From: an uncultured Lachnoclostridium sp.
GTDB taxonomy: Bacteria; Bacillota; Clostridia; Lachnospirales; Lachnospiraceae
NCBI GenBank assembly: GCA_964634715.1
Contig: CAZWLV010000001.1
Span: 1 to 63,506, forward strand
DNA: 63,506 nt
Direction of reading: 5' to 3'
Shown: positions 1 to 63,506 of the stretch, one piece after another
How positions within the stretch are numbered: the first letter of the stretch is position 1
How the letters are laid out: each line of letters begins with the position of its first letter
Position numbers and translations under genes: made by a program
Notes under the pieces: generated by a model
Told to the model about the DNA's origin: nothing
What the model saw: the letters and a program-made list of their open reading frames with translations, nothing else
Databases searched by the model: none

Positions 1-796
1 TCGCTGTTCCTACGGACACTGCACTGGCTCCTGCAAGGATCATCTCGATGGCATCTTCTGCACTGGCGATCCCGCCCATACCGATGATCGGAAGTTTGAT
101 GGCATTTGCTACCTGATATACCATGCGTACCGCGATCGGATGGATTGCAGGACCTGAAACACCGCCTGTTTTATTCGCGATCACAAACTGTCTGCGGTTG
201 ATATCGATCTTCATTCCCGTCAGGGTATTGATCAGGGAAACTGCATCTGCCCCGCCGGCTTCTACCGCTTTTGCCATTTCTGTAATGTCTGTTACATTTG
301 GGCTTAATTTCATGATCACCGGCTGTTTTGCATATTTTTTTACTGCCCTTGTGATCTCTTCTGCCGCTTTTGGATTCTGACCGAAAGCGATACCGCCCTC
401 TTTGACATTTGGACAGGAAATGTTGATCTCCAGCATATCCACATCTTCATCAGCCAGTCTTTCCACAACTTCACAATAATCTTCCGTTGATCTTCCACAA
501 ACGTTCACGATGATCTTTGTATCATACTGTTTCAAAAAAGGAATATCTCTTTCGCAGAACAGATCGATCCCCGGATTCTGCAGTCCTACGGCATTCATCA
601 TACCGCCATAAGTTTCTGCAACTCTCGGAGTCGGATTGCCTGCCCAAGGGATATTGGCAACGCCTTTGGTCGTAACCGCACCTAATCTGTTTAAATCTAC
701 GAATTCTGAAAATTCTGCACCGGAACCAAATGTTCCGGAAGCAACTGTTACAGGATTTTTCCATTCTACTCCTGCAATATTGACACTCATGTTCAT
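1..796 (-). CDS. pyrD: dihydroorotate dehydrogenase catalytic subunit (class 1B), C-terminus cut by window edge
   Basis: Not in the ORF track because it runs off the edge. My translation from the ATG at 794-796 gives MNMSVNIAGVEWKNPVTVASGTFG...INISCPNVKEGG...KTGGVSGPAIHPIAVRMV. The ATG overlaps the pyrK stop. Confidence 0.9.
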   Translation of the reverse strand, partial: MNMSVNIAGVEWKNPVTVASGTFGSGAEFSEFVDLNRLGAVTTKGVANIPWAGNPTPRVAETYGGMMNAVGLQNPGIDLFCERDIPFLKQYDTKIIVNVCGRSTEDYCEVVERLADEDVDMLEINISCPNVKEGGIAFGQNPKAAEEITRAVKKYAKQPVIMKLSPNVTDITEMAKAVEAGGADAVSLINTLTGMKIDINRRQFVIANKTGGVSGPAIHPIAVRMVYQVANAIKLPIIGMGGIASAEDAIEMILAGASAVSVGTA

Positions 797-1581
797 TAGA
801 TTTCCACCTCCGTAGATAAGAATACCGGACCATCTTTGCAGATGCGTTTATTATTGACATTGGTATGATGATCTTTTTCTTTTGATTTGCATACACATGC
901 AAGACATGCACCGATTCCGCATGCCATACGTTCTTCCAGAGAAATGTAACATTCAATGCCGTTTTCTTCTGCATACGCTTTGATGGCACGAAGCATTGGA
1001 GTTGGTCCGCAGGCATAAATGATCTCTGCATCAAGACCATTTTCCCGGATCGCATCCATGACATTTCCTTTCGTTCCTACACTGCCATCTTCGGTAGAAA
1101 TATAAAGCGTTCCGTTTTCTTCAAACTGACTGCTTAAAAAGGTATGTTCATCACGATATCCTGCCAAGATCTGTTTTTCGGCATTTAACTGCTTTGCAAG
1201 CTCTAAGATTGGAGGTACACCGATACCACCGCCCATCAAAAAGGCTTTTTTTCCTTCCCCTTTTTCTAATGGGAAACCATTTCCCAAAGGCCCGATCACA
1301 GGGATCGTATCTCCTGCCTTTGCTTCTGAAAACTGTTTCGTACCGGTCTTTTCTCCGGTCACACGGTAAACGATCCTAAGTGCACTGTTTTCCCGATCGA
1401 TCTCACAAATACTGATCGGTCTTGGAAGCAGTTTTGATCCATCATTGGTATACATGGAAATAAACTGTCCCGGTTTTGCTGTTTTTGCAGCTTCTGTACG
1501 AAGCCACATACTGAAAATTCCTTCCGCAAGCATTTCCTGAGAAATTACCACTGCGTTTTCTTTTTTTCTGTTCTCTGCCAT
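796..1581 (-). CDS. pyrK: dihydroorotate dehydrogenase electron-transfer subunit (FAD/2Fe-2S)
   Basis: 261 aa. Has the ferredoxin-reductase-like RPISI motif and GGGIGVPP, plus a C-terminal Cys cluster CGIGACLACVC. Lies next to pyrD. Confidence 0.9.
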   Translation of the reverse strand: MAENRKKENAVVISQEMLAEGIFSMWLRTEAAKTAKPGQFISMYTNDGSKLLPRPISICEIDRENSALRIVYRVTGEKTGTKQFSEAKAGDTIPVIGPLGNGFPLEKGEGKKAFLMGGGIGVPPILELAKQLNAEKQILAGYRDEHTFLSSQFEENGTLYISTEDGSVGTKGNVMDAIRENGLDAEIIYACGPTPMLRAIKAYAEENGIECYISLEERMACGIGACLACVCKSKEKDHHTNVNNKRICKDGPVFLSTEVEI

Positions 1582-1600
1582 CTTTTCTCCTTTATACAGC

Positions 1601-2530
1601 TTATTTCGCGTTCTGTAATGCTCCGTCGATATCTGCGATCATCGCTTCTACTGCTGCTCTGGAAGCATCTCCGAAGTTTTCTGCTCCGAATTTTGCGTAA
1701 GCTTCCTGTTTGTAAGCTGCAATGATACCACGGGAAGAATTCACGATGGCACCCAGACCATTTTCATCAAAGAAATGAACCAGATCTTTTCCTTTTCCGC
1801 CCTGAGCACCATAACCCGGTACAAGGATAAAGGATTTCGGCATTACCTTACGAAGCACTTTTCCCATTTCCGGATAAGTTGCTCCTACTACAGCTCCGAT
1901 ATAGCTGTACTGATCTCCCATATGTTCTTCGCCCCATGCAGCTACTTTTTCTCCTACCAGCTCATATAATGGTTTTCCATTGATCAGCTGATCCTGAAAT
2001 TCTCCGGAAGACGGGTTTGATGTTTTTACAAGGATAAACAAACCTTTCTTTTCTTCCTTACATACATCGATGAACGGTTTGATGCCGTCTGAACCAAGAT
2101 ATGGATTGACTGTCGCAAAATCTTCATGAAAGCCACTGTAACTTTTGCTTCCTACCTGTACTTTTCCAAGATGGCCGACTGCATAAGCTGCTGATGTAGA
2201 ACCGATGTCACCACGTTTGATATCCCCGATAACTACCAGGTCTTTTTCCTGTGCATAGCTGACCGTTTTTTCATAAGCGATCATTCCCGGAATTCCAAAC
2301 TGCTCATACATGGCGATCTGCGGTTTTACTGCCGGAATCAGATCATAAGTTTTGTCGATGATTTCCTTGTTGAACTGCCAGATTGCTTCTGCAGCACCTT
2401 CCAGTGTTTCACCGTACTGTGCATAAGCTGCTTTCTGTACATGTTCCGGCACGTAATTGAGCATCGGATCCAGTCCTACCACGATCGGTGCGTGTGTCTT
2501 TGTGATTTTTTCTACCAGTTTGTTGATCAT
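1601..2530 (-). CDS. pyrF: orotidine 5'-phosphate decarboxylase (long, type 2)
   Basis: 309 aa. Motifs VVGLDP, KPQIAMYE, DIKRGDIGST and PGYGAQGG. Sits in pyr gene context. Confidence 0.9.
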   Translation of the reverse strand: MINKLVEKITKTHAPIVVGLDPMLNYVPEHVQKAAYAQYGETLEGAAEAIWQFNKEIIDKTYDLIPAVKPQIAMYEQFGIPGMIAYEKTVSYAQEKDLVVIGDIKRGDIGSTSAAYAVGHLGKVQVGSKSYSGFHEDFATVNPYLGSDGIKPFIDVCKEEKKGLFILVKTSNPSSGEFQDQLINGKPLYELVGEKVAAWGEEHMGDQYSYIGAVVGATYPEMGKVLRKVMPKSFILVPGYGAQGGKGKDLVHFFDENGLGAIVNSSRGIIAAYKQEAYAKFGAENFGDASRAAVEAMIADIDGALQNAK

Positions 2531-2549
2531 AATCTTGTTCTCCTTTATG

Positions 2550-3392
2550 TTATCTTGATTTTAGAAACTCATATTCCTTCTGCATCAGTGCATCATCCGG
2601 ATAATTTTCCAGATATTCTTCTGTTTTTGCTCTGGCACCTGCAAAATCACCCTGTTTTTCATAACAGGCGATTTCTTCCTGTAAAAGATTCTTCAAAACC
2701 CCGGAATCTCCCAGTGCGATTCCTTTCTGAACTGCCGAAAGAGCCTTTTCGTAATCCCCGGCTGAAAAATACATTCCGGCTGTGCTTAAGCAGCCTTCTG
2801 CATCGACATTTTCACCTGAAATGTATTCTTCTAAAAATTCCATGGCTGTTTCGTGATCGCCTGTTTTTTCATAAACATTGGCAAGATAGAACAATCCTTT
2901 GGAATCCCCTTCTTTTTCGGCTTCTTCGAAACATTTCTTTGCCTTTTCCGGCTGTTCAACTACATTATAAATGATCCCGCGGATCAGCGGATCTTTTGTT
3001 TTATCCAGTGCTTTGTTCAGATCGTCCTCTGCTTTTTTTGCCTCACCGGCAGCCATATAGAGCAGTCCTCTTCCAAGGTAAGTTTCATCTGACTTTTCAA
3101 ATGCCAGAATCGCTGAATACGTATCGATGGCACCGGTCAGGTCACCGCTCCGGTACTGTGCCGATGCTTTATAGTAAGCCAGATCGATCTCTGCCTCTCC
3201 CACTTTCATATCAGCAAGTGACAACGCCTTTTCGTATTTTTCGATAGCACCGCTGTAATCTCCTGACAACTGCAGTTCCATCCCCTGCTGTTTCAAAGTC
3301 TGCTGGCGTTCGATGTGATCGTTATTGCTGCCGCAGCCTGCAATCGAGAGACTGAGTGCCAGAAATACGGCCATGATCTTACTCTTTTTCAT
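2550..3392 (-). CDS. TPR-repeat lipoprotein
   Basis: Signal peptide with lipobox LSIAGC. Repeated A/Y/G-rich 34-aa TPR-like units (YEKALSL, YYKASAQY, YLGRGLLY, FYLANVYE). Its start overlaps the upstream GT2 gene by 14 nt. Confidence 0.7.
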   Translation of the reverse strand: MKKSKIMAVFLALSLSIAGCGSNNDHIERQQTLKQQGMELQLSGDYSGAIEKYEKALSLADMKVGEAEIDLAYYKASAQYRSGDLTGAIDTYSAILAFEKSDETYLGRGLLYMAAGEAKKAEDDLNKALDKTKDPLIRGIIYNVVEQPEKAKKCFEEAEKEGDSKGLFYLANVYEKTGDHETAMEFLEEYISGENVDAEGCLSTAGMYFSAGDYEKALSAVQKGIALGDSGVLKNLLQEEIACYEKQGDFAGARAKTEEYLENYPDDALMQKEYEFLKSR

Positions 3393-4386
3393 TTACATTC
3401 CTCCAATAAGACTGATTCATGGTACATTTTAATATGAATGACCTCGAAAGTCTACGATAATTCTGTCCAAATTTATATCCTAAGATCTTTCCGGCACTGG
3501 TTGTCACTAACGGGAATAACAGCCAAGGCTTTCCAATCCTGCAAAGATACTTCGCCGTACTAAGTACCAGTTTTACCCCTTCCTTTTCTGAACGGATCCC
3601 GGCAAAGATCTCCGGATGATCCACCTGTGAAACTGCCAGATCAAAGTTCCTGTGAAACTGCTCTCTGGCATTATAATTATGAGAATGAATGACTTTGGCT
3701 TCTGCCGCATATGCGATCTTATATCCTGCTTTGATCAGTCCGCCGGCATAGATCATATCTTCGTTAAAGATGGTCCGTCTTGTAAATCCGCCCTGTCTGT
3801 CATACGTTTCTTTTTCATACATGGCACATACATTGGAACAGAAAAACGTTTTGATCCCCAAAGTATCCAGATCTTCTTTTGATTTGATCCTTGAAACTTC
3901 CGGATAGTTAAAACTTCTCGTATATTTTTCAATTTCCCTGCATGTTTCATTCGGCATCTGTCTTCCATAAACAGCTTTGATCTTTTCATCTTTTGAAAAA
4001 GCCTGCAGCAGATGCTCTGTCAGTCTGTCATCCTCCGGCATGGCATCCTGTGTCAGAAAAAGCAGATAATCTGCATCTGAAAACTCTGTCGCCTGATGTC
4101 TGGTTCCGCCGTGATCAAATTCTTCTTTTTTTAAAAGATGTACTTCACAAAGCGGATATTCCTTTTCTATTTTTTCTTTCCACGGTGCATCACCGGTATT
4201 CATCAAAATGATCTTGTTTAAAGGATAGCTCTGATTGCTCAGCCTTGCCAAAAGTTCCGGAAATTCTTTTCCCGGATGATATACCGGTATGACTGCATCA
4301 ACCCTGATTTGTCTGTTTTTTTCCATTTTCATGACTGCACAATGAGCGAGGATGAAATTTTCCTCGCTCATTGATCTTTCTTTCAT
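3379..4386 (-). CDS. family 2 glycosyltransferase (rhamnosyltransferase-like)
   Basis: 335 aa. AVIPVYHPG near the N-terminus, a TQDAMP (DxD-like) motif and FFCSNVCAMY. This is the general pattern of rhamnan-type GT2 enzymes. Confidence 0.7.
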   Translation of the reverse strand: MKERSMSEENFILAHCAVMKMEKNRQIRVDAVIPVYHPGKEFPELLARLSNQSYPLNKIILMNTGDAPWKEKIEKEYPLCEVHLLKKEEFDHGGTRHQATEFSDADYLLFLTQDAMPEDDRLTEHLLQAFSKDEKIKAVYGRQMPNETCREIEKYTRSFNYPEVSRIKSKEDLDTLGIKTFFCSNVCAMYEKETYDRQGGFTRRTIFNEDMIYAGGLIKAGYKIAYAAEAKVIHSHNYNAREQFHRNFDLAVSQVDHPEIFAGIRSEKEGVKLVLSTAKYLCRIGKPWLLFPLVTTSAGKILGYKFGQNYRRLSRSFILKCTMNQSYWRNVNEKE

Positions 4387-4389
4387 TTT

Positions 4390-5472
4390 TTAATAGATAC
4401 CTGTTGTGTTTTTGATCTTGTCACTGATCTCTGCCACTTTTTCTGTCGGTTCGTAATCAGCACTTCCAAACAGGAACGCATGGAGCTGTTTTACGTTTTC
4501 TTCCAGATTTACCGGAACAACGCAAGATGCATTGCCGATCGTTGCACTTTCCTTATCAAATGGGAAGCCTGAATTTTCTTTGATATTATAAGATAATCCG
4601 TCTGCTGCGATCGCAAGAAGCTGATCAACTGTCATGTTCGTTGCACACATTGGGAATACCGTCTTAACGATACTATCCAGTTCTGTTACACTTAAAGTCT
4701 TTGCTTTTGCTACGATCGTTTCCAGAACTTCTCTCTGTCTTTCTGTACGTTTAAAATCATCACCCTTTGTATAACGGATACGGCAGTAAGAAGTTGCCTG
4801 TACACCGTCTAAAAGCTGAAGACCTGTTGTTTTTAATTTTGTTGTTGTTTTTCCTGTTACTTTTGATGTTTCTACCGTATAGTTATTTAAATGTTCGATC
4901 TCATATTCATCAACATCGATCTCGATACCGCCCATTAAATCTACAACTTCTGAAACAGCCAGAAAGTCTACGGACATATAGTAGCTGATATTCAGGTCAA
5001 GATTCATGTTCAGCATGGCAATGGCCTGTTCCGGACCGCCTACGGAATATGCTTCATTACATTTTTTATATTTATCATTTGCAAGATTTAAATACGTATC
5101 ACGGTAAACAGATACCAGTTTTACATCTTTTGTTTCATTGTTAATGCTTGCGATCATGATCGTATCACTTCTGTTTCCTTTTCCAAGAGAACCGGCCTGT
5201 CTTGTATCCAGACCAAACAGTGCGATATTGGTATATTTTTCCATCGTTTCCAATGTTTCATCCGTCAGTTCATTTACGGATTCGTCTACGATCTTATCTT
5301 CAAAAGCAACTTTACTTAAAAGTTCTGTACGGCTCAGTACATATAATACGACCAGTAATACAACTAAGATCACTGCTTCTACGGCAAAAGTGATCATTTT
5401 GGCACGTTTACGTTTTTTGCTTTTCTTCTTTGATCCGTTTTTTGGTCTTTTGGTATCTAAATCTCTGCTCAT
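4390..5472 (-). CDS. LytR-CpsA-Psr (LCP) family glycopolymer-peptidoglycan ligase
   Basis: Basic cytoplasmic tail, one TM helix, then the LCP core RSDTIMIASINNETKDVKLVSVYRDTY. The ORF extends to 5502. I chose the ATG at 5472 because it has the RBS GAAAGGA 7 nt upstream. Confidence 0.85.
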   Translation of the reverse strand: MSRDLDTKRPKNGSKKKSKKRKRAKMITFAVEAVILVVLLVVLYVLSRTELLSKVAFEDKIVDESVNELTDETLETMEKYTNIALFGLDTRQAGSLGKGNRSDTIMIASINNETKDVKLVSVYRDTYLNLANDKYKKCNEAYSVGGPEQAIAMLNMNLDLNISYYMSVDFLAVSEVVDLMGGIEIDVDEYEIEHLNNYTVETSKVTGKTTTKLKTTGLQLLDGVQATSYCRIRYTKGDDFKRTERQREVLETIVAKAKTLSVTELDSIVKTVFPMCATNMTVDQLLAIAADGLSYNIKENSGFPFDKESATIGNASCVVPVNLEENVKQLHAFLFGSADYEPTEKVAEISDKIKNTTGIY

Positions 5473-5491
5473 GTTTGATTCCTTTCTCATG

Positions 5492-6904
5492 CTAATATGC
5501 ATTTTTGTTAATAAAACCTTTAAAGAAGGTTAAAAATATAATTTTAAAATCCAGTCCAAGTGTCCAGTTCTCTATATAGTACAGATCATGTTCAATACGC
5601 TTCCTGATGGACGTATCGCCCCGGTATCCGTTGATCTGTGCCCATCCGGTCAGTCCCGGACGAACCTGATGCTTGACCATATATCTTGGGATCTCTTCCC
5701 TGAATTTTTCTACGAAAAACGGCCGTTCCGGTCTTGGACCTACCAGACTCATATCCCCTTTTAAAATATTGAAAAGCTGAGGCAGCTCATCAATACTGGT
5801 CTTTCGGATGATCTTACCCACCGTTGTCACACGGGGATCATTTTTTACCGTCCAGCCTTTTTTTTCTTTGTTCGGATCCTGCACTTCCATCGAACGGAAC
5901 TTGTACATCTGGAATGTCTGATTATGAAGTCCTACACGCTCCTGTTTATAGATCAGCGGTCCTTTGGAAGTTGCTTTCACCGCAATGGCTGTGACCAGCA
6001 TGACCGGTGAAAACAGGACAATGGCAAACAAAGAACCTCCAATGTCCACCATTCGCTTGATCAGTGCATTAAATGTATTGGAAAGCGGTACATGACGGAT
6101 ATTAATGACCGGAAGCCCCATCAGATCTTCTGTATAAGGTCTGGTCGGGATGATATTATTATAATCCGGTATAAACTTCGTATGAACCCCTGATTTTTCA
6201 CACTCTGCTACGATGTGTTCCAGCTTGGAATACTCATTTAACCCCAGCGTAATGGCGATCTCATCTAATTCGTTTGCCGGAAGGATATACTGGAGATCAT
6301 CACAGCTTCCGATGATCTGAACACTGCGGTATTCCTGACCTTTCGGAAGATTATCATCCAGAATCCCGCATACTTCATATCCCCACTGCGGATTTCCTTT
6401 GATCCTGTCAATATATTCCTCTGCTGCCCTGCTGTATCCTACCAAAAGGATGTGCTTTAGATTAAACCCGTTTTTCCGCATTTCCCATAAGATATAGCGG
6501 ATCGCATTTCTTACACTGATCCCTGCCAGCGTATTGAGTATGCTGAAGATCACTAGAACACCACGGGAAAAATCTTTAGAAAAGATCGGCAGCTCTTTAT
6601 GAAAGATCTGAAGACAGACGATCACGGAAAGCAGTACCACGGCATTCGCCTGTGCCACATGTCCGGCTTCCAGTCTCCTGCCCTTTACACGCTTCGATGT
6701 ATACAGCTGAAACGCAAAGTATACAAACAACGTATACGGCACCAACGGGATGAGCATATAACAGTAATCCCGAAAAGGCAGTCCCTGATGCCCATGCAGA
6801 ACCGGAAATCGGATCACCCATGCCAGAAGATAGGACAGGATCACTGTGACCGCATCAATGACTACATGCAGCCGGTTGAAGTGCTTCTGATTATCTTTGA
6901 TCAT
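5492..6904 (-). CDS. polyprenyl-phosphate hexose-1-phosphate transferase (WcaJ/EpsL-type priming enzyme)
   Basis: N-terminal TM block, a central Rossmann-like region, and the C-terminal catalytic core DELPQLFNILKGDMSLVGPRPERP...RPGLTGWAQING. The ORF begins with GTG at 6913. The ATG at 6904 has an AGGTG RBS. Confidence 0.85.
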   Translation of the reverse strand: MIKDNQKHFNRLHVVIDAVTVILSYLLAWVIRFPVLHGHQGLPFRDYCYMLIPLVPYTLFVYFAFQLYTSKRVKGRRLEAGHVAQANAVVLLSVIVCLQIFHKELPIFSKDFSRGVLVIFSILNTLAGISVRNAIRYILWEMRKNGFNLKHILLVGYSRAAEEYIDRIKGNPQWGYEVCGILDDNLPKGQEYRSVQIIGSCDDLQYILPANELDEIAITLGLNEYSKLEHIVAECEKSGVHTKFIPDYNNIIPTRPYTEDLMGLPVINIRHVPLSNTFNALIKRMVDIGGSLFAIVLFSPVMLVTAIAVKATSKGPLIYKQERVGLHNQTFQMYKFRSMEVQDPNKEKKGWTVKNDPRVTTVGKIIRKTSIDELPQLFNILKGDMSLVGPRPERPFFVEKFREEIPRYMVKHQVRPGLTGWAQINGYRGDTSIRKRIEHDLYYIENWTLGLDFKIIFLTFFKGFINKNAY

Positions 6905-6916
6905 AAAATTCACCTG

Positions 6917-7870
6917 TTAATTTTTCAATCTTCGTACCATATTCAGCCACAATTCCAACTGAATATTTACATAATGAGACAGATTTTTCCATTGAAATCT
7001 GACCTTTTTTTCTTTTCTGCAAAGGGAAATGCCGGCTCTAAGACCTGATGCATATTCTTTCCCCAGCCCTTTTTTTACGAAAAACAGCCATTTGATCATA
7101 AATCCCAGAAAAAGGAATGGACTGTTTAATATTATTTGCAAAAACGGCATATTTTTATAAGCCATATAAACACTGTTTTTGGAAGACAGCTTTACTTTAA
7201 AAGCATTGTGTGCCGAACCGGAAAAACCGCTTCCCACATGATATACCACTGCCTTCGGTGCATAGACATTTCTGTATCCGAAGATCCTTGCACGATAACC
7301 GATGTCAATGTCCTCCAGATAAGCAAAATGCTCTTCGTCAAAATATCCCAGCTCTTCCAACATTTTTTTCCGGTAGATTGCTGCTCCGGCACAGGCTGCA
7401 AAAATCTCTGCCGGCGTTTCGTATTGTTCCACCGGTGCATTTTTTCCTCTTCCGAACGCCCAGCCTAATGCACAGTAATAATCTCCTGCATCATCCATGC
7501 GTGTTCGGTCATGAAACTGTACCATCTTCGATGAACAGGAAAAAATCTTTTCATCACTTTTCACTGCACGCAAAAGCTCAGAAGCAAATTTTTGATCAAC
7601 TTCTGTATCATTGTTCAGTAAGATCACATATTCACTGTCTGCTGCTTTGATCCCTTCATTGACGGCACGGCAGAATCCATAGTTCTGATCCAGCACGATC
7701 GTCTTTACCTGAGGAAATGTCCGGAGATATTCCAGACTTCCATCAGAAGAACCGTTATCTACTACGATCACTTCCTGATCTTTTATATCCTGTGCAAAAA
7801 CTGCCTTTAAACAGTTTTCCAAAAAATGTTTTCCATTATAGTTGGGAATTACAATCGATACTTCTCTCAT
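6917..7870 (-). CDS. family 2 glycosyltransferase
   Basis: VSIVIPNYNGKHFL, VVDNGSSDGS, and NNDTEV as the DxD motif. The track ORF reaches 7996, but the ATG at 7870 forms an ATGA overlap with the upstream stop. Confidence 0.8.
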   Translation of the reverse strand: MREVSIVIPNYNGKHFLENCLKAVFAQDIKDQEVIVVDNGSSDGSLEYLRTFPQVKTIVLDQNYGFCRAVNEGIKAADSEYVILLNNDTEVDQKFASELLRAVKSDEKIFSCSSKMVQFHDRTRMDDAGDYYCALGWAFGRGKNAPVEQYETPAEIFAACAGAAIYRKKMLEELGYFDEEHFAYLEDIDIGYRARIFGYRNVYAPKAVVYHVGSGFSGSAHNAFKVKLSSKNSVYMAYKNMPFLQIILNSPFLFLGFMIKWLFFVKKGLGKEYASGLRAGISLCRKEKKVRFQWKNLSHYVNIQLELWLNMVRRLKN

Positions 7871-9420
7871 ATGGAATGTCCCTTTTTCATTTTTGCTGTA
7901 GCAGCCGGTACATATGCGATCCGATAACCGCTTTTCTTTACAAAACTGCAAAGATCCTGCATCATTTCTTCGGAATCTGCCTTCTCCGGCTTCCATTTTT
8001 CAAACAATTCTCTTCTCACTGCAAAGAGCCTGAAAGAAACACCTTCTGTATTCTGCTGCAGAACAGCTTTATGAAAGTAACCGGTAAATCCTTTTGCCAG
8101 TCCGCGATCTGCGTATACCGGCTTTTTACCGCTTCCCTGCTCCATCCTTCCATAGAGCAGTTCTCCCCGATCAGAAAGGATCCTTCCGCCTGCCATACCG
8201 ATCCCATTTCGCAGACAGTTGACTGCCAGCTGGGACAATGCTTCTGCTGATATGCCATGAAGTCCTGCTTCTGCAAATAAGAGTACAGGACTGTCGATTT
8301 TCTGATCTTTGGAAAATATTACAAATTTATTAAATTCATTATCATAATATATAACATTTCCCGTATTTTGTCTATGAAATTCCCCTGAAAAATTGTTTAA
8401 TATTTTCTTATGATTTTGTCCATTAGTGGAAAAAAGAATCAAACTAGCTGAAAAATCAGCAGGAATTTGATAATTTGTCTGATAAAATCCATAAAAACGA
8501 GTCTCTGATACCGTTCCGGATTCCCCACAGCGTTCCAGATGTGCTTCCACTGCCCGCCGTCCGGCCTCATAGGCATACAGCTTGCTCATCGGATTTGCCG
8601 CCGTCGAAGCCTGATGACATCTCCAGTGATACAGTACCTTTGGAATGTGCACCACACATTTTGCCTTTTCTGTCAGCCGCAGCACAAGATCATAATCCTG
8701 CGCTCCGTCATATTCCGGACGAAAGTATCCGACAGAATCCAAAAGGGATCTTTTCACCACTGTAAAATGACAGATATAATTGTTGCTCCTTAAAAGATCC
8801 GGATTAAAATCCGGCTTATAATGCGGTTCAAAATAATGTTCCAGATCAAACGAAACTTTATCTTCGTCTGTATAGAGGACTTCTGCCTGCGGATACTGCT
8901 CCAGTGCCATACGCATTTCATAGAGTGCATGAGGTTCCAGAAGATCATCATGATCCAGCAGTCCGATATACTCACCGGCAGCCATCATAAGTCCTTCATT
9001 GGTGTTTTCTGAAATCCCTTTATTTTCTGCCAGACGTTTATATCTGATCCTCTGATCCGAAGCCATATATGCTCTGACGATCCGTTCTACACTGTCATCA
9101 CGGCTTCCATCTGCAATACAAAGCTCCACACGACAAAAAGTCTGTCCGAGGACAGACTCGATCATTTGCCTTAAAAAGAGTTCCGGCGTATGATACGTCG
9201 GAACTACAATACTAAAGGTCACATCATTTCCGGAAAAAATCTTTTTCTTCTGAGCCTCCAGCTCTTCTTTGGAAGGAAGTGCCGCCAGACGTTCTTTTTC
9301 ATAATCTTTCAACGCCAGATTTTTGGCTCTTTTTTCTTTTACTTTATAATAAGTATTCGTAAATCCGTTTCTTCTGATCTCACTGTTCAGACGCAAGATC
9401 ATGTTTGTTATTTTGGACAT
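7867..9420 (-). CDS. family 2 glycosyltransferase with an extra C-terminal GT2-like half domain
   Basis: 517 aa. FSIVVPTYHTPELF, CIADGSRDDS and LDHDDLL. The C-terminal 200 aa again resemble the acceptor half of a GT2 (RRELFEKW...GYRIAYVPAA). Confidence 0.75.
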   Translation of the reverse strand: MSKITNMILRLNSEIRRNGFTNTYYKVKEKRAKNLALKDYEKERLAALPSKEELEAQKKKIFSGNDVTFSIVVPTYHTPELFLRQMIESVLGQTFCRVELCIADGSRDDSVERIVRAYMASDQRIRYKRLAENKGISENTNEGLMMAAGEYIGLLDHDDLLEPHALYEMRMALEQYPQAEVLYTDEDKVSFDLEHYFEPHYKPDFNPDLLRSNNYICHFTVVKRSLLDSVGYFRPEYDGAQDYDLVLRLTEKAKCVVHIPKVLYHWRCHQASTAANPMSKLYAYEAGRRAVEAHLERCGESGTVSETRFYGFYQTNYQIPADFSASLILFSTNGQNHKKILNNFSGEFHRQNTGNVIYYDNEFNKFVIFSKDQKIDSPVLLFAEAGLHGISAEALSQLAVNCLRNGIGMAGGRILSDRGELLYGRMEQGSGKKPVYADRGLAKGFTGYFHKAVLQQNTEGVSFRLFAVRRELFEKWKPEKADSEEMMQDLCSFVKKSGYRIAYVPAATAKMKKGHSI

Positions 9421-9430
9421 GGATCTTCTC

Positions 9431-10108
9431 CTAGAAAGTCACTTCTCCGTCATGTGCGATCAGAGATACACTTTTTACATTTTCAATCGCTGCCACTGTC
9501 TGCACCAGTTTCGCTTCTTCTTTCACTCTTACTTCGATGATCATATCCAGATGACCTTCGGTGTAATTTCTGGATTTCACTTTACATACTTTTCCTTCTG
9601 CTTTTACTGCATCCAGTACCGCATTTTCAGCATCTAATGCAGATGCATTTACCACAAGCATCATCGGTGCTTTGGATGTCGGAACCAGATCCAGACAGAT
9701 GATCCCTACCGTTACCAGTAAAGACATCAGCAATGCGATCTCGTAAAGACCTGCACCACAGATGATCCCCACACTGATCGCCCAGAATAAGAAGACCAGA
9801 TCCATCGGATCTTTGATCGCTGTACGGAAACGGATGATCGATAACGCACCTACCATACCAAGTGAGATCACCAGATTGGACTGCATTGCCAAAATGATCG
9901 ATGCTGTGATCACGGAAAGTGCCACCAGTGAAATATTAAATGTCTTAGAATAAAATGTTTTTCTTGTGATCACTCTGTAGATCACAAAAATATAAACTGC
10001 GATCAGTACCGTTACGGCAAGTGTTGCTGCGATACGTCCGGTGCTGATATCACCGCCTGTAAAACCTTCTAAAAAGGATTTTTTGAAAATATCTGAAAAT
10101 TTTGTCAT
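9431..10108 (-). CDS. DUF4956-family integral membrane protein
   Basis: 225 aa. Four hydrophobic helices, a conserved-looking GALSIIRFRTAIKDP segment, and a soluble C-terminal domain of about 85 aa. Lies next to a VTC-domain gene, which is the usual partner of this family. Confidence 0.7.
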   Translation of the reverse strand: MTKFSDIFKKSFLEGFTGGDISTGRIAATLAVTVLIAVYIFVIYRVITRKTFYSKTFNISLVALSVITASIILAMQSNLVISLGMVGALSIIRFRTAIKDPMDLVFLFWAISVGIICGAGLYEIALLMSLLVTVGIICLDLVPTSKAPMMLVVNASALDAENAVLDAVKAEGKVCKVKSRNYTEGHLDMIIEVRVKEEAKLVQTVAAIENVKSVSLIAHDGEVTF

Positions 10109-10200
10109 TCTTATGTATACTCCTTTTCTGTATCATTATTTTTCTAACAGCTATTTTTAGTTCCTGTCCGCTTTTTTAGCAGCGGCATTGGAAATTGTAT

Positions 10201-10902
10201 TTATACATTATATTTTCTGCACAGATAAAATTTCGAATATGCCGTCTGTCTTAAACTGTCCAACTGCAGCACACTCTTGATATAATCCGGCAGAAACTCA
10301 TCAAATTTGACTTCCAGAACATGCCATCCTGCCGGCATGACCGGTCTTTTATAGATTTCTTTTTCTAAAAAAGAATCGATCTGATTTGAAGAAGAGATAT
10401 TCTCATCCAGCGTGATCCTTACATTGCCCAAATGATAAACATAGGGAACTCTGTCATATTCTACGATGATCTTCGGCTTCATCAAAGAAGTTTTCATCGC
10501 CAGCAAGAGTTTCTGCAATACCGGATCATATTCTTTGCTGTCCGGCAAAGGCTGTCCTTTCATAAGGATCCTGCACTGTTCTTCTGTCAGGGGACAGGAA
10601 AGTTTTAACGTCTTTCCACGCTCCTTTTTTTTCAGTTCCAGACTGATCTTATCTTTATTTCCATTATAAATGCGGATACGGAACTTTTCTCTTGGATCTG
10701 TTCCATTCTCATTTTCATAATAACATCTGTTATAATAATCGTCAAAATACAGGCTGCGTATCGTGTACATTCCATTTTCGCCCACATGGGAATCCAGCGG
10801 GATCAAATGATGGATCCTTCCCTGGATCAATGCCAGCTGTGCTGCCGTACAGATGTACTTCAGCTCATGACGATATTTTGGTTGATTTTTTTTATCAGAC
10901 AT
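10201..10902 (-). CDS. VTC-domain (polyphosphate-polymerase-like, CYTH/triphosphate-tunnel fold) protein
   Basis: Soluble protein. N-terminal RHELKY, and alternating charged strands (FRIRIY, SLELKKKERGK, VLEVKFD) typical of tunnel enzymes. The track ORF starts at GTG 10920. The ATG at 10902 has an AAGGAG RBS 6 nt upstream. Confidence 0.75.
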   Translation of the reverse strand: MSDKKNQPKYRHELKYICTAAQLALIQGRIHHLIPLDSHVGENGMYTIRSLYFDDYYNRCYYENENGTDPREKFRIRIYNGNKDKISLELKKKERGKTLKLSCPLTEEQCRILMKGQPLPDSKEYDPVLQKLLLAMKTSLMKPKIIVEYDRVPYVYHLGNVRITLDENISSSNQIDSFLEKEIYKRPVMPAGWHVLEVKFDEFLPDYIKSVLQLDSLRQTAYSKFYLCRKYNV

Positions 10903-10916
10903 GCAATACTCCTTGA

Positions 10917-12518
10917 TCACTGTTCCAAATAACTAGAATTATACAATGCTTCATCTAAAAAAGCCAGTCTGTTTTTTGCATAGGTCAAAAGATCCGTACA
11001 ATCTTCTGCATGGATTCCGTCTGGCCAGCGTTCTTCATCTCTGCCCATCGCTCCGGAATCACGAACCTGATGATCCAGCTGTAAGATCAGTGCTTCGATC
11101 GCATCATCGCTAAGGACATCACTCCGCAGTTCTTTATAGAGTGCCTGCATGTGATCTCTGGCTCCTTCACAGTTGAGTGCGATGATCCGGTCTCCGATCT
11201 CCCATGTAACCCGGTTCTGCAGCGTATCTGTCTGAAATTCCGTATAATATGGATTGATCTCACCTACGGAAACATTTCCCCATGTCAGATCCAGATCCCA
11301 TGGTGCAAAATAAAATTTATAGTCATACAAAAGCGTTTCGTCGTATTTTGCCACGAAAAATACATTTTTTGCCGTATGGTCATGCCCTGTGATCATCTGG
11401 ATCAAAAGCCATAATCTCATGGCACTGTCGGAATCAATGATCTCCGGCTGAACTTTTACAAACTCCTCGTCAGGCAGTGTCAGTGCCGCACAAAGATCAG
11501 CCATCGGCTTCCATGCATCTTCGTTCATTTCACCGTCTTTGATCGCAAATCCTTCTACTTCCGCCTCCGGATCCGTTTCATTATAAAAAGTTTTGTACTG
11601 GTAAGTTAATCCACCCGGATTTTTTCTTTTATAAGAATAATCTTCCTCCTGCAGATCCAGCTGTTTTCCATCTACCGGCTCCATCAGACCATAAACGCCA
11701 CAGTAGCTGTTGTCTGCAAAAACTTCTACATAAGTCATTTTCGGTCCATAATAACTGCTTTCAGAGACCGTCTCAGCTCCAAACATCCCCCAGACTTCCA
11801 TGGAAAGTTTATCCCGCAGCTTGCTCGCATCATTATAGATCGCATACAGGATCCAGTCATCGTCTTTTCTCATGCCAAACAGAGACAATTTATTTTTTTC
11901 CGTTTCTCCGTCATTTTCTTTTGTCAGATTGAGCTTGTACCCTTTTTTCGGAAACATCCTGCTTGTATTTCCCCTGATATGCCCGTTATAATCCGACTGC
12001 TGTACACCATACATCGAAAAATCCGTATCATAAAAAACGGCAGTCCCCGTAATCTCTTCTGTCAGAAAACCTTCGTTCGTAGCAAGATCGATCACCGGAA
12101 GTCCGGTAAATACGACATAATATTCTGCCCATGACTGATCATCATAGACCAGCATCTGAAAAGCTTTTCCCTGTGCGATCACTGATTTTTTATTATGGTC
12201 AGAAATGTCTTCTGCAAACAAAACACTGTATTCCGGCTGTCCGCTTACAAATTCCAGCTTTTCCCACTGTTCCTCTTCCATATCTATCGGAACATAAAAC
12301 GTACTTCCTGCATCGTCAAACGGAACACGCATTTCATTGCATAAAAGTGCGGTAAATTCCAGTTTTTCCACCTGTCTGTGTGTCTTCTGGATCAGCTGGA
12401 CTTCTCTTTTTGATACGGTATTGAATACAGCAAAATTTTTATCCTGCAGTCTGTCTATCAAAATAAAACTGCTGATCAGCAAAATAATGCTTCCTAGCAG
12501 AAACAGTTTCTTTTTCAT
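10917..12518 (-). CDS. CotH-family atypical kinase-fold protein, membrane-anchored (paralogue 1)
   Basis: 533 aa. N-terminal anchor MKKKLFLLGSIILLISSFIL. CotH-type motifs IRGNTSRMFPKKGYKLNL and FAPWDLDLTWGN. GAGGA RBS. Confidence 0.8.
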   Translation of the reverse strand: MKKKLFLLGSIILLISSFILIDRLQDKNFAVFNTVSKREVQLIQKTHRQVEKLEFTALLCNEMRVPFDDAGSTFYVPIDMEEEQWEKLEFVSGQPEYSVLFAEDISDHNKKSVIAQGKAFQMLVYDDQSWAEYYVVFTGLPVIDLATNEGFLTEEITGTAVFYDTDFSMYGVQQSDYNGHIRGNTSRMFPKKGYKLNLTKENDGETEKNKLSLFGMRKDDDWILYAIYNDASKLRDKLSMEVWGMFGAETVSESSYYGPKMTYVEVFADNSYCGVYGLMEPVDGKQLDLQEEDYSYKRKNPGGLTYQYKTFYNETDPEAEVEGFAIKDGEMNEDAWKPMADLCAALTLPDEEFVKVQPEIIDSDSAMRLWLLIQMITGHDHTAKNVFFVAKYDETLLYDYKFYFAPWDLDLTWGNVSVGEINPYYTEFQTDTLQNRVTWEIGDRIIALNCEGARDHMQALYKELRSDVLSDDAIEALILQLDHQVRDSGAMGRDEERWPDGIHAEDCTDLLTYAKNRLAFLDEALYNSSYLEQ

Positions 12519-12542
12519 CCTATTTTCCTCATATACTGCTAT

Positions 12543-12571
12543 ATTATACCATTTGACCTATTATAATTCAA
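12543..12571 (-). promoter_or_regulatory. candidate sigma-A promoter for the CotH-VTC-DUF4956 operon
   Basis: On the minus strand: -35 TTGAAT, a 17-nt spacer, and an extended -10 TGgTATAAT. It lies about 25 nt upstream of the CotH ATG. Confidence 0.5.
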
Positions 12572-12618
12572 ATATTATCACGGATTTCTTATATTTTTAT
12601 TAATTTTCCCCACAGACT

Positions 12619-12647
12619 TTGACATTTCCCCCAATTCCTTTTACATT
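12619..12647 (+). promoter_or_regulatory. candidate sigma-A promoter for the phosphoesterase gene
   Basis: -35 TTGACA (12619-12624), 17-nt spacer, -10 TACATT (12642-12647). The GGAGG RBS is at 12666-12670. Confidence 0.4.
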
Positions 12648-12675
12648 GGAACAAAGAAACGAACTGGAGGATCTT

Positions 12676-14109
12676 ATGAAAAAACGTTATCAAATTTTAT
12701 TTTCTTTATTACTGCTCCTTTCCGTCTGCATGATTGGCTGTGGAAAAGACCAGCCGCAAAGTTCTGATGAACTTTTAACGGACACCTCTGAAATGTCTCC
12801 GGATGAAACACCGGATGAAGAGCTTCCGGAAGAGATCATTTCCGATGAAGCCTCCGATGAATCTCCTATGGAAGAAGAAACTGCTGTTTCCTATCCTTAC
12901 TGGTGGGAACTTCATGATTATAATCTGGATCAGGAACTGCTGGCTGAAGACGGTGAGATTAAAAATTTAAGTATCCAGCCGGGAAACAATCCCGATGAAT
13001 TATATCTTACCTGGTTTTCAAGATCAGATTCCCGCGGAAAAGTCAAATTTCATAAAGAAGGTCTTTTTAATGACATTACCGTAAAGGCTGTAACAGAACC
13101 AAGCGTTTCTGTTGCCGGATATTACCGCAACAGTGCACTGGTCACCGGATTAGACTCCAATACCAGTTACACTTACTATGTAAAAAACGGACACAGTGTT
13201 TCACCAACTTACACTTATGAAACCGGTGATCTTACTTCTACAGACTTTACCTTTACCATTGCCGGTGATCCTGAGATCGGGCTTGGAGATCCGGAAGTGC
13301 TTCCGGGACATCGCAGCATCTGGCGTGTCATGTTAAACCGTATGAAATCCCAGATTCCGGAATCCGATTTTCTTCTGGTCATGGGAGATCAGGTCGCTGA
13401 TCCTGCTTCTGAAACACATTACGATTATTTTTTAGACAATTCCGTTTTATACTCTACGGCACTGGTACCCGTCATGGGAAATCATGATGTGGGAAGCGGA
13501 TTTTTCGGAGATCATTTTTCTCTGCCGAACCTGAATTCCATCGGTACTTCCGAAGGACGTGACGGCAACTACTGGTTTACCAGAGGAAATGTTCTTTTCA
13601 TGGTATTAAACAATCCTTCACCGACACATTATACGGAACATGAAAATTTTGTAGAAGCAACGGTCAATCAGAATCCTGATGCAAAATGGAGGGTCATCAT
13701 CAGCCATTATTCTCCTGCATCTATGGTAGAAAAATATCAGGGAGCCGCTGAATCCGTAAAATCGTCTTATTCCTACATGGCAAAAGTGTACGGGATCGAT
13801 CTGTTTTTAGGCGGTCATGACCACATTTATACCCGAAGCTATCTGATGGACGAAAACTTCAATCCGGTTTCTACAAATGTCGAATCCGAATTTTATGATC
13901 CGGGATATCCGCTCTATGTGATCTTCAACGGCTCTACTGATGCCCTGCTGCGTCAGCCGGACAATGATTATCCGTGGGCGGCCGTCTGCGTACAAAATGA
14001 TGTGCCGCAGCTTAGCCGTGCCGATGTTACAGAAAATTCTTTTACGATCACAACCTATGATGCTGATTCCTGGACTGTGATCGACAGTTTTACGATCTAT
14101 AAAGATTAA
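12676..14109 (+). CDS. secreted lipoprotein metallophosphoesterase (purple-acid-phosphatase-like)
   Basis: Lipobox MIGCGK, then an acidic low-complexity linker (DETPDEELPEEIISDEASDESPMEEE). An N-terminal PAP-type beta domain follows. Metallophosphatase motifs: IAGDPE, MGDQVAD, MGNHDV, SHYSP, GGHDHIY. Start chosen at ATG 12676 with the RBS GGAGG. Confidence 0.8.
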   Translation: MKKRYQILFSLLLLLSVCMIGCGKDQPQSSDELLTDTSEMSPDETPDEELPEEIISDEASDESPMEEETAVSYPYWWELHDYNLDQELLAEDGEIKNLSIQPGNNPDELYLTWFSRSDSRGKVKFHKEGLFNDITVKAVTEPSVSVAGYYRNSALVTGLDSNTSYTYYVKNGHSVSPTYTYETGDLTSTDFTFTIAGDPEIGLGDPEVLPGHRSIWRVMLNRMKSQIPESDFLLVMGDQVADPASETHYDYFLDNSVLYSTALVPVMGNHDVGSGFFGDHFSLPNLNSIGTSEGRDGNYWFTRGNVLFMVLNNPSPTHYTEHENFVEATVNQNPDAKWRVIISHYSPASMVEKYQGAAESVKSSYSYMAKVYGIDLFLGGHDHIYTRSYLMDENFNPVSTNVESEFYDPGYPLYVIFNGSTDALLRQPDNDYPWAAVCVQNDVPQLSRADVTENSFTITTYDADSWTVIDSFTIYKD

Positions 14110-14117
14110 AAACCGTG

Positions 14118-14146
14118 TTGCTATTTTAAATATCTAATGTTATAAT
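14118..14146 (+). promoter_or_regulatory. candidate sigma-A promoter for the HTH-Ugd gene
   Basis: -35 TTGCTA (14118-14123), exactly 17-nt spacer, consensus -10 TATAAT (14141-14146). Confidence 0.5.
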
Positions 14147-14188
14147 TATCGAAGTTGATTTTTGTAATTATTGTTATTTAAAATAGCA
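14119..14188. promoter_or_regulatory. 14-bp perfect inverted repeat (candidate operator)
   Basis: TGCTATTTTAAATA (14119-14132) and its exact reverse complement TATTTAAAATAGCA (14175-14188). The left arm overlaps the -35 box. The right arm lies between the -10 and the RBS. Confidence 0.5.
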
Positions 14189-14216
14189 TCTCATTGATAG
14201 AAAGGATGATTTTCTT

Positions 14217-15695
14217 ATGAAAAAATTGTCATTAACGTTATTATCTGATACCGTTTCTCAAAAGAGAAAAGAAAAAGGACTGACTCAGCAGCAGCTTTCT
14301 GACCTGACCGGCATCAACCGTTCCATGATCGGCCGTCTGGAAAAACAGGACTTTACACCTTCTATTTCCCAGCTGGAAAAATTAGGTGAAATCTTAGAAT
14401 TTGAACCGACCGACTTATTTACGGAATCTAAAACAGCTGCTCCGGCAGAAAAAGTTTCTCCGATGAATATCGCAGTAGCCGGTACCGGATATGTCGGACT
14501 TTCCATTGCCACACTGCTGGCACAGCATAACCATGTCACGGCCGTAGACATCATTCCTGAAAAAGTGGAAATGATCAATCACCGCCAGTCACCAATTCAG
14601 GATGAATATATTGAAAAATATCTGAGTGAAAAAGAACTGGATCTGACTGCTACGACAGACGGTGCTTCTGCTTATAAAAATGCCGATTTCGTCATCATCG
14701 CAGCACCGACCAACTATGATAGTAAGAAAAATTATTTTGACACCAGTGCAGTAGAGTCCGTGATCCAGCTGGTATTAGAAGTCAATCCGGAAGCCATTAT
14801 GGTCATTAAATCTACCATACCGGTAGGTTATACCAAAAGTGTCCGTGAAAAATTCCATACAGACCGCATTTTATTCAGCCCGGAATTTTTAAGAGAATCC
14901 AAGGCACTGTATGATAATCTTTATCCAAGCCGTATCATCGTTTCCACCGAACCGGAAAATGAACACCTTGATAAAGCTGCCCATACTTTTGCCGCACTGT
15001 TACAGGAAGGTGCCATCAAGCAAAACATCGATACGCTGTTTATGGGTTCCACTGAAGCGGAAGCGGTGAAACTTTTTGCCAATACGTACCTTGCACTCCG
15101 TGTCAGCTACTTTAACGAACTGGACACTTATGCAGAAACCAAAGGACTGGATACCCAGTCCATCATCAACGGTGTTTGTCTGGATCCAAGGATCGGAACA
15201 CATTACAACAATCCTTCTTTCGGATACGGTGGTTATTGCCTTCCAAAAGACACAAAACAGCTTCTTGCCAACTACGATCAGGTTCCGCAGAATATGATGT
15301 CTGCCATTGTCGAAAGCAACCGTACAAGAAAAGATTTCATCGCAGACCGTGTTTTAGAGCTTGCAGGTGCTTATGAAGCCAACAGTTCCTGGGAACAGGA
15401 AAAAGAAAAAGAAGTTGTTGTCGGCGTTTATCGTTTGACCATGAAGAGTAACTCTGACAACTTCCGCCAGAGCAGCATTCAGGGAGTTATGAAACGGATC
15501 AAAGCAAAAGGAGCCACCGTTATCATTTATGAACCGGCTCTGGAAAACGGCACCACGTTCTTTGGCAGCAAAGTCATCAACAATCTGGCTGAATTCAAGA
15601 AAAAAAGCCGTGCCATCATCGCCAACCGCTACGACAGCTGTTTAGATGATGTCAAAGAAAAAGTTTATACGAGAGATCTCTTCCGCAGAGATTGA
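14217..15695 (+). CDS. ugd: fusion protein: XRE-type helix-turn-helix domain + UDP-glucose 6-dehydrogenase
   Basis: Residues about 10-70 are an HTH_3-like domain ([41 protein letters not shown]). From residue 83 it is a full nucleotide-sugar dehydrogenase ([14 protein letters not shown], catalytic GGYCLPKD). There is no stop and no obvious internal RBS between the two parts. Confidence 0.85.
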
Positions 15696-15712
15696 TCATC
15701 TTCTCTAATATT

Positions 15713-15743
15713 AAAAAAACAGGTTCTAAGACCTGTTTTTTTA
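15713..15743. terminator. bidirectional rho-independent terminator
   Basis: AAAAAAACAGGT-tctaag-ACCTGTTTTTTT: a stem flanked by an A-run and a T-run. It lies between convergent genes ending at 15695 (+) and 15789 (-). Confidence 0.7.
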
Positions 15744-15788
15744 ATATCCTTTGAATCTTTCCTTTACAAAGTTTCAAAAACACATTTG

Positions 15789-16724
15789 TTATTTTCTGCG
15801 GATCCAATGCTTTTTGACTTTCTTTAATACATTTACCACTCTTGAAGGCAGGAGTTTTTTCAGATGACGTTTGACTTTTTTCCGAAAACTTTCCCGTTTT
15901 ACCGAAATCACACAGTCATAAACAGTTTCTTCAATACTTCCGTAATGGGTCTTATATTCAAAATCTCCCCCTGCAAAAAACAGTTCCGTATGTTTTTTCT
16001 CCACCATCCGCACCAGATGATGGAAAAATACTGCTTTTCCAAGAGAATAATCTCTCATTTCCGGATTATATGCAAAATTTTCTCCATAAACGACCGGGCA
16101 CTGTTCACAGGAAAACCGGACGGCTCCGATCGTTCCTCCAAAAGTAAATACGTAACAATCCGAAACATGATAACGATCCAGATATTCCTCCGGTGTCATC
16201 TTATAAACTCTGTTTCTCGTTGCATATTTAAACTCAAAAAAGGCTTCCACTACTTCCATAGGGATCTCATTTCTCTGATATTCCTTAATCTCCATCTTTC
16301 CGTAGGCTTCTTCTGCAAACCGCAGTTTTTTACGCATTTTCTGACGGGATTTGTAAGAGATCCGATGTTCCATTTCTTCTACAGTGTCCGGAAATACGAT
16401 CCTGAAATGATTATGCGCATGGGCTTTTCCACAAGCTATTACACCATTTTTATAGGTCACTTTTTTGATCTGCGGATGCTTTTTCCCGATATAAGAAACC
16501 AGCTTCTGCACTTCCTCTTTTGTAAGTGACATCAGCCAGATCCCAAGCTCTGCTTCTTCTTTCTGTAAGCGGTATTCTACGATCTTTCTTTCTTTTCCAT
16601 GGATGATCTTTACTGCTCTATATTCTTCCGGCTTACAAAACAGATCATATCTGTTATAAATAAAATCCGGATCCATCTTTTCTAATTCTTTTGTATTTTT
16701 TACACTTTTTATTTTGATTCTCAT
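15789..16724 (-). CDS. FemAB/CelD-like (Acetyltransf_6-type) GNAT-fold acyltransferase, function unknown
   Basis: 311 aa. The C-terminal region LGKAVFFHHLVRMVEKKHTELFFAGGDFEYKTHYG resembles the BioF2/CelD-like acyltransferase family. The family assignment is by eye only. Confidence 0.5.
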   Translation of the reverse strand: MRIKIKSVKNTKELEKMDPDFIYNRYDLFCKPEEYRAVKIIHGKERKIVEYRLQKEEAELGIWLMSLTKEEVQKLVSYIGKKHPQIKKVTYKNGVIACGKAHAHNHFRIVFPDTVEEMEHRISYKSRQKMRKKLRFAEEAYGKMEIKEYQRNEIPMEVVEAFFEFKYATRNRVYKMTPEEYLDRYHVSDCYVFTFGGTIGAVRFSCEQCPVVYGENFAYNPEMRDYSLGKAVFFHHLVRMVEKKHTELFFAGGDFEYKTHYGSIEETVYDCVISVKRESFRKKVKRHLKKLLPSRVVNVLKKVKKHWIRRK

Positions 16725-16797
16725 GTGGCATTATCTCCCCAAATAATATAAAATGTATTGTATCATATATCAAGAGGAGTGTCCACGGAGGTTACTT

Positions 16798-18159
16798 ATG
16801 ATTCATAAAGAGAAAACACGATTATATTTTGCACCGCATCAGGATGACGAACTTCTGACCATGGGGATCGACATCAGTTCTTCGATCTCTCATAACTGTG
16901 AAGTACATGTGATCTTATGTACTGATGGTTCCAGATCCAATGTCCGCAAAACTTTAAATAATGGAACAACCTGTTCCAAACACGATGGTACTCATATTTA
17001 CGAACTTTCTGCTGAAGAATTTACTGCTGCCAGAGATAAAGAATTTACAGACAGCTGTCTTGCTTTGGGAGTCCCTGCTTCCAACATCCATATTTATGAA
17101 GAGCGTTCCGTTGACGGCAGCCTTTCTGTGGAAGCTGCCCAAAAGATCATCAGCCACTATACTTCCCTTTATGGAAAAGATGCTGTTGTCTGTACGATCG
17201 CTCCAAACAACGGTCCTGCCCAGCATAAAGACCACAAGGCACTGGGAAAAGCAGCTGAAAATTTATTAAACAACGGAAAATTACAGGAAGTTCATTTTTT
17301 CATCGAACCGTATCATGCAAAAAAAGTACTGGATAATCCACGTCTGCTTCCGCTCTATCCATTTTCCCAAAAGGCATCTTCTGCCACGGCTCAGCAGCTG
17401 AAAAAGGCAATCCAGTCTTACTCTTACTGGAATCCCCAAAAACAGCGTTATGCCGTAGGATATCATTCTGTCACCACAGAATTTAATGACTTTTTAAAAG
17501 AGATGACTTCTTATCATTACGTCAAAAAACCATGGTCTTCCATGAGTGCGGCAGATAAATTAAATTACCGTTACCGACGCTGGTTAAAACTGCAAAAGCA
17601 ATCCCAGCTGTTTTATTCCATGGCAGAGTGTCCGCAGCCAAATCTGGACTCTTTAACAGCAGTTTCTGTGGAAAAACAGGAAGATTACCGTAATTTCTGC
17701 CAGAAATATGATTTAAAACTCCGGGAAAAAGATCTTCAGCGGCTTTCCGACGGTTCTTCTTTCTGGTGCCTGCTCAACGAAGATCAGATCGTGGTATCTA
17801 CCGGCTGGCTTGTTTATGGCTCTCAGTTTTACATCGGTGAAACAGACTACGGATTTGATATGAAGCATTCTTCCGCCGGCATTCTGTTTGATTTTAATAC
17901 CAAACCGGAATACCGTGGAAACGGTTACTATGGACTTTTGCTGCAAAGCATCGTTCATCGTGCCAAAAAACCTTCCCGTTTCATCATCTACACTGCACCG
18001 GACAATACTGCCAGTGCCAGAGGGATCCAAAAAGCCGGCTTTCATTTTGGCGGTGCTTTATCCGCATCAGAGCATACACTCAAACCTTATCTGAAATCAG
18101 CCGGATTTACATCCATCTTTCGAAAAAACCGTTTCTTTGGAATGCGGGTTCGTAAGTAA
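16798..18159 (+). CDS. fusion protein: PIG-L/LmbE-type N-deacetylase + C-terminal GNAT acetyltransferase
   Basis: N-terminal YFAPHQDDELL and QHKDHKALG (LmbE zinc-site motifs). C-terminal GNAT motif A, YRGNGYYGLLLQ, then ARGIQKAGF. Start at ATG 16798 with a GGAGG RBS 6 nt upstream. Confidence 0.7.
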   Translation: MIHKEKTRLYFAPHQDDELLTMGIDISSSISHNCEVHVILCTDGSRSNVRKTLNNGTTCSKHDGTHIYELSAEEFTAARDKEFTDSCLALGVPASNIHIYEERSVDGSLSVEAAQKIISHYTSLYGKDAVVCTIAPNNGPAQHKDHKALGKAAENLLNNGKLQEVHFFIEPYHAKKVLDNPRLLPLYPFSQKASSATAQQLKKAIQSYSYWNPQKQRYAVGYHSVTTEFNDFLKEMTSYHYVKKPWSSMSAADKLNYRYRRWLKLQKQSQLFYSMAECPQPNLDSLTAVSVEKQEDYRNFCQKYDLKLREKDLQRLSDGSSFWCLLNEDQIVVSTGWLVYGSQFYIGETDYGFDMKHSSAGILFDFNTKPEYRGNGYYGLLLQSIVHRAKKPSRFIIYTAPDNTASARGIQKAGFHFGGALSASEHTLKPYLKSAGFTSIFRKNRFFGMRVRK

Positions 18160-18165
18160 CAGCCA

Positions 18166-18206
18166 AAAGGCACGTCCGATCAATGGATGTGCCTTTCAAC
18201 TTTTTT
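18166..18206. terminator. rho-independent terminator between convergent genes
   Basis: AAAGGCACGTCC-gatcaat-GGATGTGCCTTT followed by CAACTTTTTT. An A-rich run lies upstream, so it could act in both directions. Confidence 0.65.
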
Positions 18207-18249
18207 GTGTACTATATACACTCTTTTTTCATTTAGTTTATTATCTGCG

Positions 18250-19632
18250 TTAGGATTCCACACCTTCCGTACTCTCTTTGATAAACATGATCTTAAAGGT
18301 CATAAGGATCAGCTGCACATCCAGCCAGAACGAATAATTCTGGATATACATCATATCCATTTTCAGCTTATCGTATGGAGTCGTATTATATTTTCCATAA
18401 ATCTGGGCATATCCGGTCAGACCGCCCTTTACTTTCATACGGCAGGAGAATTCCGGAATCATTTCTTCATATTTTTTGATCAGTTCCGGTCTTTCCGGTC
18501 TTGGACCTACAAAGCTCATTTCCCCTTTTAAAATATTGATCAGCTGTGGAAGTTCATCTAATCTGGTCTTTCTGATAAAAGCTCCTACCGGAGTGATCCT
18601 GCTGTCATTCTGTGATGCCAGTTTTGCTTTTCCGTCTTTTTCCGCATCTACGATCATACTTCGGAATTTATAGATCATAAATGGTTTTCCATGAAGCGTA
18701 CAGCGTTCCTGCTTGTAGAACGCCGGACCTCCGTCATAGACTTTGATCGCCGCTGCTGTTACCAGCATGATCGGAGATGCCACAAGAAACATCGGGATTG
18801 CAAGTGCCAGATCCAGACATCTCTTTGCAAACCGCTGTTCAAAGGTCATTTCGTTATTTACCATATGAAGTAACGGTGAATCAAATAAAAGCACATTTCC
18901 CGCACTTCTGATGATCGTATCTGATAATTTTGAAGTCATATAAACTTCAATATTGTTTTGATAACAATATTTCAAAATCTCATTTCTCTTTTCCGAGGAA
19001 ATATCATACAAAAGCACATACGAATATGCTGAAATCTTCTTTTTCAGCTCATCTGCCGGAAGTTCCACTGAAATTTTTTCCTGAATATCGTATTTGTCTT
19101 TTCTTTTTTCAAATTTCTGCACCATTTTTTCCGGTGAATACGCATCATAGATCAGGAGCATTTTTTTTGCCGGATAAAGTTTTCTCAGCAATCGGTCAAA
19201 CACATAAACCATTGCAGCAGATAACAAAAAGTCCAAGATCAGCAGCGTCAGCATCGACTGTAAAATCTTTAAAATCCATTTAATATCTCCTACCATCAAT
19301 ATGATCTGAACACTCATGATCGCATTGCAGATCCCTAATGCAAGATACTGGGAAAGCAGTACATTCCAACGGGATAAATGCCCGATCTCCAAACCGCCAT
19401 ATACTCTGAAAAGCAGATAAAGTACTACCAGATAAACACCTGCGATCAGCCAGTTTCCCTTATTTTCAAAAGGATTTACTTTTAAAATATTCATATCTCT
19501 GATCCAAAGATAGAGAAATGCAATTTCGAAAACAATGATCATGATCCCTCTGATCACTTCAATGATCAGTCCTTTATTTTTCTCTTTGTTCATTTTCTTA
19601 CTCTTTCTTTTATCTTCTCTTAAAAAGTTCAT
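18250..19632 (-). CDS. polyprenyl-phosphate sugar-1-phosphate transferase (priming enzyme 2)
   Basis: 460 aa. TM-rich N-terminus and the catalytic core DELPQLINILKGEMSFVGPRPERPE...KGGLTGYAQIYGKYNTTPYDKL. Close paralogue of 56859-58205. Confidence 0.85.
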   Translation of the reverse strand: MNFLREDKRKSKKMNKEKNKGLIIEVIRGIMIIVFEIAFLYLWIRDMNILKVNPFENKGNWLIAGVYLVVLYLLFRVYGGLEIGHLSRWNVLLSQYLALGICNAIMSVQIILMVGDIKWILKILQSMLTLLILDFLLSAAMVYVFDRLLRKLYPAKKMLLIYDAYSPEKMVQKFEKRKDKYDIQEKISVELPADELKKKISAYSYVLLYDISSEKRNEILKYCYQNNIEVYMTSKLSDTIIRSAGNVLLFDSPLLHMVNNEMTFEQRFAKRCLDLALAIPMFLVASPIMLVTAAAIKVYDGGPAFYKQERCTLHGKPFMIYKFRSMIVDAEKDGKAKLASQNDSRITPVGAFIRKTRLDELPQLINILKGEMSFVGPRPERPELIKKYEEMIPEFSCRMKVKGGLTGYAQIYGKYNTTPYDKLKMDMMYIQNYSFWLDVQLILMTFKIMFIKESTEGVES

Positions 19633-19647
19633 TTTTAATAAAATTTT

Positions 19648-20691
19648 TTATGACAGATTTGCATAGATCGTATCATTTAACTGTTCCCGATAGTGTGTTA
19701 CGACCTTTTGCAGCTGCACATCGTTTGCATTCTGATCCCAGTTGATCTTCTGAAGACATTCTTCCTGTGTCCCGTCAATCCTTGCCAGTTTATGATTCAA
19801 TGCCGTATTGATGATCGGTATATGATCCATCGCTGCATGGACATTTAACCAAATATCGTCTGCCCATGGACAGATTTCCTGCAGCAGTTTTTCATCAAAT
19901 AATTCCTTACCAAAAATATGCGGTGGAAACAGCGTTCCTGCACCTCCGGTAAAAAACCAGTCCGGTCTTGTCTGATACCGGTCATAACCACACTGTTTTT
20001 TCCATTTTCCATAAGGCAGGATCTTTCCCTGTTCATCAAGACCGATCTCATGGACTCTGGAAGCGATGATGGCATCCGGAAAACGCTGATGTGCTTCATA
20101 GAGCTTTTCTGCAAAATCAACCGGATATACAAGATCATCATCTAAGATCATGATCAGATCATCCGGATATTCCTTCATGGCAGGGAGAAATTTTTTATAT
20201 GCTCTCAGATCCCCCTGGCACCAGCGGATCGTTAATCCGTATTTCTTTAAATCTAACAGTTCTTCCGGAAGCTCCTGCTCTTTCTTTGGAAACTGATCTT
20301 CTGACAGCCATAAAATGATCTCATCCGGCTTTAATGTCTGGATCATCATCTGTTTTACCACATTTGCAGCTGCTTCGATTCTCGCCGGAAATGAAGTCAT
20401 GGAAACGATCAGCTTTGGTGAACGTTTTTCTGTTTCCAATCCTCCTCTCTGCAAAAACACAAGTTTCTCCAACGCCTGAACACGATACATCAGTTCCGCT
20501 TTATTTTCTGTTAAAACATTTAAACGTCTTTCCACATCTCTTAAATCCAGCAAACGTTTCTCGACATCATTTAAACGTTTCTGCAAAGAAATTACCTGTT
20601 TTTGCTCTTCTTCGTATTTTTCTCTAAGGGAAAGGATCCCTAATTTCTTTAATAAGTATGATTTCATCCTTTTCATCGCCGCACCACTCAT
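19648..20691 (-). CDS. putative glycosyltransferase with an N-terminal coiled coil
   Basis: Residues about 20-80 are heptad-like (EEEQKQVISLQKRLNDVEKRLLDLRDVERRLNVLTENKAEL). A GT-A-like domain follows, with SMTSFPARI and ILDDDLVYP (DxD). The start codon is uncertain (M1, M6 or M9). Confidence 0.5.
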   Translation of the reverse strand: MSGAAMKRMKSYLLKKLGILSLREKYEEEQKQVISLQKRLNDVEKRLLDLRDVERRLNVLTENKAELMYRVQALEKLVFLQRGGLETEKRSPKLIVSMTSFPARIEAAANVVKQMMIQTLKPDEIILWLSEDQFPKKEQELPEELLDLKKYGLTIRWCQGDLRAYKKFLPAMKEYPDDLIMILDDDLVYPVDFAEKLYEAHQRFPDAIIASRVHEIGLDEQGKILPYGKWKKQCGYDRYQTRPDWFFTGGAGTLFPPHIFGKELFDEKLLQEICPWADDIWLNVHAAMDHIPIINTALNHKLARIDGTQEECLQKINWDQNANDVQLQKVVTHYREQLNDTIYANLS

Positions 20692-20739
20692 TTTTTCTAT
20701 GTTACTATTCAGTAATCTTTACACATCATCTGTAATTTT

Positions 20740-21876
20740 TTATTGGAAATACTGTTCAAAACTTTCTGTTTGAACCCGGAGCATTTCCTGATAATTTCTT
20801 TGATCATAATAATCTTCTTCTGGATATCCGGTAATTTCCAGATAATCAAAAGCTTCTGTTTTCAACCGTTCAAAAACCTTGCGTTTTGCTTCCGGATCAG
20901 TTACCGCACGTAAATTATACATACAGCCGTTCATCGCACAATTCACATAGCTTTTTCTTAAACTATCCAGCATTCCGATTTTTTTCAACTGGTCATGCCA
21001 TGCATAATATGCTTCAAAGAAATATCTTTTTTTACTGCTCTGCAGATTATTTTTTAATCCGACACGGTAATTTACATACTGCTGATCCAGCGTTACGATA
21101 CGCTCTGCCATCGCAATCGACGACAAAATAAAAAATACATCGTTTGCATTATGAAGTGTCTGAAACTGTAATCCTGTGCTTTCTATAAATTTACGCTTGA
21201 AAAGTTTCGTCCATGGACAGGCAGATGTGATCTGAAAAATCTGATCTGGACAGTCTTTGCAGGCAAAAGGCTGCTCTTTCGGTGCCTTTTTTGCATCCAG
21301 CAGATAGTCTCCGATCCACGTTCTTCCAGTCGGTTCATGATAATGCTTTCCTCCGAACAAAACGATATCAGCATCAGTCATTTTGGCTTTGTAATAAGTA
21401 TCTTTGACCAGATTTTTTTCAAAAAAATCATCTGAATCCAGAAAAAGGACATATTCTCCTTTTGCATGGGAAAGACCAAGATTCCTTGCAGCTCCTGCAT
21501 GTTGATTTTGCTGCGTAAAAACCCGAACCCGCTGATCATTTCTTTCATATTCCCTTAAAATCTGAAGTGAATGGTCAGTAGATCCATCATCTACTGCGAT
21601 CAGTTCTATATGTTTTACACTTTGTCCCAATACGGAATCAACAGCCTGACGCAGATATTTTTCTGTATTATATACCGGCATAATGATAGATACCAGCGGA
21701 TCTTTCCCTCCTGATTTCATACGAAAGCAGATTTTTCGATCCAGCAGATAATCCGAAATTCCCAGTTTTTTGATCTTTTTATAAATATGCAGTATTTTCC
21801 TTGGAATGCATGCAAAAAAACGATAAACCCGGCAATTCCAAAGTTTCCGATCGATTTTTTTCAATAGATTTTTCAT
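20740..21876 (-). CDS. family 2 glycosyltransferase (tandem paralogue a)
   Basis: 378 aa. VSIIMPVYNTEKYL, AVDDGSTDHS, LDSDDFF. Confidence 0.8.
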   Translation of the reverse strand: MKNLLKKIDRKLWNCRVYRFFACIPRKILHIYKKIKKLGISDYLLDRKICFRMKSGGKDPLVSIIMPVYNTEKYLRQAVDSVLGQSVKHIELIAVDDGSTDHSLQILREYERNDQRVRVFTQQNQHAGAARNLGLSHAKGEYVLFLDSDDFFEKNLVKDTYYKAKMTDADIVLFGGKHYHEPTGRTWIGDYLLDAKKAPKEQPFACKDCPDQIFQITSACPWTKLFKRKFIESTGLQFQTLHNANDVFFILSSIAMAERIVTLDQQYVNYRVGLKNNLQSSKKRYFFEAYYAWHDQLKKIGMLDSLRKSYVNCAMNGCMYNLRAVTDPEAKRKVFERLKTEAFDYLEITGYPEEDYYDQRNYQEMLRVQTESFEQYFQ

Positions 21877-21894
21877 ACCCTGTTCCCATTTCTT

Positions 21895-23031
21895 TTAACT
21901 ATTTTGACCGCTTTGCTCATATGCTGACAGATATTGTTCAAAGCTCACATAAAAAACACGCTTCATATCCCTGTAATTTCTTTTATTATAATAATAATCT
22001 TCTTCTTTTCTGACAATCTCCAAATCTGCAAAAGCCTCATTTTTTAATTGTTCAAACAAGGCTCTTTTTAAGTTCAGATCCGTGATCTTTCTCAGATTAT
22101 GCACACAGCCGTTTACAACACAGTTGGCATAACTTTTTCTCAAAACATCCAGACGACCTATTTTTTTCAACTGATCGTGCCATGCATAATATGCCTCAAG
22201 AAAACACCGTTTCTGACTGCTCTGCAGATTATGCTGCAGCCCGACACGATAATTTACATACGGCTGATCTAAGGTTACGATCCGGTCTGCCATCGAAATC
22301 GCTGACAGTACAAAAAAGATGTCATTGGCATTATAAAGTTTCTGAAACTGCAGACCTGTACGTTCTATAAAGGTACGCTTAAACAATTTTGTCCACGGAC
22401 AATCGGATCCGATCTGAAAAAGCGTATCCGGACAATCTTTCCAGCAAAACGGTTCTTTTTCAGGAGCATAGCTTAGATCCAGATAATTTCCTTCTGTGAT
22501 CTCTCCGGTCTGATCATGATAATGTCTTGCACCAAACAGCACGATGTCTGCATCGTTTAATTTTGCTTTATAATAAGTGTCTTTTATCAGATCTTTCTCG
22601 AAAAAATCATCTGAATCCAAAAAGAGCAGATATTCTCCTTTTGCATGAGACATTCCCAAATTTCTCGCAGCACCTGCATACTGATTTTCCTGCGTATACA
22701 CCCTGATGCGGTGATCTTTCGCCGCATATCGTTTCAGGATTTCCAAAGAACCATCGGTAGATCCGTCATCTACGGCTATAATCTCCAGATATTTTACACT
22801 CTGTTCTAATAAGGAATCCAATGCCTGTTCTATATATTTTTCTGCATTGTAAACCGGCATTACGACGGAAACCAGCGGTACAGATCCCCCATGCTTCAAA
22901 CGAAATTTCGCTGTTTTTTCCATGCAGTAAAAAGAAATTGCATGAACCCCTTTTTTCAGAATCTTCCTGCACAACTGATACAGTCTGCAGTTCCATAATT
23001 TTTTATCTATCTTTTTTAATAATCCCTTCAT
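21895..23031 (-). CDS. family 2 glycosyltransferase (tandem paralogue b)
   Basis: 378 aa, the same length as its neighbour and collinear with it. VSVVMPVYNAEKYI, AVDDGSTDGS, LDSDDFF. Confidence 0.8.
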   Translation of the reverse strand: MKGLLKKIDKKLWNCRLYQLCRKILKKGVHAISFYCMEKTAKFRLKHGGSVPLVSVVMPVYNAEKYIEQALDSLLEQSVKYLEIIAVDDGSTDGSLEILKRYAAKDHRIRVYTQENQYAGAARNLGMSHAKGEYLLFLDSDDFFEKDLIKDTYYKAKLNDADIVLFGARHYHDQTGEITEGNYLDLSYAPEKEPFCWKDCPDTLFQIGSDCPWTKLFKRTFIERTGLQFQKLYNANDIFFVLSAISMADRIVTLDQPYVNYRVGLQHNLQSSQKRCFLEAYYAWHDQLKKIGRLDVLRKSYANCVVNGCVHNLRKITDLNLKRALFEQLKNEAFADLEIVRKEEDYYYNKRNYRDMKRVFYVSFEQYLSAYEQSGQNS

Positions 23032-23116
23032 GGCCGACTCCTTTATGCTCTCTTATCCGTCTTAAAGCCTGTAACTGTTTGCTTTTTTACAGCTCTGTTT
23101 TTTCACTGGGAAACTC

Positions 23117-25129
23117 TTATTTTGTCATGTGAGATACCCATCCCAAAATATTTCCTGCGGTCTTATTGGTAATGAGTTTTTCATTATTTCCACCAAGTAC
23201 CAGTCCTTCATGGATTCCATGGCTCTGGGCATATGCTTTGGCAGCTGCTTCTGAACCTGTTTTGGTAAGGATCAGCGGTGCACCTTTTTTGAGTGCCAAA
23301 GGTCCTCCGCAAAGTCCATCGGCAAATACACTGCTGGATGCCAATACAACTGAAGACGGGGAAGTAAAGAATTTCTCTGCGATCATGACAGAAGTTTCAT
23401 ATCTGTTCGATCCGCCGATCCGCTCCACCGTTCCATAAGTTTTTAATTCATTTTCTAAACTTGCACTGACTGCTCCGGTTCCTCCAAGAATATAAAATTT
23501 CTTTCCTGAAAGAGAAGAAAGCCATGTTTTTTGTTCTTCTGTCAATGTTTTGTTCACCAGAAGGATCGGTTTTCCCGTAGCCGAACCTGATAAGCTGTCC
23601 GCAAATGTTTTTCCCGTACATACGAGGATCTCTTTTGAAGAAACCTTTGCTTCTTTTAAGATCGCAAGATTGGTTTCATAACGTGTTTTTCCCTGAAGCC
23701 GTTTCACGGTATAATCTCCAAGACCACAGCCGACTCCTTCCGGAACTGCTGCTGTACCGCCCAGAATATAGACCGTACCGCCTTTTTTCACATGATTCTG
23801 GATATAATTTCGTACATCCTGTGCATTTTTTCCGTTTGTCATGATGATCGGTGCATTTTTAATGCCTGCCAGATAACTTCCGCCCAGTGCATCTGCAAAA
23901 TTGCTTCCATCTGCTACGATGATGTGACTAAATTTCGAAATTCCAAGCTGTGATTTTAATGCATTGGCGATTTCAAAAGAAGTTTCATATCTGCTGGAAC
24001 CATAGAGACGTTTTGCATACGTATCACTGATCTCTACGATCTTTCCTACCGGATTTTTCCAGCCGTTTGGATCCACATACCAGAAACTCATATCGACATT
24101 TCCGCCATTGGCATCTTCCTTAATTCCGTTTACTTTTGCAGTGCTGGTATACTGCCAGAATTCATAGTCTCCTGCATAATCTGCACTTTCATTGTATCTT
24201 GCAAGCCAGATCTTATAATCTTTGGAGATTTCAGAAGCATTCAGACCTTTCTCCAGCATATTTTTATTGGCATACAGCATCGGTGTATATCCCTGTGCTT
24301 CTATTGTCGCACAGAATTTTCTGCAGATTTTGGTTGCCTGACTTTTTGACAGATTGGCATTATACAAACGGCCGATCGAACCATTGGTTCCTGATGCATA
24401 TTCATAATCCATTACTACCGGAAGGGAAACGTCATAACCGGAGATCAGATCCAGTACATATTCTGCCTCTTCCACAGCTTCTTTTTCTGTGATCGCCTGA
24501 GAAAAGATATAAACGCCGACTTTCACCCCTGCTGAGATCGCATTTTTCATGTTTTGAGCAAAATACGGATCTTTATTTAAGGTACCGCTTTCCCCATATC
24601 CGCGAAATCCGACTCTGATGATGGCATAATCGATTCCGGATGCTTTTACCTGTACCCAGTCAATGTTTTTCTGATGCGTAGATACATCGATCACTTTCCG
24701 GATTTCATATCCGTTGAATTTACTGTCGTGTACATAAGTTGTTCTTCCTGAAGAAACTTCATTTTCTGATTCTTCCCCATAGCCGTGGGCACGTCCATAC
24801 TGCGGATCTTCATCCGGATTTTCTTCTAAAAATTCCTGTTCTTCTAAATCTTTGGTTTCTTCTGACAGTTCCTGTTCTTCCGGATATTTCGTCTCTTCTG
24901 AAACTTCCTGCTCTTCCGAATTTTTAGCCTCTTCTGAAATTTCCTGATCTTCCGAATTTTTAGCCTCTTCTGAAATTTCCTGATCTTCCAAACTTTTAGC
25001 TTCTTCTAAAATTTCTTCTTCCTGTATTTCCAGATACTCTGTAACCTTTGTCTCTTCTTCTGCATAAACAGAAACACTTCCCTGTAAAAACATCATGGCA
25101 CATAATAAATACGCAATTACTCTCTTCAT
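23117..25129 (-). CDS. secreted GH25 muramidase with three C-terminal CWB2 cell-wall-binding repeats
   Basis: Signal peptide MKRVIAYLLCAMMFLQGSVSVYA, then acidic 12-aa repeats. GH25 core IDVSTHQKNIDWVQVKASGIDYAIIRVG...VVMDYEY. Three CWB2 units, each with R(Y/F)ETS/N ... FADAL/SL/GL. Start at ATG 25129 with a GGAAGG RBS. Confidence 0.85.
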   Translation of the reverse strand: MKRVIAYLLCAMMFLQGSVSVYAEEETKVTEYLEIQEEEILEEAKSLEDQEISEEAKNSEDQEISEEAKNSEEQEVSEETKYPEEQELSEETKDLEEQEFLEENPDEDPQYGRAHGYGEESENEVSSGRTTYVHDSKFNGYEIRKVIDVSTHQKNIDWVQVKASGIDYAIIRVGFRGYGESGTLNKDPYFAQNMKNAISAGVKVGVYIFSQAITEKEAVEEAEYVLDLISGYDVSLPVVMDYEYASGTNGSIGRLYNANLSKSQATKICRKFCATIEAQGYTPMLYANKNMLEKGLNASEISKDYKIWLARYNESADYAGDYEFWQYTSTAKVNGIKEDANGGNVDMSFWYVDPNGWKNPVGKIVEISDTYAKRLYGSSRYETSFEIANALKSQLGISKFSHIIVADGSNFADALGGSYLAGIKNAPIIMTNGKNAQDVRNYIQNHVKKGGTVYILGGTAAVPEGVGCGLGDYTVKRLQGKTRYETNLAILKEAKVSSKEILVCTGKTFADSLSGSATGKPILLVNKTLTEEQKTWLSSLSGKKFYILGGTGAVSASLENELKTYGTVERIGGSNRYETSVMIAEKFFTSPSSVVLASSSVFADGLCGGPLALKKGAPLILTKTGSEAAAKAYAQSHGIHEGLVLGGNNEKLITNKTAGNILGWVSHMTK
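24827..25006 (-). repeat. in-frame 36-nt tandem repeat (five 12-aa acidic units) inside the muramidase gene
   Basis: Encodes EEAKSLEDQEIS / EEAKNSEDQEIS / EEAKNSEEQEVS / EETKYPEEQELS / EETKDLEEQEFL. Two 36-nt copies (24915-24950 and 24951-24986) are identical at nucleotide level. Confidence 0.85.
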
Positions 25130-25204
25130 GTAAAACCTTCCTTTGTCACTTTTTGCATTTGTTGTCATTTTACGGGTTTTGAAACCCTTATTTTTACACC
25201 CTCG

Positions 25205-27904
25205 TTATCTTATTCTGCAAATATCATCAAAAACCCTTTTAGAGTTTCCCTTATCAGCATATGGAAATGTTGCATTGATCCTGTCTGCATAAACCTCTTT
25301 TAAGGTGCAGTCACGGTCGATATATTCTTTTACCAGCCCGATCAGCGTTTCCGTATCATATGCAACTTCTCCAAATCCATCTCTTTCATACTCAAAATAT
25401 CCCTTATCATACGTATGGCTTCCACTGAAAAATTCTTCCGTGTCTGCCTGAAAATAAAGCACCGGCTTTCTTAAATAGGCAAAATCAAATACCACGGACG
25501 AATAATCCGTGATCACAAGATCACTTTCCGCAAAAACATCCCGATATGCCGTCTTTTCTCCATCTGCGATGCAGACTCTGGGATCCATGTGGAGCATTTT
25601 CGTACATTCACTCATATTCGGATGCGGCATAAAACGGATCTGATATCCATGTGCTTCTGCATTGTCCAAAAATGCTTTACTGCTCAGCAGTTCTGAATAC
25701 ATCTTACAATACTGACTTTTTTCAAAACCGTCTGCCGGCTGTCTTTTTCCGGTCTGTACATTCGTCTCTCCTACCAGATAAGCTCTCCATGACGGCATGA
25801 TCGTGATACATTTCTTTTCTTTGTGATATAAACGGTCATGTCTTGGAAGTCCGGTCATCCTTACAACTTCTGCATCATATCCGTAATCTCCATTGATAAT
25901 GGACTCGTATTCCGGCACCGTCGTCGTTACGAACATATGGATATTTTTGTGATACCGTTTCAGCCATCTGGAAAGATCATCTTTGATGACTCCATGCTGT
26001 AAAAATATAAACCTTGTTTTCTGCATCAGATCTGCATAACAGTACGAATAATCTCTGAATGGCCGGTAAATATAATCCTCTCCCTGCGAAGAGATGACTT
26101 TTGCTCCGCACAGGCAAAGCCATTTATATTTCCAGCCTAAAAATTCGATCACTTTTCCGGAGCGTTTCAGCCGTTCAAAATCCGGACTGTTTTTGGAAAT
26201 CGCATAATAAAAACGGATCCCCTTCGGTTTTTCCTGATTCAGATATTCAAAAAACGCTTCTCCATTATCATCCGCTTTATTGATCCTGTCTGAGATCAGC
26301 CAGACTTCCTTATGAGGAACCAAATGATAAAAATGATACATGATTCTCATAAAGACCGCTTTTTTTGCAGCCGGATGATGGATCTTACAAAGTCCCTTCA
26401 AGAAAGAAACTTCCCGATACAGATGTGCCGCAAAAGAATACGGTTTAATGTACAATGCATTTTTCAGATACGTCAAAATATATGGCTTTTGTGCATAATA
26501 GGAATTCCACATTGCATTCTGCAGCGGACTGAACTTTCCAAAACGGATCTGCTGTTTTTCTACATCATGTCCGTTCTCTCTGCTGACAAAACGGATCTCA
26601 TAAGTTTCTTTTTTCGAAAGCGGCAGTGTACAGCGGAACCCTTTCACACAGGCAATCTCTGTTCCCATGGAAACACTTGTCATATTCCGTTCCACCGGCT
26701 CGCATTCATACCGTTTTCCATTCATGACTGCATAAATCTGTATCTCTCTGTTTTCTTCCTCTGTTCCCGGAAATACCATCAGACCTTCCAGTTCGATCTC
26801 TTTCTCTCTAAGATAGATAAATTCGATCTTGGTCATGAATTCTGATGCCTTTGCTGCTACAGTTTCTCCATAACAGTATTCGATATCATTCGTCACAGCT
26901 CTTTTTTCCGGAACCGCTGCATATTTTGTCTCAAGAGCATACAATTTATATTCTCTGCTCATATTTTTCTGTTCCAGTATGATCGGATCTTCAATCTCTG
27001 CCATGATCTTTTTCAAAACTGCAAAATATTCTTCGCATTCTTCTTTATCCATGACCAGTGCCGGAGACTGTTCTGAATTAAACCGCCACTGAAGATCATA
27101 CATCACCGTATACTGTACAAACAACGGTACTTTCTGACCATTTTTCTCCTTGCTGTTACAGATCGTCCAGTAAGAAAAATGTTTCAGATAATCCAAATAC
27201 CATTTTTTACTGTTTAAGGAATTTTGTACGGCAGAAGCACCGCCCGCACTTCGTTTCCGATACCAGTAACAGGCTTCCTCTACCACACCGTATTTCATCT
27301 TTTCCTGCAATACCTGCAATACGATCTTACCGTCTTCCGCATAGGCAAGATTTTCATCAAACCGGTATTTGGATACGACGCTGTTTTTGATAAATGCACA
27401 GGACATGGAAAGCTGCGGCTTATCATATTCTTCGTTCAGATCAATGATCCTGCTGCCCTTTGAAAACTTCTCATTCAGGATATGTTCACCCTTTTTTCCA
27501 TCAAAAAACCGTAACGGGATTGCCACAAGATCCACTTCGTTTTTCCATTTTTCCAGTGCCTGATAGACAACGCTCAGCGTATTTTCTGATAATTTATCAT
27601 CACTGTCCAGACAGTTGACATATTCTCCCCGGATTCTTTCCAGACCTTCATTTCGTGTCTGGGAAACACCGCCGTTTTCTTTATGTACCACGATGATATT
27701 TTCCGGATACTGTGCCTGATAACGGTCGCAGATCTTGCCTGATCCGTCTTTGGAACCATCATTAACGAGAATCAGCTGGACATTTTCCCGAAAACCGATA
27801 TCCTGCTTTAGCACACTCTCAATGGCTTCTTCCAAAAACAGTTCTACGTTATAGACTGCCATAATGATTGAAAATTTAAATTGATATCCTGACTTCTTTT
27901 CCAT
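25205..27904 (-). CDS. bifunctional GT2 glycosyltransferase / CDP-alditol (glycerol/ribitol)-phosphotransferase (TagF/TarL-like)
   Basis: N-terminal GT2 domain (FSIIMAVYNVELFL, VNDGSKDGS, LDSDDKL). C-terminal TagF-type domain (PSWRAY, FMPHPN, ITDYSSVVFDFAYLRKPVLYF). Start at ATG 27904. Confidence 0.85.
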   Translation of the reverse strand: MEKKSGYQFKFSIIMAVYNVELFLEEAIESVLKQDIGFRENVQLILVNDGSKDGSGKICDRYQAQYPENIIVVHKENGGVSQTRNEGLERIRGEYVNCLDSDDKLSENTLSVVYQALEKWKNEVDLVAIPLRFFDGKKGEHILNEKFSKGSRIIDLNEEYDKPQLSMSCAFIKNSVVSKYRFDENLAYAEDGKIVLQVLQEKMKYGVVEEACYWYRKRSAGGASAVQNSLNSKKWYLDYLKHFSYWTICNSKEKNGQKVPLFVQYTVMYDLQWRFNSEQSPALVMDKEECEEYFAVLKKIMAEIEDPIILEQKNMSREYKLYALETKYAAVPEKRAVTNDIEYCYGETVAAKASEFMTKIEFIYLREKEIELEGLMVFPGTEEENREIQIYAVMNGKRYECEPVERNMTSVSMGTEIACVKGFRCTLPLSKKETYEIRFVSRENGHDVEKQQIRFGKFSPLQNAMWNSYYAQKPYILTYLKNALYIKPYSFAAHLYREVSFLKGLCKIHHPAAKKAVFMRIMYHFYHLVPHKEVWLISDRINKADDNGEAFFEYLNQEKPKGIRFYYAISKNSPDFERLKRSGKVIEFLGWKYKWLCLCGAKVISSQGEDYIYRPFRDYSYCYADLMQKTRFIFLQHGVIKDDLSRWLKRYHKNIHMFVTTTVPEYESIINGDYGYDAEVVRMTGLPRHDRLYHKEKKCITIMPSWRAYLVGETNVQTGKRQPADGFEKSQYCKMYSELLSSKAFLDNAEAHGYQIRFMPHPNMSECTKMLHMDPRVCIADGEKTAYRDVFAESDLVITDYSSVVFDFAYLRKPVLYFQADTEEFFSGSHTYDKGYFEYERDGFGEVAYDTETLIGLVKEYIDRDCTLKEVYADRINATFPYADKGNSKRVFDDICRIR

Positions 27905-27956
27905 ATTCGCTTCCCTTCGTATCTTATTTCGCATCATAAAATGCTCTTTTTAGCAA

Positions 27957-27994
27957 GCAATGCAAGCCCTCTTTTTATGGAGAGCTTGCATTGC
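27957..27994. other. perfect 11-bp stem-loop in the tagH-tagF intergenic gap
   Basis: GCAATGCAAGC - 16-nt loop - GCTTGCATTGC, lying 3 nt from the tagH stop. There is no clean U-tract on the transcribed (minus) strand. Confidence 0.4.
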
Positions 27995-27996
27995 AG

Positions 27997-28752
27997 TTAA
28001 TCGATCATTTCTTTATAAATTTTTGATACCTTTTCTATATCACCTTCTGCGATCAAAGTTCCCTTCTGTAAAAGGATCGCTTTATCACAAAGTCTCTGAA
28101 CCTGTTCCAGAGAATGTGAAACAAAAATAACGGTCACTCCTCTTTCAAACATATCCATGATCTTCTTTTCACTTTTCTTACGGAACTTCGCATCTCCTAC
28201 GGATAATACTTCATCCAGAATGAGAATATCCGGATCTGCGATGGTCGCAATGGAAAATCCCAGTCTTGCTTTCATACCGGAAGAATAATTTTTCAGCGGA
28301 ACGTCGATGAATTTTTCCAGTTCTGAAAATGCAACGATCTCATCGTATTTTTCTTCCAGATATTTTTTGGAATATCCAAGAACACTTCCGTATAAGAAAA
28401 TATTTTCCCTGCCGGTATACTGCTGGTCAAATCCGGCTCCCAGTTCCAGAAGCGGTGCGATCACTCCTTTGTGTGTCACAGAACCTTCGGAAGGCTTATA
28501 CACTCCGCAGATGATCTTTAACAATGTACTTTTTCCGGCACCATTCAGTCCCAAAACTCCAAGGCGCTCTCCTTTTTTTATAGAAAAAGAAACGTTTCTT
28601 AACGCCCAGAATTCATCGTACATTAATTCCTTTTTCAGAAATTTGATCACATATTCTTTCAGGCTGTCCACTTTTTCTTTGCTCAGATTAAATTTTATCC
28701 CAACGTCTTTTAACTCAATCACGTTTTCTTCCATGTTGAATTCCCTTTCCAT
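27997..28752 (-). CDS. tagH: teichoic-acid/polysaccharide export ABC transporter, ATP-binding protein
   Basis: Walker A GLNGAGKST, signature YSSGMKARLGF, Walker B ILILDE. Sits next to the ABC-2 permease. An alternative start is at 28734. Confidence 0.85.
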   Translation of the reverse strand: MEREFNMEENVIELKDVGIKFNLSKEKVDSLKEYVIKFLKKELMYDEFWALRNVSFSIKKGERLGVLGLNGAGKSTLLKIICGVYKPSEGSVTHKGVIAPLLELGAGFDQQYTGRENIFLYGSVLGYSKKYLEEKYDEIVAFSELEKFIDVPLKNYSSGMKARLGFSIATIADPDILILDEVLSVGDAKFRKKSEKKIMDMFERGVTVIFVSHSLEQVQRLCDKAILLQKGTLIAEGDIEKVSKIYKEMID

Positions 28753-28758
28753 TCCATC

Positions 28759-29544
28759 CTAGATGTGTAAAATAAATTCATCTTCTTTCTTTCGGAATAC
28801 CACAATTCCGATCACCAGTGCAACTACTGAAAATCCGAATGCATACACAATATGCCACATTTTGATCGTTGTACCGAAAATACAGTTTCTAAACAATGCA
28901 ATGATGCAGTACAGCGGATTCAGATCCAGTACCCAGCCCAGTCCTGCATTGATAAAGCGATCCGGATAATAGAAGATCGCACACATATACATTACAAGTG
29001 TTAATCCAACATCCCAAAGATATTCCATATCTCTAAAATACACTCCCATGGTCGCAAGGATCATTCCCACACCAAGGGAAAACAGGAGCAGTAAAAATAA
29101 CGGGATCCCGATATAAAGGATCTTATAAGTCGGCCATACTCCCAGTACCAGTGCAGTTCCCATCAGTACGATCAAAGAAAATCCAAAGATCACATACGTA
29201 TAAAGTACTCCGGAAAGCGGGTACAGATATTTTGGTACATACACTTTGTTGATCATTCCCGAATTTGAACGGATCGACCGAAGTGCCGCTTTGGTTGCCT
29301 GCGAAAAGCAGGTATATAAGATACGACCTGATAAAATATAGATCGGATAAGTTTTATCTGTATTTCCGAAAAGAGTACCAAACACAAAGGTAAGAACGAT
29401 CATGTTTAACAACGGTTCTAACATTGTCCAGATGATTCCAAGATAAGATCTTCTGTATTTCAGCACGATTCCTTTTTTTACAAGTTCTGAAAGTAAAAAC
29501 CTGTATCGAAAGAATTCCTGAAATGATTCTTTTAAATTCTTCAT
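28759..29544 (-). CDS. tagG: teichoic-acid/polysaccharide export ABC-2 permease
   Basis: Six predicted TM helices and an ABC-2 type N-terminus (FRYRFLLSELVKKGIVLKYRRSYLGIIW). The ATG at 29544 forms an ATGA overlap with the upstream stop. Confidence 0.85.
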   Translation of the reverse strand: MKNLKESFQEFFRYRFLLSELVKKGIVLKYRRSYLGIIWTMLEPLLNMIVLTFVFGTLFGNTDKTYPIYILSGRILYTCFSQATKAALRSIRSNSGMINKVYVPKYLYPLSGVLYTYVIFGFSLIVLMGTALVLGVWPTYKILYIGIPLFLLLLFSLGVGMILATMGVYFRDMEYLWDVGLTLVMYMCAIFYYPDRFINAGLGWVLDLNPLYCIIALFRNCIFGTTIKMWHIVYAFGFSVVALVIGIVVFRKKEDEFILHI

Positions 29545-31127
29545 TTTTTCCTCCATTTCAAACAAACCTGCCTTATAGAATAACACACTCTATAAAAACA
29601 TTCAAGAATAAGCTCTGCCAAGCCGGGTTTTGTCAGTTCATACACCCTGTCCATATCCTGGATCCGGATCATCGGTGCTTCTTTCTGGCAGATGATCTCT
29701 TCTTTTTGAAAAAGGTGATCTGCCTGAAAAGATTCTTCCAGCTCCCACTGCTCTTTTTTCCGGACAAAAAAGCTTTTTTCCAAAATATACCCTGCAAATC
29801 CTGACAACGGTTCTGACGAAACGATCTTCACACGGATTCCATGACATTTTTTCTTCTGAAAGAGCTGATATGCTTTTGCAAGCGTATCATGATCAAAGAT
29901 CACATCCTGATCGATCAGCATCACATTCGTTCCAGCTTCTTTTTCTGCCGCTTCAAACCATGTTTTTTCTGTATTTCCTAATTCTGCAAATCTCAGGTTT
30001 TCTTTTCTTTTCCATGTTTCTGAGATAAAATCTCTGTATTTTTCATCGATCAGTACCAAAAATGCCGGAACTGCCTGTCCATAGATGCTTTTTAAAATGC
30101 TCTCTGCCTGTCCTTCCGAAACCTTCGGTGTGATCACGATACAAAACAAGGGCTCTTTTAACAACTGTTCTTTTGAACGCAGTCCTTTTCCAAGTTCCAG
30201 TCCCGGATGAGAATTTATCGTTCTTTTTTGATAAGATTCCGGCTGTTTATTTAAAATATTTCCTGCATAACTGATGAGCAGTTTTTCTGTCTGTGCATCT
30301 AAAGACCATATTTTCTTATAATAATCTCCGATCAGTGTGGTACTGTTGATCCGGTAAGTCAATTCCTGTTGAAATTCTTCTGAATACCCTACCGTCAGTT
30401 CCTGTAACCGTTCATAGGCTCTGATGGCATCTTCGAGCAGCCCTTTTTCCACTTTCTGCGTCACTGAACCGCCATTTACCGGAACACGTTTCCAATAATC
30501 ATAGACAATGGCATCACAGTATCGGATTTTTTCTGCATGCTGAAGAAACGCATATAGAAAAACACCGTCTTCCAGATGTCTGAACTTTTCCAGCCGAAGC
30601 TGATGTGTTTCTATCACCTGTCTTAAAAACCATTTATTGCACAAAGACAATCCATGTACCAGATCCAGATCATCTTTTCTGATCTCTTTTTTATATTTTA
30701 GATTTTTCGTTCTCTGGTTTACTTTTTTAGTAAATCCGTCAATCCTGCGGATTCCGCCGATCAAAAGCTCCGGCTCATATCTTTTTGCCGTTTCCGCCAT
30801 TTTTTTCAAGGAATCTTCCGGAAGTGTATCATCTCCGTCAACGAATGTGACATATCGTCCTTCTGCGATTTCCAGTGCAGCATTTCTTGCGGCACTGACG
30901 CCTCTGTTTTCCTGATCTATATTTTTGAAACGATGATCTTTTTTTGTGAATTTTTTTATGATCTCTCCGCTTTGATCTGTCGATCCGTCATTTACTATAA
31001 TAACTTCGAAGTCCTGATATTCCTGTTTTTCCAAAGAATGCAGTGTTTCTTCCAGATATGCAGCATTGTTATAAACGGGAATGATCACGGAAACCATCAG
31101 TTTTTCCTGTCTGATCTCTTTGCTCAT
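29541..31127 (-). CDS. family 2 glycosyltransferase with a second, degenerate GT2-like domain
   Basis: VSVIIPVYNNAAYL, VNDGSTDQS, VDGDDTL. The C-terminal half repeats the pattern weakly (FCIVITPKVSEG...LIDQDVIFD). Start at ATG 31127 with an AGGAG RBS. Confidence 0.75.
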   Translation of the reverse strand: MSKEIRQEKLMVSVIIPVYNNAAYLEETLHSLEKQEYQDFEVIIVNDGSTDQSGEIIKKFTKKDHRFKNIDQENRGVSAARNAALEIAEGRYVTFVDGDDTLPEDSLKKMAETAKRYEPELLIGGIRRIDGFTKKVNQRTKNLKYKKEIRKDDLDLVHGLSLCNKWFLRQVIETHQLRLEKFRHLEDGVFLYAFLQHAEKIRYCDAIVYDYWKRVPVNGGSVTQKVEKGLLEDAIRAYERLQELTVGYSEEFQQELTYRINSTTLIGDYYKKIWSLDAQTEKLLISYAGNILNKQPESYQKRTINSHPGLELGKGLRSKEQLLKEPLFCIVITPKVSEGQAESILKSIYGQAVPAFLVLIDEKYRDFISETWKRKENLRFAELGNTEKTWFEAAEKEAGTNVMLIDQDVIFDHDTLAKAYQLFQKKKCHGIRVKIVSSEPLSGFAGYILEKSFFVRKKEQWELEESFQADHLFQKEEIICQKEAPMIRIQDMDRVYELTKPGLAELILECFYRVCYSIRQVCLKWRKK

Positions 31128-31134
31128 GATATTT

Positions 31135-32814
31135 TTACTCCTGCTGATGGGAAAGCGTTCTTTTCCCATAAATGATCTCGTCAATGATCCGGTCACAGGC
31201 ATGTCCGTCATATCCTTCAAAATTATCTTTTACAAACTGTTCTGTTTTTTCAAACTCATAATCTTTCGTTTCTAATGCCGTCATCAGCTGTTCAAACGTA
31301 TCACACACTTTTCCCGGTGCATGTTCTTTTACACTTCTGTGTACGCCGCGGAGCAGTTCATAATTTTCTCTGTCATAAGTATAGAAAAGCACCGGCTTTT
31401 TGAGCAGTGCATATTCATAATAGTTCGAAGAATAATCTGTGATCAAAAGATCGGTGATGTAATACAGATCATTGATGTTCGGATACTGTGCAAAATCAAA
31501 GATCCGATCCCTGTAATCTTCCGGAATTTGGATCTTTTCTTTCACAAACGGATGCACCTTGGAAAGAAATACAAATTCATCTTTGCAAAATTCATAGATT
31601 TTTCCAAGATCCAGCTGATCATAATCATAATAGGCTTCCTTTTGCCCTGTCCCACGAAATGTTGGTGCAAAAAGGATCACCTTTTTTCCTTTAAATTCCG
31701 GATACTGTCTGTAAAAAGTTTCCTGAAACTTCTGAATCTTCTCTTTATTTAAAAAATCGTCCAGTCTTGCCATCCCTGTCGGCAGAAATGCCTGCTTTTC
31801 GATTCCAAATACTTCTTCATATACCGGGATCAGTTTTTCTGAACCGACCGTTACATAATCATAAGTTTTATGACAGGAATTTCCCGGATCCGGAGAACCT
31901 GCCTTTCCAAAACGGCTGTAACCTACGGATTTAAAACCTTCCCCTGCATGCCAGACCTGGATCAGTTTTGTCTGATCAGACAGAGTCAGGTAACCGAATA
32001 CCGGTGCATAGTCATCGATAAAGATATAATCGCTTTTTGCGATATAGAAAAGCGTTCTAAGCCAGCTTCTGCATCCATAAGTCTGACTGAGTACTTTTCG
32101 GAAAGAATAAAGGAACGTATACTCCTGATCCATTTTTCTTTCTCTCATACGCTCTTCAATATATTTTAAATTTCCCCAAAGGCTGTCTCTTGTCTCCGAC
32201 ATCAACAGGATCGTCTTCCCTTTTTTCGGGAAGATATGATCCAGCAGCCGGTACGTCGCACGGATCATTTTCAGTGCCATCCATTTGGCAGCAGCTTTTG
32301 CTTTTCCTTTCAAAGTATCTGCTTCTGCCAGATGATCTCGCTTCCTCCACGACGGATTTACCTTCATAAAATAACTGTGAATGCACAGTTCCAGTGTTTC
32401 TTCCTCCGATGTGCTTAAAGAAAAAAACACATTATAAGAATATCGTTGTTCTCCATAAGGAAAGATCCTGCTTTTGGAATCCAGCTCATACCCCAGAGCA
32501 TTGACAATGCTGGTCTTACAAAATCCTTCCGGTATCAGAACCCCTAATTTCCAGATGCCATTTTCCAGAAAACTTCTTCCGTGAGCAGCCGCCATATTGA
32601 CCGTGATCTCATAACCGCCGTCTTTTTGCTCTGCCTGTGAAAGCAGCACCTGCTCCGTACCTATTTTTCCTGCTTTTTTCTTTTTTTCTTCCTGCTCTTT
32701 GATCAGCACAAACTGCAGAGTTCCCTCATAATCCGTCTGTACTTTCAGGTGTAAAAAAATCCTTTCCCACACCAGATCTACGATCTGAAAATGATATTTT
32801 TTACATAAATTCAT
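31135..32814 (-). CDS. CDP-glycerol/ribitol phosphotransferase family protein (TagB/TagF-like)
   Basis: 559 aa. LFAPTFRG, VHPFV, ITDYSSNYYEYALLKKPVLFYTYD. ATGA overlap with the upstream gene. Confidence 0.8.
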   Translation of the reverse strand: MNLCKKYHFQIVDLVWERIFLHLKVQTDYEGTLQFVLIKEQEEKKKKAGKIGTEQVLLSQAEQKDGGYEITVNMAAAHGRSFLENGIWKLGVLIPEGFCKTSIVNALGYELDSKSRIFPYGEQRYSYNVFFSLSTSEEETLELCIHSYFMKVNPSWRKRDHLAEADTLKGKAKAAAKWMALKMIRATYRLLDHIFPKKGKTILLMSETRDSLWGNLKYIEERMRERKMDQEYTFLYSFRKVLSQTYGCRSWLRTLFYIAKSDYIFIDDYAPVFGYLTLSDQTKLIQVWHAGEGFKSVGYSRFGKAGSPDPGNSCHKTYDYVTVGSEKLIPVYEEVFGIEKQAFLPTGMARLDDFLNKEKIQKFQETFYRQYPEFKGKKVILFAPTFRGTGQKEAYYDYDQLDLGKIYEFCKDEFVFLSKVHPFVKEKIQIPEDYRDRIFDFAQYPNINDLYYITDLLITDYSSNYYEYALLKKPVLFYTYDRENYELLRGVHRSVKEHAPGKVCDTFEQLMTALETKDYEFEKTEQFVKDNFEGYDGHACDRIIDEIIYGKRTLSHQQE

Positions 32815-33896
32815 ACATCTTTGCCTCTTTTAGCATCTTCTTCCAAGCTTTTTAATAACCGCTCTGCCATTTCTGACAGATCCTTTTGCGGTTTCCAGCC
32901 CAGTGCCATCAGTTTTTCAGAATTCAATTTTAAAATGCTGTCCGGTGCATAACCAAGATTAGCCGAAGTTTCCGGAATTTCAAACCTGAGCTCACACTTT
33001 CCTGATCTGTCAAATTTTAGGAACGTTTCCGCAAGTCCTCTAATGCTGCAAAACGTATCCATATGGGCAACATTATACGGCTGTCCTTTTTCTCCTTTTA
33101 AAAGGAGCAGCAGGATCGCTGCCACCGCATCACTCGTATAACAGTAACAGTTGGCTTTTTCCCCTTTGGTATGAAGAACGATGTCTTCCCCTTTTTGTAC
33201 ACTTCTTGCAAACTGTGCAAATACCCTGTTTTCTTCTTTTGAGATTCCGGCTCCAAACGTCTGTGCCAGTCTGGCAATCTTTACATTTACTCCGTATTCT
33301 GCTGCATAGGCCGCACAAAGACTTTCCGCCATTCTCTTACCTTCTGCATACCCGTTACGGATATTGGTAAGATCGATCCAGCCAAGATCTTCTTCCCGTA
33401 CTTCTCCCTGTTTTGGATCTACCATGCCATAGGCTTCCATAGAAGAAAGATAAACAACACCTTCCATCTGACACGCAGATGCAAAATCCAGCATATGACG
33501 GGTTCCTTCTACCGTAGTCATGATCGTCTCTACCGGCTTTTCTACCATCATCTTAGATGTCGTAATGCTCGCCCCATGGATCAGAAAATCTGCATAAAGT
33601 TCTTCCGGTACTGCACTGCATACATCCTGACTACAGATCAGCAGTTTTTCTTCTTCTATCCCTGAAAATAGATTCTTTGCTTTGTCCACGTTTCTGACCA
33701 GTGCAAGGATCTGGCAATGCAGATCATACTCCCGCTCTGCCTCCAAAAGTGTATAGATCACACTTCTTCCGATCAGCCCTGTGGCTCCCGTCACTGCAAT
33801 CTTTTTATCACGGAACCGCTCCCACGGAATCCAGTCAGCTTTTACTACACTTTGGATATCTTCTTTTTGAATACTGCTGATCTTATCTTTACTCAT
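32811..33896 (-). CDS. extended-SDR NAD(P)-dependent reductase/epimerase (candidate CDP-ketopentose or pentulose-5-P reductase)
   Basis: VTGATGLIGRS Rossmann motif and YAEGKRMAE (YxxxK). Overlaps the upstream cytidylyltransferase gene by 8 nt. Confidence 0.7.
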   Translation of the reverse strand: MSKDKISSIQKEDIQSVVKADWIPWERFRDKKIAVTGATGLIGRSVIYTLLEAEREYDLHCQILALVRNVDKAKNLFSGIEEEKLLICSQDVCSAVPEELYADFLIHGASITTSKMMVEKPVETIMTTVEGTRHMLDFASACQMEGVVYLSSMEAYGMVDPKQGEVREEDLGWIDLTNIRNGYAEGKRMAESLCAAYAAEYGVNVKIARLAQTFGAGISKEENRVFAQFARSVQKGEDIVLHTKGEKANCYCYTSDAVAAILLLLLKGEKGQPYNVAHMDTFCSIRGLAETFLKFDRSGKCELRFEIPETSANLGYAPDSILKLNSEKLMALGWKPQKDLSEMAERLLKSLEEDAKRGKDV

Positions 33897-34680
33897 TTTC
33901 CACGCCTTCGTTTCTTTTATAATAATTGATCTTAGAGCGCATCTTATCGGTCAGCCCAAAACCAAATGCCTGCTCATTTTCCTGATAATTTAACAATGCA
34001 CGGAACATATAGACATCGATCGGAGTCGTAACTTTGATATTTCCCCGATTTCCTTCTACAAGATGCGGTTCTTTCCCGATCACCTTCATCAGCGTACAGG
34101 AATCTACGATATCCGTATACTCCGGATCTTCTTTACGGATCTTTTCATGAGCTTCCAAAATATCTTTCAGATAAAAACTCTGCGGTGCCTGTGCCGTATA
34201 ACATTCCTTTCTTGCCGGAATGCTCTCTACCATATTTCCGCCGTCTTTACTGATCAGCACCGTTTCATAACACAGATTGGAAGTGACCGCACTTCCGTAT
34301 TTTTTTACTGCCGCAATATTCTTTGAGATCACATCATATCCGACAAAAGGACGGACACCATCATGGATCAGAACGATGGAATCGTCCGGATTTTCTTTCT
34401 TTACTTCCCGTAAAATATGATATACCGAATCCATCGCTGATCTGCCGCCATTCACGACACCTTTGAGCTTTGTAATATGAAATTCTGCTGCCAATGCTTT
34501 TACATAAGATTGGTAATCCTCCAATACAGCCAGATAAATCTTATCAATTTCATGATGCATTTCAAACATCCGAAGCGTATGGATCAGGATCGGTTTTCCA
34601 TCAATTTCCAAAAACTGTTTTGGTACTCCTGCTCCCATTCTGACACCGCTTCCACCTGCAAAAATCACTGCAATATTCAT
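33889..34680 (-). CDS. IspD/TarI-family sugar(alditol)-phosphate cytidylyltransferase
   Basis: MNIAVIFAGGSGVRMGAGVPKQFLEIDGKPIL and IHDGVRP. Sits among TagF-like genes, not MEP-pathway genes. Confidence 0.8.
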   Translation of the reverse strand: MNIAVIFAGGSGVRMGAGVPKQFLEIDGKPILIHTLRMFEMHHEIDKIYLAVLEDYQSYVKALAAEFHITKLKGVVNGGRSAMDSVYHILREVKKENPDDSIVLIHDGVRPFVGYDVISKNIAAVKKYGSAVTSNLCYETVLISKDGGNMVESIPARKECYTAQAPQSFYLKDILEAHEKIRKEDPEYTDIVDSCTLMKVIGKEPHLVEGNRGNIKVTTPIDVYMFRALLNYQENEQAFGFGLTDKMRSKINYYKRNEGVENE

Positions 34681-34734
34681 TTTTCTTTCTCCGTTACAAA
34701 TATGCTTGTATTCCTGTTGCTTTCCGATAACTTT

Positions 34735-35844
34735 CTATAATCCCAGATACTGTAAGATCCGTTTCGTTACTTTTCCATCACAGGACGCAATGTGCAGATC
34801 ATATTGTGCTTTGATCCAGCCCTGATCCTGATCCGATAATGCCTGTAAAACATTTTCTTTTAAATCTTCTTCCTTTGTCACGATATACGGACTTAAACTT
34901 TCGTAATCTACATAAAAACCACGTTTTTTGACATATTCTTCCAGATCCGGTGCAAACAGTACATAAGGTTTCTGAAAGAAAAGATAATCAAACAATACGG
35001 AAGAATAGTCCGTGATCATCAGATCGGCAACCGGCAAAAGCTGTTCTGTCGGGATCTCACAATTCGATAATGCATATCTTGCTTCGACATGAGGATGAAC
35101 CTTTCTGATCACAAAATAATCTTTTCCCAGTTCTTTTTCCAGTTTTAAAACTGCCTCTGTCCCTTCCTGTTTTGGATCTGCTGCATTTCCGCGAAATGTC
35201 GGTGCCCACAAAACGATCTTTTTCCCGACAGCCTGAGGATATCTTTCATAAAACTGCTTACGGCAGTTATCGATCCATTCCGTATCAAAATAAGTATCCG
35301 TTCTGCTGACTCCCAAGGCTTTCACGATCCCGTTTTTCTGATGCATTGCACTTGTCAGATGCGGCACCACTGCCGGTGAACTGACTGTTACCAGATCATA
35401 ATTTTTATAAACATTTCCAATATAATACTTCGGAATATCTTCTCCCGTATCATATCCCATTTTTTTCAAAAGACCACAGGAATGCCACAGCTGCACCACT
35501 TTAGTCTTCGGACTTTTCCGACAGGAAATGACCGGAAAAAAATTATCACAGATAAATACGACCTTTGCCTGTGCATAAAGTTTCATAAAATGTACTGCCT
35601 TAAAAAAAGATGCCGGCTGGGAGATCTTCGTATCATCATAAAGTTCCAAAATGATGGGAACGTCCTTCTCTTTGAGCTCTTCATATACATTTTTCATACT
35701 ATAAGGCAGTGTTTCATGTCTTGCATCTGCAAACAGGATCAGTTCCGGCTCTTTTCTTCCATAAACGATCCGCCAAAAATCATATACCAGCGGCAATACC
35801 AGATGCTGCAGACCCATTTTTATCAACTGTTTTATTACAAACAT
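34735..35844 (-). CDS. CDP-glycerol/ribitol phosphotransferase family protein (TagB/TarL-like)
   Basis: LWAPTFRGN, VHPHV, ITDYSSVLFDYLFFQKPYVLF. The track ORF reaches 35913. The ATG at 35844 has an AGAGGA RBS and fits the predicted promoter. Confidence 0.8.
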   Translation of the reverse strand: MFVIKQLIKMGLQHLVLPLVYDFWRIVYGRKEPELILFADARHETLPYSMKNVYEELKEKDVPIILELYDDTKISQPASFFKAVHFMKLYAQAKVVFICDNFFPVISCRKSPKTKVVQLWHSCGLLKKMGYDTGEDIPKYYIGNVYKNYDLVTVSSPAVVPHLTSAMHQKNGIVKALGVSRTDTYFDTEWIDNCRKQFYERYPQAVGKKIVLWAPTFRGNAADPKQEGTEAVLKLEKELGKDYFVIRKVHPHVEARYALSNCEIPTEQLLPVADLMITDYSSVLFDYLFFQKPYVLFAPDLEEYVKKRGFYVDYESLSPYIVTKEEDLKENVLQALSDQDQGWIKAQYDLHIASCDGKVTKRILQYLGL

Positions 35845-35924
35845 TCTTTTCCTCTTTTCGATGGCATCTCCCGTCTTTTCTGAATGCCAAAATACGGGCA
35901 TACCAGTCCACAATATTACTTTTC

Positions 35925-35953
35925 AGTATAACAAATTTCTTTCTGACTGTCTA
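35925..35953 (-). promoter_or_regulatory. candidate promoter for the alditol-phosphate module
   Basis: On the minus strand: -35 TAGACA, 17-nt spacer, extended -10 TGtTATACT. Confidence 0.4.
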
Positions 35954-35969
35954 TTTGAAACTGCCTTCC

Positions 35970-35998
35970 TTGCGAAACTGTCCAAAACATGTTATGCT
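35970..35998 (+). promoter_or_regulatory. candidate promoter for the plus-strand GT2 gene
   Basis: -35 TTGCGA, 17-nt spacer, extended -10 TGtTATGCT. The GGAGG RBS is at 36011-36015. Confidence 0.4.
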
Positions 35999-36022
35999 TA
36001 AGATATTCTGGAGGAAAATGCA

Positions 36023-36778
36023 ATGTCAAACGAAGCAGCAGATATTTTCGTATCTGTCATCATTCCGGTATATAACGGTGCATCTTACATTTGCCAGTCT
36101 ATTGAATCTGCTTTATGTCAGCAGGTTCCACTGGAGATCATCGTGATCAATGACCGTTCTACCGATACTACTGAAAAAGTTCTTGAAAAATACCATACCG
36201 ATCCCCGCATACGGTATTTTAAAAATGACCGCAAACTGGGAGCCTCCGGCAGCCGTAACAAAGGAATCCAGTTAGCCAGAGGACGCTATATCGCTTTTCT
36301 TGATGCCGATGACTGGTGGGAACCGGAAAAACTGAAACGCCAGCTGGCTCTTATGGAAAAAGAACAGGCAGTTCTTTGCAGCACTGCAAGACGTCTTGTC
36401 TGTCCTGACGGAACTCCTATGAACAAGATCATTCACGTGCCTTCTAAGATCAGTTACCTGACACTTTTAAAACACAACTGTATCAACTGTTCTTCCGTCC
36501 TTGTTTTAAAAGAAGTTGCTGCGGAATTTCCTATGGAACACGAAGACAGCCACGAAGATTATATTATGTGGTTAAAAATACTCAAAAAATATAAATATGC
36601 CTGTGGGATTGATGAACCGCTGATCAATTACCGGCTGAGTGCTTCCGGAAAATCCGGCAGCAAGATCAAATCTGCAAAAATGACCTTTAAGGCCTACCGC
36701 TATATGGGATTTGGAATTTTCAAATCCGTACTCTGCTTTTGCAGTTATGCGATCCATGGCATTTTAAAATATCACTAA
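36023..36778 (+). CDS. family 2 glycosyltransferase (TuaG-like size and motifs)
   Basis: 251 aa. VSVIIPVYNGASYI, INDRSTDTT, LDADDWWEPEKL. Confidence 0.75.
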   Translation: MSNEAADIFVSVIIPVYNGASYICQSIESALCQQVPLEIIVINDRSTDTTEKVLEKYHTDPRIRYFKNDRKLGASGSRNKGIQLARGRYIAFLDADDWWEPEKLKRQLALMEKEQAVLCSTARRLVCPDGTPMNKIIHVPSKISYLTLLKHNCINCSSVLVLKEVAAEFPMEHEDSHEDYIMWLKILKKYKYACGIDEPLINYRLSASGKSGSKIKSAKMTFKAYRYMGFGIFKSVLCFCSYAIHGILKYH

Positions 36779-36862
36779 ACAGCGATAAAACAGGTTTTAC
36801 AGCTGAGCCAAAGCCATCAGATACAGCTTGCAGGTATCCTGTATTTTTCTCATTTCCTTAAC

Positions 36863-36923
36863 AAAAAACAGATGCGGTATCATAAAGAATGAGCAAAGCT
36901 TTTATGATATCACATCTGTTTTT
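36863..36923. terminator. long bidirectional terminator hairpin
   Basis: A stem of about 18 bp: CAGATGCGGTATCATAAA / TTTATGATATCACATCTG, with one mismatch and one G-T pair. It is flanked by AAAAAA and TTTTT. It lies between convergent genes ending at 36778 (+) and 36930 (-). Confidence 0.7.
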
Positions 36924-36929
36924 ATGAAA

Positions 36930-38465
36930 CTATTTGATTCCAAAATGTTCATCTAAGATCTGAAGCCGATCTTCGATACAACTTTTCAAATTTTCCACTG
37001 TGTCCTGACCGCCCCATGCATACCAGCCCAATACCCAAAAATCTCTTGCTGCTGCAGCACTTTCCGTTACTTTTTTTCTGTCAGTATCGATCTTTTCAAA
37101 AATATGCTCTTGTGAAAAGATTCCCTGTCTTAATTCTTTCCAGCGTTCTGCCAGACGAACGTCCAAATCCGGATATCGTTCCTTTAATGCTTCATATTCC
37201 ATACGGTATTCAATGATCTTTGAACTGTCCGGTGCATAAGAAAAACCGCTTCCATCGATCCAGTAGATCCCAAACGACATGTCCGTATCCCATGGAAGGA
37301 GACGCAGTGTCTGACTGCCGTTTTGATTTTCCACAATATAATAAATATTTTTGTAATTCAGATTATCCTTCATATTTCCAAGAAGGAGTAACAGCTGTAC
37401 ATCGATCCAGTTTTCCAGATCCAGCGTTTCAAAATCATTTTGTTCGAAAAATCCGACCATCGGCTCCAGTGCATTTGCTTCCTCTGGTGCATAGATCACT
37501 TCATAGGCTTCTTCCAGCTTTCGTCCGTCACTTGGATTTACATTCTGGCCTTTTAAAAGAATATCTTCTGAATCCAGTTTCAAATATTTCTTTTCGATCT
37601 TATTCTGTAAAAGACGGAGTCCCTCATATTTTCCGTTAATGATCACTTCACAGTATTCTCCGCCGGACATTCTCAGACTGCTGTCTTTTTCTTCTGCCAT
37701 TTCATTCCACAGATCGATCGCCAGCTTTTCCCGTACTTTCACATCATCAAACCACATTGGATTTAAAATATAATCATCATCAGATGCCAGTCCTGCCAGT
37801 GACAGATTCTGTTTTTCCCCATTTTCCTTTTTCAGGGAAAGCCTCAATGATTTCTTCTGAAAACTCATGGAACTGTAACCACGGACGTGCCACTGGATCC
37901 CGCTGTTTTTAACGATCAGCTGATGGCTGTTCTTCGTTTCCGGCTCCCAGAAATTCATCTCGCCTTCATAAATTTCCCGTTCTCTTTCGTCGATCTCTAT
38001 ACATTCCCCATGCATTTCCAGAACCGGAAGTGTCGTGAAAAATACGCCGTAAGAACTATAATTTCCGTCTTCATCGACTGCATAAAGGGAAAATTTACAT
38101 CCTTCTTCCACCGCTTTCGAAAAGGTTTCAAAACCTTCTTCCCATAAAAAATAAAGCTGATAATCCGAAAGACTGCTTTTTAACTGCCCTTCCAGCTGCT
38201 GATAAGCTGTATTTTCCTGCAGACTGCCGGAAATATACAAAGTGCGGCTCGTACTGTCATATGGCACCAAAGTCTGCTGAAGCTCCACGATATTATCTAA
38301 CGCCACTTCCTGCTTTATGAGCTGTCCCAGCTGTTCTTCCGAAATCACCGGAACTCCCATACACATCGAACGTTCCTCTCGGACTCTGAAACAGACAATC
38401 ATTAAAAACATCATTCCGCTAAGTAAGATAAGAATCTTTTTCATACTGATCTTCTTTTCTTTCAC
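36930..38465 (-). CDS. CotH-family protein, membrane-anchored (paralogue 3, divergent)
   Basis: GTG start with an AGGAG RBS. Anchor ILILLSGMMFLMIVCF. Motifs VRGYSSMSFQKKSLRLSL and LLPWDTDMSFG. Confidence 0.7.
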   Translation of the reverse strand: MKEKKISMKKILILLSGMMFLMIVCFRVREERSMCMGVPVISEEQLGQLIKQEVALDNIVELQQTLVPYDSTSRTLYISGSLQENTAYQQLEGQLKSSLSDYQLYFLWEEGFETFSKAVEEGCKFSLYAVDEDGNYSSYGVFFTTLPVLEMHGECIEIDEREREIYEGEMNFWEPETKNSHQLIVKNSGIQWHVRGYSSMSFQKKSLRLSLKKENGEKQNLSLAGLASDDDYILNPMWFDDVKVREKLAIDLWNEMAEEKDSSLRMSGGEYCEVIINGKYEGLRLLQNKIEKKYLKLDSEDILLKGQNVNPSDGRKLEEAYEVIYAPEEANALEPMVGFFEQNDFETLDLENWIDVQLLLLLGNMKDNLNYKNIYYIVENQNGSQTLRLLPWDTDMSFGIYWIDGSGFSYAPDSSKIIEYRMEYEALKERYPDLDVRLAERWKELRQGIFSQEHIFEKIDTDRKKVTESAAAARDFWVLGWYAWGGQDTVENLKSCIEDRLQILDEHFGIK

Positions 38466-38505
38466 AGGATCTCTCCTTTTTCTTTCGCATCGTATGCTGA
38501 GAATT

Positions 38506-40095
38506 TTACTGCTGGTTCATAAAGGTTTCCAGATCATAGATGGCACTGTCCAGATATTCCATACGTTTTCTGGCAAAATTCAAAACGATCCCTGCATCGT
38601 CTGCCTGTGCACTGTCCGGCCAGCGTGTCCGTTCTCTTTCATAAGCACCGGAATCTCTGATGATATGGTCAATGCTTTGGATCCTTTCTTCTAACTGTTC
38701 GTCAGAAAGAAGGGTCTCCCGAAATTGGGCATAAAGCTGCTGCACCTTTTCCACTGCATGATCGATATCGGAACGTATGAGAACATCTCCCATTTCCCAG
38801 TAAAAATACCGTGTCAGCAGTGACTCATCATATGCCGTATACCACGTTTTTTCATTTCCATCCGAACGGTTTCCCCATGTCAGATCCAGATCCCATGGTG
38901 CAAATGTAAAATCATATCCATCGGAAGATTTTCTCGCTACATAAAAGACATTTTTCTTCTGCTGGTCAAAGCCTGCCGTAACCTGAATATAAAGCCACAA
39001 TCTGAGTGCATTCTCGATATCAATCTGTTCACTGACCTTCTTTGTATCTGAAAGTGTCTGCAAAGAAACAAATTCAGCCATCGGACTCCATGCATTTTCA
39101 TCCATTTTTCCTTCTTTGATCTCAAATCCAAGCACATGCTCTTTGGGATCTTCTGCCTGCAAAAATGCTTCTTCTGTCAGTTCAAACGGATCTTCTCTTT
39201 TGTACAGGTAATCTTCCTCTGCCAGATTCAGCTGCTTTGCATCGATGGGTTCTTTCAGACCATACATTCCATAATAAGCTCCGTCTACCAGAAGCTCTAC
39301 GTATGTCATTCTGCTGTTATATGTGCTTCCCGTAAAAATTTCTTTGGAACCAAATTCATCCCACAGTTCCAGACTGAGTTTTTCCCGAAGTCTGGATTCA
39401 TCATTATAAATGGCATATAAGATCCAGTCATCATCTTTTCGCATTCCAAAAAGGGAAAGTTTATTTTTTTCTCTGGTTCCATCAGATGCTTCTTTTTTCA
39501 GGTTCAGTTTATATCCTTTTTTCGGATACAGCGTACTTGTATTTCCTCTGACATGCCCTTCATAAAGAGAGGTCTGGATTCCCTGTGATACAAAATCCGT
39601 ATCATAAAAAACGGCATTTCCTGCAATTTCTTTTTGTCCTTCGATCCCTTCTGCCGTAGTCAGGGTAATGACCGGAAGACCGGTAAAGATCAGATGATAT
39701 GTTGAAAACTCTGTTTCATCATAAATGAGAAATTTAATATCCCAGCCTTCTTTGATCACCTGTTTTTTATCATATTCCGTAAAATCTTCCGTAAAAAGGA
39801 TCTGATACTCTGTATCTTCACAGGAAAATTCCATTTTTTCCCATGCATCATCTTCCATATCCAGAGGTACATAAAATGTTTTTTCTACCTCATCCTTTGC
39901 AAGCAGGATCCCATTACAGAAAAAATCTCCAAATTCCAGACGTTCCACTCTGGTCTTTCCATTCCAGATTTCTTCTGTTTTGTCTGCCGAAACCGTATTA
40001 AAAACGGAAAACTGTTCTTTTTGAAATCCGTTTACGAAAAAAAGAACCAGAAGGAGCAGTAAAATACTCCCCCCTGCAATACACTTTTTGTACAT
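38506..40095 (-). CDS. CotH-family protein, membrane-anchored (paralogue 2)
   Basis: Start at ATG 40095 (AAGGAG RBS). Anchor GGSILLLLLVLFFV. Motifs VRGNTSTLYPKKGYKLNL and FAPWDLDLTWGN. Collinear with 10917-12518 over the full length. Confidence 0.8.
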   Translation of the reverse strand: MYKKCIAGGSILLLLLVLFFVNGFQKEQFSVFNTVSADKTEEIWNGKTRVERLEFGDFFCNGILLAKDEVEKTFYVPLDMEDDAWEKMEFSCEDTEYQILFTEDFTEYDKKQVIKEGWDIKFLIYDETEFSTYHLIFTGLPVITLTTAEGIEGQKEIAGNAVFYDTDFVSQGIQTSLYEGHVRGNTSTLYPKKGYKLNLKKEASDGTREKNKLSLFGMRKDDDWILYAIYNDESRLREKLSLELWDEFGSKEIFTGSTYNSRMTYVELLVDGAYYGMYGLKEPIDAKQLNLAEEDYLYKREDPFELTEEAFLQAEDPKEHVLGFEIKEGKMDENAWSPMAEFVSLQTLSDTKKVSEQIDIENALRLWLYIQVTAGFDQQKKNVFYVARKSSDGYDFTFAPWDLDLTWGNRSDGNEKTWYTAYDESLLTRYFYWEMGDVLIRSDIDHAVEKVQQLYAQFRETLLSDEQLEERIQSIDHIIRDSGAYERERTRWPDSAQADDAGIVLNFARKRMEYLDSAIYDLETFMNQQ

Positions 40096-40160
40096 AATTA
40101 CTCCTTTAAGGAAAATGCTGCGATCTACAGGTACCTTTGATACGATCACAGAAAACGATC

Positions 40161-41753
40161 TTAAAAAATTTCCAGCAGATAAACCTGCCATGCTTCATCA
40201 CTCTGCAATGGCTCTTCCATAGAAAGAGTACTTTCCGGAAACAGTTCTTTGATGAAGGCTCCGGCTTCTTCCTGATCTACATCATAGGAAATGTACAGTA
40301 AAATATGGTCTTCATTTTCCAGACATTCCATATCTTCTCTCACTTCGGAAGCATCTGTCAGGCTTTTTACATTATAAAATCCCTGATAATTCTTTAATAC
40401 CTGAACTGCATCAAAATAATCATACATATCCGTTTCTTCTCCCAGATATAATGCATAACAATCCTGATACTGTTCTGCAATTTCTAATCTCTGCGTCACT
40501 GCCGTATCTTTTGCATACGTATATGGAATCGAAGAATGTGCCATATGAATGACCGAAAGTCCTCCAAATCCCACCATACATAAAATGACTGCTGTTTTTT
40601 CAGAGATCCATTGTCTGAAAAACATCATCATCCAGCCGATGACTGCCAGATAGACCAGCGGATAAATCGGCATCAGATAACGGTCAATCTGATACGGTGC
40701 GATCTTTGTAACGATCAGAAAGTATCCGGCACTCGCAAACAGCAGGACTCCTGTTTTCCTGATCCACTGTTTTTCCGGATATTTTTTCCGAAAGATCCCA
40801 AATACTGCCAAAATGATCAATGCTGCCAAAACAAGGATTCCAAGACCTGTAAAAAGCTGTGAATCCAAAATTTCCCACATGGTCTTTAATTTTCCCAGAT
40901 AATCCGCAGAATTGCTGAAATTTTCTCTCGCTTCTGCTCCCCTGCTGGTACCAAAGATATGTTTTAACATCGATGGATAAAGTGCAATGCTTGCTGCCGC
41001 ACTGATCACAAACACCAAAACAAACTGAATCGTTTTTTTATAATCTTTTTGTCTTAAAAAGCGGATTCCATACCACAGGGCAAAAAAGAATGCAATGATC
41101 ACAAAATAGTATTGTGTCAGTACACCGGCCGTCAGTGTCAGCCCTAAGAAAACATATCCCTTCAAAGGAATCTGATCCTGCTCCATATATTTCAGATAAA
41201 CCAGTGCATGGAGCAGCACCAGCAACGTCATAAGCATATACATCCGCACAAAAACGACTGTATTTTGACCTGCAAAGCTGATCCCAAAAAGAAATGCCGC
41301 TAAAAGTCCGCATTCCCTGCTTTGAAAAAGTTCTTTTCCAAGTGCATACAAAACGACCGTACACATCAGGAAAAAAAGAAGATTAAATGCAATTCCTGTT
41401 CCATAGGAAAATTGATCCGGAACCAGAGAGCTTGCCGTATGCAAAAAAAGATAAAATAACGGCGGATGTACGTCCTGATCCTGATTATGATAAGGAATCG
41501 CATACTCAAACCGATGTTCCGGCTGTGCTGACACATAATCCACATACCAGGTTTCATCCAGCCATCTGTTTTTTGGAACTTCTCCGATATAATCCGGATT
41601 ATTTGCAGAAACATAACTAAAAAGCTCATCCGGTGCCAGATAATTTTTTTGTCCTGTCCAGAACAAAGCCAGGCCAAGCTGTATCAGGCAGATGAAGATC
41701 AGCAGGAAAAGATCTCTTTTTCCCTTTGTCAGACTGCTCATTTTCTTACTCAT
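40161..41753 (-). CDS. GT-C fold membrane glycosyltransferase (GT39/ArnT/PMT-like)
   Basis: 530 aa with more than 10 predicted TM helices. An acidic motif in the first loop (APDELFSY) and HPPLFYLFLH. The soluble C-terminal domain is about 130 aa. Confidence 0.65.
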   Translation of the reverse strand: MSKKMSSLTKGKRDLFLLIFICLIQLGLALFWTGQKNYLAPDELFSYVSANNPDYIGEVPKNRWLDETWYVDYVSAQPEHRFEYAIPYHNQDQDVHPPLFYLFLHTASSLVPDQFSYGTGIAFNLLFFLMCTVVLYALGKELFQSRECGLLAAFLFGISFAGQNTVVFVRMYMLMTLLVLLHALVYLKYMEQDQIPLKGYVFLGLTLTAGVLTQYYFVIIAFFFALWYGIRFLRQKDYKKTIQFVLVFVISAAASIALYPSMLKHIFGTSRGAEARENFSNSADYLGKLKTMWEILDSQLFTGLGILVLAALIILAVFGIFRKKYPEKQWIRKTGVLLFASAGYFLIVTKIAPYQIDRYLMPIYPLVYLAVIGWMMMFFRQWISEKTAVILCMVGFGGLSVIHMAHSSIPYTYAKDTAVTQRLEIAEQYQDCYALYLGEETDMYDYFDAVQVLKNYQGFYNVKSLTDASEVREDMECLENEDHILLYISYDVDQEEAGAFIKELFPESTLSMEEPLQSDEAWQVYLLEIF

Positions 41754-42952
41754 TCTACATTTTCTCCAAAAGTATCCGGTCTTGCCGGATCAAAAGCTTC
41801 ATTTGCCCACATAACCGTTACGAGATTTTCTGTTTCTGATAAATTGATAATATTATGGGTATATCCCGGCAGCATATGAACCGCCTGGATCTTTTCTCCG
41901 GATACTTCAAACTCCATGATCTCATCAGAACCGATCTTCCGTTCCTGAATCAGCCCATGACCTGCTACGACCATGAAAAATTCCCATTTACTGTTATGCC
42001 AGTGCTGCCCTTTTGTGATGCCCGGCTTGCTGATATTGACAGAAACCTGACCATGGGAAGCCGTTTTTAAAAGTTCCGTAAAAGATCCTCTGTCATCACA
42101 ATTCATCTTCAGATCAAAGATCGTTTTTTCTTTCGGAAGATAAGACAGATACGTGGAATAAAGTTTTTTTGCAAAACTATCCTTTGGAATTTCCGGCATC
42201 ATCAGCGTTTCCGGCTGTGCTTTGAATTCCAAAAGAAGATCAACGATCTCTCCTAACGTCACTTTATGCGTAACCGGAACGTAACAATACGCTCCTTCTG
42301 TATGTTCCACAGGTTCCATTCCATCATAAACGCACCGATGCTCTTTTCCTTCCAGTGCATCTAACAGTTCTTCTACCAGATCATCGATATAAAGAAGCTC
42401 CAGCTCTGTCGTTCGGTCATTGACCGTAAATTCCAGATCATTGGCTACGGCATGACAAAACGTTGCTACTGCGGAATTATAATTCGGACGGCACCATTTA
42501 CCAAACAGATTTGGAAAACGATAGACTAACACCTTTGCTCCCGTTTCTTTTGAATACTGAAAGAACAGTTCTTCTCCTGCAAGTTTGGATCTTCCATACT
42601 CGGAATCTCCAAAACGTCCCATCAGTGTCGCCTGAATGGAACTGCTTAACATGACCGGACAGGTATTTTGATATTTTTTCAATGTCGTTAATAAAACTTC
42701 AGAAAAGCCAAAATTTCCTTCCATAAATTCAGAAAGTTCTTTCGGACGGTTCACACCTGCCAGATGAAATACAAAATCAGCTTCTTTACAATACTCTTCC
42801 AGCAGATCCGGATCGGTATCCAGATCGTATTCATAGATTTCTTCGATCTTAAGTTCCGGACGGGTACGGTTCTTATTTTCTTTTATATTTTTCAGATTGG
42901 CTGTCAGATTTTTTCCTACAAATCCTTTTGCTCCTGTTACTAAGATCTTCAT
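41750..42952 (-). CDS. fnlB: CapF/FnlB/WbjC-type bifunctional reductase (SDR + cupin) of the UDP-L-FucNAc pathway
   Basis: MKILVTGAKGFVGKNL is the SDR N-terminus. The C-terminal cupin is KGQHWHNSKWEFFMVVAGHG. The ATG at 42952 forms an ATGA overlap with the upstream stop. Confidence 0.8.
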   Translation of the reverse strand: MKILVTGAKGFVGKNLTANLKNIKENKNRTRPELKIEEIYEYDLDTDPDLLEEYCKEADFVFHLAGVNRPKELSEFMEGNFGFSEVLLTTLKKYQNTCPVMLSSSIQATLMGRFGDSEYGRSKLAGEELFFQYSKETGAKVLVYRFPNLFGKWCRPNYNSAVATFCHAVANDLEFTVNDRTTELELLYIDDLVEELLDALEGKEHRCVYDGMEPVEHTEGAYCYVPVTHKVTLGEIVDLLLEFKAQPETLMMPEIPKDSFAKKLYSTYLSYLPKEKTIFDLKMNCDDRGSFTELLKTASHGQVSVNISKPGITKGQHWHNSKWEFFMVVAGHGLIQERKIGSDEIMEFEVSGEKIQAVHMLPGYTHNIINLSETENLVTVMWANEAFDPARPDTFGENVE

Positions 42953-44109
42953 GATTTTCTCCATACCATTTTGTTGACAACGCCTGTGTAACTCTGGATG
43001 ATCTTTACAACTTTATCCGATACATTTTCTTCTGTATAATCCGGTACCGGAATGCCAAGATCACCATTTTTGTTCATTTCCACTGCCACATCAACTGCCT
43101 GAAGCAGACTGTCCCCTTCGATCCCTGCCAAAATAAAGCATGCCTTATCCAGTGCTTCCGGACGTTCTGTCGAAGTTCTGATGCAGACAGCCGGGAACGG
43201 ATGTCCCACGGAAGTAAAAAAGGAAGATTCCTCCGGTAAGGTTCCGGAATCCGAAACAACGGCAAACGCATTCATCTGAAGGCAGTTATAATCATGAAAT
43301 CCCAAAGGTTCATGACGGATCACTCTTGGATCCAGTTCAAATCCTGACTCTTCCAGTCTTTTTCTGCTTCTTGGATGACAGGAATACAGGATCGGCATAT
43401 CGTAAGTCTCTGCCATTTTATTGATCGCCGTAAAAAGAGACGTAAAATTCTTCTCGGTATCAATATTTTCTTCACGATGTGCAGATAAAAGGATATATTT
43501 TCCTTTTTCCAATCCCAGACGCTGATGAATATCCGATGCTTCGATCTTCGAAAGATTGTTATGCAGCACTTCTGCCATCGGAGATCCTGTCACATAGGTT
43601 CTCTCTTTTGGAAGTCCGCAGTCAGCAAGATAACGTCTTGCATGCTCAGAATATGCCATATTCACATCAGAAATGATATCTACGATACGGCGGTTTGTTT
43701 CTTCCGGAAGACACTCGTCTTTGCACCGGTTTCCGGCTTCCATATGAAAGATCGGGATATGCAGTCTTTTGGCACCGATCACTGATAAACAGCTGTTGGT
43801 ATCCCCTAAGACAAGGACTGCATCCGGCCGGATCTCTGCCATCAGCTGATAAGATTTTGCAATGATATTTCCCATGGTTTCCCCAAGATCACTGCCAACG
43901 GCATTCAAATACACTTCCGGATCTTCCAGTTCCAGATCTTTAAAAAATACACCGTTTAAATTATAATCATAATTCTGACCGGTATGGGCAAGGATCGTAT
44001 CAAAATATTTTCTGCATTTTTTGATCACTGCGGAAAGACGGATGATCTCCGGTCTGGTTCCCACGATGATCAGAAGTTTTAATTTTCCGTTATTTTTAAA
44101 TGCTGCCAT
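42949..44109 (-). CDS. fnlC: UDP-N-acetylglucosamine 2-epimerase (non-hydrolysing; CapG/FnlC/WbjD-type)
   Basis: 386 aa. LIIVGTRPEIIRL, LVLGDTNS, HMEAGNR, VSDSGT. Confidence 0.85.
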   Translation of the reverse strand: MAAFKNNGKLKLLIIVGTRPEIIRLSAVIKKCRKYFDTILAHTGQNYDYNLNGVFFKDLELEDPEVYLNAVGSDLGETMGNIIAKSYQLMAEIRPDAVLVLGDTNSCLSVIGAKRLHIPIFHMEAGNRCKDECLPEETNRRIVDIISDVNMAYSEHARRYLADCGLPKERTYVTGSPMAEVLHNNLSKIEASDIHQRLGLEKGKYILLSAHREENIDTEKNFTSLFTAINKMAETYDMPILYSCHPRSRKRLEESGFELDPRVIRHEPLGFHDYNCLQMNAFAVVSDSGTLPEESSFFTSVGHPFPAVCIRTSTERPEALDKACFILAGIEGDSLLQAVDVAVEMNKNGDLGIPVPDYTEENVSDKVVKIIQSYTGVVNKMVWRKS

Positions 44110-44111
44110 AG

Positions 44112-45158
44112 TTATTTCTCCATTTTTGCCAGCTCTTCCTGAATATAGGAAAGTGCCAGCAGTTTTTCTTTTACTTCTTCAACACCGAGAAGTTTTGTAT
44201 TGTTGCTGTTAAATTCTGTCAGTGTATTACGTTTGGCATCTCCTTCACTGAAATACTGATCGTAATTCAGGCTTCTCTGATCTGCCGGTACACGGTAAAA
44301 TTGTCCCATATCTACGGCTTTGGCACACTCTTCGTTCGTCAGAAGGGTTTCGTACATTTTTTCACCGTGACGGATCCCGATGATCTTGATCTCTTCTTTC
44401 TTTCCGCCAAACAGTTCACAGACTGCTTCTGCCTGAGTCTTGATCGTACACGCCGGTGCTTTCTGTACCAGAATATCTCCGCTGTTTCCATGTTCAAACG
44501 CAAACAGCACCAGATCTACTGCTTCTTCCAGTGACATGATAAATCTCGTCATCGTTGGATCCGTGATGGTGATCGGCTGTCCATTTCTGATCTGATCGAT
44601 CCAAAGCGGGATTACAGATCCTCTGGAACACATTACATTTCCATAACGGGTACAGCAGATCTTTGTTTTTTCCGGATCTACCGTTCTTGATTTGGCAACT
44701 GCCACACGTTCTTCCAAAGCTTTTGTGATCCCCATGGCATTGACCGGATAAGCTGCTTTATCTGTCGAAAGACAGATGACGGATTTTACGCCTTCTTCAA
44801 TAGCGGCTGTCAAAACATTATCCGTCCCGATCACATTGGTCTTGACGGCTTCCATCGGGAAAAATTCACAAGACGGTACCTGTTTTAATGCTGCTGCATG
44901 GAAAATGTAGTCTACGCCATGCATCGCTGCTTTTACAGAAGAAAGTTCTCTGACATCTCCGATATAAAATTTGATCTTATGTGCCGCTTCCGGCATTTTT
45001 GCCTGAAATTCATGGCGCATATCATCCTGTTTTTTCTCATCACGGGAAAATACACGGATCTCTCCGATATCTGTCTGCAAAAATCTGTTCAGTACGGCAT
45101 TTCCAAAAGATCCTGTTCCTCCTGTGATCAATAAGGTCTTTCCTTCAAAAACTGACAT
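44112..45158 (-). CDS. fnlA: UDP-GlcNAc 4,6-dehydratase/5-epimerase (CapE/FnlA/WbjB-type)
   Basis: KTLLITGGTGSFGNAVLNRFL, FSRDEKKQ, ICLSTDKAAYPVNAMGITKA, CCTRYGNVMCSRGSVIP. Confidence 0.9.
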   Translation of the reverse strand: MSVFEGKTLLITGGTGSFGNAVLNRFLQTDIGEIRVFSRDEKKQDDMRHEFQAKMPEAAHKIKFYIGDVRELSSVKAAMHGVDYIFHAAALKQVPSCEFFPMEAVKTNVIGTDNVLTAAIEEGVKSVICLSTDKAAYPVNAMGITKALEERVAVAKSRTVDPEKTKICCTRYGNVMCSRGSVIPLWIDQIRNGQPITITDPTMTRFIMSLEEAVDLVLFAFEHGNSGDILVQKAPACTIKTQAEAVCELFGGKKEEIKIIGIRHGEKMYETLLTNEECAKAVDMGQFYRVPADQRSLNYDQYFSEGDAKRNTLTEFNSNNTKLLGVEEVKEKLLALSYIQEELAKMEK

Positions 45159-45196
45159 ATCGTTCCTCCCAACTGTTTTCTCTCTATAAAAATAAA

Positions 45197-46624
45197 TTAC
45201 TGTTTTTTTCTACAAAACCGATTTTGAAGCAGCATCCAGACTTCCATGATCACTTTTCTGTTCAGGATCACGATCGCAAGACAGAGCAATGAACTGATCA
45301 CTACCCAGTATTTCATTCCCACATAAGTGACAAAACACTGCAGCCCTATAAGAAGATAAGAAGTCAGATCTACTTTATAATTTACTTTGATCGGTAAGAT
45401 TTTTCTGGAATCTACCAGTCTCATTACCCATACTACTACATAACTGATCATCGTTGCAATGGCTGCTCCCAAAGCTCCCATGGAAGGAATGAGCAGTATA
45501 TTTAACACAATATTGCTCCCTGCTCCAACGATCGTCGTCACAAAAATCTTTTTCGTCTTTTTCGATGCAGCATAAATGATCCCTAAAAATCCGTTCAGTG
45601 CCTGAAACACAACTGCGATCAAAAGGATCATGGCATATTTCCACGCTTCATAAAATTCACCGGAAAACAGGATCTTTGCGATGATCTTGATGAACAAAAT
45701 GATCCCCGATGCTGCCATCACATACACCGATGCATATTTTTGATAAACATCGGAAAAAAATTCTTTTGATTCTTCACTTCCAAAATCATCAACTGCCGAG
45801 ATCTGCCATGCACTGGTCAGGATCGTTGACAGGATGGAAATGATCGATGGGATCTTATAGGCAATGGCATAGATCCCGATCGCTGATGCTCCAAAGAAAA
45901 ACTCCAAAATGTACCGGTCTGATGAATCACTGATCCACCAGCTGATGGAATTGGGGATCAGGGGGATACAGTATACCAGCATTTCCCGAAATACGTTCCG
46001 ATCCACTTTGGAAAACGGCACCAGATAATTCCACAGCCGTTCTTTAAAAAAGATATAGAAAAATGACGTGGCATATCCAAGGATATAAGCCAAAAGATAT
46101 CCCCGGATCCCCATCCGGAATACGAGCAGCAAAACGATATTCCAAAGGCAGGTTGCAAATGTCGTGAGGATTCCGCTCATGACAAATACATTGACATGTT
46201 CTAACCCTTTGGTAAACTGCTGTGCCGTATTGCTCAGTACCATGACCAGATAATATGCCAGAAAATAAAGCACGTATTCTTCAAACGGAACGAGCTTTTT
46301 CCATACCGGCATCGTCACTGCCAGAAGTGCAAATCCTGCACCTACGATCAGGGCACTGACGGTAAAGATCTGTTTTTTATCACTGTTTTTTTCTAATGTT
46401 AATCGTAAAATTCCTTCTGCTACTGTCAATGTCAAAAACGGAATACAGAGATTGATCGTCGTTGTGATCAGATCTGAAATCCCGTATTCACTGGTAGACA
46501 GACAGTACGTATACATTGGAAGAAGCACAAAGGTCAGGATCTTTGATGCAAAATTTCCGATGACCATCAGTGCTGTATTCATTCCTAATTTTTTATATCT
46601 GTTATGATTCATAATCACTTCCAT
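45197..46624 (-). CDS. wzx: Wzx-type oligosaccharide-repeat flippase (MOP superfamily)
   Basis: 475 aa with about 12-14 TM helices and a polysaccharide-biosynthesis-protein-type N-terminus (KKLGMNTALMVIGNFASKILTFVLLPMYT). Confidence 0.75.
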   Translation of the reverse strand: MEVIMNHNRYKKLGMNTALMVIGNFASKILTFVLLPMYTYCLSTSEYGISDLITTTINLCIPFLTLTVAEGILRLTLEKNSDKKQIFTVSALIVGAGFALLAVTMPVWKKLVPFEEYVLYFLAYYLVMVLSNTAQQFTKGLEHVNVFVMSGILTTFATCLWNIVLLLVFRMGIRGYLLAYILGYATSFFYIFFKERLWNYLVPFSKVDRNVFREMLVYCIPLIPNSISWWISDSSDRYILEFFFGASAIGIYAIAYKIPSIISILSTILTSAWQISAVDDFGSEESKEFFSDVYQKYASVYVMAASGIILFIKIIAKILFSGEFYEAWKYAMILLIAVVFQALNGFLGIIYAASKKTKKIFVTTIVGAGSNIVLNILLIPSMGALGAAIATMISYVVVWVMRLVDSRKILPIKVNYKVDLTSYLLIGLQCFVTYVGMKYWVVISSLLCLAIVILNRKVIMEVWMLLQNRFCRKKQ

Positions 46625-46632
46625 ACCATCTT

Positions 46633-47466
46633 TTAAATATAGGAGCTTAAATATTCACCTGCATCACAGGCAATGATCTCTCCTGATATACATTTTGAGG
46701 CATCACTTAACAGGAAACAGGCAACTTCTGCTACCTCTTCCGGCAAAAAGACTCTGCCCGGTGCAACTCTGTCCAGATAAAGATTATCCTCCGGCGAGAT
46801 CTTGGTCATGCCTGATACGGTGATCCCCGGTGCGATTCCATTGACACGGACTCCATCCCGGTAAAATCTTCTGGATAAGCCCCGTACTAAGGAATTGATC
46901 CCTGCTTTTGTCAGCCCGTAAGGGACATCGTCACACTGGAACCCTCTCTCGGATGACATAAACAGCAGCACAGCTTCTTTTTTCGGTGTTTTTTTCTTTA
47001 AAAATGCCTGTGCCATAAAGTAAGAACTTTCCAGATTGGTGCGAAACTGCCGTTCATAATCTTCTCTATTTACCTGAAGGATATTTTCTTCATGAAGGGA
47101 AATGCCGGCATTAAAGACCAGTGCATCAAATTCTGCACCCATCATCTCTTCCGCATTCTGTAAAAATTCTTCGTTTTTTTCTATCTGACTTACATCAAAT
47201 TGGATAGAATGACAGTTGCTTCCAAGCTCTTTTTCCGTCTGTTCCAGACGTTCTTTATCTCTTCCGACGATCAGTACTTCTGCTCCCTCCAAAATGCATT
47301 TCTTTGCGATCGCAAGTCCGATACCGCTGTTTCCTCCTGTAACGAGAATCTTCTTTCCCGACAGGATCCCACCGTAATTGATCTGCGAAACATTCACCTG
47401 CACCTGCATTTGGGGGATTCCTTTAAAAATATAATATAATACTCTTTTCAGATATTCTTTCATCAT
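46633..47466 (-). CDS. classical short-chain dehydrogenase/reductase
   Basis: KILVTGGNSGIGLAIAKK (TGxxxGxG), NAGI, and the S...YGLTK catalytic pattern. Confidence 0.8.
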   Translation of the reverse strand: MMKEYLKRVLYYIFKGIPQMQVQVNVSQINYGGILSGKKILVTGGNSGIGLAIAKKCILEGAEVLIVGRDKERLEQTEKELGSNCHSIQFDVSQIEKNEEFLQNAEEMMGAEFDALVFNAGISLHEENILQVNREDYERQFRTNLESSYFMAQAFLKKKTPKKEAVLLFMSSERGFQCDDVPYGLTKAGINSLVRGLSRRFYRDGVRVNGIAPGITVSGMTKISPEDNLYLDRVAPGRVFLPEEVAEVACFLLSDASKCISGEIIACDAGEYLSSYI

Positions 47467-47467
47467 A

Positions 47468-49204
47468 CTATCCTTTTTTCAGCTTTGATTTGATCAGCTC
47501 GATGTTCTGTGTTCCGATCTTCTGTTTCAGATACTGTTTGATCGATGAGTTTTTTTCGATATTACGCATCAAAGACAGTGCTTCGCTTTCCAACGCAGAA
47601 TCCGTAAATACTTCAAATAAGATCGGTTTTTCTGTCTGTTCTTTTGTTACGAAACGCTCCATTGCTGATGCAAATTCTTCTTTATCCGATGCACTCAGAT
47701 ATTCAAATCCAAGATCTTCCGCATAATGCTTTACCAGCTCCGGTGACTGCTTTCCGTAGTGTCCTGCTGCTGCTACATAAAGATCTGCCTCTTCTTTCAG
47801 GATCGATGCCGGATGAGAATAATGCCTAAATTCCGTTCCTCTTCCGTTATTCACTAACAGGATGCGGAGATTTTTGCCCACATGGCGGTTTCCAAGGGCA
47901 TTCATGTCATAGAAAAAGGCAAGATCACCTACGACTGCAAAATAGCAGTCTGCCTCTTCTGCCAATGATGCTCCCAAAAGAGTGGAAAGACATCCGTCAA
48001 TCCCAAAACCTCCCACATTCGATGCCGAACGGATCGTGTCTGAAAATTCAAAGAAATTCCATGATCTTAAGCTGTTTAAGATTCCAAAATGGATCACAGA
48101 ATTTTCCGGCAGTTTCGGTGCAAGCTGTTTTGCCGCCCAGATATTTGAAAACGGAAGTTCCGGTATTTCTTTTCGAAGTTCTTTTAATTTTGCTGAAAAT
48201 CTTTCATAAGACTCATTTTTCACCGGTTCCGGCTGATAGTTTGCATATTCCCTGAAAAACTGTTTTTCCTGCATTTCAAATACATGGGTAAGCTTTCGGA
48301 AACGGTCTCTGATCTCCCCGTCAGGCGAAACCCTCCATACTTCCTTTGCCGGAAGCATATAATAATCTCCGGACACTTCTCCGATATCGATCAGAAGATC
48401 GATCGTATATTCTTCCGTCTTTAACTGCTCCTGCGAACCTAACAACGCTCCCAAAATGCCGTATTTTCCATGATATCCGCTGGTATGGTCACACCATACA
48501 AATGCACCGTAACGTTCACAGAACTCTTCCACTGCTTTCGTCTCATCTTCTGTCCATTTTTTATGGGAACCTGCAAACACTGCAATGGTCTTTTCCTTTG
48601 AAATCTTTGGAAATTCATCTCCCAAAACGATCCTTTGGATCACTCTCGTCTTTGGAAGCTCCTCTACCGTAAAATCATAGCTAAACGATGCGATCAGGTT
48701 GATATGTACCGGACCGCCTCCATCTTTACGCAGTGCAAGGATCGCTTGGTTCGCCAGAAGATTACATTTCCATTCATCATCTTCTCCGGCGATCTCTGAA
48801 AGTGTTACGGATAATTTTACTGCATCATTCGGGACATTCGTTCGATCCAGTATCTGTGGAAGATGCTGCCCCGGAAGGTCGGATCCTAACATAGAAGTCA
48901 CTGCCAGTACCGGCAGTTTCCGGTAATAAGCTTCCGTCAGTCCCGGAAAATAGTTTCTTGATGCAGTCGCACCGGTACAGGAAAGTACCACAGCTTCTCC
49001 TGATTCCTGTGCAAGCCCGCAGGCAATATAAGCTGCAGAACGTTCGTCTGCCGCCGAATAAATTTCAAACCACGGATCATGCTGCACACTGGCAGCAAAC
49101 ATCATATTGGTCGTTCCCGGAGAAATAACGATTTTTTTGATCCCATGCCCTTTTAAAAGTGAAATGAGGATCAATACATTTTTTCTGACTGTATATTTAT
49201 TCAT
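47468..49204 (-). CDS. thiamine-diphosphate-dependent enzyme (MenD / acetolactate-synthase-like fold)
   Basis: The N-terminal PYR domain is ISPGTTNMMFA...ADERSAAYIACGLAQESGEAVVLSCTGATASRNYFPGLTEAYY. The C-terminal ThDP motif is VVGDLAFFYDMNALG...LLVNNGRG. Start at ATG 49204 with a GGAGGG RBS. Confidence 0.75.
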   Translation of the reverse strand: MNKYTVRKNVLILISLLKGHGIKKIVISPGTTNMMFAASVQHDPWFEIYSAADERSAAYIACGLAQESGEAVVLSCTGATASRNYFPGLTEAYYRKLPVLAVTSMLGSDLPGQHLPQILDRTNVPNDAVKLSVTLSEIAGEDDEWKCNLLANQAILALRKDGGGPVHINLIASFSYDFTVEELPKTRVIQRIVLGDEFPKISKEKTIAVFAGSHKKWTEDETKAVEEFCERYGAFVWCDHTSGYHGKYGILGALLGSQEQLKTEEYTIDLLIDIGEVSGDYYMLPAKEVWRVSPDGEIRDRFRKLTHVFEMQEKQFFREYANYQPEPVKNESYERFSAKLKELRKEIPELPFSNIWAAKQLAPKLPENSVIHFGILNSLRSWNFFEFSDTIRSASNVGGFGIDGCLSTLLGASLAEEADCYFAVVGDLAFFYDMNALGNRHVGKNLRILLVNNGRGTEFRHYSHPASILKEEADLYVAAAGHYGKQSPELVKHYAEDLGFEYLSASDKEEFASAMERFVTKEQTEKPILFEVFTDSALESEALSLMRNIEKNSSIKQYLKQKIGTQNIELIKSKLKKG

Positions 49205-49264
49205 AGTTCCCTCCGTTCTTTTTTCATAAATTTTCTGATTACTGTACAAACAGTACTTATGGAC

Positions 49265-50299
49265 TTAGTGTATCGATCCTTCAGAACCGTTTTCAGCTGT
49301 AAGCATCTTTTTCAATAATTTTTGAGAGTTTTCCACATAGTCCTCTAATTTCTGGCTGCTCTGTCCACAATCCACATGATAAACTTTTTCCGAAACCCTG
49401 TCTGCCTGAAAACCGCTTGCCTCGATCAGTTCTGCCTGTCTGGAACTTAACATGGAATGATGGACACAATCTACTTTTTTTCTGAAAATATACGAAAATG
49501 CCAGCCCGTGAAACGAATTGGTTACGATACAGGAGGCATTCCTGATCAATGCCAGAAAATCTTCCACACCCGCATCTGACATAAATTCATCACAGTTCTG
49601 AATCCGGTCGTTCATCGGGTGAAGTGATATGATCTTTTTTCCGGTCTCTTTTTGTAATTTTTCTGTTAATCGGTCAATTTCTTCTGAATATTCCAGAGAA
49701 TATACAAGAATATGTCCTTTTCGATTGCTGTATTCTGAAGTTTCTGCCAGTTTTTCGTAAATTTCCGGTTTTTTGTAAAAAAGAAAGGTCGGATCACAAA
49801 CAGTTTCGGCCGATATTCCCATCTTTTCTAAAATTTGTCGGGCAGAATCTTCCCTGACCGTTAAAAAACGATAATTTTCAAGCACCTTTTTATGAGAACG
49901 AAAATACGCTTCTTCTTTTTGTGAAAGTTTTCCCGTACCAAAACTTGCCGCATACGAACACAATGCTCCATAGTTTCCCTTTGGTTCGATCCAGAAATCA
50001 TCTTCTCCGGTAATCCCTAAATTCCATACCTGATCGGAACCGATGAGCACCCGGTCATAGGTTTCTTTTACAGAACTTCTCTTAAAATATTGTTTTCGAA
50101 ACTGCTCTATTTTTTTCTCAAATCCCCTTGGCAGAAATTTTTTCCGAATCTTTGTTTTTTTACTGATCATCTGCTCCGGAACATAATCGATCACGCTGAC
50201 CTGTGCCCCATAAGCCTTACAGGCTTCCTGCAGTGCATAGCACTGAAGCACTGCTCCGTAATTATCTGCAAATTGAAATGTCAGAATCCCTGTTTTCAA
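49265..50299 (-). CDS. polysaccharide pyruvyl transferase family protein
   Basis: The N-terminus KTGILTFQFADNYGAVLQCYALQ is typical of the CsaB/WcaK-like pyruvyl transferase family. Assignment is by eye. Confidence 0.65.
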   Translation of the reverse strand: MKTGILTFQFADNYGAVLQCYALQEACKAYGAQVSVIDYVPEQMISKKTKIRKKFLPRGFEKKIEQFRKQYFKRSSVKETYDRVLIGSDQVWNLGITGEDDFWIEPKGNYGALCSYAASFGTGKLSQKEEAYFRSHKKVLENYRFLTVREDSARQILEKMGISAETVCDPTFLFYKKPEIYEKLAETSEYSNRKGHILVYSLEYSEEIDRLTEKLQKETGKKIISLHPMNDRIQNCDEFMSDAGVEDFLALIRNASCIVTNSFHGLAFSYIFRKKVDCVHHSMLSSRQAELIEASGFQADRVSEKVYHVDCGQSSQKLEDYVENSQKLLKKMLTAENGSEGSIH

Positions 50300-51507
50300 A
50301 TCTGTTCTCCTTTTACCATGCTCAATATCTGATCATTCTCTTCTAAGATCACCGGATACGTTTCTTTTTCTTCATACATTTCCACAAGAGCTTCTCTGAC
50401 GTTGTCCTGATTTTGTAAGAATATCCACAACTCTTCTTTATTTTGGAAGACTTTTCCACATTTTAACTCGTTTGTCATTGTATAAATGTTCCCACTTTGT
50501 GGATTTGTGAATATATAACAGCCGCTGACATAGGCTTCAAAAAATGTATAGGCATAAGTTTCCGGCCGCAAAGACCATAAAAATGCAATGTCGATCTTTT
50601 CCCTGCGAATGGCATCGATCATCGCATTTGGACCGTCTTTCGCTACCGAAACCGGAATCCTTTTCACTTTCTCACTGCATTCGCCGTCTCCAAGCACATA
50701 GAGATCATACTGATCTTCATAGCGTTCACACAGACGTTTCCAGATTTCCCAGCCTTTTTCTACTCTTCCATATCCAATAAAAGCAATCTTTAGCTTTTCT
50801 GCCGGATCTTTTTTCTGATATTCTTTCCTAAGAGTGCCAAATTTCGTATTCGGCACAACCAAAAGCTGATTTTTTGCCTGAAAATGTTTCTGCCAGATTT
50901 CCCTGACAACCTCTGACGGAAATACATAAATGATCTTTGGGTAGCGTTCTACGAATTTTCTCTGCCAGATCTCATTAACCTTTCCTTCCAGATAAAACCG
51001 GCAGGTTTTACATTTTTGAAAGGATAACGGCTCCGTACCGCAAAATTCTTTGTTATTGCGCATAAGAACGTGATTATAACACACCATGGCATAATCATGC
51101 ACGAAATAGTAAATCGGACACCGGATCTTGTCCAAAACAGCAAATAACTGTTCATTTTTCTTAAAAGTTACTAATTCGTGTATGATCACACTGCAAAGAT
51201 TTTCCAGTGAGACCAGTTTCATCAGATCTTCCTGCGTGATCGTTCCTTTTTCTTCTCCGTTCACGATCAGACCATAGCCGGATAACGTCCTGCTGTGAAG
51301 AAGTCCAAAAATCTGCAGATCCTGTCTCAGCGGATAGACTGCTATGAAATTATATCCATTTTCTAAAAAAAGCTTTTGCTGTCCCTGAATGACTTTTTCC
51401 ACGCCTGCATCGGTATGGACATAATCAGAATGTGTCAGTACCAGAATACTTTTATCAAATTTCACGCTCTTTGATCCTCCGCCGTAATACAATATAAGAT
51501 TTTGCAA
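50296..51507 (-). CDS. putative GT-B fold glycosyltransferase
   Basis: 403 aa. The C-terminal half is GT1/GT4-like (LKIAFIGYGRVEKGW...EAYVSGCYIFTNPQSGN). A Cys-rich insert is present (MVCYNH...EFCG...CKTC). An alternative GTG start at 51465 has a GGAGG RBS. Confidence 0.5.
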   Translation of the reverse strand: MQNLILYYGGGSKSVKFDKSILVLTHSDYVHTDAGVEKVIQGQQKLFLENGYNFIAVYPLRQDLQIFGLLHSRTLSGYGLIVNGEEKGTITQEDLMKLVSLENLCSVIIHELVTFKKNEQLFAVLDKIRCPIYYFVHDYAMVCYNHVLMRNNKEFCGTEPLSFQKCKTCRFYLEGKVNEIWQRKFVERYPKIIYVFPSEVVREIWQKHFQAKNQLLVVPNTKFGTLRKEYQKKDPAEKLKIAFIGYGRVEKGWEIWKRLCERYEDQYDLYVLGDGECSEKVKRIPVSVAKDGPNAMIDAIRREKIDIAFLWSLRPETYAYTFFEAYVSGCYIFTNPQSGNIYTMTNELKCGKVFQNKEELWIFLQNQDNVREALVEMYEEKETYPVILEENDQILSMVKGEQI

Positions 51508-52195
51508 AGATCCATCGGGAATACAGTTTTTCTTTCAGGCTTCTCTGCACGACACTGGCATTCTTTCCATGGATCCTTCTCTTTAACACGATCTTTTCAA
51601 GATGAGCATTGCTTTTCATCATATTTGCCGCCATAGCGATCCAAAGATCATGGGATTCGATCTCTTCCGGAAACGGCAGGATCACCGGTTTCAGCGTTTT
51701 CTGAAATGCCATGGCACAGCCATAATAGTAAGCTTTTCCCGTAAAGATGTTTAAAATATTTTTTTTATATTCTTCAGACTCTTTTTCATACAAAACTCCC
51801 AGATCATATCCGCAGGGATCTCCCTGTTTGTCTATCGCTTCTGAATTTCCGGAAACGAGCATTGCACCGCTTTTCATTTTTTCTAACATCTGCCCTGCTC
51901 TTCCTTCCGTCCAAAGATCGTCCTGATCTGCCATGAAAATATAATCATTTTTTGCAAGTTTGATGGCTTTTTCAAACGAACGGTTAACACCCATATTTTC
52001 CTTATTTTTTACATAAAGAATCCTTGGATCAGAAAAACTGCGGATGATCAGCTCTGTCTGATCCTTCGAACCGTCATCTACGATGATCAGCTCATCTTCT
52101 GCTTCCAGCTGCGGCAGGATCGTGCCGATCTGCTCTTTAATATAATCTTCTCCGTTATAGCATGCCATACAGACACTGATCTTTTCCTTACGCAT
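51455..52195 (-). CDS. family 2 glycosyltransferase
   Basis: ISVCMACYNGEDYI, VDDGSKDQT, ADQDDLW. Start at ATG 52195 (track ORF to 52240). Confidence 0.8.
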   Translation of the reverse strand: MRKEKISVCMACYNGEDYIKEQIGTILPQLEAEDELIIVDDGSKDQTELIIRSFSDPRILYVKNKENMGVNRSFEKAIKLAKNDYIFMADQDDLWTEGRAGQMLEKMKSGAMLVSGNSEAIDKQGDPCGYDLGVLYEKESEEYKKNILNIFTGKAYYYGCAMAFQKTLKPVILPFPEEIESHDLWIAMAANMMKSNAHLEKIVLKRRIHGKNASVVQRSLKEKLYSRWIFAKSYIVLRRRIKEREI

Positions 52196-53075
52196 TTTTC
52201 CTATCCTCCGGATAACGTCCTCTGACACCTGTAATGCCATGTACGATTCCCATGATATAATATTTCAAATAACTGCCTTTTTCTTTTACATGAAACAAAA
52301 GCAAAAAGTTATGCAGCAGTGCCGGTAACATCTGTCTGACCGTAAATACCAGTCCTGCTTTTTTCCGAAACAGCAAAAAACTGTTCCTTACTTTATAATA
52401 CGTCCGCACCGGACTGTGAACCGTAATGGTCATGCCCTCTGTGTGGATCTCTTCGCTGCCGATCTTATGCTGCAGCACTGCCTCCGGAATCACATAGATC
52501 GGAATCCCTGCTCTCCTGCACCGAAGACACCACTCGATATCTACAAAATCAATAAAAAAATCTTCATCAAATGTGCCTGCTTTTCGAAATACGTCTGCTG
52601 TCGTCATCGTTCCGGAAGAAATGACCAGATCTGCCGCTGCTGCCTGTTTGGCATCTTTTACATAAAGATCCTTCGGATATCCCAGCTTTCCAAGCCGCTG
52701 TACCGGATATTCTTCTCCCGTATCCAGATCCACTGCCACCGGAACCACCACACACTCTCCAAGCAGTTTTAAATTTTTTTCTAATATCTTTAAAAGACTA
52801 CCATCGATCCGGCTGTCCTGATCAAAAAATGCAATGATCTCTGCTCCCTGTTCACACGCATACCTGATACCGGCATTTTGTGCAGCAGCGATTCCTGCAT
52901 TTCCATGAAGGCTTAAGATCTTTGTATGTTCTGACACCTGATCTGCAGTGACCGCAGATTTTTCTGAATTATCGGCAATAACAGGCGTAAATCCTGCTTC
53001 TTCGATACATTCCGTCAGTTTTTTTAATGCTTCTTTTTCCGGTTCATACGTCACGATAACGACACATTTTGTCAT
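52188..53075 (-). CDS. family 2 glycosyltransferase (rhamnosyltransferase-like)
   Basis: VVIVTYEPE, ADNSEKS, GNAGIAAAQNAGI, FDQDSRI. Confidence 0.7.
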   Translation of the reverse strand: MTKCVVIVTYEPEKEALKKLTECIEEAGFTPVIADNSEKSAVTADQVSEHTKILSLHGNAGIAAAQNAGIRYACEQGAEIIAFFDQDSRIDGSLLKILEKNLKLLGECVVVPVAVDLDTGEEYPVQRLGKLGYPKDLYVKDAKQAAAADLVISSGTMTTADVFRKAGTFDEDFFIDFVDIEWCLRCRRAGIPIYVIPEAVLQHKIGSEEIHTEGMTITVHSPVRTYYKVRNSFLLFRKKAGLVFTVRQMLPALLHNFLLLFHVKEKGSYLKYYIMGIVHGITGVRGRYPEDRKNA

Positions 53076-53090
53076 ACTTCTTTTCCTTTT

Positions 53091-54323
53091 TTACTGCTGA
53101 TGCAATTCTCTGTTTTTAAAAAAGCAATTCCAATACCAAAGCACTGCTGTTAATCCAAAAGAGTTAAACAGCACCGGATTGGTCTGGGCAAAAAACAGAT
53201 ACATTAAAAAGATCACGAACTCTTCTTTGATCTTCCAGATGTTCCATTCCTTGATCTTTTTCCGGCTTTTTTGTAATCTCGGACAAAGTAACGCACTCCA
53301 GATCAGAATGCTGAATGGAATCCCAAAATAACGGCAGTGATCCATAAATGTGATCTCTGTATGTGCGATCATCCGTTCTTTTCCCGTTGTATAATAAAAA
53401 CTTGCCAAACCATTGCCAAACCATACATTTTCCATGTTCAGCTGGTTAAAATACGAGGTAATATGTCCGGCTTTGATGCTGTTTGATTTTTCCGATAACG
53501 AAAAAAAGGTGGAAAAATTCCATAAATACAAAAATACAAGCATCCCTGCTGCACCAAGAAAGATGGCTGTCAGCAGCCGTGTTTTTTTATCAAGCCTGAT
53601 CCAGATCAGAATACATAAGGACAATGGGATCAGAAGGATCAGTGTCCTTGATCCTGTCGTCACCGTCATCAGTACCGACAGTCCGACAAAAAACAGGTTG
53701 GAAAAATTCCTGTTTCTTAAAAAATCCAGAAACAAAATATCTGTCAGGATCAGAAGAAACGGCGTTGTACCAAGATAGATCTGCATTCCGCTTCCGCCGA
53801 AAAATGCACGTTTTGTTAAGATTCCGGAACAAAACTCATACAACGTCTCTCCTATGAAACCGGTCACTCTGTTATCCAGAAGATGTGCTGCACTGCTGAT
53901 CCATGCCGGAATGGAAAACTCCATGATATTGATGGCATAAATGACAAACACGGCAAAAAACAGGATATAGACCTTTGCTGCAAATTTTAAGATCCTGTTC
54001 ATATCGATATCAAATTCCTGAATCGGATAGATCAGCAAAAGAATCCCCGTTGCAAGCAAAAACTGCTCCGCAAGTTTCATATCCGCTCCGTTAAGGCTGC
54101 CTCTGATATACCCAATCCCAAAGATCAAAACGATCAGTACCGGTGCTTTGGTCTTTTTTAGTACTTCCCATTTGTTTTCTTCTTTAAAGATCAGAAGATA
54201 TCCTCCGTAGATCAGAAACAGTACGATAAAGATCATTTTATTTACAACAGTCAGCGGGATCAGCAAAGAAGTCAGCATATAGATTGTCAATAAAATGGTA
54301 TAAATAGTACCTATCTGCATCAT
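53091..54323 (-). CDS. wzy: O-antigen polymerase/ligase-like membrane protein (Wzy candidate)
   Basis: 410 aa with about 10-11 TM helices. A TTGSRTLILLIP segment and a large loop with FGNGLASFYY...HTEITFMDH. Confidence 0.6.
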   Translation of the reverse strand: MMQIGTIYTILLTIYMLTSLLIPLTVVNKMIFIVLFLIYGGYLLIFKEENKWEVLKKTKAPVLIVLIFGIGYIRGSLNGADMKLAEQFLLATGILLLIYPIQEFDIDMNRILKFAAKVYILFFAVFVIYAINIMEFSIPAWISSAAHLLDNRVTGFIGETLYEFCSGILTKRAFFGGSGMQIYLGTTPFLLILTDILFLDFLRNRNFSNLFFVGLSVLMTVTTGSRTLILLIPLSLCILIWIRLDKKTRLLTAIFLGAAGMLVFLYLWNFSTFFSLSEKSNSIKAGHITSYFNQLNMENVWFGNGLASFYYTTGKERMIAHTEITFMDHCRYFGIPFSILIWSALLCPRLQKSRKKIKEWNIWKIKEEFVIFLMYLFFAQTNPVLFNSFGLTAVLWYWNCFFKNRELHQQ

Positions 54324-55477
54324 CTGAATTTCTTTTTCTCCACTCCAAGTTTCCTAAGAACCACTGTTCCAAGACTGATCAGACCAAAGGAATTTTTATA
54401 ATCTTCATACGTTTTGTTTTCTCCTTCGATCATTGCATCAAATTCTTCCACACTGATCTCCAGTTTTTCCGCAATGTAGGCTTTATCTTCCATCATCTGT
54501 TCCACAGGATAAGGATCTTTCGCAAGCTCTTCCAGTGCTTTTTCTCTTGTCAGCGTTCCTGCAAGCACTTCATTGGAAAAATAAACACGACGTTTATCAT
54601 AGCCAAATTTATGCGGCAGATAATAGCCTTCATAAAACCTTGTAAATACATTCTCATAATGCTTCTGGTCATATGGAATCCAGCCAAAACGTTCCTGTAA
54701 GAACTTTTTGACTTTTTCTTTGTCATATTCAATATAATTTAACGGTGCAACTCTCTTCATGCCTTTAAAATATGCATAATAAAGTCTGCTCTTTAACAAT
54801 CCGCATTTCGGAAATGTCTTCAACGGCACCTGACCGAATTTTTTATGAATGTCCTTGATCAGCACGATATCGTTCTGATAAACCCATTCTACCGGCGGAC
54901 GGATGCATTCTGTCGCATTATTGGCTCCGGTAAGCACATATTTGATCTTATTTTTTACAGCATAGTTATAAAGACCGGCAAAGATCGCATGATCCTGCGG
55001 AAGATCCTGATACGGAACCTGTGATTTAAAAAACGCAAGCTGCAGATCTTTCATTTCTTCCCAGTCGATGACTTCCGTATACAGATCAAGCCCTAACGCA
55101 TCTACCACTCTTTTGGTATTTTCATCTGCGAGCTTTAAATTCCATCCTGTATCTACACAATAGATCAGCGGACGTAAGTGCATCACCTCTTTGGCAATAT
55201 AGCAAAGATAAGAACTGTCCACACCACCGCTCATCCCGATGATACAGTCATATTTTTTCCCTTTGCCTTCTTTTCTGATCTTCTTTGCAATTTCCTGCAA
55301 TTCACGTTCGCCTTCTTCTCCCTGTTTCCAGCTCGGAAGGATATTTTCGTAATAGTCATTACAAAAATCACAGACACCTTTTTCGTCAAAAACGATCTTG
55401 GAATCCGTGGTATCCATCACACAGCAGGTACAGATCTGGTACGGTCGTTTTTCTTTCTTTTTTTTCATAATCTTCAC
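54320..55477 (-). CDS. N-acetyl sugar amidotransferase (WbuX/WbpG/LfnA-type PP-loop enzyme)
   Basis: N-terminal zinc-ribbon-like CTCCVMDTTDSKIVFDEKGVCDFCNDY and the PP-loop GMSGGVDSSY. Confidence 0.8.
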   Translation of the reverse strand: MKIMKKKKEKRPYQICTCCVMDTTDSKIVFDEKGVCDFCNDYYENILPSWKQGEEGERELQEIAKKIRKEGKGKKYDCIIGMSGGVDSSYLCYIAKEVMHLRPLIYCVDTGWNLKLADENTKRVVDALGLDLYTEVIDWEEMKDLQLAFFKSQVPYQDLPQDHAIFAGLYNYAVKNKIKYVLTGANNATECIRPPVEWVYQNDIVLIKDIHKKFGQVPLKTFPKCGLLKSRLYYAYFKGMKRVAPLNYIEYDKEKVKKFLQERFGWIPYDQKHYENVFTRFYEGYYLPHKFGYDKRRVYFSNEVLAGTLTREKALEELAKDPYPVEQMMEDKAYIAEKLEISVEEFDAMIEGENKTYEDYKNSFGLISLGTVVLRKLGVEKKKFR

Positions 55478-55574
55478 TCCTGATCACATTTGAAACATAA
55501 ACTTGATTTCATGATCTAAAAAACTTTACAGATTTTCATCATAAAATCGGTATTCAAAACAGATTTTTCATATT

Positions 55575-56834
55575 TTAAGCATCCTGTGCCTGAAAATAAT
55601 GATCCATCTGATCTAAAAGCTTCTTCTTTTCAAAATGCTCTTCAAAATAACTCCGGGCATTTTTTCTCATTTCCTGCAATTCTTCAGAATCCATCTGCAT
55701 CATTTGCATAATATTTTCAGCCAGTGCATACGGATCTCCTCCCGGACTGCACAAACCACACTGAGCCTCTTCGATCACTCGTTTTGACTCTCCTGCCGCC
55801 GCAGCTAAAACCGGCATGCCGCATGCCATGTAAGACTGTAATTTTGCCGGAATGGTCATTTCAAAAAGTTTCGTCTCCATAAAAGATAAAAAAGCGGCAT
55901 CGGAAGCTGCTAATAATCTCGGGATCTCTTCTGCTGGCTGACGTTTGATCATACAGAACAGTTCTTCTGTTTGCTGCTCTCTGATCTCTTTTTTCAGTTC
56001 TTCCAGATATCTTCCTTCTCCAACAATACAAAAAAGTACCTTCAGCCCCTTTTCTTTCAGGATCTTTGCTGTTTTTGGCAGAATATCCAAACCTTGTGCA
56101 AATCCTACGTTTCCGGTAAACATCACTTTAAATGCATCACTTTTTGGAATTTCCGGCACTTCTGTTTTTTGCATCGGAACATAAAATTCTTCTGCATACT
56201 GCGGCCAGTAATGCACCTTTTCTTTTGAAACTTTTACTTTTCTTTCGCAGACCGCTTTTACAAAACTTGGTGATGTCACAAAAATCTCCGTACAGTTTTT
56301 ATAAATGTAATCTACCATTTTCTGGATCGGTTCTATGATCAGCGGATGGGTGATTCCGGTGACCACTTCTACATTTTCCGGCCAAAGATCCTGTGCATAC
56401 AGATACAGCGGAACTTTATGCTTCTTTGCATACCAAACTCCGATCACACATTGTGTCATCGGAGAAGTCTCAAACATAAATACAGCATCGGCTTTGATCT
56501 TTGTAAAGATCTTCCAGAAAAATCCACTGAACGGAAAAGAAAGATAGTTAAAGATCATGCCAACCGCACCTTTTCCCCTTGGGATCACAGGAATCCTGAT
56601 GATCCTGATCCCATTCCAGTCCTCTTTTCTTTTTTTGCAAAAACCATATCCTTCGTAAAATTTTCCCTGTGGATAATTCGGAATGCCGGTCATCACCGTT
56701 ACCTGATAGCCTCGTCTGACCCATTCGCTGCACATATCATTGATACGGAACTGCTCCGGATAAAACACCTGACTGATCACAAGGATATGCTTTTTTTTCT
56801 TTTTTTCCTGAACCATCATCTTGCTTTCTTTCAT
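55575..56834 (-). CDS. family 4 glycosyltransferase (WbuB/WcaI-like, L-FucNAc-transferase-type)
   Basis: HILVISQVFYPEQFRINDMCSEWVRRGYQVTVMTGIPNYPQGKFYEGYG is the characteristic N-terminus of the WbuB-like group. A C-terminal E-x7-E-like region is present. Confidence 0.8.
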   Translation of the reverse strand: MKESKMMVQEKKKKKHILVISQVFYPEQFRINDMCSEWVRRGYQVTVMTGIPNYPQGKFYEGYGFCKKRKEDWNGIRIIRIPVIPRGKGAVGMIFNYLSFPFSGFFWKIFTKIKADAVFMFETSPMTQCVIGVWYAKKHKVPLYLYAQDLWPENVEVVTGITHPLIIEPIQKMVDYIYKNCTEIFVTSPSFVKAVCERKVKVSKEKVHYWPQYAEEFYVPMQKTEVPEIPKSDAFKVMFTGNVGFAQGLDILPKTAKILKEKGLKVLFCIVGEGRYLEELKKEIREQQTEELFCMIKRQPAEEIPRLLAASDAAFLSFMETKLFEMTIPAKLQSYMACGMPVLAAAAGESKRVIEEAQCGLCSPGGDPYALAENIMQMMQMDSEELQEMRKNARSYFEEHFEKKKLLDQMDHYFQAQDA

Positions 56835-56858
56835 CTCACTGTATCATTAAAAATCATT

Positions 56859-58205
56859 TTATTTCTTCTGTTCCTGAAATCCTTCTGTTGATTCTTTCCG
56901 CACCATGATCTGCAGTGTCATGAGGATCAGCTTGATATCCAGAAGGATCGAGTACTCTTCTATATAAGTCAGATCCAGCCGGAGCTTGTCATACGGAGAA
57001 GTGTTATATTTTCCATAAATCTGTGCATAACCTGTCAGACCGCCCTTTACCTTGGTACGGTAAATAAATTCCGGAACTTCTTTCTGATATTTTTCCACAT
57101 GTTCCACTCGTTCCGGTCTTGGACCTACGATGCTCATATCCCCTTTTAAGATATTGATGATCTGCGGAAGTTCATCGATCCTTGTTGCACGGATCACCCG
57201 TCCTACTTTAGTGATACGAGGATCATGATCTGTCGCAGGAAGAACTTCCCCTGCTTTTTCTGCATCTACGATCATGCTTCGGAATTTTAAGATTTCAAAA
57301 CGCTTTTCATCACGGGTAACTCTTACCTGCTTAAAAAATACCGGTCCGCCGTCTTCCAGCTTAATGGCAACCGCAACGATCAGCATGATCGGTGCTGCAA
57401 CGACCATTGCAATCGCACACAGACAAAGATCCATCATGCGTTTGATAAATCTCTGTTCAATATTCAGTCCGGTTCCCCGTACCAAAAGCAGCGGTGTATC
57501 AAATGTATTGATCTTCTCTGCACCGCTGATCACGATATCCGATAACTTCGGTGTCATATACAAACGGATCCCGTTATGATAACAAAATTTCAACAGATCA
57601 TTGCGAAGCTGTGCCGGTACATCATTTAACAGCACCGCTTCATGTTTGGAGATTTCTTTACAGATTTCTTCAAATCCTGTCGTTGCAGAGATCGTCGCCG
57701 TAATATGATATTTATCTCCGCGGACTGCCATTTTTTCTTTTAATTCCAGTGCTTCTTCCGTACCATAGACTAATACAAGATCTCTTGGCGTATGATACTT
57801 ATGATAAATTACCGTATACGCATAACAGCAGATGATACAAAGCAGTACATCTGCTACTGTCAGTACCAGCATCGGCAGCGGATTGATCATCACATTGGAG
57901 ATCAGGGATAACTGCCAGTAAGTCACAAAATTGACTAAAAACATGGCAATACACTGGGAAACCGTAATATCCGCCATTTTGGAATGTCCATAGTTAAACC
58001 CGTCGGAATAATGGAACAAAATACAGGTCAAAACTGCATAGATCCCCATCAGTACATATTTTCCCCTTCCCAGATAAGGGAATGTTACTTCCTGATAACA
58101 AAAAAGCCATGCTATATAATAAGAGATTGTAAATAAGACAAGCTGAAGGATCACTTCCAGCTTTCTGATGAGATATCTCTTTTCTTCGTTTTTTATACGA
58201 TCCAT
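56859..58205 (-). CDS. polyprenyl-phosphate sugar-1-phosphate transferase (priming enzyme 3)
   Basis: DELPQIINILKGDMSIVGPRPERVE...KGGLTGYAQIYGKYNTSPYDKL. Also similar to 18250-19632 at nucleotide level near the 3' end. Confidence 0.85.
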   Translation of the reverse strand: MDRIKNEEKRYLIRKLEVILQLVLFTISYYIAWLFCYQEVTFPYLGRGKYVLMGIYAVLTCILFHYSDGFNYGHSKMADITVSQCIAMFLVNFVTYWQLSLISNVMINPLPMLVLTVADVLLCIICCYAYTVIYHKYHTPRDLVLVYGTEEALELKEKMAVRGDKYHITATISATTGFEEICKEISKHEAVLLNDVPAQLRNDLLKFCYHNGIRLYMTPKLSDIVISGAEKINTFDTPLLLVRGTGLNIEQRFIKRMMDLCLCAIAMVVAAPIMLIVAVAIKLEDGGPVFFKQVRVTRDEKRFEILKFRSMIVDAEKAGEVLPATDHDPRITKVGRVIRATRIDELPQIINILKGDMSIVGPRPERVEHVEKYQKEVPEFIYRTKVKGGLTGYAQIYGKYNTSPYDKLRLDLTYIEEYSILLDIKLILMTLQIMVRKESTEGFQEQKK

Positions 58206-58223
58206 ATCATTATCCTCTCGTAA

Positions 58224-59315
58224 TTACTCGCAGCAGTCATAAAATTCCTTATACCAACGGGCAAATTTTCGTAAACCTTCTCTTAAACTTGTAGACGGTT
58301 TAAATCCAAAATCCCGTTCCAGTGCTGTCGTATCGGCATACGTTACCGGTACATCTCCCGGCTGCATCGGCACCAGTTCTTTATGTGCCTCAAAATCATA
58401 ATCTTCCGGCAAAACTCCGGCAAGGATCAGTTCCTGCTGAAGGATATCTACAAAATCCAGCAGATTTTCCGGCTGATTATTTCCAATATTATAAACTGCA
58501 TAAGGCGGTAACGGAAGTCCGTCTTCACCGGTAATTTTTTCCGGTGCTCCCTGCATGATCCGCACAACACCTTCTACGATATCATCTACATACGTAAAAT
58601 CACGCTTACAATTTCCAAAATTAAAGATCTGGATCTTCTTTCCGGCTCTTAATTTATCCGTAAATCCGAAATATGCCATATCCGGACGGCCTGCCGGTCC
58701 ATAAACCGTGAAAAATCGAAGCCCCGTAGAAGGAATATTATACAGCTTAGAATATGCATGTGCCATTAATTCATTGGATTTTTTCGTTGCTGCATATAAA
58801 GAAACCGGATTGTCTACTTTATCCTCTGTACTGTACGGAATCTTTTTATTGGTTCCGTAAACAGAAGAACTCGAGGCATAGACCAGATGCTCCACACCGC
58901 TTTGACCTTCATCATAAGAATGACGGCAGGCTTCGAGAAGATTATAAAATCCGATCAGATTGGATTCAATATACACATCCGGATTAGTGATCGAATAACG
59001 TACTCCTGCCTGAGCTGCAAGATTTACAACTACCTGTGGTTTTTCTGTCTGAAAAATCTGATCGATCAGTTTTTTATCTGCAATGTTTCCTTTGATAAAG
59101 TTCCACCGGCTGTCTTTTTTTTCTGCTGCCAGCCGTTCAATTTCTTTCAGGCGATATTCCTTGATCGACACATCATAATAATCATTCAGGTTATCAATCC
59201 CGATGATCTTAATATTGTCCACATCCTTTAATAATCTTTTCACAAGATTTGCACCGATAAATCCGGCTGCTCCCGTGACAAGCACTGTTTTTCCTTTTAA
59301 TTCTACTTTCTGCAT
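58224..59315 (-). CDS. NAD-dependent UDP-glucuronate 4-epimerase-like SDR
   Basis: KTVLVTGAAGFIGANL, YASSSSVYG, YAATKKSNE and a C-terminal REGLRKFARWYKEFY, as in Cap1J/GlaKP-type epimerases. Confidence 0.75.
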   Translation of the reverse strand: MQKVELKGKTVLVTGAAGFIGANLVKRLLKDVDNIKIIGIDNLNDYYDVSIKEYRLKEIERLAAEKKDSRWNFIKGNIADKKLIDQIFQTEKPQVVVNLAAQAGVRYSITNPDVYIESNLIGFYNLLEACRHSYDEGQSGVEHLVYASSSSVYGTNKKIPYSTEDKVDNPVSLYAATKKSNELMAHAYSKLYNIPSTGLRFFTVYGPAGRPDMAYFGFTDKLRAGKKIQIFNFGNCKRDFTYVDDIVEGVVRIMQGAPEKITGEDGLPLPPYAVYNIGNNQPENLLDFVDILQQELILAGVLPEDYDFEAHKELVPMQPGDVPVTYADTTALERDFGFKPSTSLREGLRKFARWYKEFYDCCE

Positions 59316-59332
59316 ACGTTTCTCCGCAATCC

Positions 59333-60895
59333 TTACTGTAATTTTACGACCAATGTACCGTCGATCATCGCAATACTTCCTTCTTTCGGAAATACCGGCA
59401 TTTCGAGAACCTCTTCCCTGTTTTCAAATTCAGACGCATCAGCACTTACCATTGGTCTTCCCAGCATAAACATAAAATATTTTTCATAAGTCGATTCGTA
59501 GGTGATCGGACTTCTGTAACCTGCTCCCATAAGAATTTCATATTTTTGAAATCCTCTTCTCTCCTGCCCGATTGCATTTTCACCTATAAATGCGACCGGA
59601 GTTTCTCCCGGGATATATTCTTCCTGCTCTTCCATTGCATCTGCAATTCTTGTCATATAAGATAATGTGGAAGTTGCTTCAAGATTTTTTTTCACATAAA
59701 TGGTATTCGCAGCCTGAACATTTTCCATATTGATCAAAAAAACACAGACTCCGATCAGCAGCATAAAATTTTTTCTGAAATCTTTGCTGTGACAGCCGTG
59801 ATCATAAAACCATTTTACCATCAGCAAAGCAAGCATAAATAACAGCCAGATCGCATATTGTGTCAGTATATGAGAATTTCCATCACTTAAAAAATACGTA
59901 ATATTCATTCCGAAAGGCATCACTGCACCTAAAAGGCAGAAGATCACACGTCCCATCCAATCCATTTTTTTCAGACATATCAGAGAAACTGCGAAAATGC
60001 TGATCATGATGAGTCCAAAAATAATGATGTACAATTTTTCCGGATCTGAGATCAACATCACTTCCTTCACCGTTTCAAAAAAATCCACATAGGTATTCCA
60101 TATTTTTTCGAAAATATTTCCAGAAAAAAGACCGGACATATTTCCAAGACTGTTATAATCATTGGCATTAAAGCTTTCCACTCCGGTAAATCTTTCAGAA
60201 ACTTTTAATTCAGCAAGATAACATACCGCTGCGGCTCCGATCATTGCAACTGCTGACAGTCCCCTTTTCAAAACAAGAAGACTTTTTTCTTTTTCCATAA
60301 GTTCTTTGATACATACAAATAAGACCAAAGTAATCGCAATGGAAAGATAGCTTTGATAAATTCCTAATGTAATTGATAATAAAACAGATGCTGCAAATAA
60401 AACCAGACATTTTTTTCCTATTTTGCTTTCCCGTACCGCTTTTTTCCATAAAAATATGGAAAGTACAGAAAGAAGGATCGCAAAGGCATCCGCATCAAGA
60501 TCATGCAGATAAGTTGCGGCGATCGTATAAACTGATGGGTTCGTCACACAAATCCCTGAGATCAAAATAAGAAGCCATTTATTTTCGATATTAAAAATTC
60601 TCAGGATCACATAGACTGCCAAAGCCATCCAGCATAACGTCAACAATCCGATCACCCATGGCAGCACGATTCTCCCTCTTGTGAATTCGATATAAAATAC
60701 ATAAAAGATTCTTCCCAATCGGGCTTTCGGCCACTTTGAAGCAATACTAAAAGAGTTCAAAGAATCATGACATACCAGCATATTCAAAAAACAGTAGCCA
60801 TGAGCAGCAAATCCCCAAATATAAGTAGATAGAAAACACTGCTTCAGCAATTTTAAATTTACTTTCTTTTTCATCTCTTCTAAAATTTTCTGCAT
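59333..60895 (-). CDS. polytopic membrane protein, possibly GtrII-type (GT-C) glucosyltransferase
   Basis: 520 aa with more than 10 TM helices. An N-terminal FAAHGYCFLNMLVCHDSLN-type segment and a soluble C-terminal domain of about 130 aa. The family call is tentative. Confidence 0.45.
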   Translation of the reverse strand: MQKILEEMKKKVNLKLLKQCFLSTYIWGFAAHGYCFLNMLVCHDSLNSFSIASKWPKARLGRIFYVFYIEFTRGRIVLPWVIGLLTLCWMALAVYVILRIFNIENKWLLILISGICVTNPSVYTIAATYLHDLDADAFAILLSVLSIFLWKKAVRESKIGKKCLVLFAASVLLSITLGIYQSYLSIAITLVLFVCIKELMEKEKSLLVLKRGLSAVAMIGAAAVCYLAELKVSERFTGVESFNANDYNSLGNMSGLFSGNIFEKIWNTYVDFFETVKEVMLISDPEKLYIIIFGLIMISIFAVSLICLKKMDWMGRVIFCLLGAVMPFGMNITYFLSDGNSHILTQYAIWLLFMLALLMVKWFYDHGCHSKDFRKNFMLLIGVCVFLINMENVQAANTIYVKKNLEATSTLSYMTRIADAMEEQEEYIPGETPVAFIGENAIGQERRGFQKYEILMGAGYRSPITYESTYEKYFMFMLGRPMVSADASEFENREEVLEMPVFPKEGSIAMIDGTLVVKLQ

Positions 60896-60905
60896 ATACT
60901 CCTAC

Positions 60906-62399
60906 CTAGCTTTTCCTTTTCCTAAAAATTTTCACGATTTCCACACACTGCGGGTTAACTGCTACATTAACCAGAATCCCTGCTGCTCCGCAGACCGCAG
61001 TTGTCAGCACACCTGCAATGATAAATTCAAAATAATTTTCAATTGATAACGAAATATACTGTTTTACAAACACAACTGCTGCAAAAAACAGATAATTCCC
61101 GCCTAAAATAGAAACTGTTCTTTTACAGGATCTTTTCAGGATCTTTTTGTCAGAAACATACGCACAGTAGACTACCTTCAGCGGAAGTGCTGCTGCTGTT
61201 GCCAAAAGAACTCCGTAAATCCCAAACCATTGAACCAAAACTACGGAAAGGATCAGGTTCACGGCCGCTTCGATCACAGAGACCGTACCGCACTCTTTTG
61301 CATATCCGCCAATATTGGCAAGATTTCTGGTTACATAACTGCTGTAAGATAAAAGCTGAACGATACAAAACAGCAGCGGTACATAATCATAAATATAGTT
61401 CACATCAGAAACACCGGCTGTATACAGCTGGATAAACGGAATGATCAAAATATAACAGACGGACATCAGGATCGTCGGGATCCCTACAAAGGCTGACAAA
61501 AAGATGTCGTGGATCTTTGTATATTTTTCCAGACTCTCATAATATGCCTGTCCCAAAAGATAGACAACACTGTTATAAACCGTATTCAGGATCGTCGTCA
61601 GACTTCCAAAGACCATGTTGTAGATCGAATATACACTGGAGATCATCGTACTGACAAACGTCGATAATACGACCATATCGGTCGATGAAAATACGACCCA
61701 TGCGATCTCTGCCGTAACATAAGCATTTCTGTTTTTCAATTTTGCACCTTTCGGTGCTGCTTTGTAATTGATCCAGCCATAATGCTTTTTAAAGTAAACT
61801 CTGTAAATTGCAATCTGTACGATGGTAACAAAACAATAAACCATCTGCAGTGCATCGATTCGGATACTCAATGAAATGATAATGATCTTTCCAAGCTGTC
61901 CCAGCGTTGTCTTTAACGCTGTAACTCCGCTGAATACATAATCTTTTCCATCTGCTCTTAAAATCGCTGACTCTGTCTGTGTAAAAAGGAAAGACAGCAC
62001 CCCTGACATTCCCTCAAAAAATACAAGACTGAAAATGATCGACCGGTCTACATTGCTCTTCCATGTGATCGGAATGATCACTGCCAACAGTACGACAGCC
62101 AGTGCATATCCTATGGTAAATTTCTTAAAATACGCCTTGGACACACTTGCCACATAAGAGATCCCGTCCTGATCTTTCTCTACGATCGGCTGATACAGCA
62201 TATCCCTTGTTGCCAAAGCGATCCCTGCCTCCAAAAGAGACATATAACTGAAGATCTGCGTAATACTGTTAATGATCCCATTAACATCAGATCCATAATT
62301 CATCAATACGATCCTCGGCACGATAAAGCCAAGGGCGATCGTCAGGAGCTTACTTCCAAAGCTGACGATCAGATTTTTTAAAACTCTTGATTTTTGCAT
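60906..62399 (-). CDS. second Wzx-type flippase (MOP superfamily)
   Basis: 497 aa with about 12-14 TM helices. N-terminus KNLIVSFGSKLLTIALGFIVPRIVL. Confidence 0.7.
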   Translation of the reverse strand: MQKSRVLKNLIVSFGSKLLTIALGFIVPRIVLMNYGSDVNGIINSITQIFSYMSLLEAGIALATRDMLYQPIVEKDQDGISYVASVSKAYFKKFTIGYALAVVLLAVIIPITWKSNVDRSIIFSLVFFEGMSGVLSFLFTQTESAILRADGKDYVFSGVTALKTTLGQLGKIIIISLSIRIDALQMVYCFVTIVQIAIYRVYFKKHYGWINYKAAPKGAKLKNRNAYVTAEIAWVVFSSTDMVVLSTFVSTMISSVYSIYNMVFGSLTTILNTVYNSVVYLLGQAYYESLEKYTKIHDIFLSAFVGIPTILMSVCYILIIPFIQLYTAGVSDVNYIYDYVPLLFCIVQLLSYSSYVTRNLANIGGYAKECGTVSVIEAAVNLILSVVLVQWFGIYGVLLATAAALPLKVVYCAYVSDKKILKRSCKRTVSILGGNYLFFAAVVFVKQYISLSIENYFEFIIAGVLTTAVCGAAGILVNVAVNPQCVEIVKIFRKRKS

Positions 62400-62487
62400 A
62401 TCTGCTCTCTTTTATAGAAATATTCTTCGTATGTTCATTGAAACGGATTACATTTTTCTGCATGATCCGTTTTGATAACATCCTCTT

Positions 62488-63471
62488 TTAAAAAGAACTG
62501 TTTTTCATCATTTCTTCGTAAAATTTTTGTTCTTCCACTACCTGTCTGTCGATGGCTTCTTTAAATTTCCGATATCCCGGATCTTTTCTGCATGCCTGTT
62601 TTCTTCTCATATTGATCAGTTTATCAATATAAAGACTCAGATTCAGGTACATCGGCAGTCCCGTACACCATTTTCTGATCAGAAGATAACATTTTTCCAT
62701 GCCTTTTGTTTCTGCCAGATACTGCTCTCTTAACCGGTTTTTATCTTTTTGAAATACCGGATTCGGAGCATTGCTGACTGACTGGTTATGCATTCTGTAA
62801 AGCACCATTCCCTGCGGCACAAATTCAATCTCCAGATCATCGATATTTTTGATCATGCTGTACCACATCGGATCATCTTCATATAACCGGTATCCTTCCA
62901 GATTCTTTTCACATTCTGCATCCGTAAAAAGCTGTTTTGTATAAATCGTAGACGGTGTATGAAGATAACGCCCTCTCTTAAAATATTTCAGATGATAAGA
63001 TTTTCCCGCCTGATGATGTGTCATATGATAATAAAATTCTATGAGATATTTTTCTCTGTAAGAAATTTTCCCCTCACATAATTCCAGCCGGAAATATGTT
63101 TTTAATTTTCTGTCATGAAGATCCTCATATTCTGCAAATACATTGGTATGTGCGATCAGATCATCTCCTGCAATGATCTTTAAATATTCCTTTTCCGTAT
63201 CGATCATCTGTACGATCTTACAGAAATTCGGAACGATCCCCTGATTTGTCTCATTGGCGATCACTTCCGCATTTTTAAAATATTCTCTGTTTTTTGCGAT
63301 CCACTCTTTTGCAACTGCCACTGTCTGATCTTTTGATGCATCATCTGTAATAAGCAGAGAAACTTCCAGATCTTTTCCATAGTGAACCTTCTGATATTTG
63401 ATACTTTCCAGTGTTTCGATGATATATTGTTCCTGATTATAAGCCAGGATTCCAAATACATAACGTCTCAT
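62488..63471 (-). CDS. family 2 glycosyltransferase
   Basis: FGILAYNQEQYIIETLESI, ITDDASKDQT, IAGDDLI. Confidence 0.75.
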   Translation of the reverse strand: MRRYVFGILAYNQEQYIIETLESIKYQKVHYGKDLEVSLLITDDASKDQTVAVAKEWIAKNREYFKNAEVIANETNQGIVPNFCKIVQMIDTEKEYLKIIAGDDLIAHTNVFAEYEDLHDRKLKTYFRLELCEGKISYREKYLIEFYYHMTHHQAGKSYHLKYFKRGRYLHTPSTIYTKQLFTDAECEKNLEGYRLYEDDPMWYSMIKNIDDLEIEFVPQGMVLYRMHNQSVSNAPNPVFQKDKNRLREQYLAETKGMEKCYLLIRKWCTGLPMYLNLSLYIDKLINMRRKQACRKDPGYRKFKEAIDRQVVEEQKFYEEMMKNSSF

Positions 63472-63506
63472 GTATTGCTGCCTTTCTCATTTTTTCCTAA
63501 ACATTT

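Follow-up and report, generated by a model that had tools for sequence, protein, structure and literature searches.

A gene triad encoding a CotH-family kinase, a VTC-domain protein and a DUF4956 membrane protein keeps its order far beyond chance and recurs in dozens of species. We tentatively read it as a portable cell-envelope cassette, which here heads an operon for an LCP-attached wall glycopolymer and in which the VTC/DUF4956 product may feed CotH. The window, meaning the whole stretch of DNA analysed, is the 63,506-nt contig CAZWLV010000001.1 (GCA_964634715.1) of an uncultured gut Lachnoclostridium sp. (Lachnospiraceae). All genes named in the original prediction were found where it had placed them (ORF list, translations and Pfam). 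From the promoter-like site, the minus-strand order by Pfam is CotH, VTC, DUF4956, then GT2, GT2, priming transferase, LCP and GT2.

To assess conservation, we examined 80 species-level loci with DUF4956 as anchor. VTC adjoined DUF4956 in 75 of the 80, and in 53 of the 57 in which at least 4 kb was present on both sides. CotH was present in 64/80 loci and lay no more than 4.5 kb away in 49 of the same 57; the conserved neighbourhood that had been predicted was thus recovered. The commonest gene order, CotH-VTC-DUF4956 (36 loci), is that of the window. The triad was also seen in Planococcus and in the actinobacterium Nonomuraea. Two CotH genes flank or follow the pair in ten loci, the second match being a fragment in two of these (L047 and L059). 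A stand-alone YfhO protein in one locus (L048) was left out of the CotH counts; it matched the iterated CotH profile because one training sequence was a YfhO-CotH fusion. The pair occurred with no CotH nearby in 15/80 loci, and two of the three CotH paralogues in the window have no VTC/DUF4956 pair near them, so co-location is not obligatory.

Genes flanking the pair were highly variable, 437 neighbours falling into 300 clusters. Among the commonest families in 276 sampled neighbours were GT2 glycosyltransferases (22), priming transferases (10) and Cthe_2159 carbohydrate-binding proteins (7), together with ABC transporters. Two-component systems also recurred beside the pair. No pel-specific family was among the 25 commonest in either neighbour sample (80 loci, 276 genes in all).

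In the window, the minus-strand GT2 glycosyltransferase gene at 7867..9420 starts 10 bp past DUF4956 (9421-9430), the spacing given originally. It is followed on the same strand by a second GT2 gene (6917..7996), a priming sugar-phosphate transferase with Bac_transf and CoA_binding_3 domains (5492..6913), an LCP ligase (LytR_cpsA_psr; 4390..5502), which attaches glycopolymers to the wall, and a third GT2 gene (3379..4386), the end member of the conserved downstream operon. Pfam and locus comparison support these assignments, and the same five-gene operon follows the pair, in synteny, in 12 loci. A candidate sigma-70-like promoter with an extended -10 element (TTGAAT-17-TGnTATAAT; 12543..12571, minus strand) lies 24 nt upstream of the CotH start codon and matches 10/12 consensus positions, with the TG present. 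The near-consensus site described earlier is therefore there, as a consensus match of a kind common in this region (26 observed, 12.7 expected). An Rfam scan of 9000-14400 found no RNA element. No NCBIfam model matched the CotH, VTC, DUF4956 or phosphoesterase protein.

The CotH-family protein (10917..12518, minus strand; 533 aa) matched PF08757 at 122.3 bits (cut-off 23.8) over residues 180-520. An N-terminal membrane helix (residues 2-26) and a beta-sandwich (about 58-165) precede the kinase domain. Its translation carries the expected motifs intact, HIRGNTSRMFPKKGYKL at residues 180-196 and APWDLDLTWG at 405-414. The AlphaFold2 model (pLDDT 91.3) resembled B. cereus CotH (5jd9) in Foldseek, with E 1.5e-16 and TM 0.69. 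Single-sequence PDB searches with CotH and with VTC gave no useful match, and profiles were therefore used for both; the CotH profile matched the 5jd9 sequence with E 5.9e-9. D380...N385 aligned with FDGFVHN and W407-D408-x-D410 with PWDYD of 5jd9, and D380, N385, D408 and D410 were invariant in 47 homologues. The catalytic loop and predicted metal-binding aspartates are thus conserved, and by this comparison the kinase apparatus is complete. In B. subtilis CotH, the catalytic-dead mutant is D228Q (PMC7821199).

The single N-terminal helix anchor is predicted to place the CotH kinase domain outside the membrane, in agreement with the original topology. An N-terminal hydrophobic anchor was found in 70 of 74 homologues; the remaining four were fragments, so all 70 full-length proteins were anchored. 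Long homologues were fused to extracellular-type domains (LTD, Fn3-associated and InlB-type), and one to a YfhO GT-C glycosyltransferase, an enzyme acting outside the membrane. Fam20C-type secretory kinases likewise act on the far side of a membrane, as predicted here. Bacillus CotH, the spore-coat kinase, has the same fold and catalytic residues, but it has no membrane anchor and uses ATP in the mother-cell cytoplasm, whereas the window protein has an anchor, an extra beta-sandwich and a place in a wall-glycan operon, apparently a non-spore-coat context. Two further membrane-anchored CotH paralogues are encoded on the minus strand. One, at 36930..38465, closes a Wzx/Wzy-type polysaccharide operon and shares 27% identity with the CotH of the triad; the other, at 38506..40191, shares 49%. 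The window holds three CotH paralogues and one VTC/DUF4956 pair.

As called, the VTC gene (10201..10920, minus strand; 239 aa) has a 4-nt overlap with CotH at the CotH stop codon; homologues point to the ATG at 10902 as a possible true start. The protein is soluble, with a triphosphate-tunnel fold of polyphosphate-polymerase-like type, and carries RHELKY at residues 17-22. VTC (PF09359) was its single Pfam domain, matched at 130.5 bits (cut-off 23; E 9e-38) over profile positions 2-230 of 235. In alignment with Vtc4 (3g3q, numbering offset 185), R81, R83, K97, Y155, R157 and R168 corresponded to R264, R266, K281, Y359, R361 and R373, which we take to be mutationally defined polymerase residues. 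All six were invariant in 19 homologues, and the basic tunnel residues in question are thus retained. By pattern only, not alignment, we infer that K21, E203 and S229 are equivalent to Vtc4 K200, E426 and S457. The bacterial module is comparable to the eukaryotic VTC complex (Vtc4 tunnel with a Vtc1/2/3/4 channel) in having a catalytic domain of the same Pfam family paired with a membrane partner. In contrast to that complex, it has no SPX domain, and the catalytic domain stands alone as a soluble protein. The eukaryotic channel helices belong to the DUF202 family; the membrane partner here is MgtC-like, had no Pfam match to DUF202, and translocation by it is a prediction.

Taken together, DUF4956 almost always has as its gene neighbour a cytosolic VTC-type tunnel enzyme whose Vtc4-like catalytic residues appear intact. 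In the mechanism that we propose, VTC would use ATP at the inner membrane face to build polyphosphate or a short oligophosphate. DUF4956 would dock VTC through the invariant residues R93, R95, K99 and D103, which cluster at the ends of helices 3 and 4 that face the cytoplasm, and would pass the product through the membrane or gate its passage. Little ATP is present outside the cell, and outward-facing CotH enzymes would draw on this product as donor when phosphorylating surface glycopolymers or the proteins handling them. A single pair could serve all three CotH paralogues of the 63-kb wall-polymer supercluster. We know of no CotH or Fam20-fold kinase that uses polyphosphate. Export of polyphosphate to a kinase outside fits the anatomy and is plausible, short of probable; the argument is one of guilt by association. 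The fuller claim, that VTC and DUF4956 form a bacterial two-part polyphosphate synthase/translocase powering exofacial CotH phosphorylation of wall glycopolymers or surface proteins, is unlikely. As regards the polyphosphate supply originally predicted, the neighbourhood, topology, tunnel and catalytic residues were upheld; the channel role of DUF4956 and the opposition by a phosphoesterase were not.

The triad had been thought to lack an experimental description, which proved incorrect. A cotH/polyphosphate polymerase/DUF4956 (+DUF4832) group has been described next to pelDEADAFG loci of Gram-positive bacteria (Whitfield et al. 2020), and the corresponding genes of Streptococcus intermedius, SIR_1594/1593/1592, have been deleted singly (mBio 2025). 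Deletion of DUF4956 raised Pel, deletion of CotH lowered it and deletion of VTC gave no phenotype; aggregation was halved by loss of either CotH or DUF4956 (mBio 2025). These phenotypes are modest and non-parallel, and argue against a simple linear supply chain. The pel-associated group comprises the same three adjacent families beside a surface-polysaccharide locus, with CotH predicted to be secreted and DUF4956 likewise described as combining an MgtC-type membrane domain with an ACT domain. There, however, the pelDEADAFG genes are contiguous, whereas the 63.5-kb window holds no pel genes (no PelG, PelD or PelA-type family among the ORFs scanned), and the module stands first in an operon that also encodes a priming transferase and an LCP ligase. 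The window also has no DUF4832 hydrolase, and its CotH no FN3 domain. VTC, DUF4956 and CotH are adjacent on one strand in Clostridium perfringens NELoc-2 (CP4_0460-0468), where DUF4956 was annotated 'tubulin/FtsZ' in 2010, and on Planococcus maritimus plasmid NZ_CP059541. In these two, unlike here, the triad precedes a large hypothetical protein, a HEAT-repeat protein and a chitin-synthase-like glycosyltransferase, a different polysaccharide system. The 2025 authors state that the triad was not found outside pel loci (mBio 2025). The window and the comparative data show that the module is not Pel-specific. The triad itself was already known; in this case it stands apart from any pel locus, and the window has two further anchored CotH paralogues.

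The DUF4956 protein (9431..10108, minus strand; 225 aa) matched PF16316 at 46.5 bits (cut-off 30.6), as did all of 54 diverse homologues; clustered at 50% identity, the family comes to about 5,500 representative clusters. AlphaFold2 and hydropathy gave five hydrophobic helices (23-47, 54-74, 78-97, 101-118 and 122-141) rather than the four first described. The reported motif, GALSIIRFRTAIKDP, is present at residues 87-101, and the soluble C-terminal domain is ACT-like: its beta-alpha-beta-beta-alpha-beta order folds like ACT and NikR (AlphaFold2, Foldseek). Y44, G87, A88, R93, R95, K99, D103 and G114 are invariant, and the invariant basic residues sit only at the cytoplasmic face. With the whole model as query, the Foldseek matches were confined to small domains of the ferredoxin-like, ACT and BMC kinds, none better than E 1e-3. 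No solved structure resembled the membrane part, and DUF4956 and MgtC were the only Pfam matches. The protein is MgtC-like, and the channel role that had been suggested was not supported. The match to MgtC (PF02308) was 15.2 bits against a gathering cut-off of 31.4 for the window protein, and sub-threshold matches were found in 45 of the 54 diverse proteins (best 2.9e-6). Because these fall below threshold, we regard DUF4956 as a remote MgtC relative and not a family member. Salmonella MgtC, of the MgtC/SapB family, has the same layout, with about five helices making up its hydrophobic N-terminal domain and with a cytoplasmic ACT-like domain; DUF4956 differs in its own signature, GALSI(I/V)RFRTAxKD, and in almost always having a VTC gene partner.

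This likeness suggests another reading, in which DUF4956 is an MgtC-like regulator whose ACT domain senses a small ligand and which, with VTC, tunes cytoplasmic ATP, phosphate or polyphosphate and thereby surface polysaccharide output; CotH would separately phosphorylate outward-facing machinery with released ATP. In Salmonella, MgtC lowers ATP and acts as a repressor of cellulose synthesis. The MgtC matches, the ACT- and NikR-like fold, the recurrent two-component systems and the rise in Pel on DUF4956 deletion in S. intermedius, as loss of a repressor would give, all favour such regulation. However, it leaves unexplained the co-inheritance of an outward-facing kinase in about 80-86% of loci and the near-constant adjacency of VTC to a membrane-protein gene, and extracellular ATP would be scarce. 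We consider it rather unlikely.

Polyphosphate could also be the end product, with VTC and DUF4956 making and exporting a teichoic-acid-like wall polyanion that CotH or Cthe_2159 beta-helix proteins anchor, cap or trim. The pairs without CotH are in keeping with this, as are three loci (L070, L076 and L079) in which such a pair adjoins a Cthe_2159 beta-helix protein instead. The window, which also holds genes for TagF-like, TarI-like, pyruvyl transferase and CWB2 proteins, is an anionic wall-polymer supercluster, again as expected of a polyanion. CotH nonetheless retains what appears to be a complete catalytic apparatus, and we know of no report of covalently wall-bound polyphosphate in Firmicutes, which makes this explanation improbable.

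The tunnel fold is common to triphosphatases and adenylate cyclases, and VTC might be a CYTH-type triphosphatase or another nucleotide-phosphate enzyme instead of a polymerase. The genes would in that case be linked through some unrelated shared function, such as phosphate recycling from nucleotide-sugar or undecaprenyl-phosphate turnover. The profile match to Vtc4 in the PDB was weak (E 0.008) and the K200 equivalent is unaligned, both compatible with such an enzyme. The nearly full-length, VTC-specific Pfam match and the six conserved Vtc4 polymerase residues argue against it, and we judge it very unlikely.

Divergent from the triad is a plus-strand lipoprotein phosphoesterase (12676..14109; lipobox MIGC, Cys22) with Pur_ac_phosph_N and Metallophos domains (Pfam). 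Its ATG at 12676 is preceded by a GGAGG ribosome-binding site, the TTG at 12619 called by the ORF tool being a less likely start; given that ATG, the divergent intergenic region is 157 bp, as reported. Of five purple-acid metal-site motifs originally described, the sequence contains GNHD, IISH and GHDH, but its motif II, GDQVA, does not have the GDxxY tyrosine. That this outward-facing lipoprotein, which has its 157-bp control region in common with the operon, is the module's dedicated opposing activity is most improbable, as motif II departs from purple-acid phosphatases and a homologue occurs in just 3/80 loci, the three closest relatives. The proposal of an opposing role as a general feature is largely refuted by the comparative data, and a local role is possible. 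We rejected the phosphoesterase as a conserved partner and regard it as a lineage-specific neighbour outside the module.

Bacterial polyphosphate synthesis is credited to PPK1 and PPK2, and VTC-type polymerases are regarded as eukaryotic; a widespread DUF4956 family with a near-constant VTC partner contrasts with that view. The module bears on how an outward-facing bacterial kinase gets its phosphate donor. If the proposed mechanism is true, bacteria would have a new way of making polyphosphate as well as a new means of powering phosphorylation outside the cytoplasm. Both gut commensals and pathogens, S. intermedius and C. perfringens among them, carry the module next to their surface-polysaccharide loci, so that what it does chemically could influence aggregation, biofilm formation and immune recognition.

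The CotH, VTC and DUF4956 genes form a real, conserved and widespread module. When the DUF4956 alignment was scanned against one genome per GTDB species, more than 600 places matched, and the best 80 loci were analysed by ORF calling and iterated profiles. VTC adjoined DUF4956 in 75 of the 80 loci (53 of the 57 with 4 kb or more on each side), and CotH was present in 64 (within 4.5 kb in 49 of the 57 with flanks of at least 4 kb), which bears out the co-localisation that had been proposed. Gene order was CotH-VTC-DUF4956, as in the window, at 36 loci, VTC-DUF4956 at 15 and VTC-DUF4956-CotH at 11. Ten loci carried two CotH hits, two of those hits being fragments. A Planococcus plasmid and the actinobacterium Nonomuraea carry the triad too. 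Some genomes held two module copies at most 10 kb apart: homologous locus L080 has two full CotH-VTC-DUF4956 triads (7165-10666, plus strand; 14268-17614, minus strand; coordinates within the locus), and L024 has modules at 2-1397 and 7746-10672, with its second VTC-DUF4956 pair cut by the contig end.

Flanking genes were highly variable, 437 neighbours falling into 300 clusters. Among the commonest families of 276 sampled neighbours were GT2 (22), ABC transporters (11), priming transferases (10), Cthe_2159 carbohydrate-binding beta-helix proteins (7) and response regulators (7); pel-specific families were absent from the 25 commonest families in either neighbour sample (276 genes in all). A GT2-GT2-BacT-LCP-GT2 operon lay downstream of the VTC-DUF4956 pair in 12 of the best 80 loci. 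Cthe_2159 proteins stood directly beside the pair in L070 (7919-10036), L076 (10754-12610), L079 (10752-12626) and L017 (9075-9947), and CotH-less pairs often adjoined one (L070, L076, L079). The Cthe_2159 family may be a fourth module member.

The triad was originally believed to lack an experimental description. It has in fact already appeared in print, and its genetics have been probed in part. According to Whitfield et al. (bioRxiv 10.1101/768473; PLoS Pathog 2020), pelDEADAFG of streptococci, clostridia and bifidobacteria is contiguous with an accessory gene group made up of cotH, a polyphosphate polymerase, DUF4956 and DUF4832. In Streptococcus intermedius (PMC12345266), deletion of SIR_1592 (DUF4956) or SIR_1594 (CotH) reduced aggregation in sputum medium by more than half; Pel levels rose in the SIR_1592 mutant and fell in the SIR_1594 mutant, and deletion of SIR_1593 (VTC) had no phenotype. 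Those authors describe SIR_1592 as combining MgtC and ACT domains, and state that they were unable to detect the triad anywhere but at pel loci. In C. perfringens NELoc-2, as described in 2010, the gene order is VTC, 'tubulin/FtsZ', CotH, beside a chitin-synthase-like gene. The Planococcus maritimus plasmid NZ_CP059541 has the same layout, its middle gene being annotated DUF4956; the order there (L081, 4470-12824) is hypothetical, VTC, DUF4956, CotH, a 689-aa hypothetical, a HEAT-repeat protein and a glycosyltransferase. This shared gene order suggests a second conserved polysaccharide system using the triad. The searched literature neither proposed nor tested a mechanism. New here is a non-Pel context with three CotH paralogues.

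That context is a complete contig of 63,506 bp from an uncultured Lachnospiraceae member, whose DUF4956 protein had its best tblastn match (84% identity) in metagenome-assembled Lachnospiraceae genomes. Save in minor points the locus is as originally described. ORFs and Pfam matches were recovered on the minus strand for CotH (10917-12518, 122 bits), VTC (10201-10920, 130 bits, near full length) and DUF4956 (9431-10108, 46.5 bits). The VTC ORF overlaps the CotH stop codon by 4 nt, the gap between VTC and DUF4956 is 92 nt, and a GT2 gene lies 10 bp from DUF4956. Further downstream come another GT2 gene, a Bac_transf priming transferase that also carries a CoA_binding_3 domain, an LCP ligase and the third GT2. 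The entire contig is a wall-glycopolymer gene supercluster, holding four TagF-like glycerophosphotransferases, a TarI-like cytidylyltransferase, a TagGH-type ABC-2 exporter, three priming transferases in total, a Wzx flippase with a Wzy-like protein, a pyruvyl transferase, an FnlABC-like set and many GT2 genes; no pel genes were found among its ORFs. Inside the supercluster, 23117-25168 (minus strand) encodes a GH25 lysozyme bearing three CWB2 wall-binding repeats, and GH25 genes recur close to the triad at other loci. The minus-strand polysaccharide operons also contain large ORFs with no Pfam match at 40161-41753 (530 aa), 50296-51507 (403 aa) and 60906-62399 (497 aa).

Upstream of the triad, a TTGAAT-17-TGnTATAAT sequence (12571-12543) is a promoter-like site by consensus match only, such matches being twice as frequent in the region as in shuffled sequence. 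No Rfam family matched in the triad and phosphoesterase region. On the other side of a 157-bp gap is a divergent gene, probably starting at the ATG at 12676 behind a GGAGG ribosome-binding site; its product is a lipoprotein (lipobox MIGC) that combines a purple-acid-phosphatase N-domain with a metallophosphoesterase domain. The predicted domains were present; of the five metal motifs said to be present, the second reads GDQVA, without the characteristic tyrosine. This phosphoesterase had been assigned the opposing activity of the module. Only the 3 closest relatives among the best 80 loci of the more than 600 DUF4956 matches carry it, and it is a lineage-specific neighbour outside the system. 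Its mature N-terminus (12676-12850, plus strand) is a long acidic linker rich in Ser and Thr (SSDELLTDTSEMSPDETPDEE...SDEASDES) whose S-x-E-like sites make it conceivable as a secreted-kinase substrate. Just downstream, 14217-15695 (plus strand) encodes a UDP-glucose/GDP-mannose dehydrogenase with an N-terminal XRE-type helix-turn-helix, an enzyme fused to a possible regulator. The single protein encoded at 16753-18159 (plus strand) joins a PIG-L-type de-N-acetylase and a GNAT acetyltransferase domain; another GNAT-like gene (15789-16724) lies opposite it.

A profile of the three window CotH paralogues matched B. cereus CotH (5jd9) at E 5.9e-9. In this alignment D380...N385 matches the catalytic loop and W407-D408-x-D410 matches the PWDYD motif; these residues are invariant in 47 homologues. 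The AlphaFold2 model was confident (pLDDT 91.3), superposed on 5jd9 (E 1.5e-16, TM 0.69) and placed a membrane helix (2-26) and a beta-sandwich ahead of the kinase domain. An N-terminal hydrophobic 17-mer occurs in 70 of 74 homologues, the other four being fragments, in agreement with the exofacial placement claimed for CotH. Two further paralogues with N-terminal hydrophobic segments, at 36930-38465 and 38506-40191 (minus strand; 27% and 49% identity to the first), form a tandem pair that closes a Wzx/Wzy-type polysaccharide operon, directly downstream of the 530-aa ORF; no VTC or DUF4956 genes lie beside them. Long CotH forms bear lamin-tail, chitobiase-C, Fn3-associated and InlB-repeat domains. 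In L032, from a Lachnospiraceae genome, one reading frame (5112-9272, plus strand) encodes a 1386-aa fusion of a YfhO GT-C glycosyltransferase with CotH, and in L048 a separate YfhO gene adjoins CotH upstream of VTC-DUF4956 (5144-9288, plus strand). YfhO enzymes glycosylate teichoic acids at the outer face of the membrane, so the fusion ties CotH to glycopolymer modification outside the cytoplasm.

The profile of 19 VTC homologues had a single PDB match, yeast Vtc4 (3g3q, E 0.008). With the chain numbering offset of 185, R81, R83, K97, Y155, R157 and R168 align with Vtc4 R264, R266, K281, Y359, R361 and R373, the mutationally defined Vtc4 residues; all six of these tunnel residues are invariant among the 19 homologues. 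From the alternating charged-strand pattern only, K21, E203 and S229 would be the equivalents of Vtc4 K200, E426 and S457.

DUF4956 belongs to a large family (5,523 representative clusters, E <= 1e-3), with Y44, G87, A88, R93, R95, K99, D103 and G114 invariant across 54 diverse members. Its AlphaFold2 model (pLDDT 73.8) has an amphipathic helix (4-17), five hydrophobic helices and a C-terminal beta-alpha-beta-beta-alpha-beta domain (149-218); the expected membrane part and soluble domain were recovered, with five helices rather than four. The positive-inside rule places both the C-terminal domain and the R93/R95/K99/D103 cluster on the cytoplasmic side. The C-terminal domain gave weak Foldseek matches only (ACT, NikR and BMC-type), and the membrane part gave none. 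Sub-threshold MgtC matches came from 45 of the 54 members (best 2.9e-6), and NCBIfam returned a faint MgtC/SapB match.

The anatomy of the module fits polyphosphate supply, in which a Vtc4-like cytosolic VTC enzyme would make polyphosphate, its near-constant membrane partner DUF4956, whose invariant basic cluster lies on the cytoplasmic side, would pass or gate it across the membrane, and one or more CotH kinases facing outside, where ATP is scarce, would use it as phosphate donor. This is the single best explanation, held tentatively, and we infer every mechanistic step. The S. intermedius phenotypes are unlike those of a simple linear pathway, and DUF4956 is as much like a regulator (MgtC) as a conduit; that it acts instead as a regulator is a serious rival, if an unlikely one. 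A further serious rival, that exported polyphosphate is itself the wall product, appears less probable still. The main interest of the module is that its chemistry is directly testable.

Follow-up and report, generated by a model that had tools for sequence, protein, structure and literature searches.

CotH-family proteins with a predicted membrane anchor at the end of a wall-polysaccharide gene run, and their wider partnership with VTC and DUF4956 genes

Introduction

CotH of Bacillus subtilis works among coat proteins during coat assembly, is inactive as a kinase when D228 or D251 is mutated and has been reported to be a distant relative of Fam20C-type kinases (PMC7821199). A cotH gene is also an accessory gene of Pel loci, together with genes for a polyphosphate polymerase and a DUF4956 protein, in streptococci, clostridia and bifidobacteria, for example as SIR_1592-1594 of Streptococcus intermedius (PMC7112168, PMC12345266). 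This three-gene synteny was reported in 2025 as not found outside Pel loci (PMC12345266).

Here we describe a window of 63,506 nucleotides (the whole stretch of DNA that was analysed) from a gut bacterium of the Lachnospiraceae, in which the known CotH family occurs in a new setting that is worth an experiment, as putatively membrane-anchored proteins at the end of a wall-polysaccharide operon. Two other groups of enzymes bear comparison. Among the secretory-pathway glycan kinases, which have a kinase-like fold, Fam20B is a xylose kinase and POMK acts after the GT39 enzymes POMT1/2. [quoted passage not shown]

Results

Three CotH-family proteins

The three CotH-family genes proposed in the initial annotation were all recovered as open reading frames, and all pass the Pfam CotH (PF08757) cut-off of 23.8 bits (Table 1). 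That an uncommon family has three copies within 63 kb, in a synteny that is kept in relatives, is not due to chance. The annotation had judged by eye that CotH2 is collinear with CotH1 and about half identical to it; pairwise alignment gave 256/529 identical residues (48%), collinear from end to end. CotH3 is more divergent, as had been noticed, with 26% identity to CotH2 and 24% to CotH1. Its GTG start, also noted before, is preceded by AAAGGAGAG, which ends 6 nt before the GTG. Translation could alternatively begin at codon 8, an in-frame ATG; the homologues, at 509-522 aa, agree with the long form. CotH2 starts with an ATG at 40095, with AAAGGAG ahead of it.

Table 1. Features of the window discussed in the text
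Feature	Position	Strand	Properties
LCP ligase	4390-5502	minus	Pfam; rest of conserved CotH1 module
WcaJ-type Und-P glucose phosphotransferase	5492-6913	minus	WcaJ equivalog, 497 bits (cutoff 410.75)
GT2	6917-7996	minus	Pfam; rest of conserved CotH1 module
GT2	7867-9420	minus	Pfam; rest of conserved CotH1 module
DUF4956 membrane protein	9431-10108	minus	225 aa; Pfam DUF4956, E 4e-12
VTC-domain protein	10201-10920	minus	239 aa; no TM segment; Pfam VTC, E 9e-38
CotH1	10917-12518	minus	533 aa; Pfam CotH (PF08757), E 4e-35, 122 bits; hydrophobic anchor at residues 4-22
Purple-acid-phosphatase-like metallophosphoesterase	12619-14109	plus	divergent; Pfam Metallophos + Pur_ac_phosph_N
TuaG-like GT2	36023-36778	plus	convergent; 251 aa; no TM segment; Pfam Glycos_transf_2, E 3e-37
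Hairpin + U-run, intrinsic-terminator-like	36858-36923	minus	directly 3' of CotH3 stop
CotH3	36930-38465	minus	511 aa; Pfam CotH (PF08757), E 4e-32, 112 bits; GTG start; hydrophobic anchor at residues 10-28
CotH3 WDTDMSFG	37269-37292	minus	
CotH3 DNLNYKN	37347-37367	minus	catalytic loop
CotH3 RGYSS	37869-37883	minus	
CotH2	38506-40095	minus	529 aa; Pfam CotH (PF08757), E 4.6e-39, 135 bits; hydrophobic anchor at residues 6-24
CotH2 WDLDLTWG	38872-38895	minus	
CotH2 DQQKKN	38950-38967	minus	
CotH2 RGNTS	39535-39549	minus	
GT-C fold membrane glycosyltransferase, ArnT/PMT_2-like	40161-41753	minus	530 aa; ~11 hydrophobic segments
GT-C D94-V-H-P-P-L99	41457-41474	minus	invariant; conserved columns of homologue alignment
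GT-C D42-E43	41625-41630	minus	invariant; conserved columns of homologue alignment
FnlB/WbcJ-like reductase	41750-42964	minus	Pfam + NCBIfam matches
WecB/FnlC-type 2-epimerase	42949-44109	minus	Pfam + NCBIfam matches
FnlA/CapE-type dehydratase	44112-45158	minus	Pfam + NCBIfam matches

In a simple hydropathy scan each CotH protein had exactly one N-terminal hydrophobic stretch, with 2-4 lysines ahead of it, in line with the anchor that had been proposed for all three copies. By the positive-inside rule, the proteins are predicted to be type-II anchored, with their catalytic domains facing the cell-wall side. We know of no membrane anchor in B. subtilis CotH.

All three proteins keep the W-D-x-D-x-[ST]-[WF]-G motif (CotH1 reads WDLDLTWG, like CotH2), as had been claimed, and on their sequences they are CotH-family members with an intact catalytic site. 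Profile alignments to B. cereus CotH (5JD9; E 1.8e-10 and 1.4e-9) placed D377/N382 of CotH2 on 'FDGFVHN' and D402 on 'WDYD', and R183-G184 and K192-K193 aligned with 'YRG' and 'EKKSY'. The catalytic Asp...Asn loop, the metal-binding WDxD motif and the N-lobe RG/KK motifs of the Bacillus proteins are thus retained, and D377 and D402 are the counterparts of B. subtilis D228 and D251. In CotH2 numbering, D377, K381, N382, W401, D402, D404, R183 and G184 were invariant in 59/59 sequences covering the three paralogue types.

The protein-kinase-like fold is likewise shared with Bacillus CotH: the AF2 model of CotH2 (pLDDT 93.3), which provides the model-based fold evidence for the CotH2/CotH3 pair, had B. 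cereus CotH 5JD9 as its best Foldseek match (E 1.3e-16, TM(target) 0.72) and also matched 5JDA. Beyond CotH, the same search gave weak PI3K/PI4K matches only, and no specific sequence or structure match to Fam20B or POMK was found. The differences from the Bacillus proteins are nevertheless considerable. Identity to B. cereus CotH is only ~17%, and the proteins described here have ~170 extra N-terminal residues, made up of the membrane anchor and a family-specific beta-rich domain (~residues 55-165 in CotH2). The CotH2-type N-domain always occurs at that position and solely in proteins of ~520-590 aa or their fragments. Furthermore, the genes lie in wall-polysaccharide operons, not beside cotB and cotG, and their products are predicted to act beyond the cytoplasmic membrane.

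The end of the gene run and the neighbouring GT-C enzyme

CotH2 and CotH3 had been placed at the end of a heteropolysaccharide operon. They are indeed the final genes of a co-directional run, ~26.5 kb of Wzx/Wzy-type polysaccharide genes that reaches from at least position 63471 down to 36930 and is predicted to be an operon. The terminator-like hairpin after CotH3 had a dG of -24.5 kcal/mol and a z of -5.38 by RNA folding, and 0/200 shuffles were as stable. With an A-run on its other side, the hairpin could act for the convergent GT2 gene as well. Directly upstream of the GT-C gene, and overlapping its start by 4 nt, lies a UDP-L-FucNAc-type sugar cassette (41750-45158), which is also found ahead of the CotH/GT-C pair in loci L001, L003, L053 and L054. 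The convergent GT2, a candidate partner of GT-C as a polyprenyl-phosphate-sugar synthase, scored 198 bits against NCBIfam TuaG, below the 400-bit cutoff. Its position is retained in L001-L003, and L053, L055 and L059 have a small GT2 gene next to the CotH and GT-C genes or between them.

The AF2 model of the GT-C enzyme (pLDDT 91.6) matched ArnT best in Foldseek (5F15/5EZM, E 5e-7, TM 0.52), followed by STT3/PglB/AglB (OST) and Pmt4; DPY19 and ALG9 were matched as well. It resembles ArnT (GT83) and PMT_2/PMT (GT39) in its fold, in the acidic pair of the first loop and in the DVHPPL motif. In contrast to these families, however, its own sequence had no Pfam or NCBIfam match above threshold, it has no MIR domain and it ends in a small alpha/beta domain (residues 430-530). 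In the homologue alignment only 5/30 sequences reached PMT_2 and 5/30 reached PMT. The enzyme had been described as GT39-like and PMT/ArnT-like; the GT-C fold and the likeness to ArnT hold, but membership of GT39 could not be demonstrated, and we therefore call it ArnT/PMT_2-like.

GT-C and CotH are adjacent, in shuffled gene order, in eight retrieved loci (L001-L003, L053, L054, L055 and L059 among them). No CotH was found near GT-C homologues at 46% and 28% identity (two loci), and the pairing is thus recurrent rather than obligatory. Of the 28 GT-C homologues whose contigs measure 20 kb or more, 18 were on a contig equal in size to one with a listed CotH match, a proxy for sharing one contig. 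Such counts are inflated by shared ancestry, as the loci are mostly close relatives from one Lachnospiraceae group. In L055 and L059 the block also contains MBOAT genes, weak GDSL/SGNH-like genes or both, together with GtrII or GT2-GtrA genes, all of them further functions in modification after export; MBOAT/SGNH-type gene pairs are of the kind that O-acylate exported polymers. In L054 and L059 the block directly abuts a PAP-UGDH(-CotH-VTC-DUF4956) block. Some CotH paralogues in relatives carry CHB_HEX_C_1, Fn3_assoc or LTD domains.

CotH with VTC and DUF4956

A deeper link, absent from the initial annotation, connects CotH to VTC and DUF4956. CotH1 is the first gene of a CotH-VTC-DUF4956 module, and its stop overlaps the VTC start. 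By its sequence, the VTC protein is a putative triphosphate-tunnel, polyphosphate-polymerase-like enzyme: its profile matched the catalytic domain of yeast Vtc4 (3G3Q) weakly (E 9e-4), and in this match the R-x-R and YFDD motifs line up. It shares with yeast VTC the catalytic core, the tunnel residues and an obligate membrane-protein partner (PMC9911596). Unlike the yeast protein, it is free-standing, without an SPX domain or TM segment, and its partner is DUF4956 (3 or 4 hydrophobic segments; four were called, of which two overlap) instead of the VTC (DUF202-type) TM domain; polyphosphate synthesis and export are putative here. The divergent metallophosphoesterase is probably a surface phosphoesterase, since its sequence shows, after an internal Met, a lipoprotein-type signal (…LLLLSVCMIGC…), and its position is retained in L005-L012, L054 and L059, among others.

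The gene order of the CotH1 module was repeated in ~30 genome loci, and [1-2 CotH]-VTC-DUF4956-GT2-GT2-WcaJ-LCP was present, whole or in part, in 32/50, most of them from Lachnospiraceae or unclassified Clostridia. In metagenomes, DUF4956 adjoined VTC in 32/32 informative loci (the search was begun from VTC), and CotH lay within 3.5 kb of VTC in 28 of these. In five of the 32 it was undetected in the fetched stretch: four had none whatever, and L087 was assessed by clade HMM scoring only, with two flanking ORFs checked against Pfam. Thus, the partnership of CotH with VTC and DUF4956 is stronger and much wider than that with GT-C.

In a neighbour-joining tree both GT-C-linked CotH clades adjoin or branch from VTC-linked clades: the CotH1-type and CotH2-type clades are sisters, and CotH3 clusters with the VTC-linked CotH of L057. 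CotH3 forms its own orthologous group, down to ~35% identity in Oscillospiraceae, where a CotH3-type gene sits in a bare DUF4956-VTC-CotH trio. On this sequence evidence, CotH2 and CotH3 appear to be offshoots of the wider CotH-VTC-DUF4956 system. They lie ~27 kb from the sole VTC-DUF4956 copy in the window, and we infer their coupling to it from the relatives. The idea of one paralogue per polymer was not borne out: two CotH genes end the same Wzx/Wzy operon, one is in the WcaJ-LCP module, none is in the TagF/TagGH cluster, and relatives have 1 to 6 copies in tandem.

The segment 9431-12518 has exactly the make-up of the Pel-locus trio, with a CotH predicted to be extracytoplasmic, a VTC-type polyphosphate-polymerase-like gene and DUF4956 at an exopolysaccharide locus. 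It differs in that pel genes were not found anywhere in the window, and the trio is joined to GT2-GT2-WcaJ-LCP or, in L057, stands alone. In addition, CotH2 and CotH3 are no longer part of the trio and have GT-C as a neighbour instead, and a TM anchor replaces the FN3 tail of the Pel-locus CotH.

Discussion

What could CotH2 and CotH3 do? Our tentative reading, to which we give slightly less than an even chance, is that they act outside the cytoplasm as phosphotransferases and tailor a wall glycopolymer that has been exported. They would add phosphate to a glycopolymer of the wall or capsule after its export, in an outer compartment that they would share with GT-C and, in relatives, with the MBOAT/SGNH-type pairs. 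Action as a glycan kinase on the GT-C product is conceivable by analogy: like Fam20B and POMK, CotH would be a non-cytoplasmic enzyme of kinase fold that phosphorylates a sugar installed by a glycosyltransferase. This likeness is one of concept, and the GT-C here is not demonstrably a GT39 enzyme as in the POMK/POMT case. Fam20B and POMK use lumenal ATP, of which we know no equivalent outside the Gram-positive cell, and the lack of an obvious ATP source there, to our knowledge, counts against extracytoplasmic phosphotransfer. Conceivably all three paralogues obtain their phosphoryl donor, across the membrane, from the 9431-12518 module, a separate idea that we consider unlikely; we know of no precedent for polyphosphate as a donor with a protein-kinase-like fold. 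The pairing with VTC-DUF4956 in relatives suggests, but does not show, phosphorylation of wall sugars outside the cell. In favour of the tailoring reading, S. intermedius deleted for SIR_1594, its secreted CotH homologue, had altered Pel levels and aggregation (PMC12345266).

That the substrate would be a glycan has to be weighed against the characterised CotH enzymes, which are all protein Ser kinases acting on Ser-rich proteins (PMC7821199). The CotH proteins could accordingly be extracytoplasmic Ser/Thr protein kinases, like spore-coat CotH and Fam20C. Their targets would be proteins that are secreted or displayed at the surface, or components that assemble the polymer (LCP ligase, GT-C or polymerase), and they would thereby control polymer assembly and leave the glycan itself unmodified. 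Their catalytic residues are the same in kind as those of B. cereus CotH, and regulatory protein phosphorylation was proposed for the Pel-linked CotH (PMC7112168). We regard this as doubtful, since no Ser/Lys/Arg-repeat protein was noticed among the window ORFs and their Pfam annotations, and the recurring neighbours are polymer-tailoring enzymes. Moreover, the runs of 5-6 tandem paralogues that have diverged, like the fusions to carbohydrate-binding-type domains, are more easily explained by varied glycan substrates than by a single regulatory target.

The near-obligate CotH-VTC-DUF4956 trio could instead handle polyphosphate chains, made by VTC, passed through the membrane by DUF4956 and attached or anchored by CotH on a wall polymer or protein, so that the envelope is decorated with polyphosphate. 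The match to the Vtc4 polymerase domain with its tunnel residues kept, the conserved divergent surface phosphoesterase of purple-acid-phosphatase type and the coupling of polyphosphate synthesis to translocation in yeast VTC (PMC9911596) would fit. We nevertheless consider it improbable: the Vtc4 match is weak and bacterial VTC activity is a prediction, Pfam shows no relationship between DUF4956 and the VTC transmembrane domain, and neither CotH2 nor CotH3 has a VTC-DUF4956 pair of its own close by. Nor do we know of any enzyme with a protein-kinase-like fold that transfers polyphosphate.

Compared with the phosphotransferase reading, a sporulation role, with the locus building a spore-surface glycan and CotH acting in coat or exosporium assembly, is very improbable. 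The family name, its founding members and the source, a Lachnospiraceae/Lachnoclostridium-like bacterium, speak for it, and many Lachnospiraceae form spores. Against it are the N-terminal anchor, neighbours with vegetative wall functions (LCP ligase, TagF/TagGH, a GH25 lysozyme with CWB2 repeats, Wzx/Wzy) and homologous trios in non-sporulating streptococci and bifidobacteria (PMC7112168).

Finally, there is hardly any chance that the proteins are non-catalytic and, like pseudokinases, bind the polymer or serve as its scaffold, much as fungal CotH has been proposed to act as an adhesin. Such a part would agree with the description of CotH in Mucorales as invasins and proteins of the spore surface (PMC9973265), and the family-specific N-domain may serve for binding, but the invariance of every tested active-site residue across three diverged paralogue types is unexpected for pseudokinases.

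CotH2 and CotH3 close a co-directional polysaccharide gene run

The genes of the region that holds CotH2 and CotH3, two of the three CotH-family paralogues in the window, all lie on the minus strand and are transcribed from high to low coordinates. The gap between the membrane glycosyltransferase gene upstream (GT-C) and CotH2 is 65 nt and that between CotH2 and CotH3 is 40 nt; an alternative ATG start of CotH3 is possible at codon 8. Upstream of GT-C the co-directional run reaches at least position 63471 and contains a Wzx flippase, a Wzy-like protein, a pyruvyl transferase, several GT2 and GT4 enzymes, a Bac_transf initiating transferase and a GtrII-type GT-C. At the other end, a long hairpin with a U-run lies directly 3' of the CotH3 stop codon (dG -24.5 kcal/mol, z = -5.4 in RNA folding; none of the shuffled sequences was equally stable), and a TuaG-like GT2 gene is convergent beyond it. 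A scan for consensus terminators did not pick up this AT-rich hairpin; folding confirmed it. The initial annotation had placed the CotH pair after the GT-C gene, at the close of a co-directional polysaccharide gene run, and the gene order together with the terminal hairpin bears this account out. Its further suggestion of one paralogue per polymer fits poorly with the layout, and we rejected it. We also rejected chance or an annotation artefact as the source of the three CotH copies.

Features of the window and of homologous loci retrieved from databases (L001, L002 and so on)
Feature	Position	Strand	Remarks
FnlA/FnlC/FnlB-type UDP-L-FucNAc cassette	45158-41750	-	Directly upstream of GT-C
Polytopic membrane protein (GT-C), 530 aa	41753-40161	-	Start overlaps FnlB stop by 4 nt
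CotH2	40095-38506	-	ATG start preceded by AAAGGAG
CotH3	38465-36930	-	GTG start, 6 nt past AAAGGAGAG
CotH1-VTC-DUF4956	9431-12518	-	Contiguous trio, then GT2, GT2, WcaJ-type, LCP ligase
CotH-VTC-DUF4956-GT2-GT2-WcaJ-LCP module, complete or partial	Window 4390-15695; L004-L029, L041-L045, L054		Often with divergent PAP-like lipoprotein and UGDH; not a Pel locus
PAP-like metallophosphoesterase	12619-14109	+	Lipoprotein-type signal after internal Met (MKKRYQILFSLLLLLSVCMIGCG)
UGDH (UDP-glucose/GDP-mannose dehydrogenase)	14217-15695	+	N-terminal HTH_3 (Cro/C1-type) domain
GH25 lysozyme	23117-25168	-	Three CWB2 wall-binding repeats
TPP-dependent enzyme (593 aa, acetolactate-synthase-like), short-chain dehydrogenase, polysaccharide pyruvyl transferase	46633-50299	-	In Wzx/Wzy run
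ORF, 403 aa	50296-51507	-	No Pfam family
ORF	54320-55477	-	Weak NAD_synthase/PP-loop match only
ORF, 497 aa	60906-62399	-	No Pfam family
L001-L003			Fnl-GT-C-CotH2-CotH3-<GT2-TagF, exact window arrangement
Galactokinase-like GHMP kinase and sugar-1-phosphate nucleotidyltransferase	L001 8058-9985; L002 2457-4384		Inserted between GT-C and CotH2 orthologues
L053			Fnl-CotH-GT2-GT-C
L054			Fnl-CotH-GT-C (754 aa), then <UGDH <PAP, CotH-VTC-DUF4956
L055			MBOAT-x-CotH3 type-(weak GDSL match)-MBOAT-GT-C-GT2/GtrA
L059			GtrII-CotH-GT2-GT-C-CotH(LTD/CHB_HEX_C/Fn3_assoc)-CotH-(weak GDSL match), then <UGDH <PAP
VTC-DUF4956, no CotH detected	L111 6923-10075		Convergent PMT_2 GT-C, 552 aa
VTC-DUF4956, no CotH detected	L093 1635-8370		GT4, 931-aa YidC/LtaS-like fusion, TagF-like gene

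The CotH paralogues have a predicted kinase fold and an intact active site

Judged by Pfam, CotH1, CotH2 and CotH3 belong without doubt to a known family: they score 122, 135 and 112 bits with the CotH model (PF08757), all above its curated cutoff of 23.8 bits; the NCBIfam search gave no model for them. Over their full length CotH2 and CotH1 share 48% identity, and CotH3 is 24-26% identical to either. An AlphaFold2 model of CotH2, built from a 59-sequence alignment (pLDDT 93.3), had as its sole strong PDB match the B. cereus CotH kinase (5JD9/5JDA; E 1.3e-16, TM(target) 0.72), followed by weak matches to PI3K/PI4K. The model points to the atypical protein-kinase-like fold of B. cereus CotH; for CotH3 the same fold is predicted from sequence only. 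Family profiles also matched 5JD9 by sequence (E 1.8e-10 and 1.4e-9), and it was reached by profiles only, a single-sequence phmmer search of the PDB with CotH2 giving no match.

In the profile alignment to 5JD9, D377...N382 of CotH2 (FDQQKKN) falls on B. cereus FDGFVHN, W401-D402-L-D404 on WDYD, and R183-G184 and K192-K193 on YRG and EKKSY. In 59 sequences of three paralogue types, R183 and G184 do not vary and at least 90% keep K192; the RG and KK pairs present in CotH2 are putative N-lobe nucleotide-binding motifs. The first Asp of WDYD follows the loop Asp by 23 residues, a spacing that matches D228 and D251 of B. subtilis CotH, where substitutions yield catalytically inactive protein (PMC7821199). 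The predicted catalytic residues are D377/N382/D402 in CotH2, D367/N373/D393 in CotH3 (within D367-N-L-N-Y-K-N373 and W392-D-T-D) and D380/N385/D408 in CotH1, and the catalytic-loop and WDxD residues are invariant across the 59 sequences. The alignment with a characterised Bacillus CotH, proposed in the initial annotation as a check, found the catalytic Asp and Asn, WDxD and RG/KK residues kept. By sequence criteria the paralogues are predicted to be active enzymes, not pseudokinases, and with these residues in place a non-catalytic role is less likely.

Each of the three proteins has one N-terminal hydrophobic helix with Lys residues before it. Because of these Lys residues and the positive-inside rule, we predict an N-in, C-out signal anchor with the ectodomain facing the wall. 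The anchor is separated from the kinase domain by a beta-rich domain, ~110 residues long. Among 1.84 billion representative proteins searched, only 83 clusters had this N-domain, always at the same N-terminal position in proteins of ~520-590 aa or fragments thereof, and by this distribution it is a private module of this CotH clade. Spore-coat CotH is a cytoplasmic (mother-cell) protein with no known export signal, encoded next to genes for Ser-rich substrates of the cotB/cotG type. The present paralogues fall outside the spore-coat class (cytoplasmic, without an export signal, with cotB/cotG-type neighbours), since all three carry an N-terminal anchor and have polysaccharide genes as neighbours; no cotB/cotG-like gene was noticed among those neighbours in the window. 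A role in the spore is thus less likely.

The enzyme upstream of CotH2 is tentatively called an ArnT/PMT_2-like GT-C

Searched with E values as high as 1, the sequence of the 530-aa GT-C protein matched neither a Pfam family nor an NCBIfam model. Among 30 homologues, five match PMT (PF02366, best E 1.1e-5) and five match PMT_2 (best E 2.6e-8), and a precomputed PMT_2 label stands on ~14 of 106 homologues in the database. A sequence profile searched against PDB sequences gave noise only, e.g. uL23. With the AlphaFold2 model (pLDDT 91.6), the top Foldseek match was ArnT (E 5e-7), at a TM of only 0.52 and with OST and Pmt4 scoring close to it; further fold matches were STT3/PglB/AglB (OST), DPY19, Pmt4, ALG9 and PimE. 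The protein is thus clearly modelled with a GT-C fold, its C-terminus forming a small alpha/beta domain. D42-E43 and D94-V-H-P-P-L99 are invariant in the 30 homologues, and they look like the acidic pair of the first loop and the DVHPPL motif found in PMT/ArnT-type enzymes. The initial annotation had proposed a GT-C enzyme; Foldseek upholds the GT-C fold, and the invariant D42-E43 fit the acidic pair of the first extracytoplasmic loop. Its 'GT39-like' label was overstated: ArnT is the top fold match, the protein has no PMT match of its own, and no MIR domain appears among the Pfam families listed for it and the 30 homologues, 530 aa being too short for a MIR insert. We rejected GT39 for want of a PMT match and a MIR domain; on the model, the enzyme is best called an ArnT/PMT_2-like GT-C.

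The CotH and GT-C homologues came from Lachnospiraceae and Lachnoclostridium metagenome-assembled genomes. Some loci repeat the window arrangement exactly and others shuffle it (see the table); the insert of GHMP kinase and nucleotidyltransferase, found in two related contigs, is absent from the window. In L054 and L059 the GT-C/CotH block directly adjoins the PAP-UGDH(-CotH-VTC-DUF4956) block. Contig size gave a crude proxy for co-occurrence: 28 GT-C homologues lie on contigs of 20 kb or more, and for 18 of them the contig is as long as that of a listed CotH2- or CotH3-type match. Around the GT-C homologues of L058 and L060 (46% and 28% identity) no CotH was found within 8 kb. The pairing is therefore recurrent, not universal, and its examples are mostly fairly close relatives; that it recurs and survives gene-order shuffling argues for function. 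In L058 the GT-C homologue is preceded by a 924-aa YidC/sulfatase fusion that resembles the 931-aa fusion of L093.

CotH is linked to VTC and DUF4956 in relatives

The stop of CotH1, the third paralogue, overlaps the start of a gene with a polyphosphate-polymerase-like VTC domain (Pfam E 9e-38), which is followed by the membrane protein DUF4956. The WcaJ-type Und-P-glucose phosphotransferase of this module scores above its NCBIfam equivalog cutoff, and a purple-acid-phosphatase-like (PAP-like) lipoprotein and an HTH-fused UDP-glucose dehydrogenase (UGDH) diverge from it. CotH2 and CotH3 are not contiguous with VTC and DUF4956, the single copies of which in the window lie ~27 kb away. The VTC profile matched the polyphosphate-polymerase domain of yeast Vtc4 (3G3Q, E 9e-4), and in this match the YFDD and R-x-R motifs line up; neither VTC nor DUF4956 matched anything when searched as a single sequence against the PDB, and NCBIfam had no model matching GT-C, VTC, DUF4956 or the PAP-like protein.

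The CotH profile retrieved 50 genome loci; by tblastn and HMM scans, 32 of these carry one or two CotH genes followed by VTC-DUF4956-GT2-GT2-WcaJ-LCP, either complete or truncated where the contig ends. A cultured Laedolimicola strain (L014, L017) is among the carriers of the CotH-VTC-DUF4956 module. A VTC profile yielded 80 metagenome loci, 32 of them informative (at least 2.5 kb on each side). DUF4956 adjoins VTC in all 32, and CotH lies within 3.5 kb of VTC in 26 of the 32 by a clade-specific HMM; Pfam added L088 and L120, whose divergent LTD/CHB_HEX_C-CotH genes this HMM had missed. Linkage of CotH, VTC and DUF4956 is thus near-obligate in relatives. The VTC-DUF4956 pairs of L111 and L093, with no detected CotH, are still beside envelope genes. 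One CotH3-type gene from Oscillospiraceae (34% identity) belongs to a bare DUF4956-VTC-CotH trio that neighbours gyrA and gyrB. In a rough neighbour-joining distance tree of 113 CotH sequences, drawn with no support values, the GT-C-linked CotH2 clade is sister to the VTC/PAP-linked CotH1 clade, and the CotH3 clade is next to the VTC-linked L057 protein.

Earlier mention of the trio is confined to Gram-positive Pel loci, where it was counted among the accessory genes (PMC7112168). In S. intermedius, where the trio is SIR_1592-1594, deletion of the CotH homologue altered Pel levels and aggregation, and the same 2025 study did not find the three-gene CotH/polyphosphate-polymerase/DUF4956 synteny beyond Pel loci (PMC12345266). 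The window itself showed no pel genes.

The fusion of UGDH to a regulator-type domain is unusual, and the HTH-UGDH is kept beside the PAP-like gene in L006, L008, L012, L054 and L059. The listed TTG start of the PAP-like gene is probably ~20 codons too far upstream. L013, L015 and L016 come from bins named Alistipes onderdonkii, Bulleidia sp. and Prevotella sp., yet their CotH-VTC-DUF4956 module is of the Lachnospiraceae type, and its VTC is 64-67% identical to that of the window; this points to mis-binning or possibly horizontal transfer.

Possible substrates and phosphoryl donor of the CotH proteins

To our knowledge, CotH has so far been understood only as a spore-coat protein kinase and a fungal surface protein, and we know of no function assigned to the many secreted bacterial homologues (cellulosomes, Pel loci, Bacteroidota). 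Extracytoplasmic CotH homologues beside exopolysaccharide genes were already known. What appears to be new is the anchored, N-domain-bearing architecture, the pairing of two independent CotH offshoots with a GT-C near the close of a Wzx/Wzy operon, and a CotH-VTC-DUF4956 trio common outside Pel loci, embedded in a conserved WcaJ-LCP wall-polymer module. The locus is a clean case: three predicted-outward, active-site-intact CotH proteins belong to wall-polysaccharide operons in a gut lineage that is abundant, and there is a tight, conserved genetic link to a polyphosphate-polymerase-like pair.

We tentatively favour an exported wall glycopolymer as the substrate, a reading with somewhat less than an even chance of being right. 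It is favoured because the recurring neighbours make or tailor polymers outside the membrane (GT-C, MBOAT, SGNH-like genes, LCP), because some paralogues are fused to carbohydrate-binding-type domains, and because a conserved surface phosphoesterase accompanies the module. Tandem arrays also resemble substrate diversification: L030-L040, from Oscillospiraceae, 'Candidatus Ventricola' and unclassified Clostridia genomes, hold 3-6 diverged CotH paralogues (5-6 in the arrays that bear on this argument) at 24-30% identity to the window copies, and VTC, DUF4956, GT-C and PAP were not detected in their fetched flanks. The initial annotation had reached the glycan-kinase idea by analogy with POMT/POMK and Fam20B, a fair heuristic, though the likeness seen here goes no further than gene adjacency.

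That the paralogues are instead protein kinases is less likely but a serious alternative, because no activity other than protein phosphorylation has ever been shown for the family; we know of no sequence signature separating glycan-acting from protein-acting members. Transfer of whole polyphosphate chains by CotH is less likely than either.

As to the donor, CotH together with free-standing VTC and DUF4956 could form a trans-membrane phosphoryl supply line that uses polyphosphate and not ATP, a proposal that we regard as rather unlikely. On the cytoplasmic side VTC would make polyphosphate from ATP, and DUF4956 would pass the chain across the membrane like the yeast VTC channel; the CotH ectodomains would then draw on this chain in place of ATP and phosphorylate wall glycopolymers that GT-C and other neighbouring enzymes make or tailor. 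If true, this would account for a kinase working outside a Gram-positive cell and would add a new class to the wall modifications of gut Clostridia, streptococci and bifidobacteria. Literature searches on a glycan-kinase or polyphosphate role for CotH yielded only the two Pel studies (PMC7112168, PMC12345266) and passing mentions.

Either substrate would be informative. Phosphorylated glycans would mean a new modification chemistry for Gram-positive envelopes, with a bearing on charge, phage receptors and immune recognition, and would also pose, in general terms, the question of what fuels a kinase outside the cytoplasm; phosphorylated proteins would make these enzymes a bacterial counterpart of secretory-pathway kinases. 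The donor for a kinase on the outside is of general interest.

Other genes of the window

The TPP-dependent enzyme, short-chain dehydrogenase and pyruvyl transferase of the Wzx/Wzy run suggest an unusual sugar side-group pathway; the first two also occur in L001. The GH25 lysozyme lies between a TagF/TagGH teichoic-acid-like cluster and a further Bac_transf/GT2 cluster, and may be an autolysin that reads one locally encoded polymer.

Follow-up and report, generated by a model that had tools for sequence, protein, structure and literature searches.

The window, by which we mean the whole stretch of 63,506 nucleotides of uncultured Lachnoclostridium DNA that was analysed, carries three neighbouring genes that belong to a conserved glycan cassette, consisting of a pyruvyl transferase of family PF04230, a ThDP enzyme derived from MenD and a reductase, in a Wzx-dependent locus. 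Judged from its sequence, the ThDP enzyme is not MenD. By analogy with known systems, we consider it somewhat probable that the cassette decorates one sugar of the repeat unit with a chain-extended hydroxy acid in ether linkage, in three steps and with pyruvate as the donor. Side chains of the predicted kind have already been seen by chemists.

Organization of the locus

The pyruvyl transferase, ThDP enzyme and SDR genes all lie on the minus strand, between glycosyltransferases and the Wzx flippase (Table 1). A sequence-only reading of this DNA had described the same arrangement, with a pyruvyl transferase preceding a 578-aa MenD-like ThDP enzyme with a GD-x24-NN motif and an SDR following 1 nt on, and all of these features, including the placement between glycosyltransferases and flippase, were confirmed. 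The open reading frame of the ThDP enzyme spans 47468-49249 and opens at a TTG, with the ATG at 49204 yielding the 578-aa protein, which is identical (100%) to entry P0004 of the protein collection. The pyruvyl-transferase gene lies 60 nt upstream of it.

Table 1. Genes of the cassette and its immediate surroundings, numbered from the first letter of the window.
Feature	Positions	Strand	Remarks
403-aa soluble protein and GT2 glycosyltransferase	50296..52240	-	immediately upstream of the pyruvyl-transferase gene; context only
PS_pyruv_trans gene	49265..50299	-	344 aa; TTG start; 4-nt overlap with the upstream gene
MenD-derived ThDP enzyme gene	47468..49204	-	578 aa from the ATG at 49204
Classical SDR gene	46633..47466	-	277 aa; starts 1 nt past the ThDP stop
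Wzx-type flippase gene	45197..46624	-	475 aa; 8 nt past the SDR gene; fourth, looser member of the cassette

The transferase matches Pfam PF04230 with 107.1 bits (cut-off 25.3) over profile positions 1-273 of 280, and is not a CsaB equivalog by the NCBIfam model (29.8 bits against a cut-off of 213.1). The reductase scores 132.8 bits with adh_short and 143.8 bits with adh_short_C2 (Pfam), its translation contains the SDR motifs TGGNSGIG, NAG and Ser...YxxxK, and the solved structures nearest to it are small-ketone alcohol dehydrogenases and FabG. Hydrophobic segments are absent from all three proteins, as suits enzymes that draw on PEP, ThDP and NAD(P)H in the cytoplasm; the Wzx protein (Polysacc_synt, 60.6 bits) has 13 such segments.

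Profile matches elsewhere in the locus identify two GT2 proteins, a Wzy-like protein, an initiating Bac_transf enzyme and, directly downstream, FnlA, FnlC and FnlB (NCBIfam). The 403-aa protein and the GT2 upstream of the pyruvyl transferase may form the acceptor sugar linkage. This GT2 scores 95.4 bits (Pfam), and of 83 loci with the ThDP gene that were examined in other organisms, 21 have a homologue of it. No match to the 403-aa protein was given by Pfam or NCBIfam. Language-model features alone place it near clusters of GT4-type glycosyltransferases, an observation that we treat as a lead rather than a test.

A ThDP enzyme that is related to MenD

Pfam recognizes the amino-terminal domain of the ThDP enzyme (TPP_enzyme_N, 56.6 bits), and TPP_enzyme_C scores 19.8 bits, slightly below its cut-off. 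The cofactor machinery is complete: the activating glutamate (E54) and the GD-x24-NN motif, whose residues in the translation are G426-D427 and N452-N453, do not vary in any of the 81 relatives. The top NCBIfam match is to menD (TIGR00173), but its 170.6 bits fall under the curated equivalog cut-off of 244.2 bits that we took as the threshold for membership. This gap recurs in other genomes, where true MenDs score 351-458 bits and the glycan paralogues in the same genomes only 145-190 bits; true MenD stood alongside a glycan-clade paralogue in eight of ten genomes checked. A tree with ALS sequences as outgroup places the ThDP enzyme in a clade apart from MenD and sister to it, with SH-aLRT values of 99 and 98. 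A phylogeny had been proposed earlier as a check on the possibility of tight clustering with bona fide MenD, and it returned a separate sister clade, with no men genes found nearby.

The substrate-binding residues have diverged as well. We compared the six MenD positions Arg32, Arg106, Arg409, Arg428, Ile489 and Phe490 (B. subtilis numbering, PMC2914249), which are all retained in 8 of 8 true MenDs, whereas the window enzyme retains two. Arg409 (R380) and Phe490 (F459) are kept and are invariant in the family, and Gln117 is kept too, but Arg32, Arg106, Arg428 and Ile489 are replaced by T32, L106, V397 and E458. The same changes run through the family: threonine in place of Arg32, glutamine (in most relatives) or leucine in place of Arg106, valine or threonine in place of Arg428 in 81 of 81 members and an invariant glutamate in place of Ile489. 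The window enzyme thus carries the glycan-clade signature T32 / R380 / V(T)397 / E458 / F459. In MenD, Arg428 is the main binder of 2-oxoglutarate, and Arg32 and Arg106 bind isochorismate (PMC2914249); these replacements therefore make 2-oxoglutarate an unlikely donor and indicate an acceptor other than isochorismate.

Two other identities were considered and rejected. Against MenD itself (SEPHCHC synthase) stand the score below cut-off, the loss of three of the four substrate arginines, the separate clade and the genome, for a search of the whole assembly (80% complete, 366 contigs) revealed neither a MenD above cut-off nor a MenB. Phosphonopyruvate and sulfopyruvate decarboxylase families were not among the 25 best NCBIfam matches, and no PEP mutase was found in the same assembly. 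The sequence-only reading had noted the lack of menaquinone genes and PEP mutase within the window, and for MenB and PEP mutase the search of the 80% complete assembly likewise found none.

Two of the substituted residues lead us to regard pyruvate as most likely the donor. If 2-oxoglutarate were used in the same pathway, the product would be an ether-linked 4-oxo- or 4-hydroxyheptanedioic acid, with seven carbons and two carboxylates. Descent from MenD and the retention of Arg409, Phe490 and Gln117 would suit such a donor, and MgpK/MgpL are proposed to make the same C7 group (PMC11411415). However, the main 2-oxoglutarate binder is valine or threonine throughout the family, the isoleucine that packs on the succinyl chain has become an invariant glutamate that would face the distal carboxylate, and the substituents described on glycans to date have five carbons, all of which make this alternative unlikely.

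Recurrence of the cassette across phyla

The earlier reading had also asked whether the gene trio recurs in other polysaccharide loci, and it does, usually together with Wzx: at least 577 species genomes, drawn from more than ten phyla, encode the ThDP family, and the window enzyme shares 51-59% identity with members spread over more than ten phyla. Among the 83 loci from other organisms, the ThDP gene has an adjacent PS_pyruv_trans gene in at least 73 and an adjacent reductase in 75, and Wzx is found within 4.5 kb of it in 63. As the same neighbours recur in these loci, the arrangement is not a matter of chance. The order Wzx-reductase-ThDP-pyruvyl transferase is also found in Pseudoalteromonas, Runella and Phocaeicola. 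Among cultured bacteria, Ruminococcus albus 7, Selenomonas ruminantium ATCC 12561 and Schaedlerella arabinosiphila DSM 106076 are candidates for carrying it. The expectation that such chemistry would be unusual for a gut Firmicute held in part: among 300 species sampled from the window's own family the ThDP gene was found in 5, but it is common across gut Bacillota, Bacteroidota and other phyla.

The reductase varies in kind, being a classical SDR in 35 of the 83 loci, an extended SDR in 42 and an aldo/keto reductase in two; four loci contain both a classical and an extended SDR, so the two types may not be strictly equivalent. One locus (L085) encodes the ThDP enzyme as a fusion with an aldo/keto reductase and a 4Fe-4S domain. 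The use of three unrelated reductase families in one role, together with this fusion, ties carbonyl reduction to the product of the ThDP enzyme. Sequence conservation also differs among the partners, with median pairwise identities of 55% for the ThDP enzyme, 50% for the extended SDR and 28% for the transferase. The contrast between ThDP enzyme and transferase is what one would expect of a transferase that has to recognise varied sugars and a ThDP enzyme that always meets the same enolpyruvyl end.

This distribution bears on two alternative explanations. The sequence-only reading had favored a pathway modelled on YerE and YerF, wherein the ThDP enzyme would attach two carbons at the carbonyl of a nucleotide-linked 4-keto sugar such as the product of FnlA/CapE, and the SDR would act as YerF does, to give a C-branched or hydroxyalkyl nucleotide sugar. 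FnlA, FnlC and FnlB do lie immediately downstream, and the succession of ThDP enzyme and reductase mimics the YerE/YerF order. However, a FnlA/CapE homologue is found within 7 kb in only 5 of the 83 loci, in which the constant partners are the pyruvyl transferase, the reductase and Wzx, and the FnlABC set is complete by itself for UDP-L-FucNAc. Moreover, the enzyme is MenD-derived, the best ALS/YerE-type model reaching 36.3 bits compared with 170.6 for menD. The CapE intermediate thus loses its appeal as acceptor, and we regard a YerE-like route as very unlikely.

Alternatively, the genes may be neighbors that do not form one pathway. The transferase would then make an ordinary pyruvate ketal, while the ThDP enzyme and SDR would supply some other small substituent or metabolite that has nothing to do with it, for instance an acyl group derived from an acyloin. 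A persistent adjacency over more than ten phyla, despite shuffled gene order, speaks against such independence, as do the lack of an acyl-activating enzyme or acyltransferase as a constant partner and the existence of two independent natural products in which the same two enzyme families are coupled with a chain-extended ether. On the other side, to our knowledge all characterised members of PF04230 make ketals (DxpH is an example), and we know of no member that has been demonstrated to stop at an enol ether. Five of the loci (L050, L060, L063, L069 and L076) furthermore have no recognisable transferase. Weighing these points, we hold separate pathways to be quite improbable.

A proposed pathway to an ether-linked hydroxy acid

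In the three-step pathway that we prefer, the substituent would be assembled on the cytoplasmic side, before the repeat unit is flipped by Wzx. The pyruvyl transferase would first use PEP to place an enolpyruvyl ether on a single sugar hydroxyl, without closure to a ketal. The MenD-derived enzyme would then decarboxylate a 2-oxo acid, most likely pyruvate, to an acyl-anion equivalent that attacks the enol ether at its terminal CH2, by a Stetter-type 1,4-addition like that of MenD. The predicted product of this second step is a 2-O-linked 4-oxopentanoic acid, which is the D-lenose substituent. Finally, the SDR with NAD(P)H would reduce the 4-ketone to a 4-hydroxy group, giving the 2-ether of 2,4-dihydroxypentanoic acid. 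A keto-acid-derived decoration had been the second choice of the sequence-only reading, and it is this suggestion that gains support from the present analysis, in the form of an ether-linked 4-oxo- or 4-hydroxypentanoic acid of the lenose or 2,4-dihydroxypentanoic-acid type.

It is also conceivable, but unlikely to about the same degree as a 2-oxoglutarate donor, that the order is reversed, such that the ThDP enzyme and reductase act on free PEP to form a 2-phospho-4-oxo- or 4-hydroxypentanoate that is then transferred to the sugar with loss of the phosphate. We know of no such metabolite. The known chemistry of PEP-utilising transferases, including this family, needs the PEP double bond (C=C) so that addition can occur at C2, and a saturated secondary phosphate beside a carboxylate is a poor electrophile. 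Nevertheless, the very high conservation of the ThDP enzyme and extended SDR across phyla, set against that of the transferase, would fit soluble, universal substrates, and a phosphorylated precursor of this type has been suggested by the authors of the megapolipeptin study (PMC11411415).

More tentatively, and with a chance that we place a little below even, the three-step pathway can be generalized. The MenD-derived enzymes would then represent a large family of "Stetterases", spread over those 577 or more species, that catalyse intermolecular 1,4-acyl addition to enolpyruvyl ethers on glycans and that, with interchangeable reductases, explain lenose and all 2,4-dihydroxypentanoic-acid ethers. 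If this is true, gut Firmicutes and Bacteroidota would display these acidic side chains on their surface polysaccharides.

Comparison with known systems

MenD (EC 2.2.1.9; TIGR00173; PDB 2X7J, 3FLM, 7TIN, 9E9B) is the closest sequence relative and belongs to the same three-domain ThDP fold family. The two enzymes have in common the activating glutamate, GD-x24-NN, Gln117, Arg409 and Phe490, and the reaction proposed for the window enzyme resembles that of MenD, in that a double bond conjugated to a carboxylate undergoes Stetter-like 1,4-addition. However, the window enzyme resides in a glycan locus beside a pyruvyl transferase, and the men pathway was not found in the 80% complete assembly. 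In the yersiniose pathway, too, a polysaccharide locus encodes a ThDP carboligase, YerE, followed by a reductase, YerF. YerE resembles acetolactate synthase and attacks a CDP-4-keto sugar by 1,2-addition, whereas the window enzyme is MenD-derived and shows no linkage to keto-sugar genes.

Natural products offer further relatives in MgpK/MgpL and DxpH/ChtnH (PMC11411415, PMC13291983, PMC12964715). For the megapolipeptins, a member of the pyruvyl-transferase family, MgpK, and a MenD-like ThDP enzyme, MgpL, were proposed from annotation to install a chain-extended 4-oxo acid, 4-oxoheptanedioate, in O-linkage to a single hydroxyl (PMC11411415). A related transferase, acting by itself in vitro, turned a diol into a plain pyruvyl ketal (PMC12964715). 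The likeness of MgpK/MgpL to the window has its limits: the group sits on a secondary metabolite's lipid hydroxyl rather than on a sugar, the C7 product implies a 2-oxoglutarate donor and there is no reductase.

Among glycans, Providencia alcalifaciens O31 has 2-ethers of 2,4-dihydroxypentanoic acid (Shashkov et al. 2008, as cited in PMC10609480). The ether at C2 and the hydroxyl at C4 of a C5 acid correspond to the structure predicted for the full cassette. This precedent is known from chemistry alone, a gene assignment for these ethers not being found in the searchable literature, and it comes from a Gram-negative enterobacterium rather than a Gram-positive gut anaerobe.

The O-antigen cluster of Plesiomonas shigelloides O37 offers a genetic counterpart, with wzx, an unannotated gap of 940 bp, menD (569 aa), wcaK (372 aa) and a glycosyltransferase gene (PMC9723277), an order that agrees with the Gram-negative form of the cassette. 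Annotation assigned the synthesis of D-lenose, a 2-O-linked 4-oxopentanoic acid on glucose with its ketone unreduced, to menD and wcaK (PMC9723277), and lenose is exactly what we predict for the second step. To judge by gene order, length and a reported 60% identity to a Vibrio "MenD", the O37 enzyme probably belongs to the glycan clade. The published gene table of O37 contains no reductase, and the 940-bp gap falls at the usual place of that gene. The window, in contrast, has an intact SDR, and thus the reduced form, the 2-ether of 2,4-dihydroxypentanoic acid, is to be expected here.

Organization of the operon

All genes of the region are carried on the minus strand of the window, and the pyruvyl transferase, the ThDP enzyme and the SDR are flanked by glycosyltransferase and flippase genes (Table). 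The sequence-only reading described this arrangement accurately. The ThDP protein has 578 residues counted from an ATG at 49204, is identical to a catalogued protein, and carries the GD-x24-NN motif; the pyruvyl transferase gene precedes it, ending 60 nt before its start, and the SDR gene lies 1 nt downstream, starting one base past the ThDP stop codon. The transferase has no sequence match among solved structures. Directly upstream, the gene for a 403-aa soluble protein overlaps the transferase start by 4 nt, and homologues of this protein occur in only two of 83 related loci. Language-model features place it near clusters of GT4-type glycosyltransferases, which we regard as a lead only.

Table. 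Genes of the polysaccharide operon, listed in transcription order
Gene or product	Position	Strand	Remarks
Initiating sugar-phosphate transferase	56859-58205	-	First in transcription order
GT4	55575-56834	-	
PP-loop amidotransferase-like gene	54320-55477	-	
Wzy-like membrane protein	53091-54323	-	
Rhamnosyltransferase-type GT2	52188-53075	-	
Second GT2	51455-52240	-	
403-aa soluble protein	50296-51507	-	No Pfam/NCBIfam match, no hydrophobic segments
Pyruvyl-transferase-family gene	49265-50299	-	
ThDP enzyme	47468-49204	-	
SDR	46633-47466	-	
Wzx	45197-46624	-	
FnlA, FnlC, FnlB	41750-45158	-	
530-aa protein	40161-41753	-	No Pfam match; CotH genes come next

Relationship of the ThDP enzyme to MenD

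The best NCBIfam model for the ThDP enzyme is menD, although its score of 170.6 bits lies below the curated cut-off of 244.2. Ten other genomes with a homologue were compared; eight of them also encode a true MenD, and the two groups are cleanly apart in score (145-190 bits for the homologues, 351-458 for the MenDs). We aligned the protein first with Bacillus subtilis MenD (PDB 2X7J) and afterwards with a wider set of 81 family members and eight true MenDs. Throughout this alignment the cofactor machinery (E54, D427, N452 and N453) is invariant, as are the residues corresponding to MenD Arg409 (R380), Phe490 (F459) and Gln117. Four of the residues that MenD uses for its substrates are replaced in the glycan family. 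Arg32 and Arg106, which recognise isochorismate (PMC2914249), become T in 77 of the 81 members and Q or L, respectively; in every one of the 81, V or T stands in place of Arg428, the residue mainly responsible for binding 2-oxoglutarate, and E in place of Ile489, which lies against the succinyl chain (PMC2914249). Rooted on acetolactate synthases, a maximum-likelihood phylogeny, which was a check proposed with the sequence-only reading, places the protein in a single glycan clade (SH-aLRT 99) apart from a single MenD clade (98). Within the glycan clade, phyla are intermixed according to habitat, gut or marine.

Neither a MenD above the cut-off nor MenB or PEP mutase was found in the window's assembly, which is 80% complete. 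Based upon the model score, the four replaced residues, the separate clade and the lack of MenD and MenB in this assembly, we rejected MenD proper as an assignment, and a phosphonate or sulfonate decarboxylase was rejected because no PEP mutase was found in this assembly and neither family is among the protein's 25 best NCBIfam matches. The window's enzyme falls outside MenD on three of four tests of membership, though it would work like MenD, and we conclude that it is not MenD.

The window's genome encodes a second ThDP enzyme (locus L088, G000:C49:2956-3990), a 624-aa open frame that scores 62 bits against the menD model and is probably an acetolactate-synthase-type protein. Bacteroides intestinalis (G001; loci L093 and L097) encodes two glycan-type paralogues (166.8 and 162.4 bits) and, in the same search, no MenD above the family cut-off; B. 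thetaiotaomicron in the control set has one.

A cassette shared among distant bacteria

Database matches to the ThDP enzyme at 55-60% identity number more than 8,000 and come from Bacteroidota, Pseudomonadota, Bacillota and others. A relative is encoded in at least 577 species genomes, which represent Bacillota, Bacteroidota, Pseudomonadota, Verrucomicrobiota, Spirochaetota, Chloroflexota, Synergistota, Patescibacteria, SAR324 and Riflebacteria. The recurrence of the gene trio, likewise suggested as a check, is evident in 83 surveyed loci. A transferase lies within 4.5 kb of the ThDP gene in 67 loci on a first pass, and a transferase is present in at least 73 once Pfam scans of apparent exceptions had added six; a reductase is present in 73, or 75 with two aldo/keto reductases found on inspection, and Wzx in 63. 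The trio is thus part of a cassette. The three genes could nonetheless be unlinked neighbours, an explanation that we rate well below a joint function in side-chain synthesis.

Gene order varies among hosts. In Pseudoalteromonas and Phocaeicola it is Wzx, SDR, ThDP enzyme and pyruvyl transferase, often with a GT2 next, and Runella has the same order except that an extended SDR replaces the classical one. Firmicutes, the window included, tend toward transferase, ThDP enzyme and reductase. Of 300 species sampled from the window's own family, five have the gene, and it was not found in the one other species of the genus; this patchiness is that of a glycan module exchanged horizontally. In the cultured rumen strain Ruminococcus albus 7, genes for a GT2, a pyruvyl transferase, a flippase, the ThDP enzyme and an extended SDR (L110, 350679-356209) lie on the 421-kb megaplasmid pRUMAL01, adjoining a LicD, cytidylyltransferase and class-V aminotransferase module; the cassette proteins of this strain are RUMAL_RS18370-18385.

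The sequence-only reading had proposed a YerE-like branching reaction with the 4-keto intermediate of the CapE pathway as acceptor. This acceptor finds no support in the survey, since FnlA/CapE homologues are near the ThDP gene in only five of the 83 loci; hence the L-FucNAc genes of the window are coincidental company. We rejected YerE-like branching on this basis and because the best acetolactate-synthase model gives only 36.3 bits, compared with 170.6 for menD; it rates lowest among all the alternatives considered.

Proposed chemistry

The most likely function of the cassette, by analogy with known substituents, is a three-step synthesis of a non-sugar side chain. First, the transferase would attach the three carbons of PEP to the sugar through oxygen at C2. 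The ThDP enzyme would then add an acyl-anion unit to C3, giving a 2-O-substituted 4-oxo acid, and a ketoreductase would yield the 4-hydroxy form. The second step would be MenD's own type of reaction, a Stetter-like conjugate addition, performed on a 2-alkoxyacrylate. With pyruvate as donor the product would have five carbons (lenose type), whereas 2-oxoglutarate would give seven (megapolipeptin type). It is possible that 2-oxoglutarate is the donor, but we rate this well below the pyruvate route: pyruvate is favoured by the replacement of Arg428 and by a Glu in the Ile489 position, and we argue for it as the likely donor of the glycan family.

Alternatively, the ThDP enzyme and reductase could act on free PEP, with transfer occurring afterwards. 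This order is also rated well below extension on the sugar, for which the transferase would select the sugar and the ThDP enzyme would read only the enolpyruvyl end. Median pairwise identities (ThDP enzyme 55%, extended SDR 50%, Wzx 40%, classical SDR 36%, transferase 28%) fit such a division of labour, with a divergent transferase and a conserved ThDP enzyme. In the searched literature we found no assay of this ThDP-enzyme family, and nothing on thiamine pyrophosphate together with pyruvyl transferase and capsule.

Variation in the reductase bears on the final step. In a Selenomonadales MAG, a MenD-derived ThDP enzyme shares one 1,040-aa open frame (L085:6905-10024) with an aldo/keto reductase and a 4Fe-4S dicluster domain, a fusion that naturally joins the second and third proposed steps. 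Four loci have both a classical and an extended SDR beside the ThDP gene, among them L009, L017 and L033 (rabbit-gut MAGs), so one type of reductase may not always stand in for the other. In five full-length loci (L010, L022, L045, L058 and L082) no reductase could be recognised close to the ThDP gene; if the mechanism proposed here applies, their side chain would be the unreduced, lenose-type 4-oxo form. The reductase slot of L010 is filled by a 286-aa protein that has no assignment.

Implications

Many family members are labelled MenD in databases, which falsely implies menaquinone synthesis where the pathway is absent. Very few enzymes are known as catalysts of Stetter reactions; if our proposal is correct, a large natural family would be added to them, which would be of interest for biocatalysis. 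It would also supply the missing biosynthetic genes for lenose and 2,4-dihydroxypentanoic acid ethers, substituents described years ago by carbohydrate chemists. On this proposal, the surface glycans of gut and rumen bacteria would bear side chains that are negatively charged and antigenically distinctive. Cultured carriers of the cassette include R. albus 7, Selenomonas ruminantium ATCC 12561, Schaedlerella arabinosiphila DSM 106076, Otoolea muris DSM 111138, Bacteroides intestinalis and Shewanella hanedai.

Comparison with known systems

Three precedents in the literature, namely lenose, its reduced form and the megapolipeptins, fit the proposed chemistry atom for atom. The 2-ethers of 2,4-dihydroxypentanoic acid are known non-sugar substituents, for example at O-4 of mannose in Providencia alcalifaciens O31 (PMC10609480). 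For megapolipeptins, the proposal is that MgpK (a pyruvyl transferase) and MgpL (MenD-like) together form an O-linked 4-oxoheptanedioate at a single hydroxyl (PMC11411415; PMC13291983). A close relative of this transferase that lacks a ThDP partner was shown in vitro to use PEP to make an ordinary pyruvyl ketal on a diol (PMC12964715).

For the three-gene form, we found no gene-to-structure assignment and no biochemistry in the searched literature, and menD together with wcaK appeared only in the Plesiomonas paper. When 401 Burkholderiales genomes were scanned for MgpL with the menD model, the hits were all ordinary MenDs except for one glycan paralogue; the sample evidently did not include Paraburkholderia megapolitana. 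A DNA-level search of 5,426 complete Escherichia coli genomes with a Photobacterium member of the family, aimed at an O-serogroup of known structure, gave no match.

The closest described system, compared by its published description, is the menD/wcaK pair of Plesiomonas shigelloides O37, whose cluster is deposited within GenBank MN115821-MN115829. There, wzx (10947-12482) is followed by an unannotated 940-bp gap, menD (13422-15131, 569 aa), wcaK (15143-16261, 372 aa) and a glycosyltransferase gene, and the authors stated that MenD and WcaK jointly make lenose (PMC9723277 and supplement). The gap, 12483-13421 in the published table (PMC9723277 supplement), is the slot of the reductase gene in other Gram-negative cassettes. 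An absent or broken reductase there would explain the retained ketone of lenose. In contrast to O37, the window belongs to a Gram-positive host and has an intact reductase, and a reduced side chain is therefore predicted.
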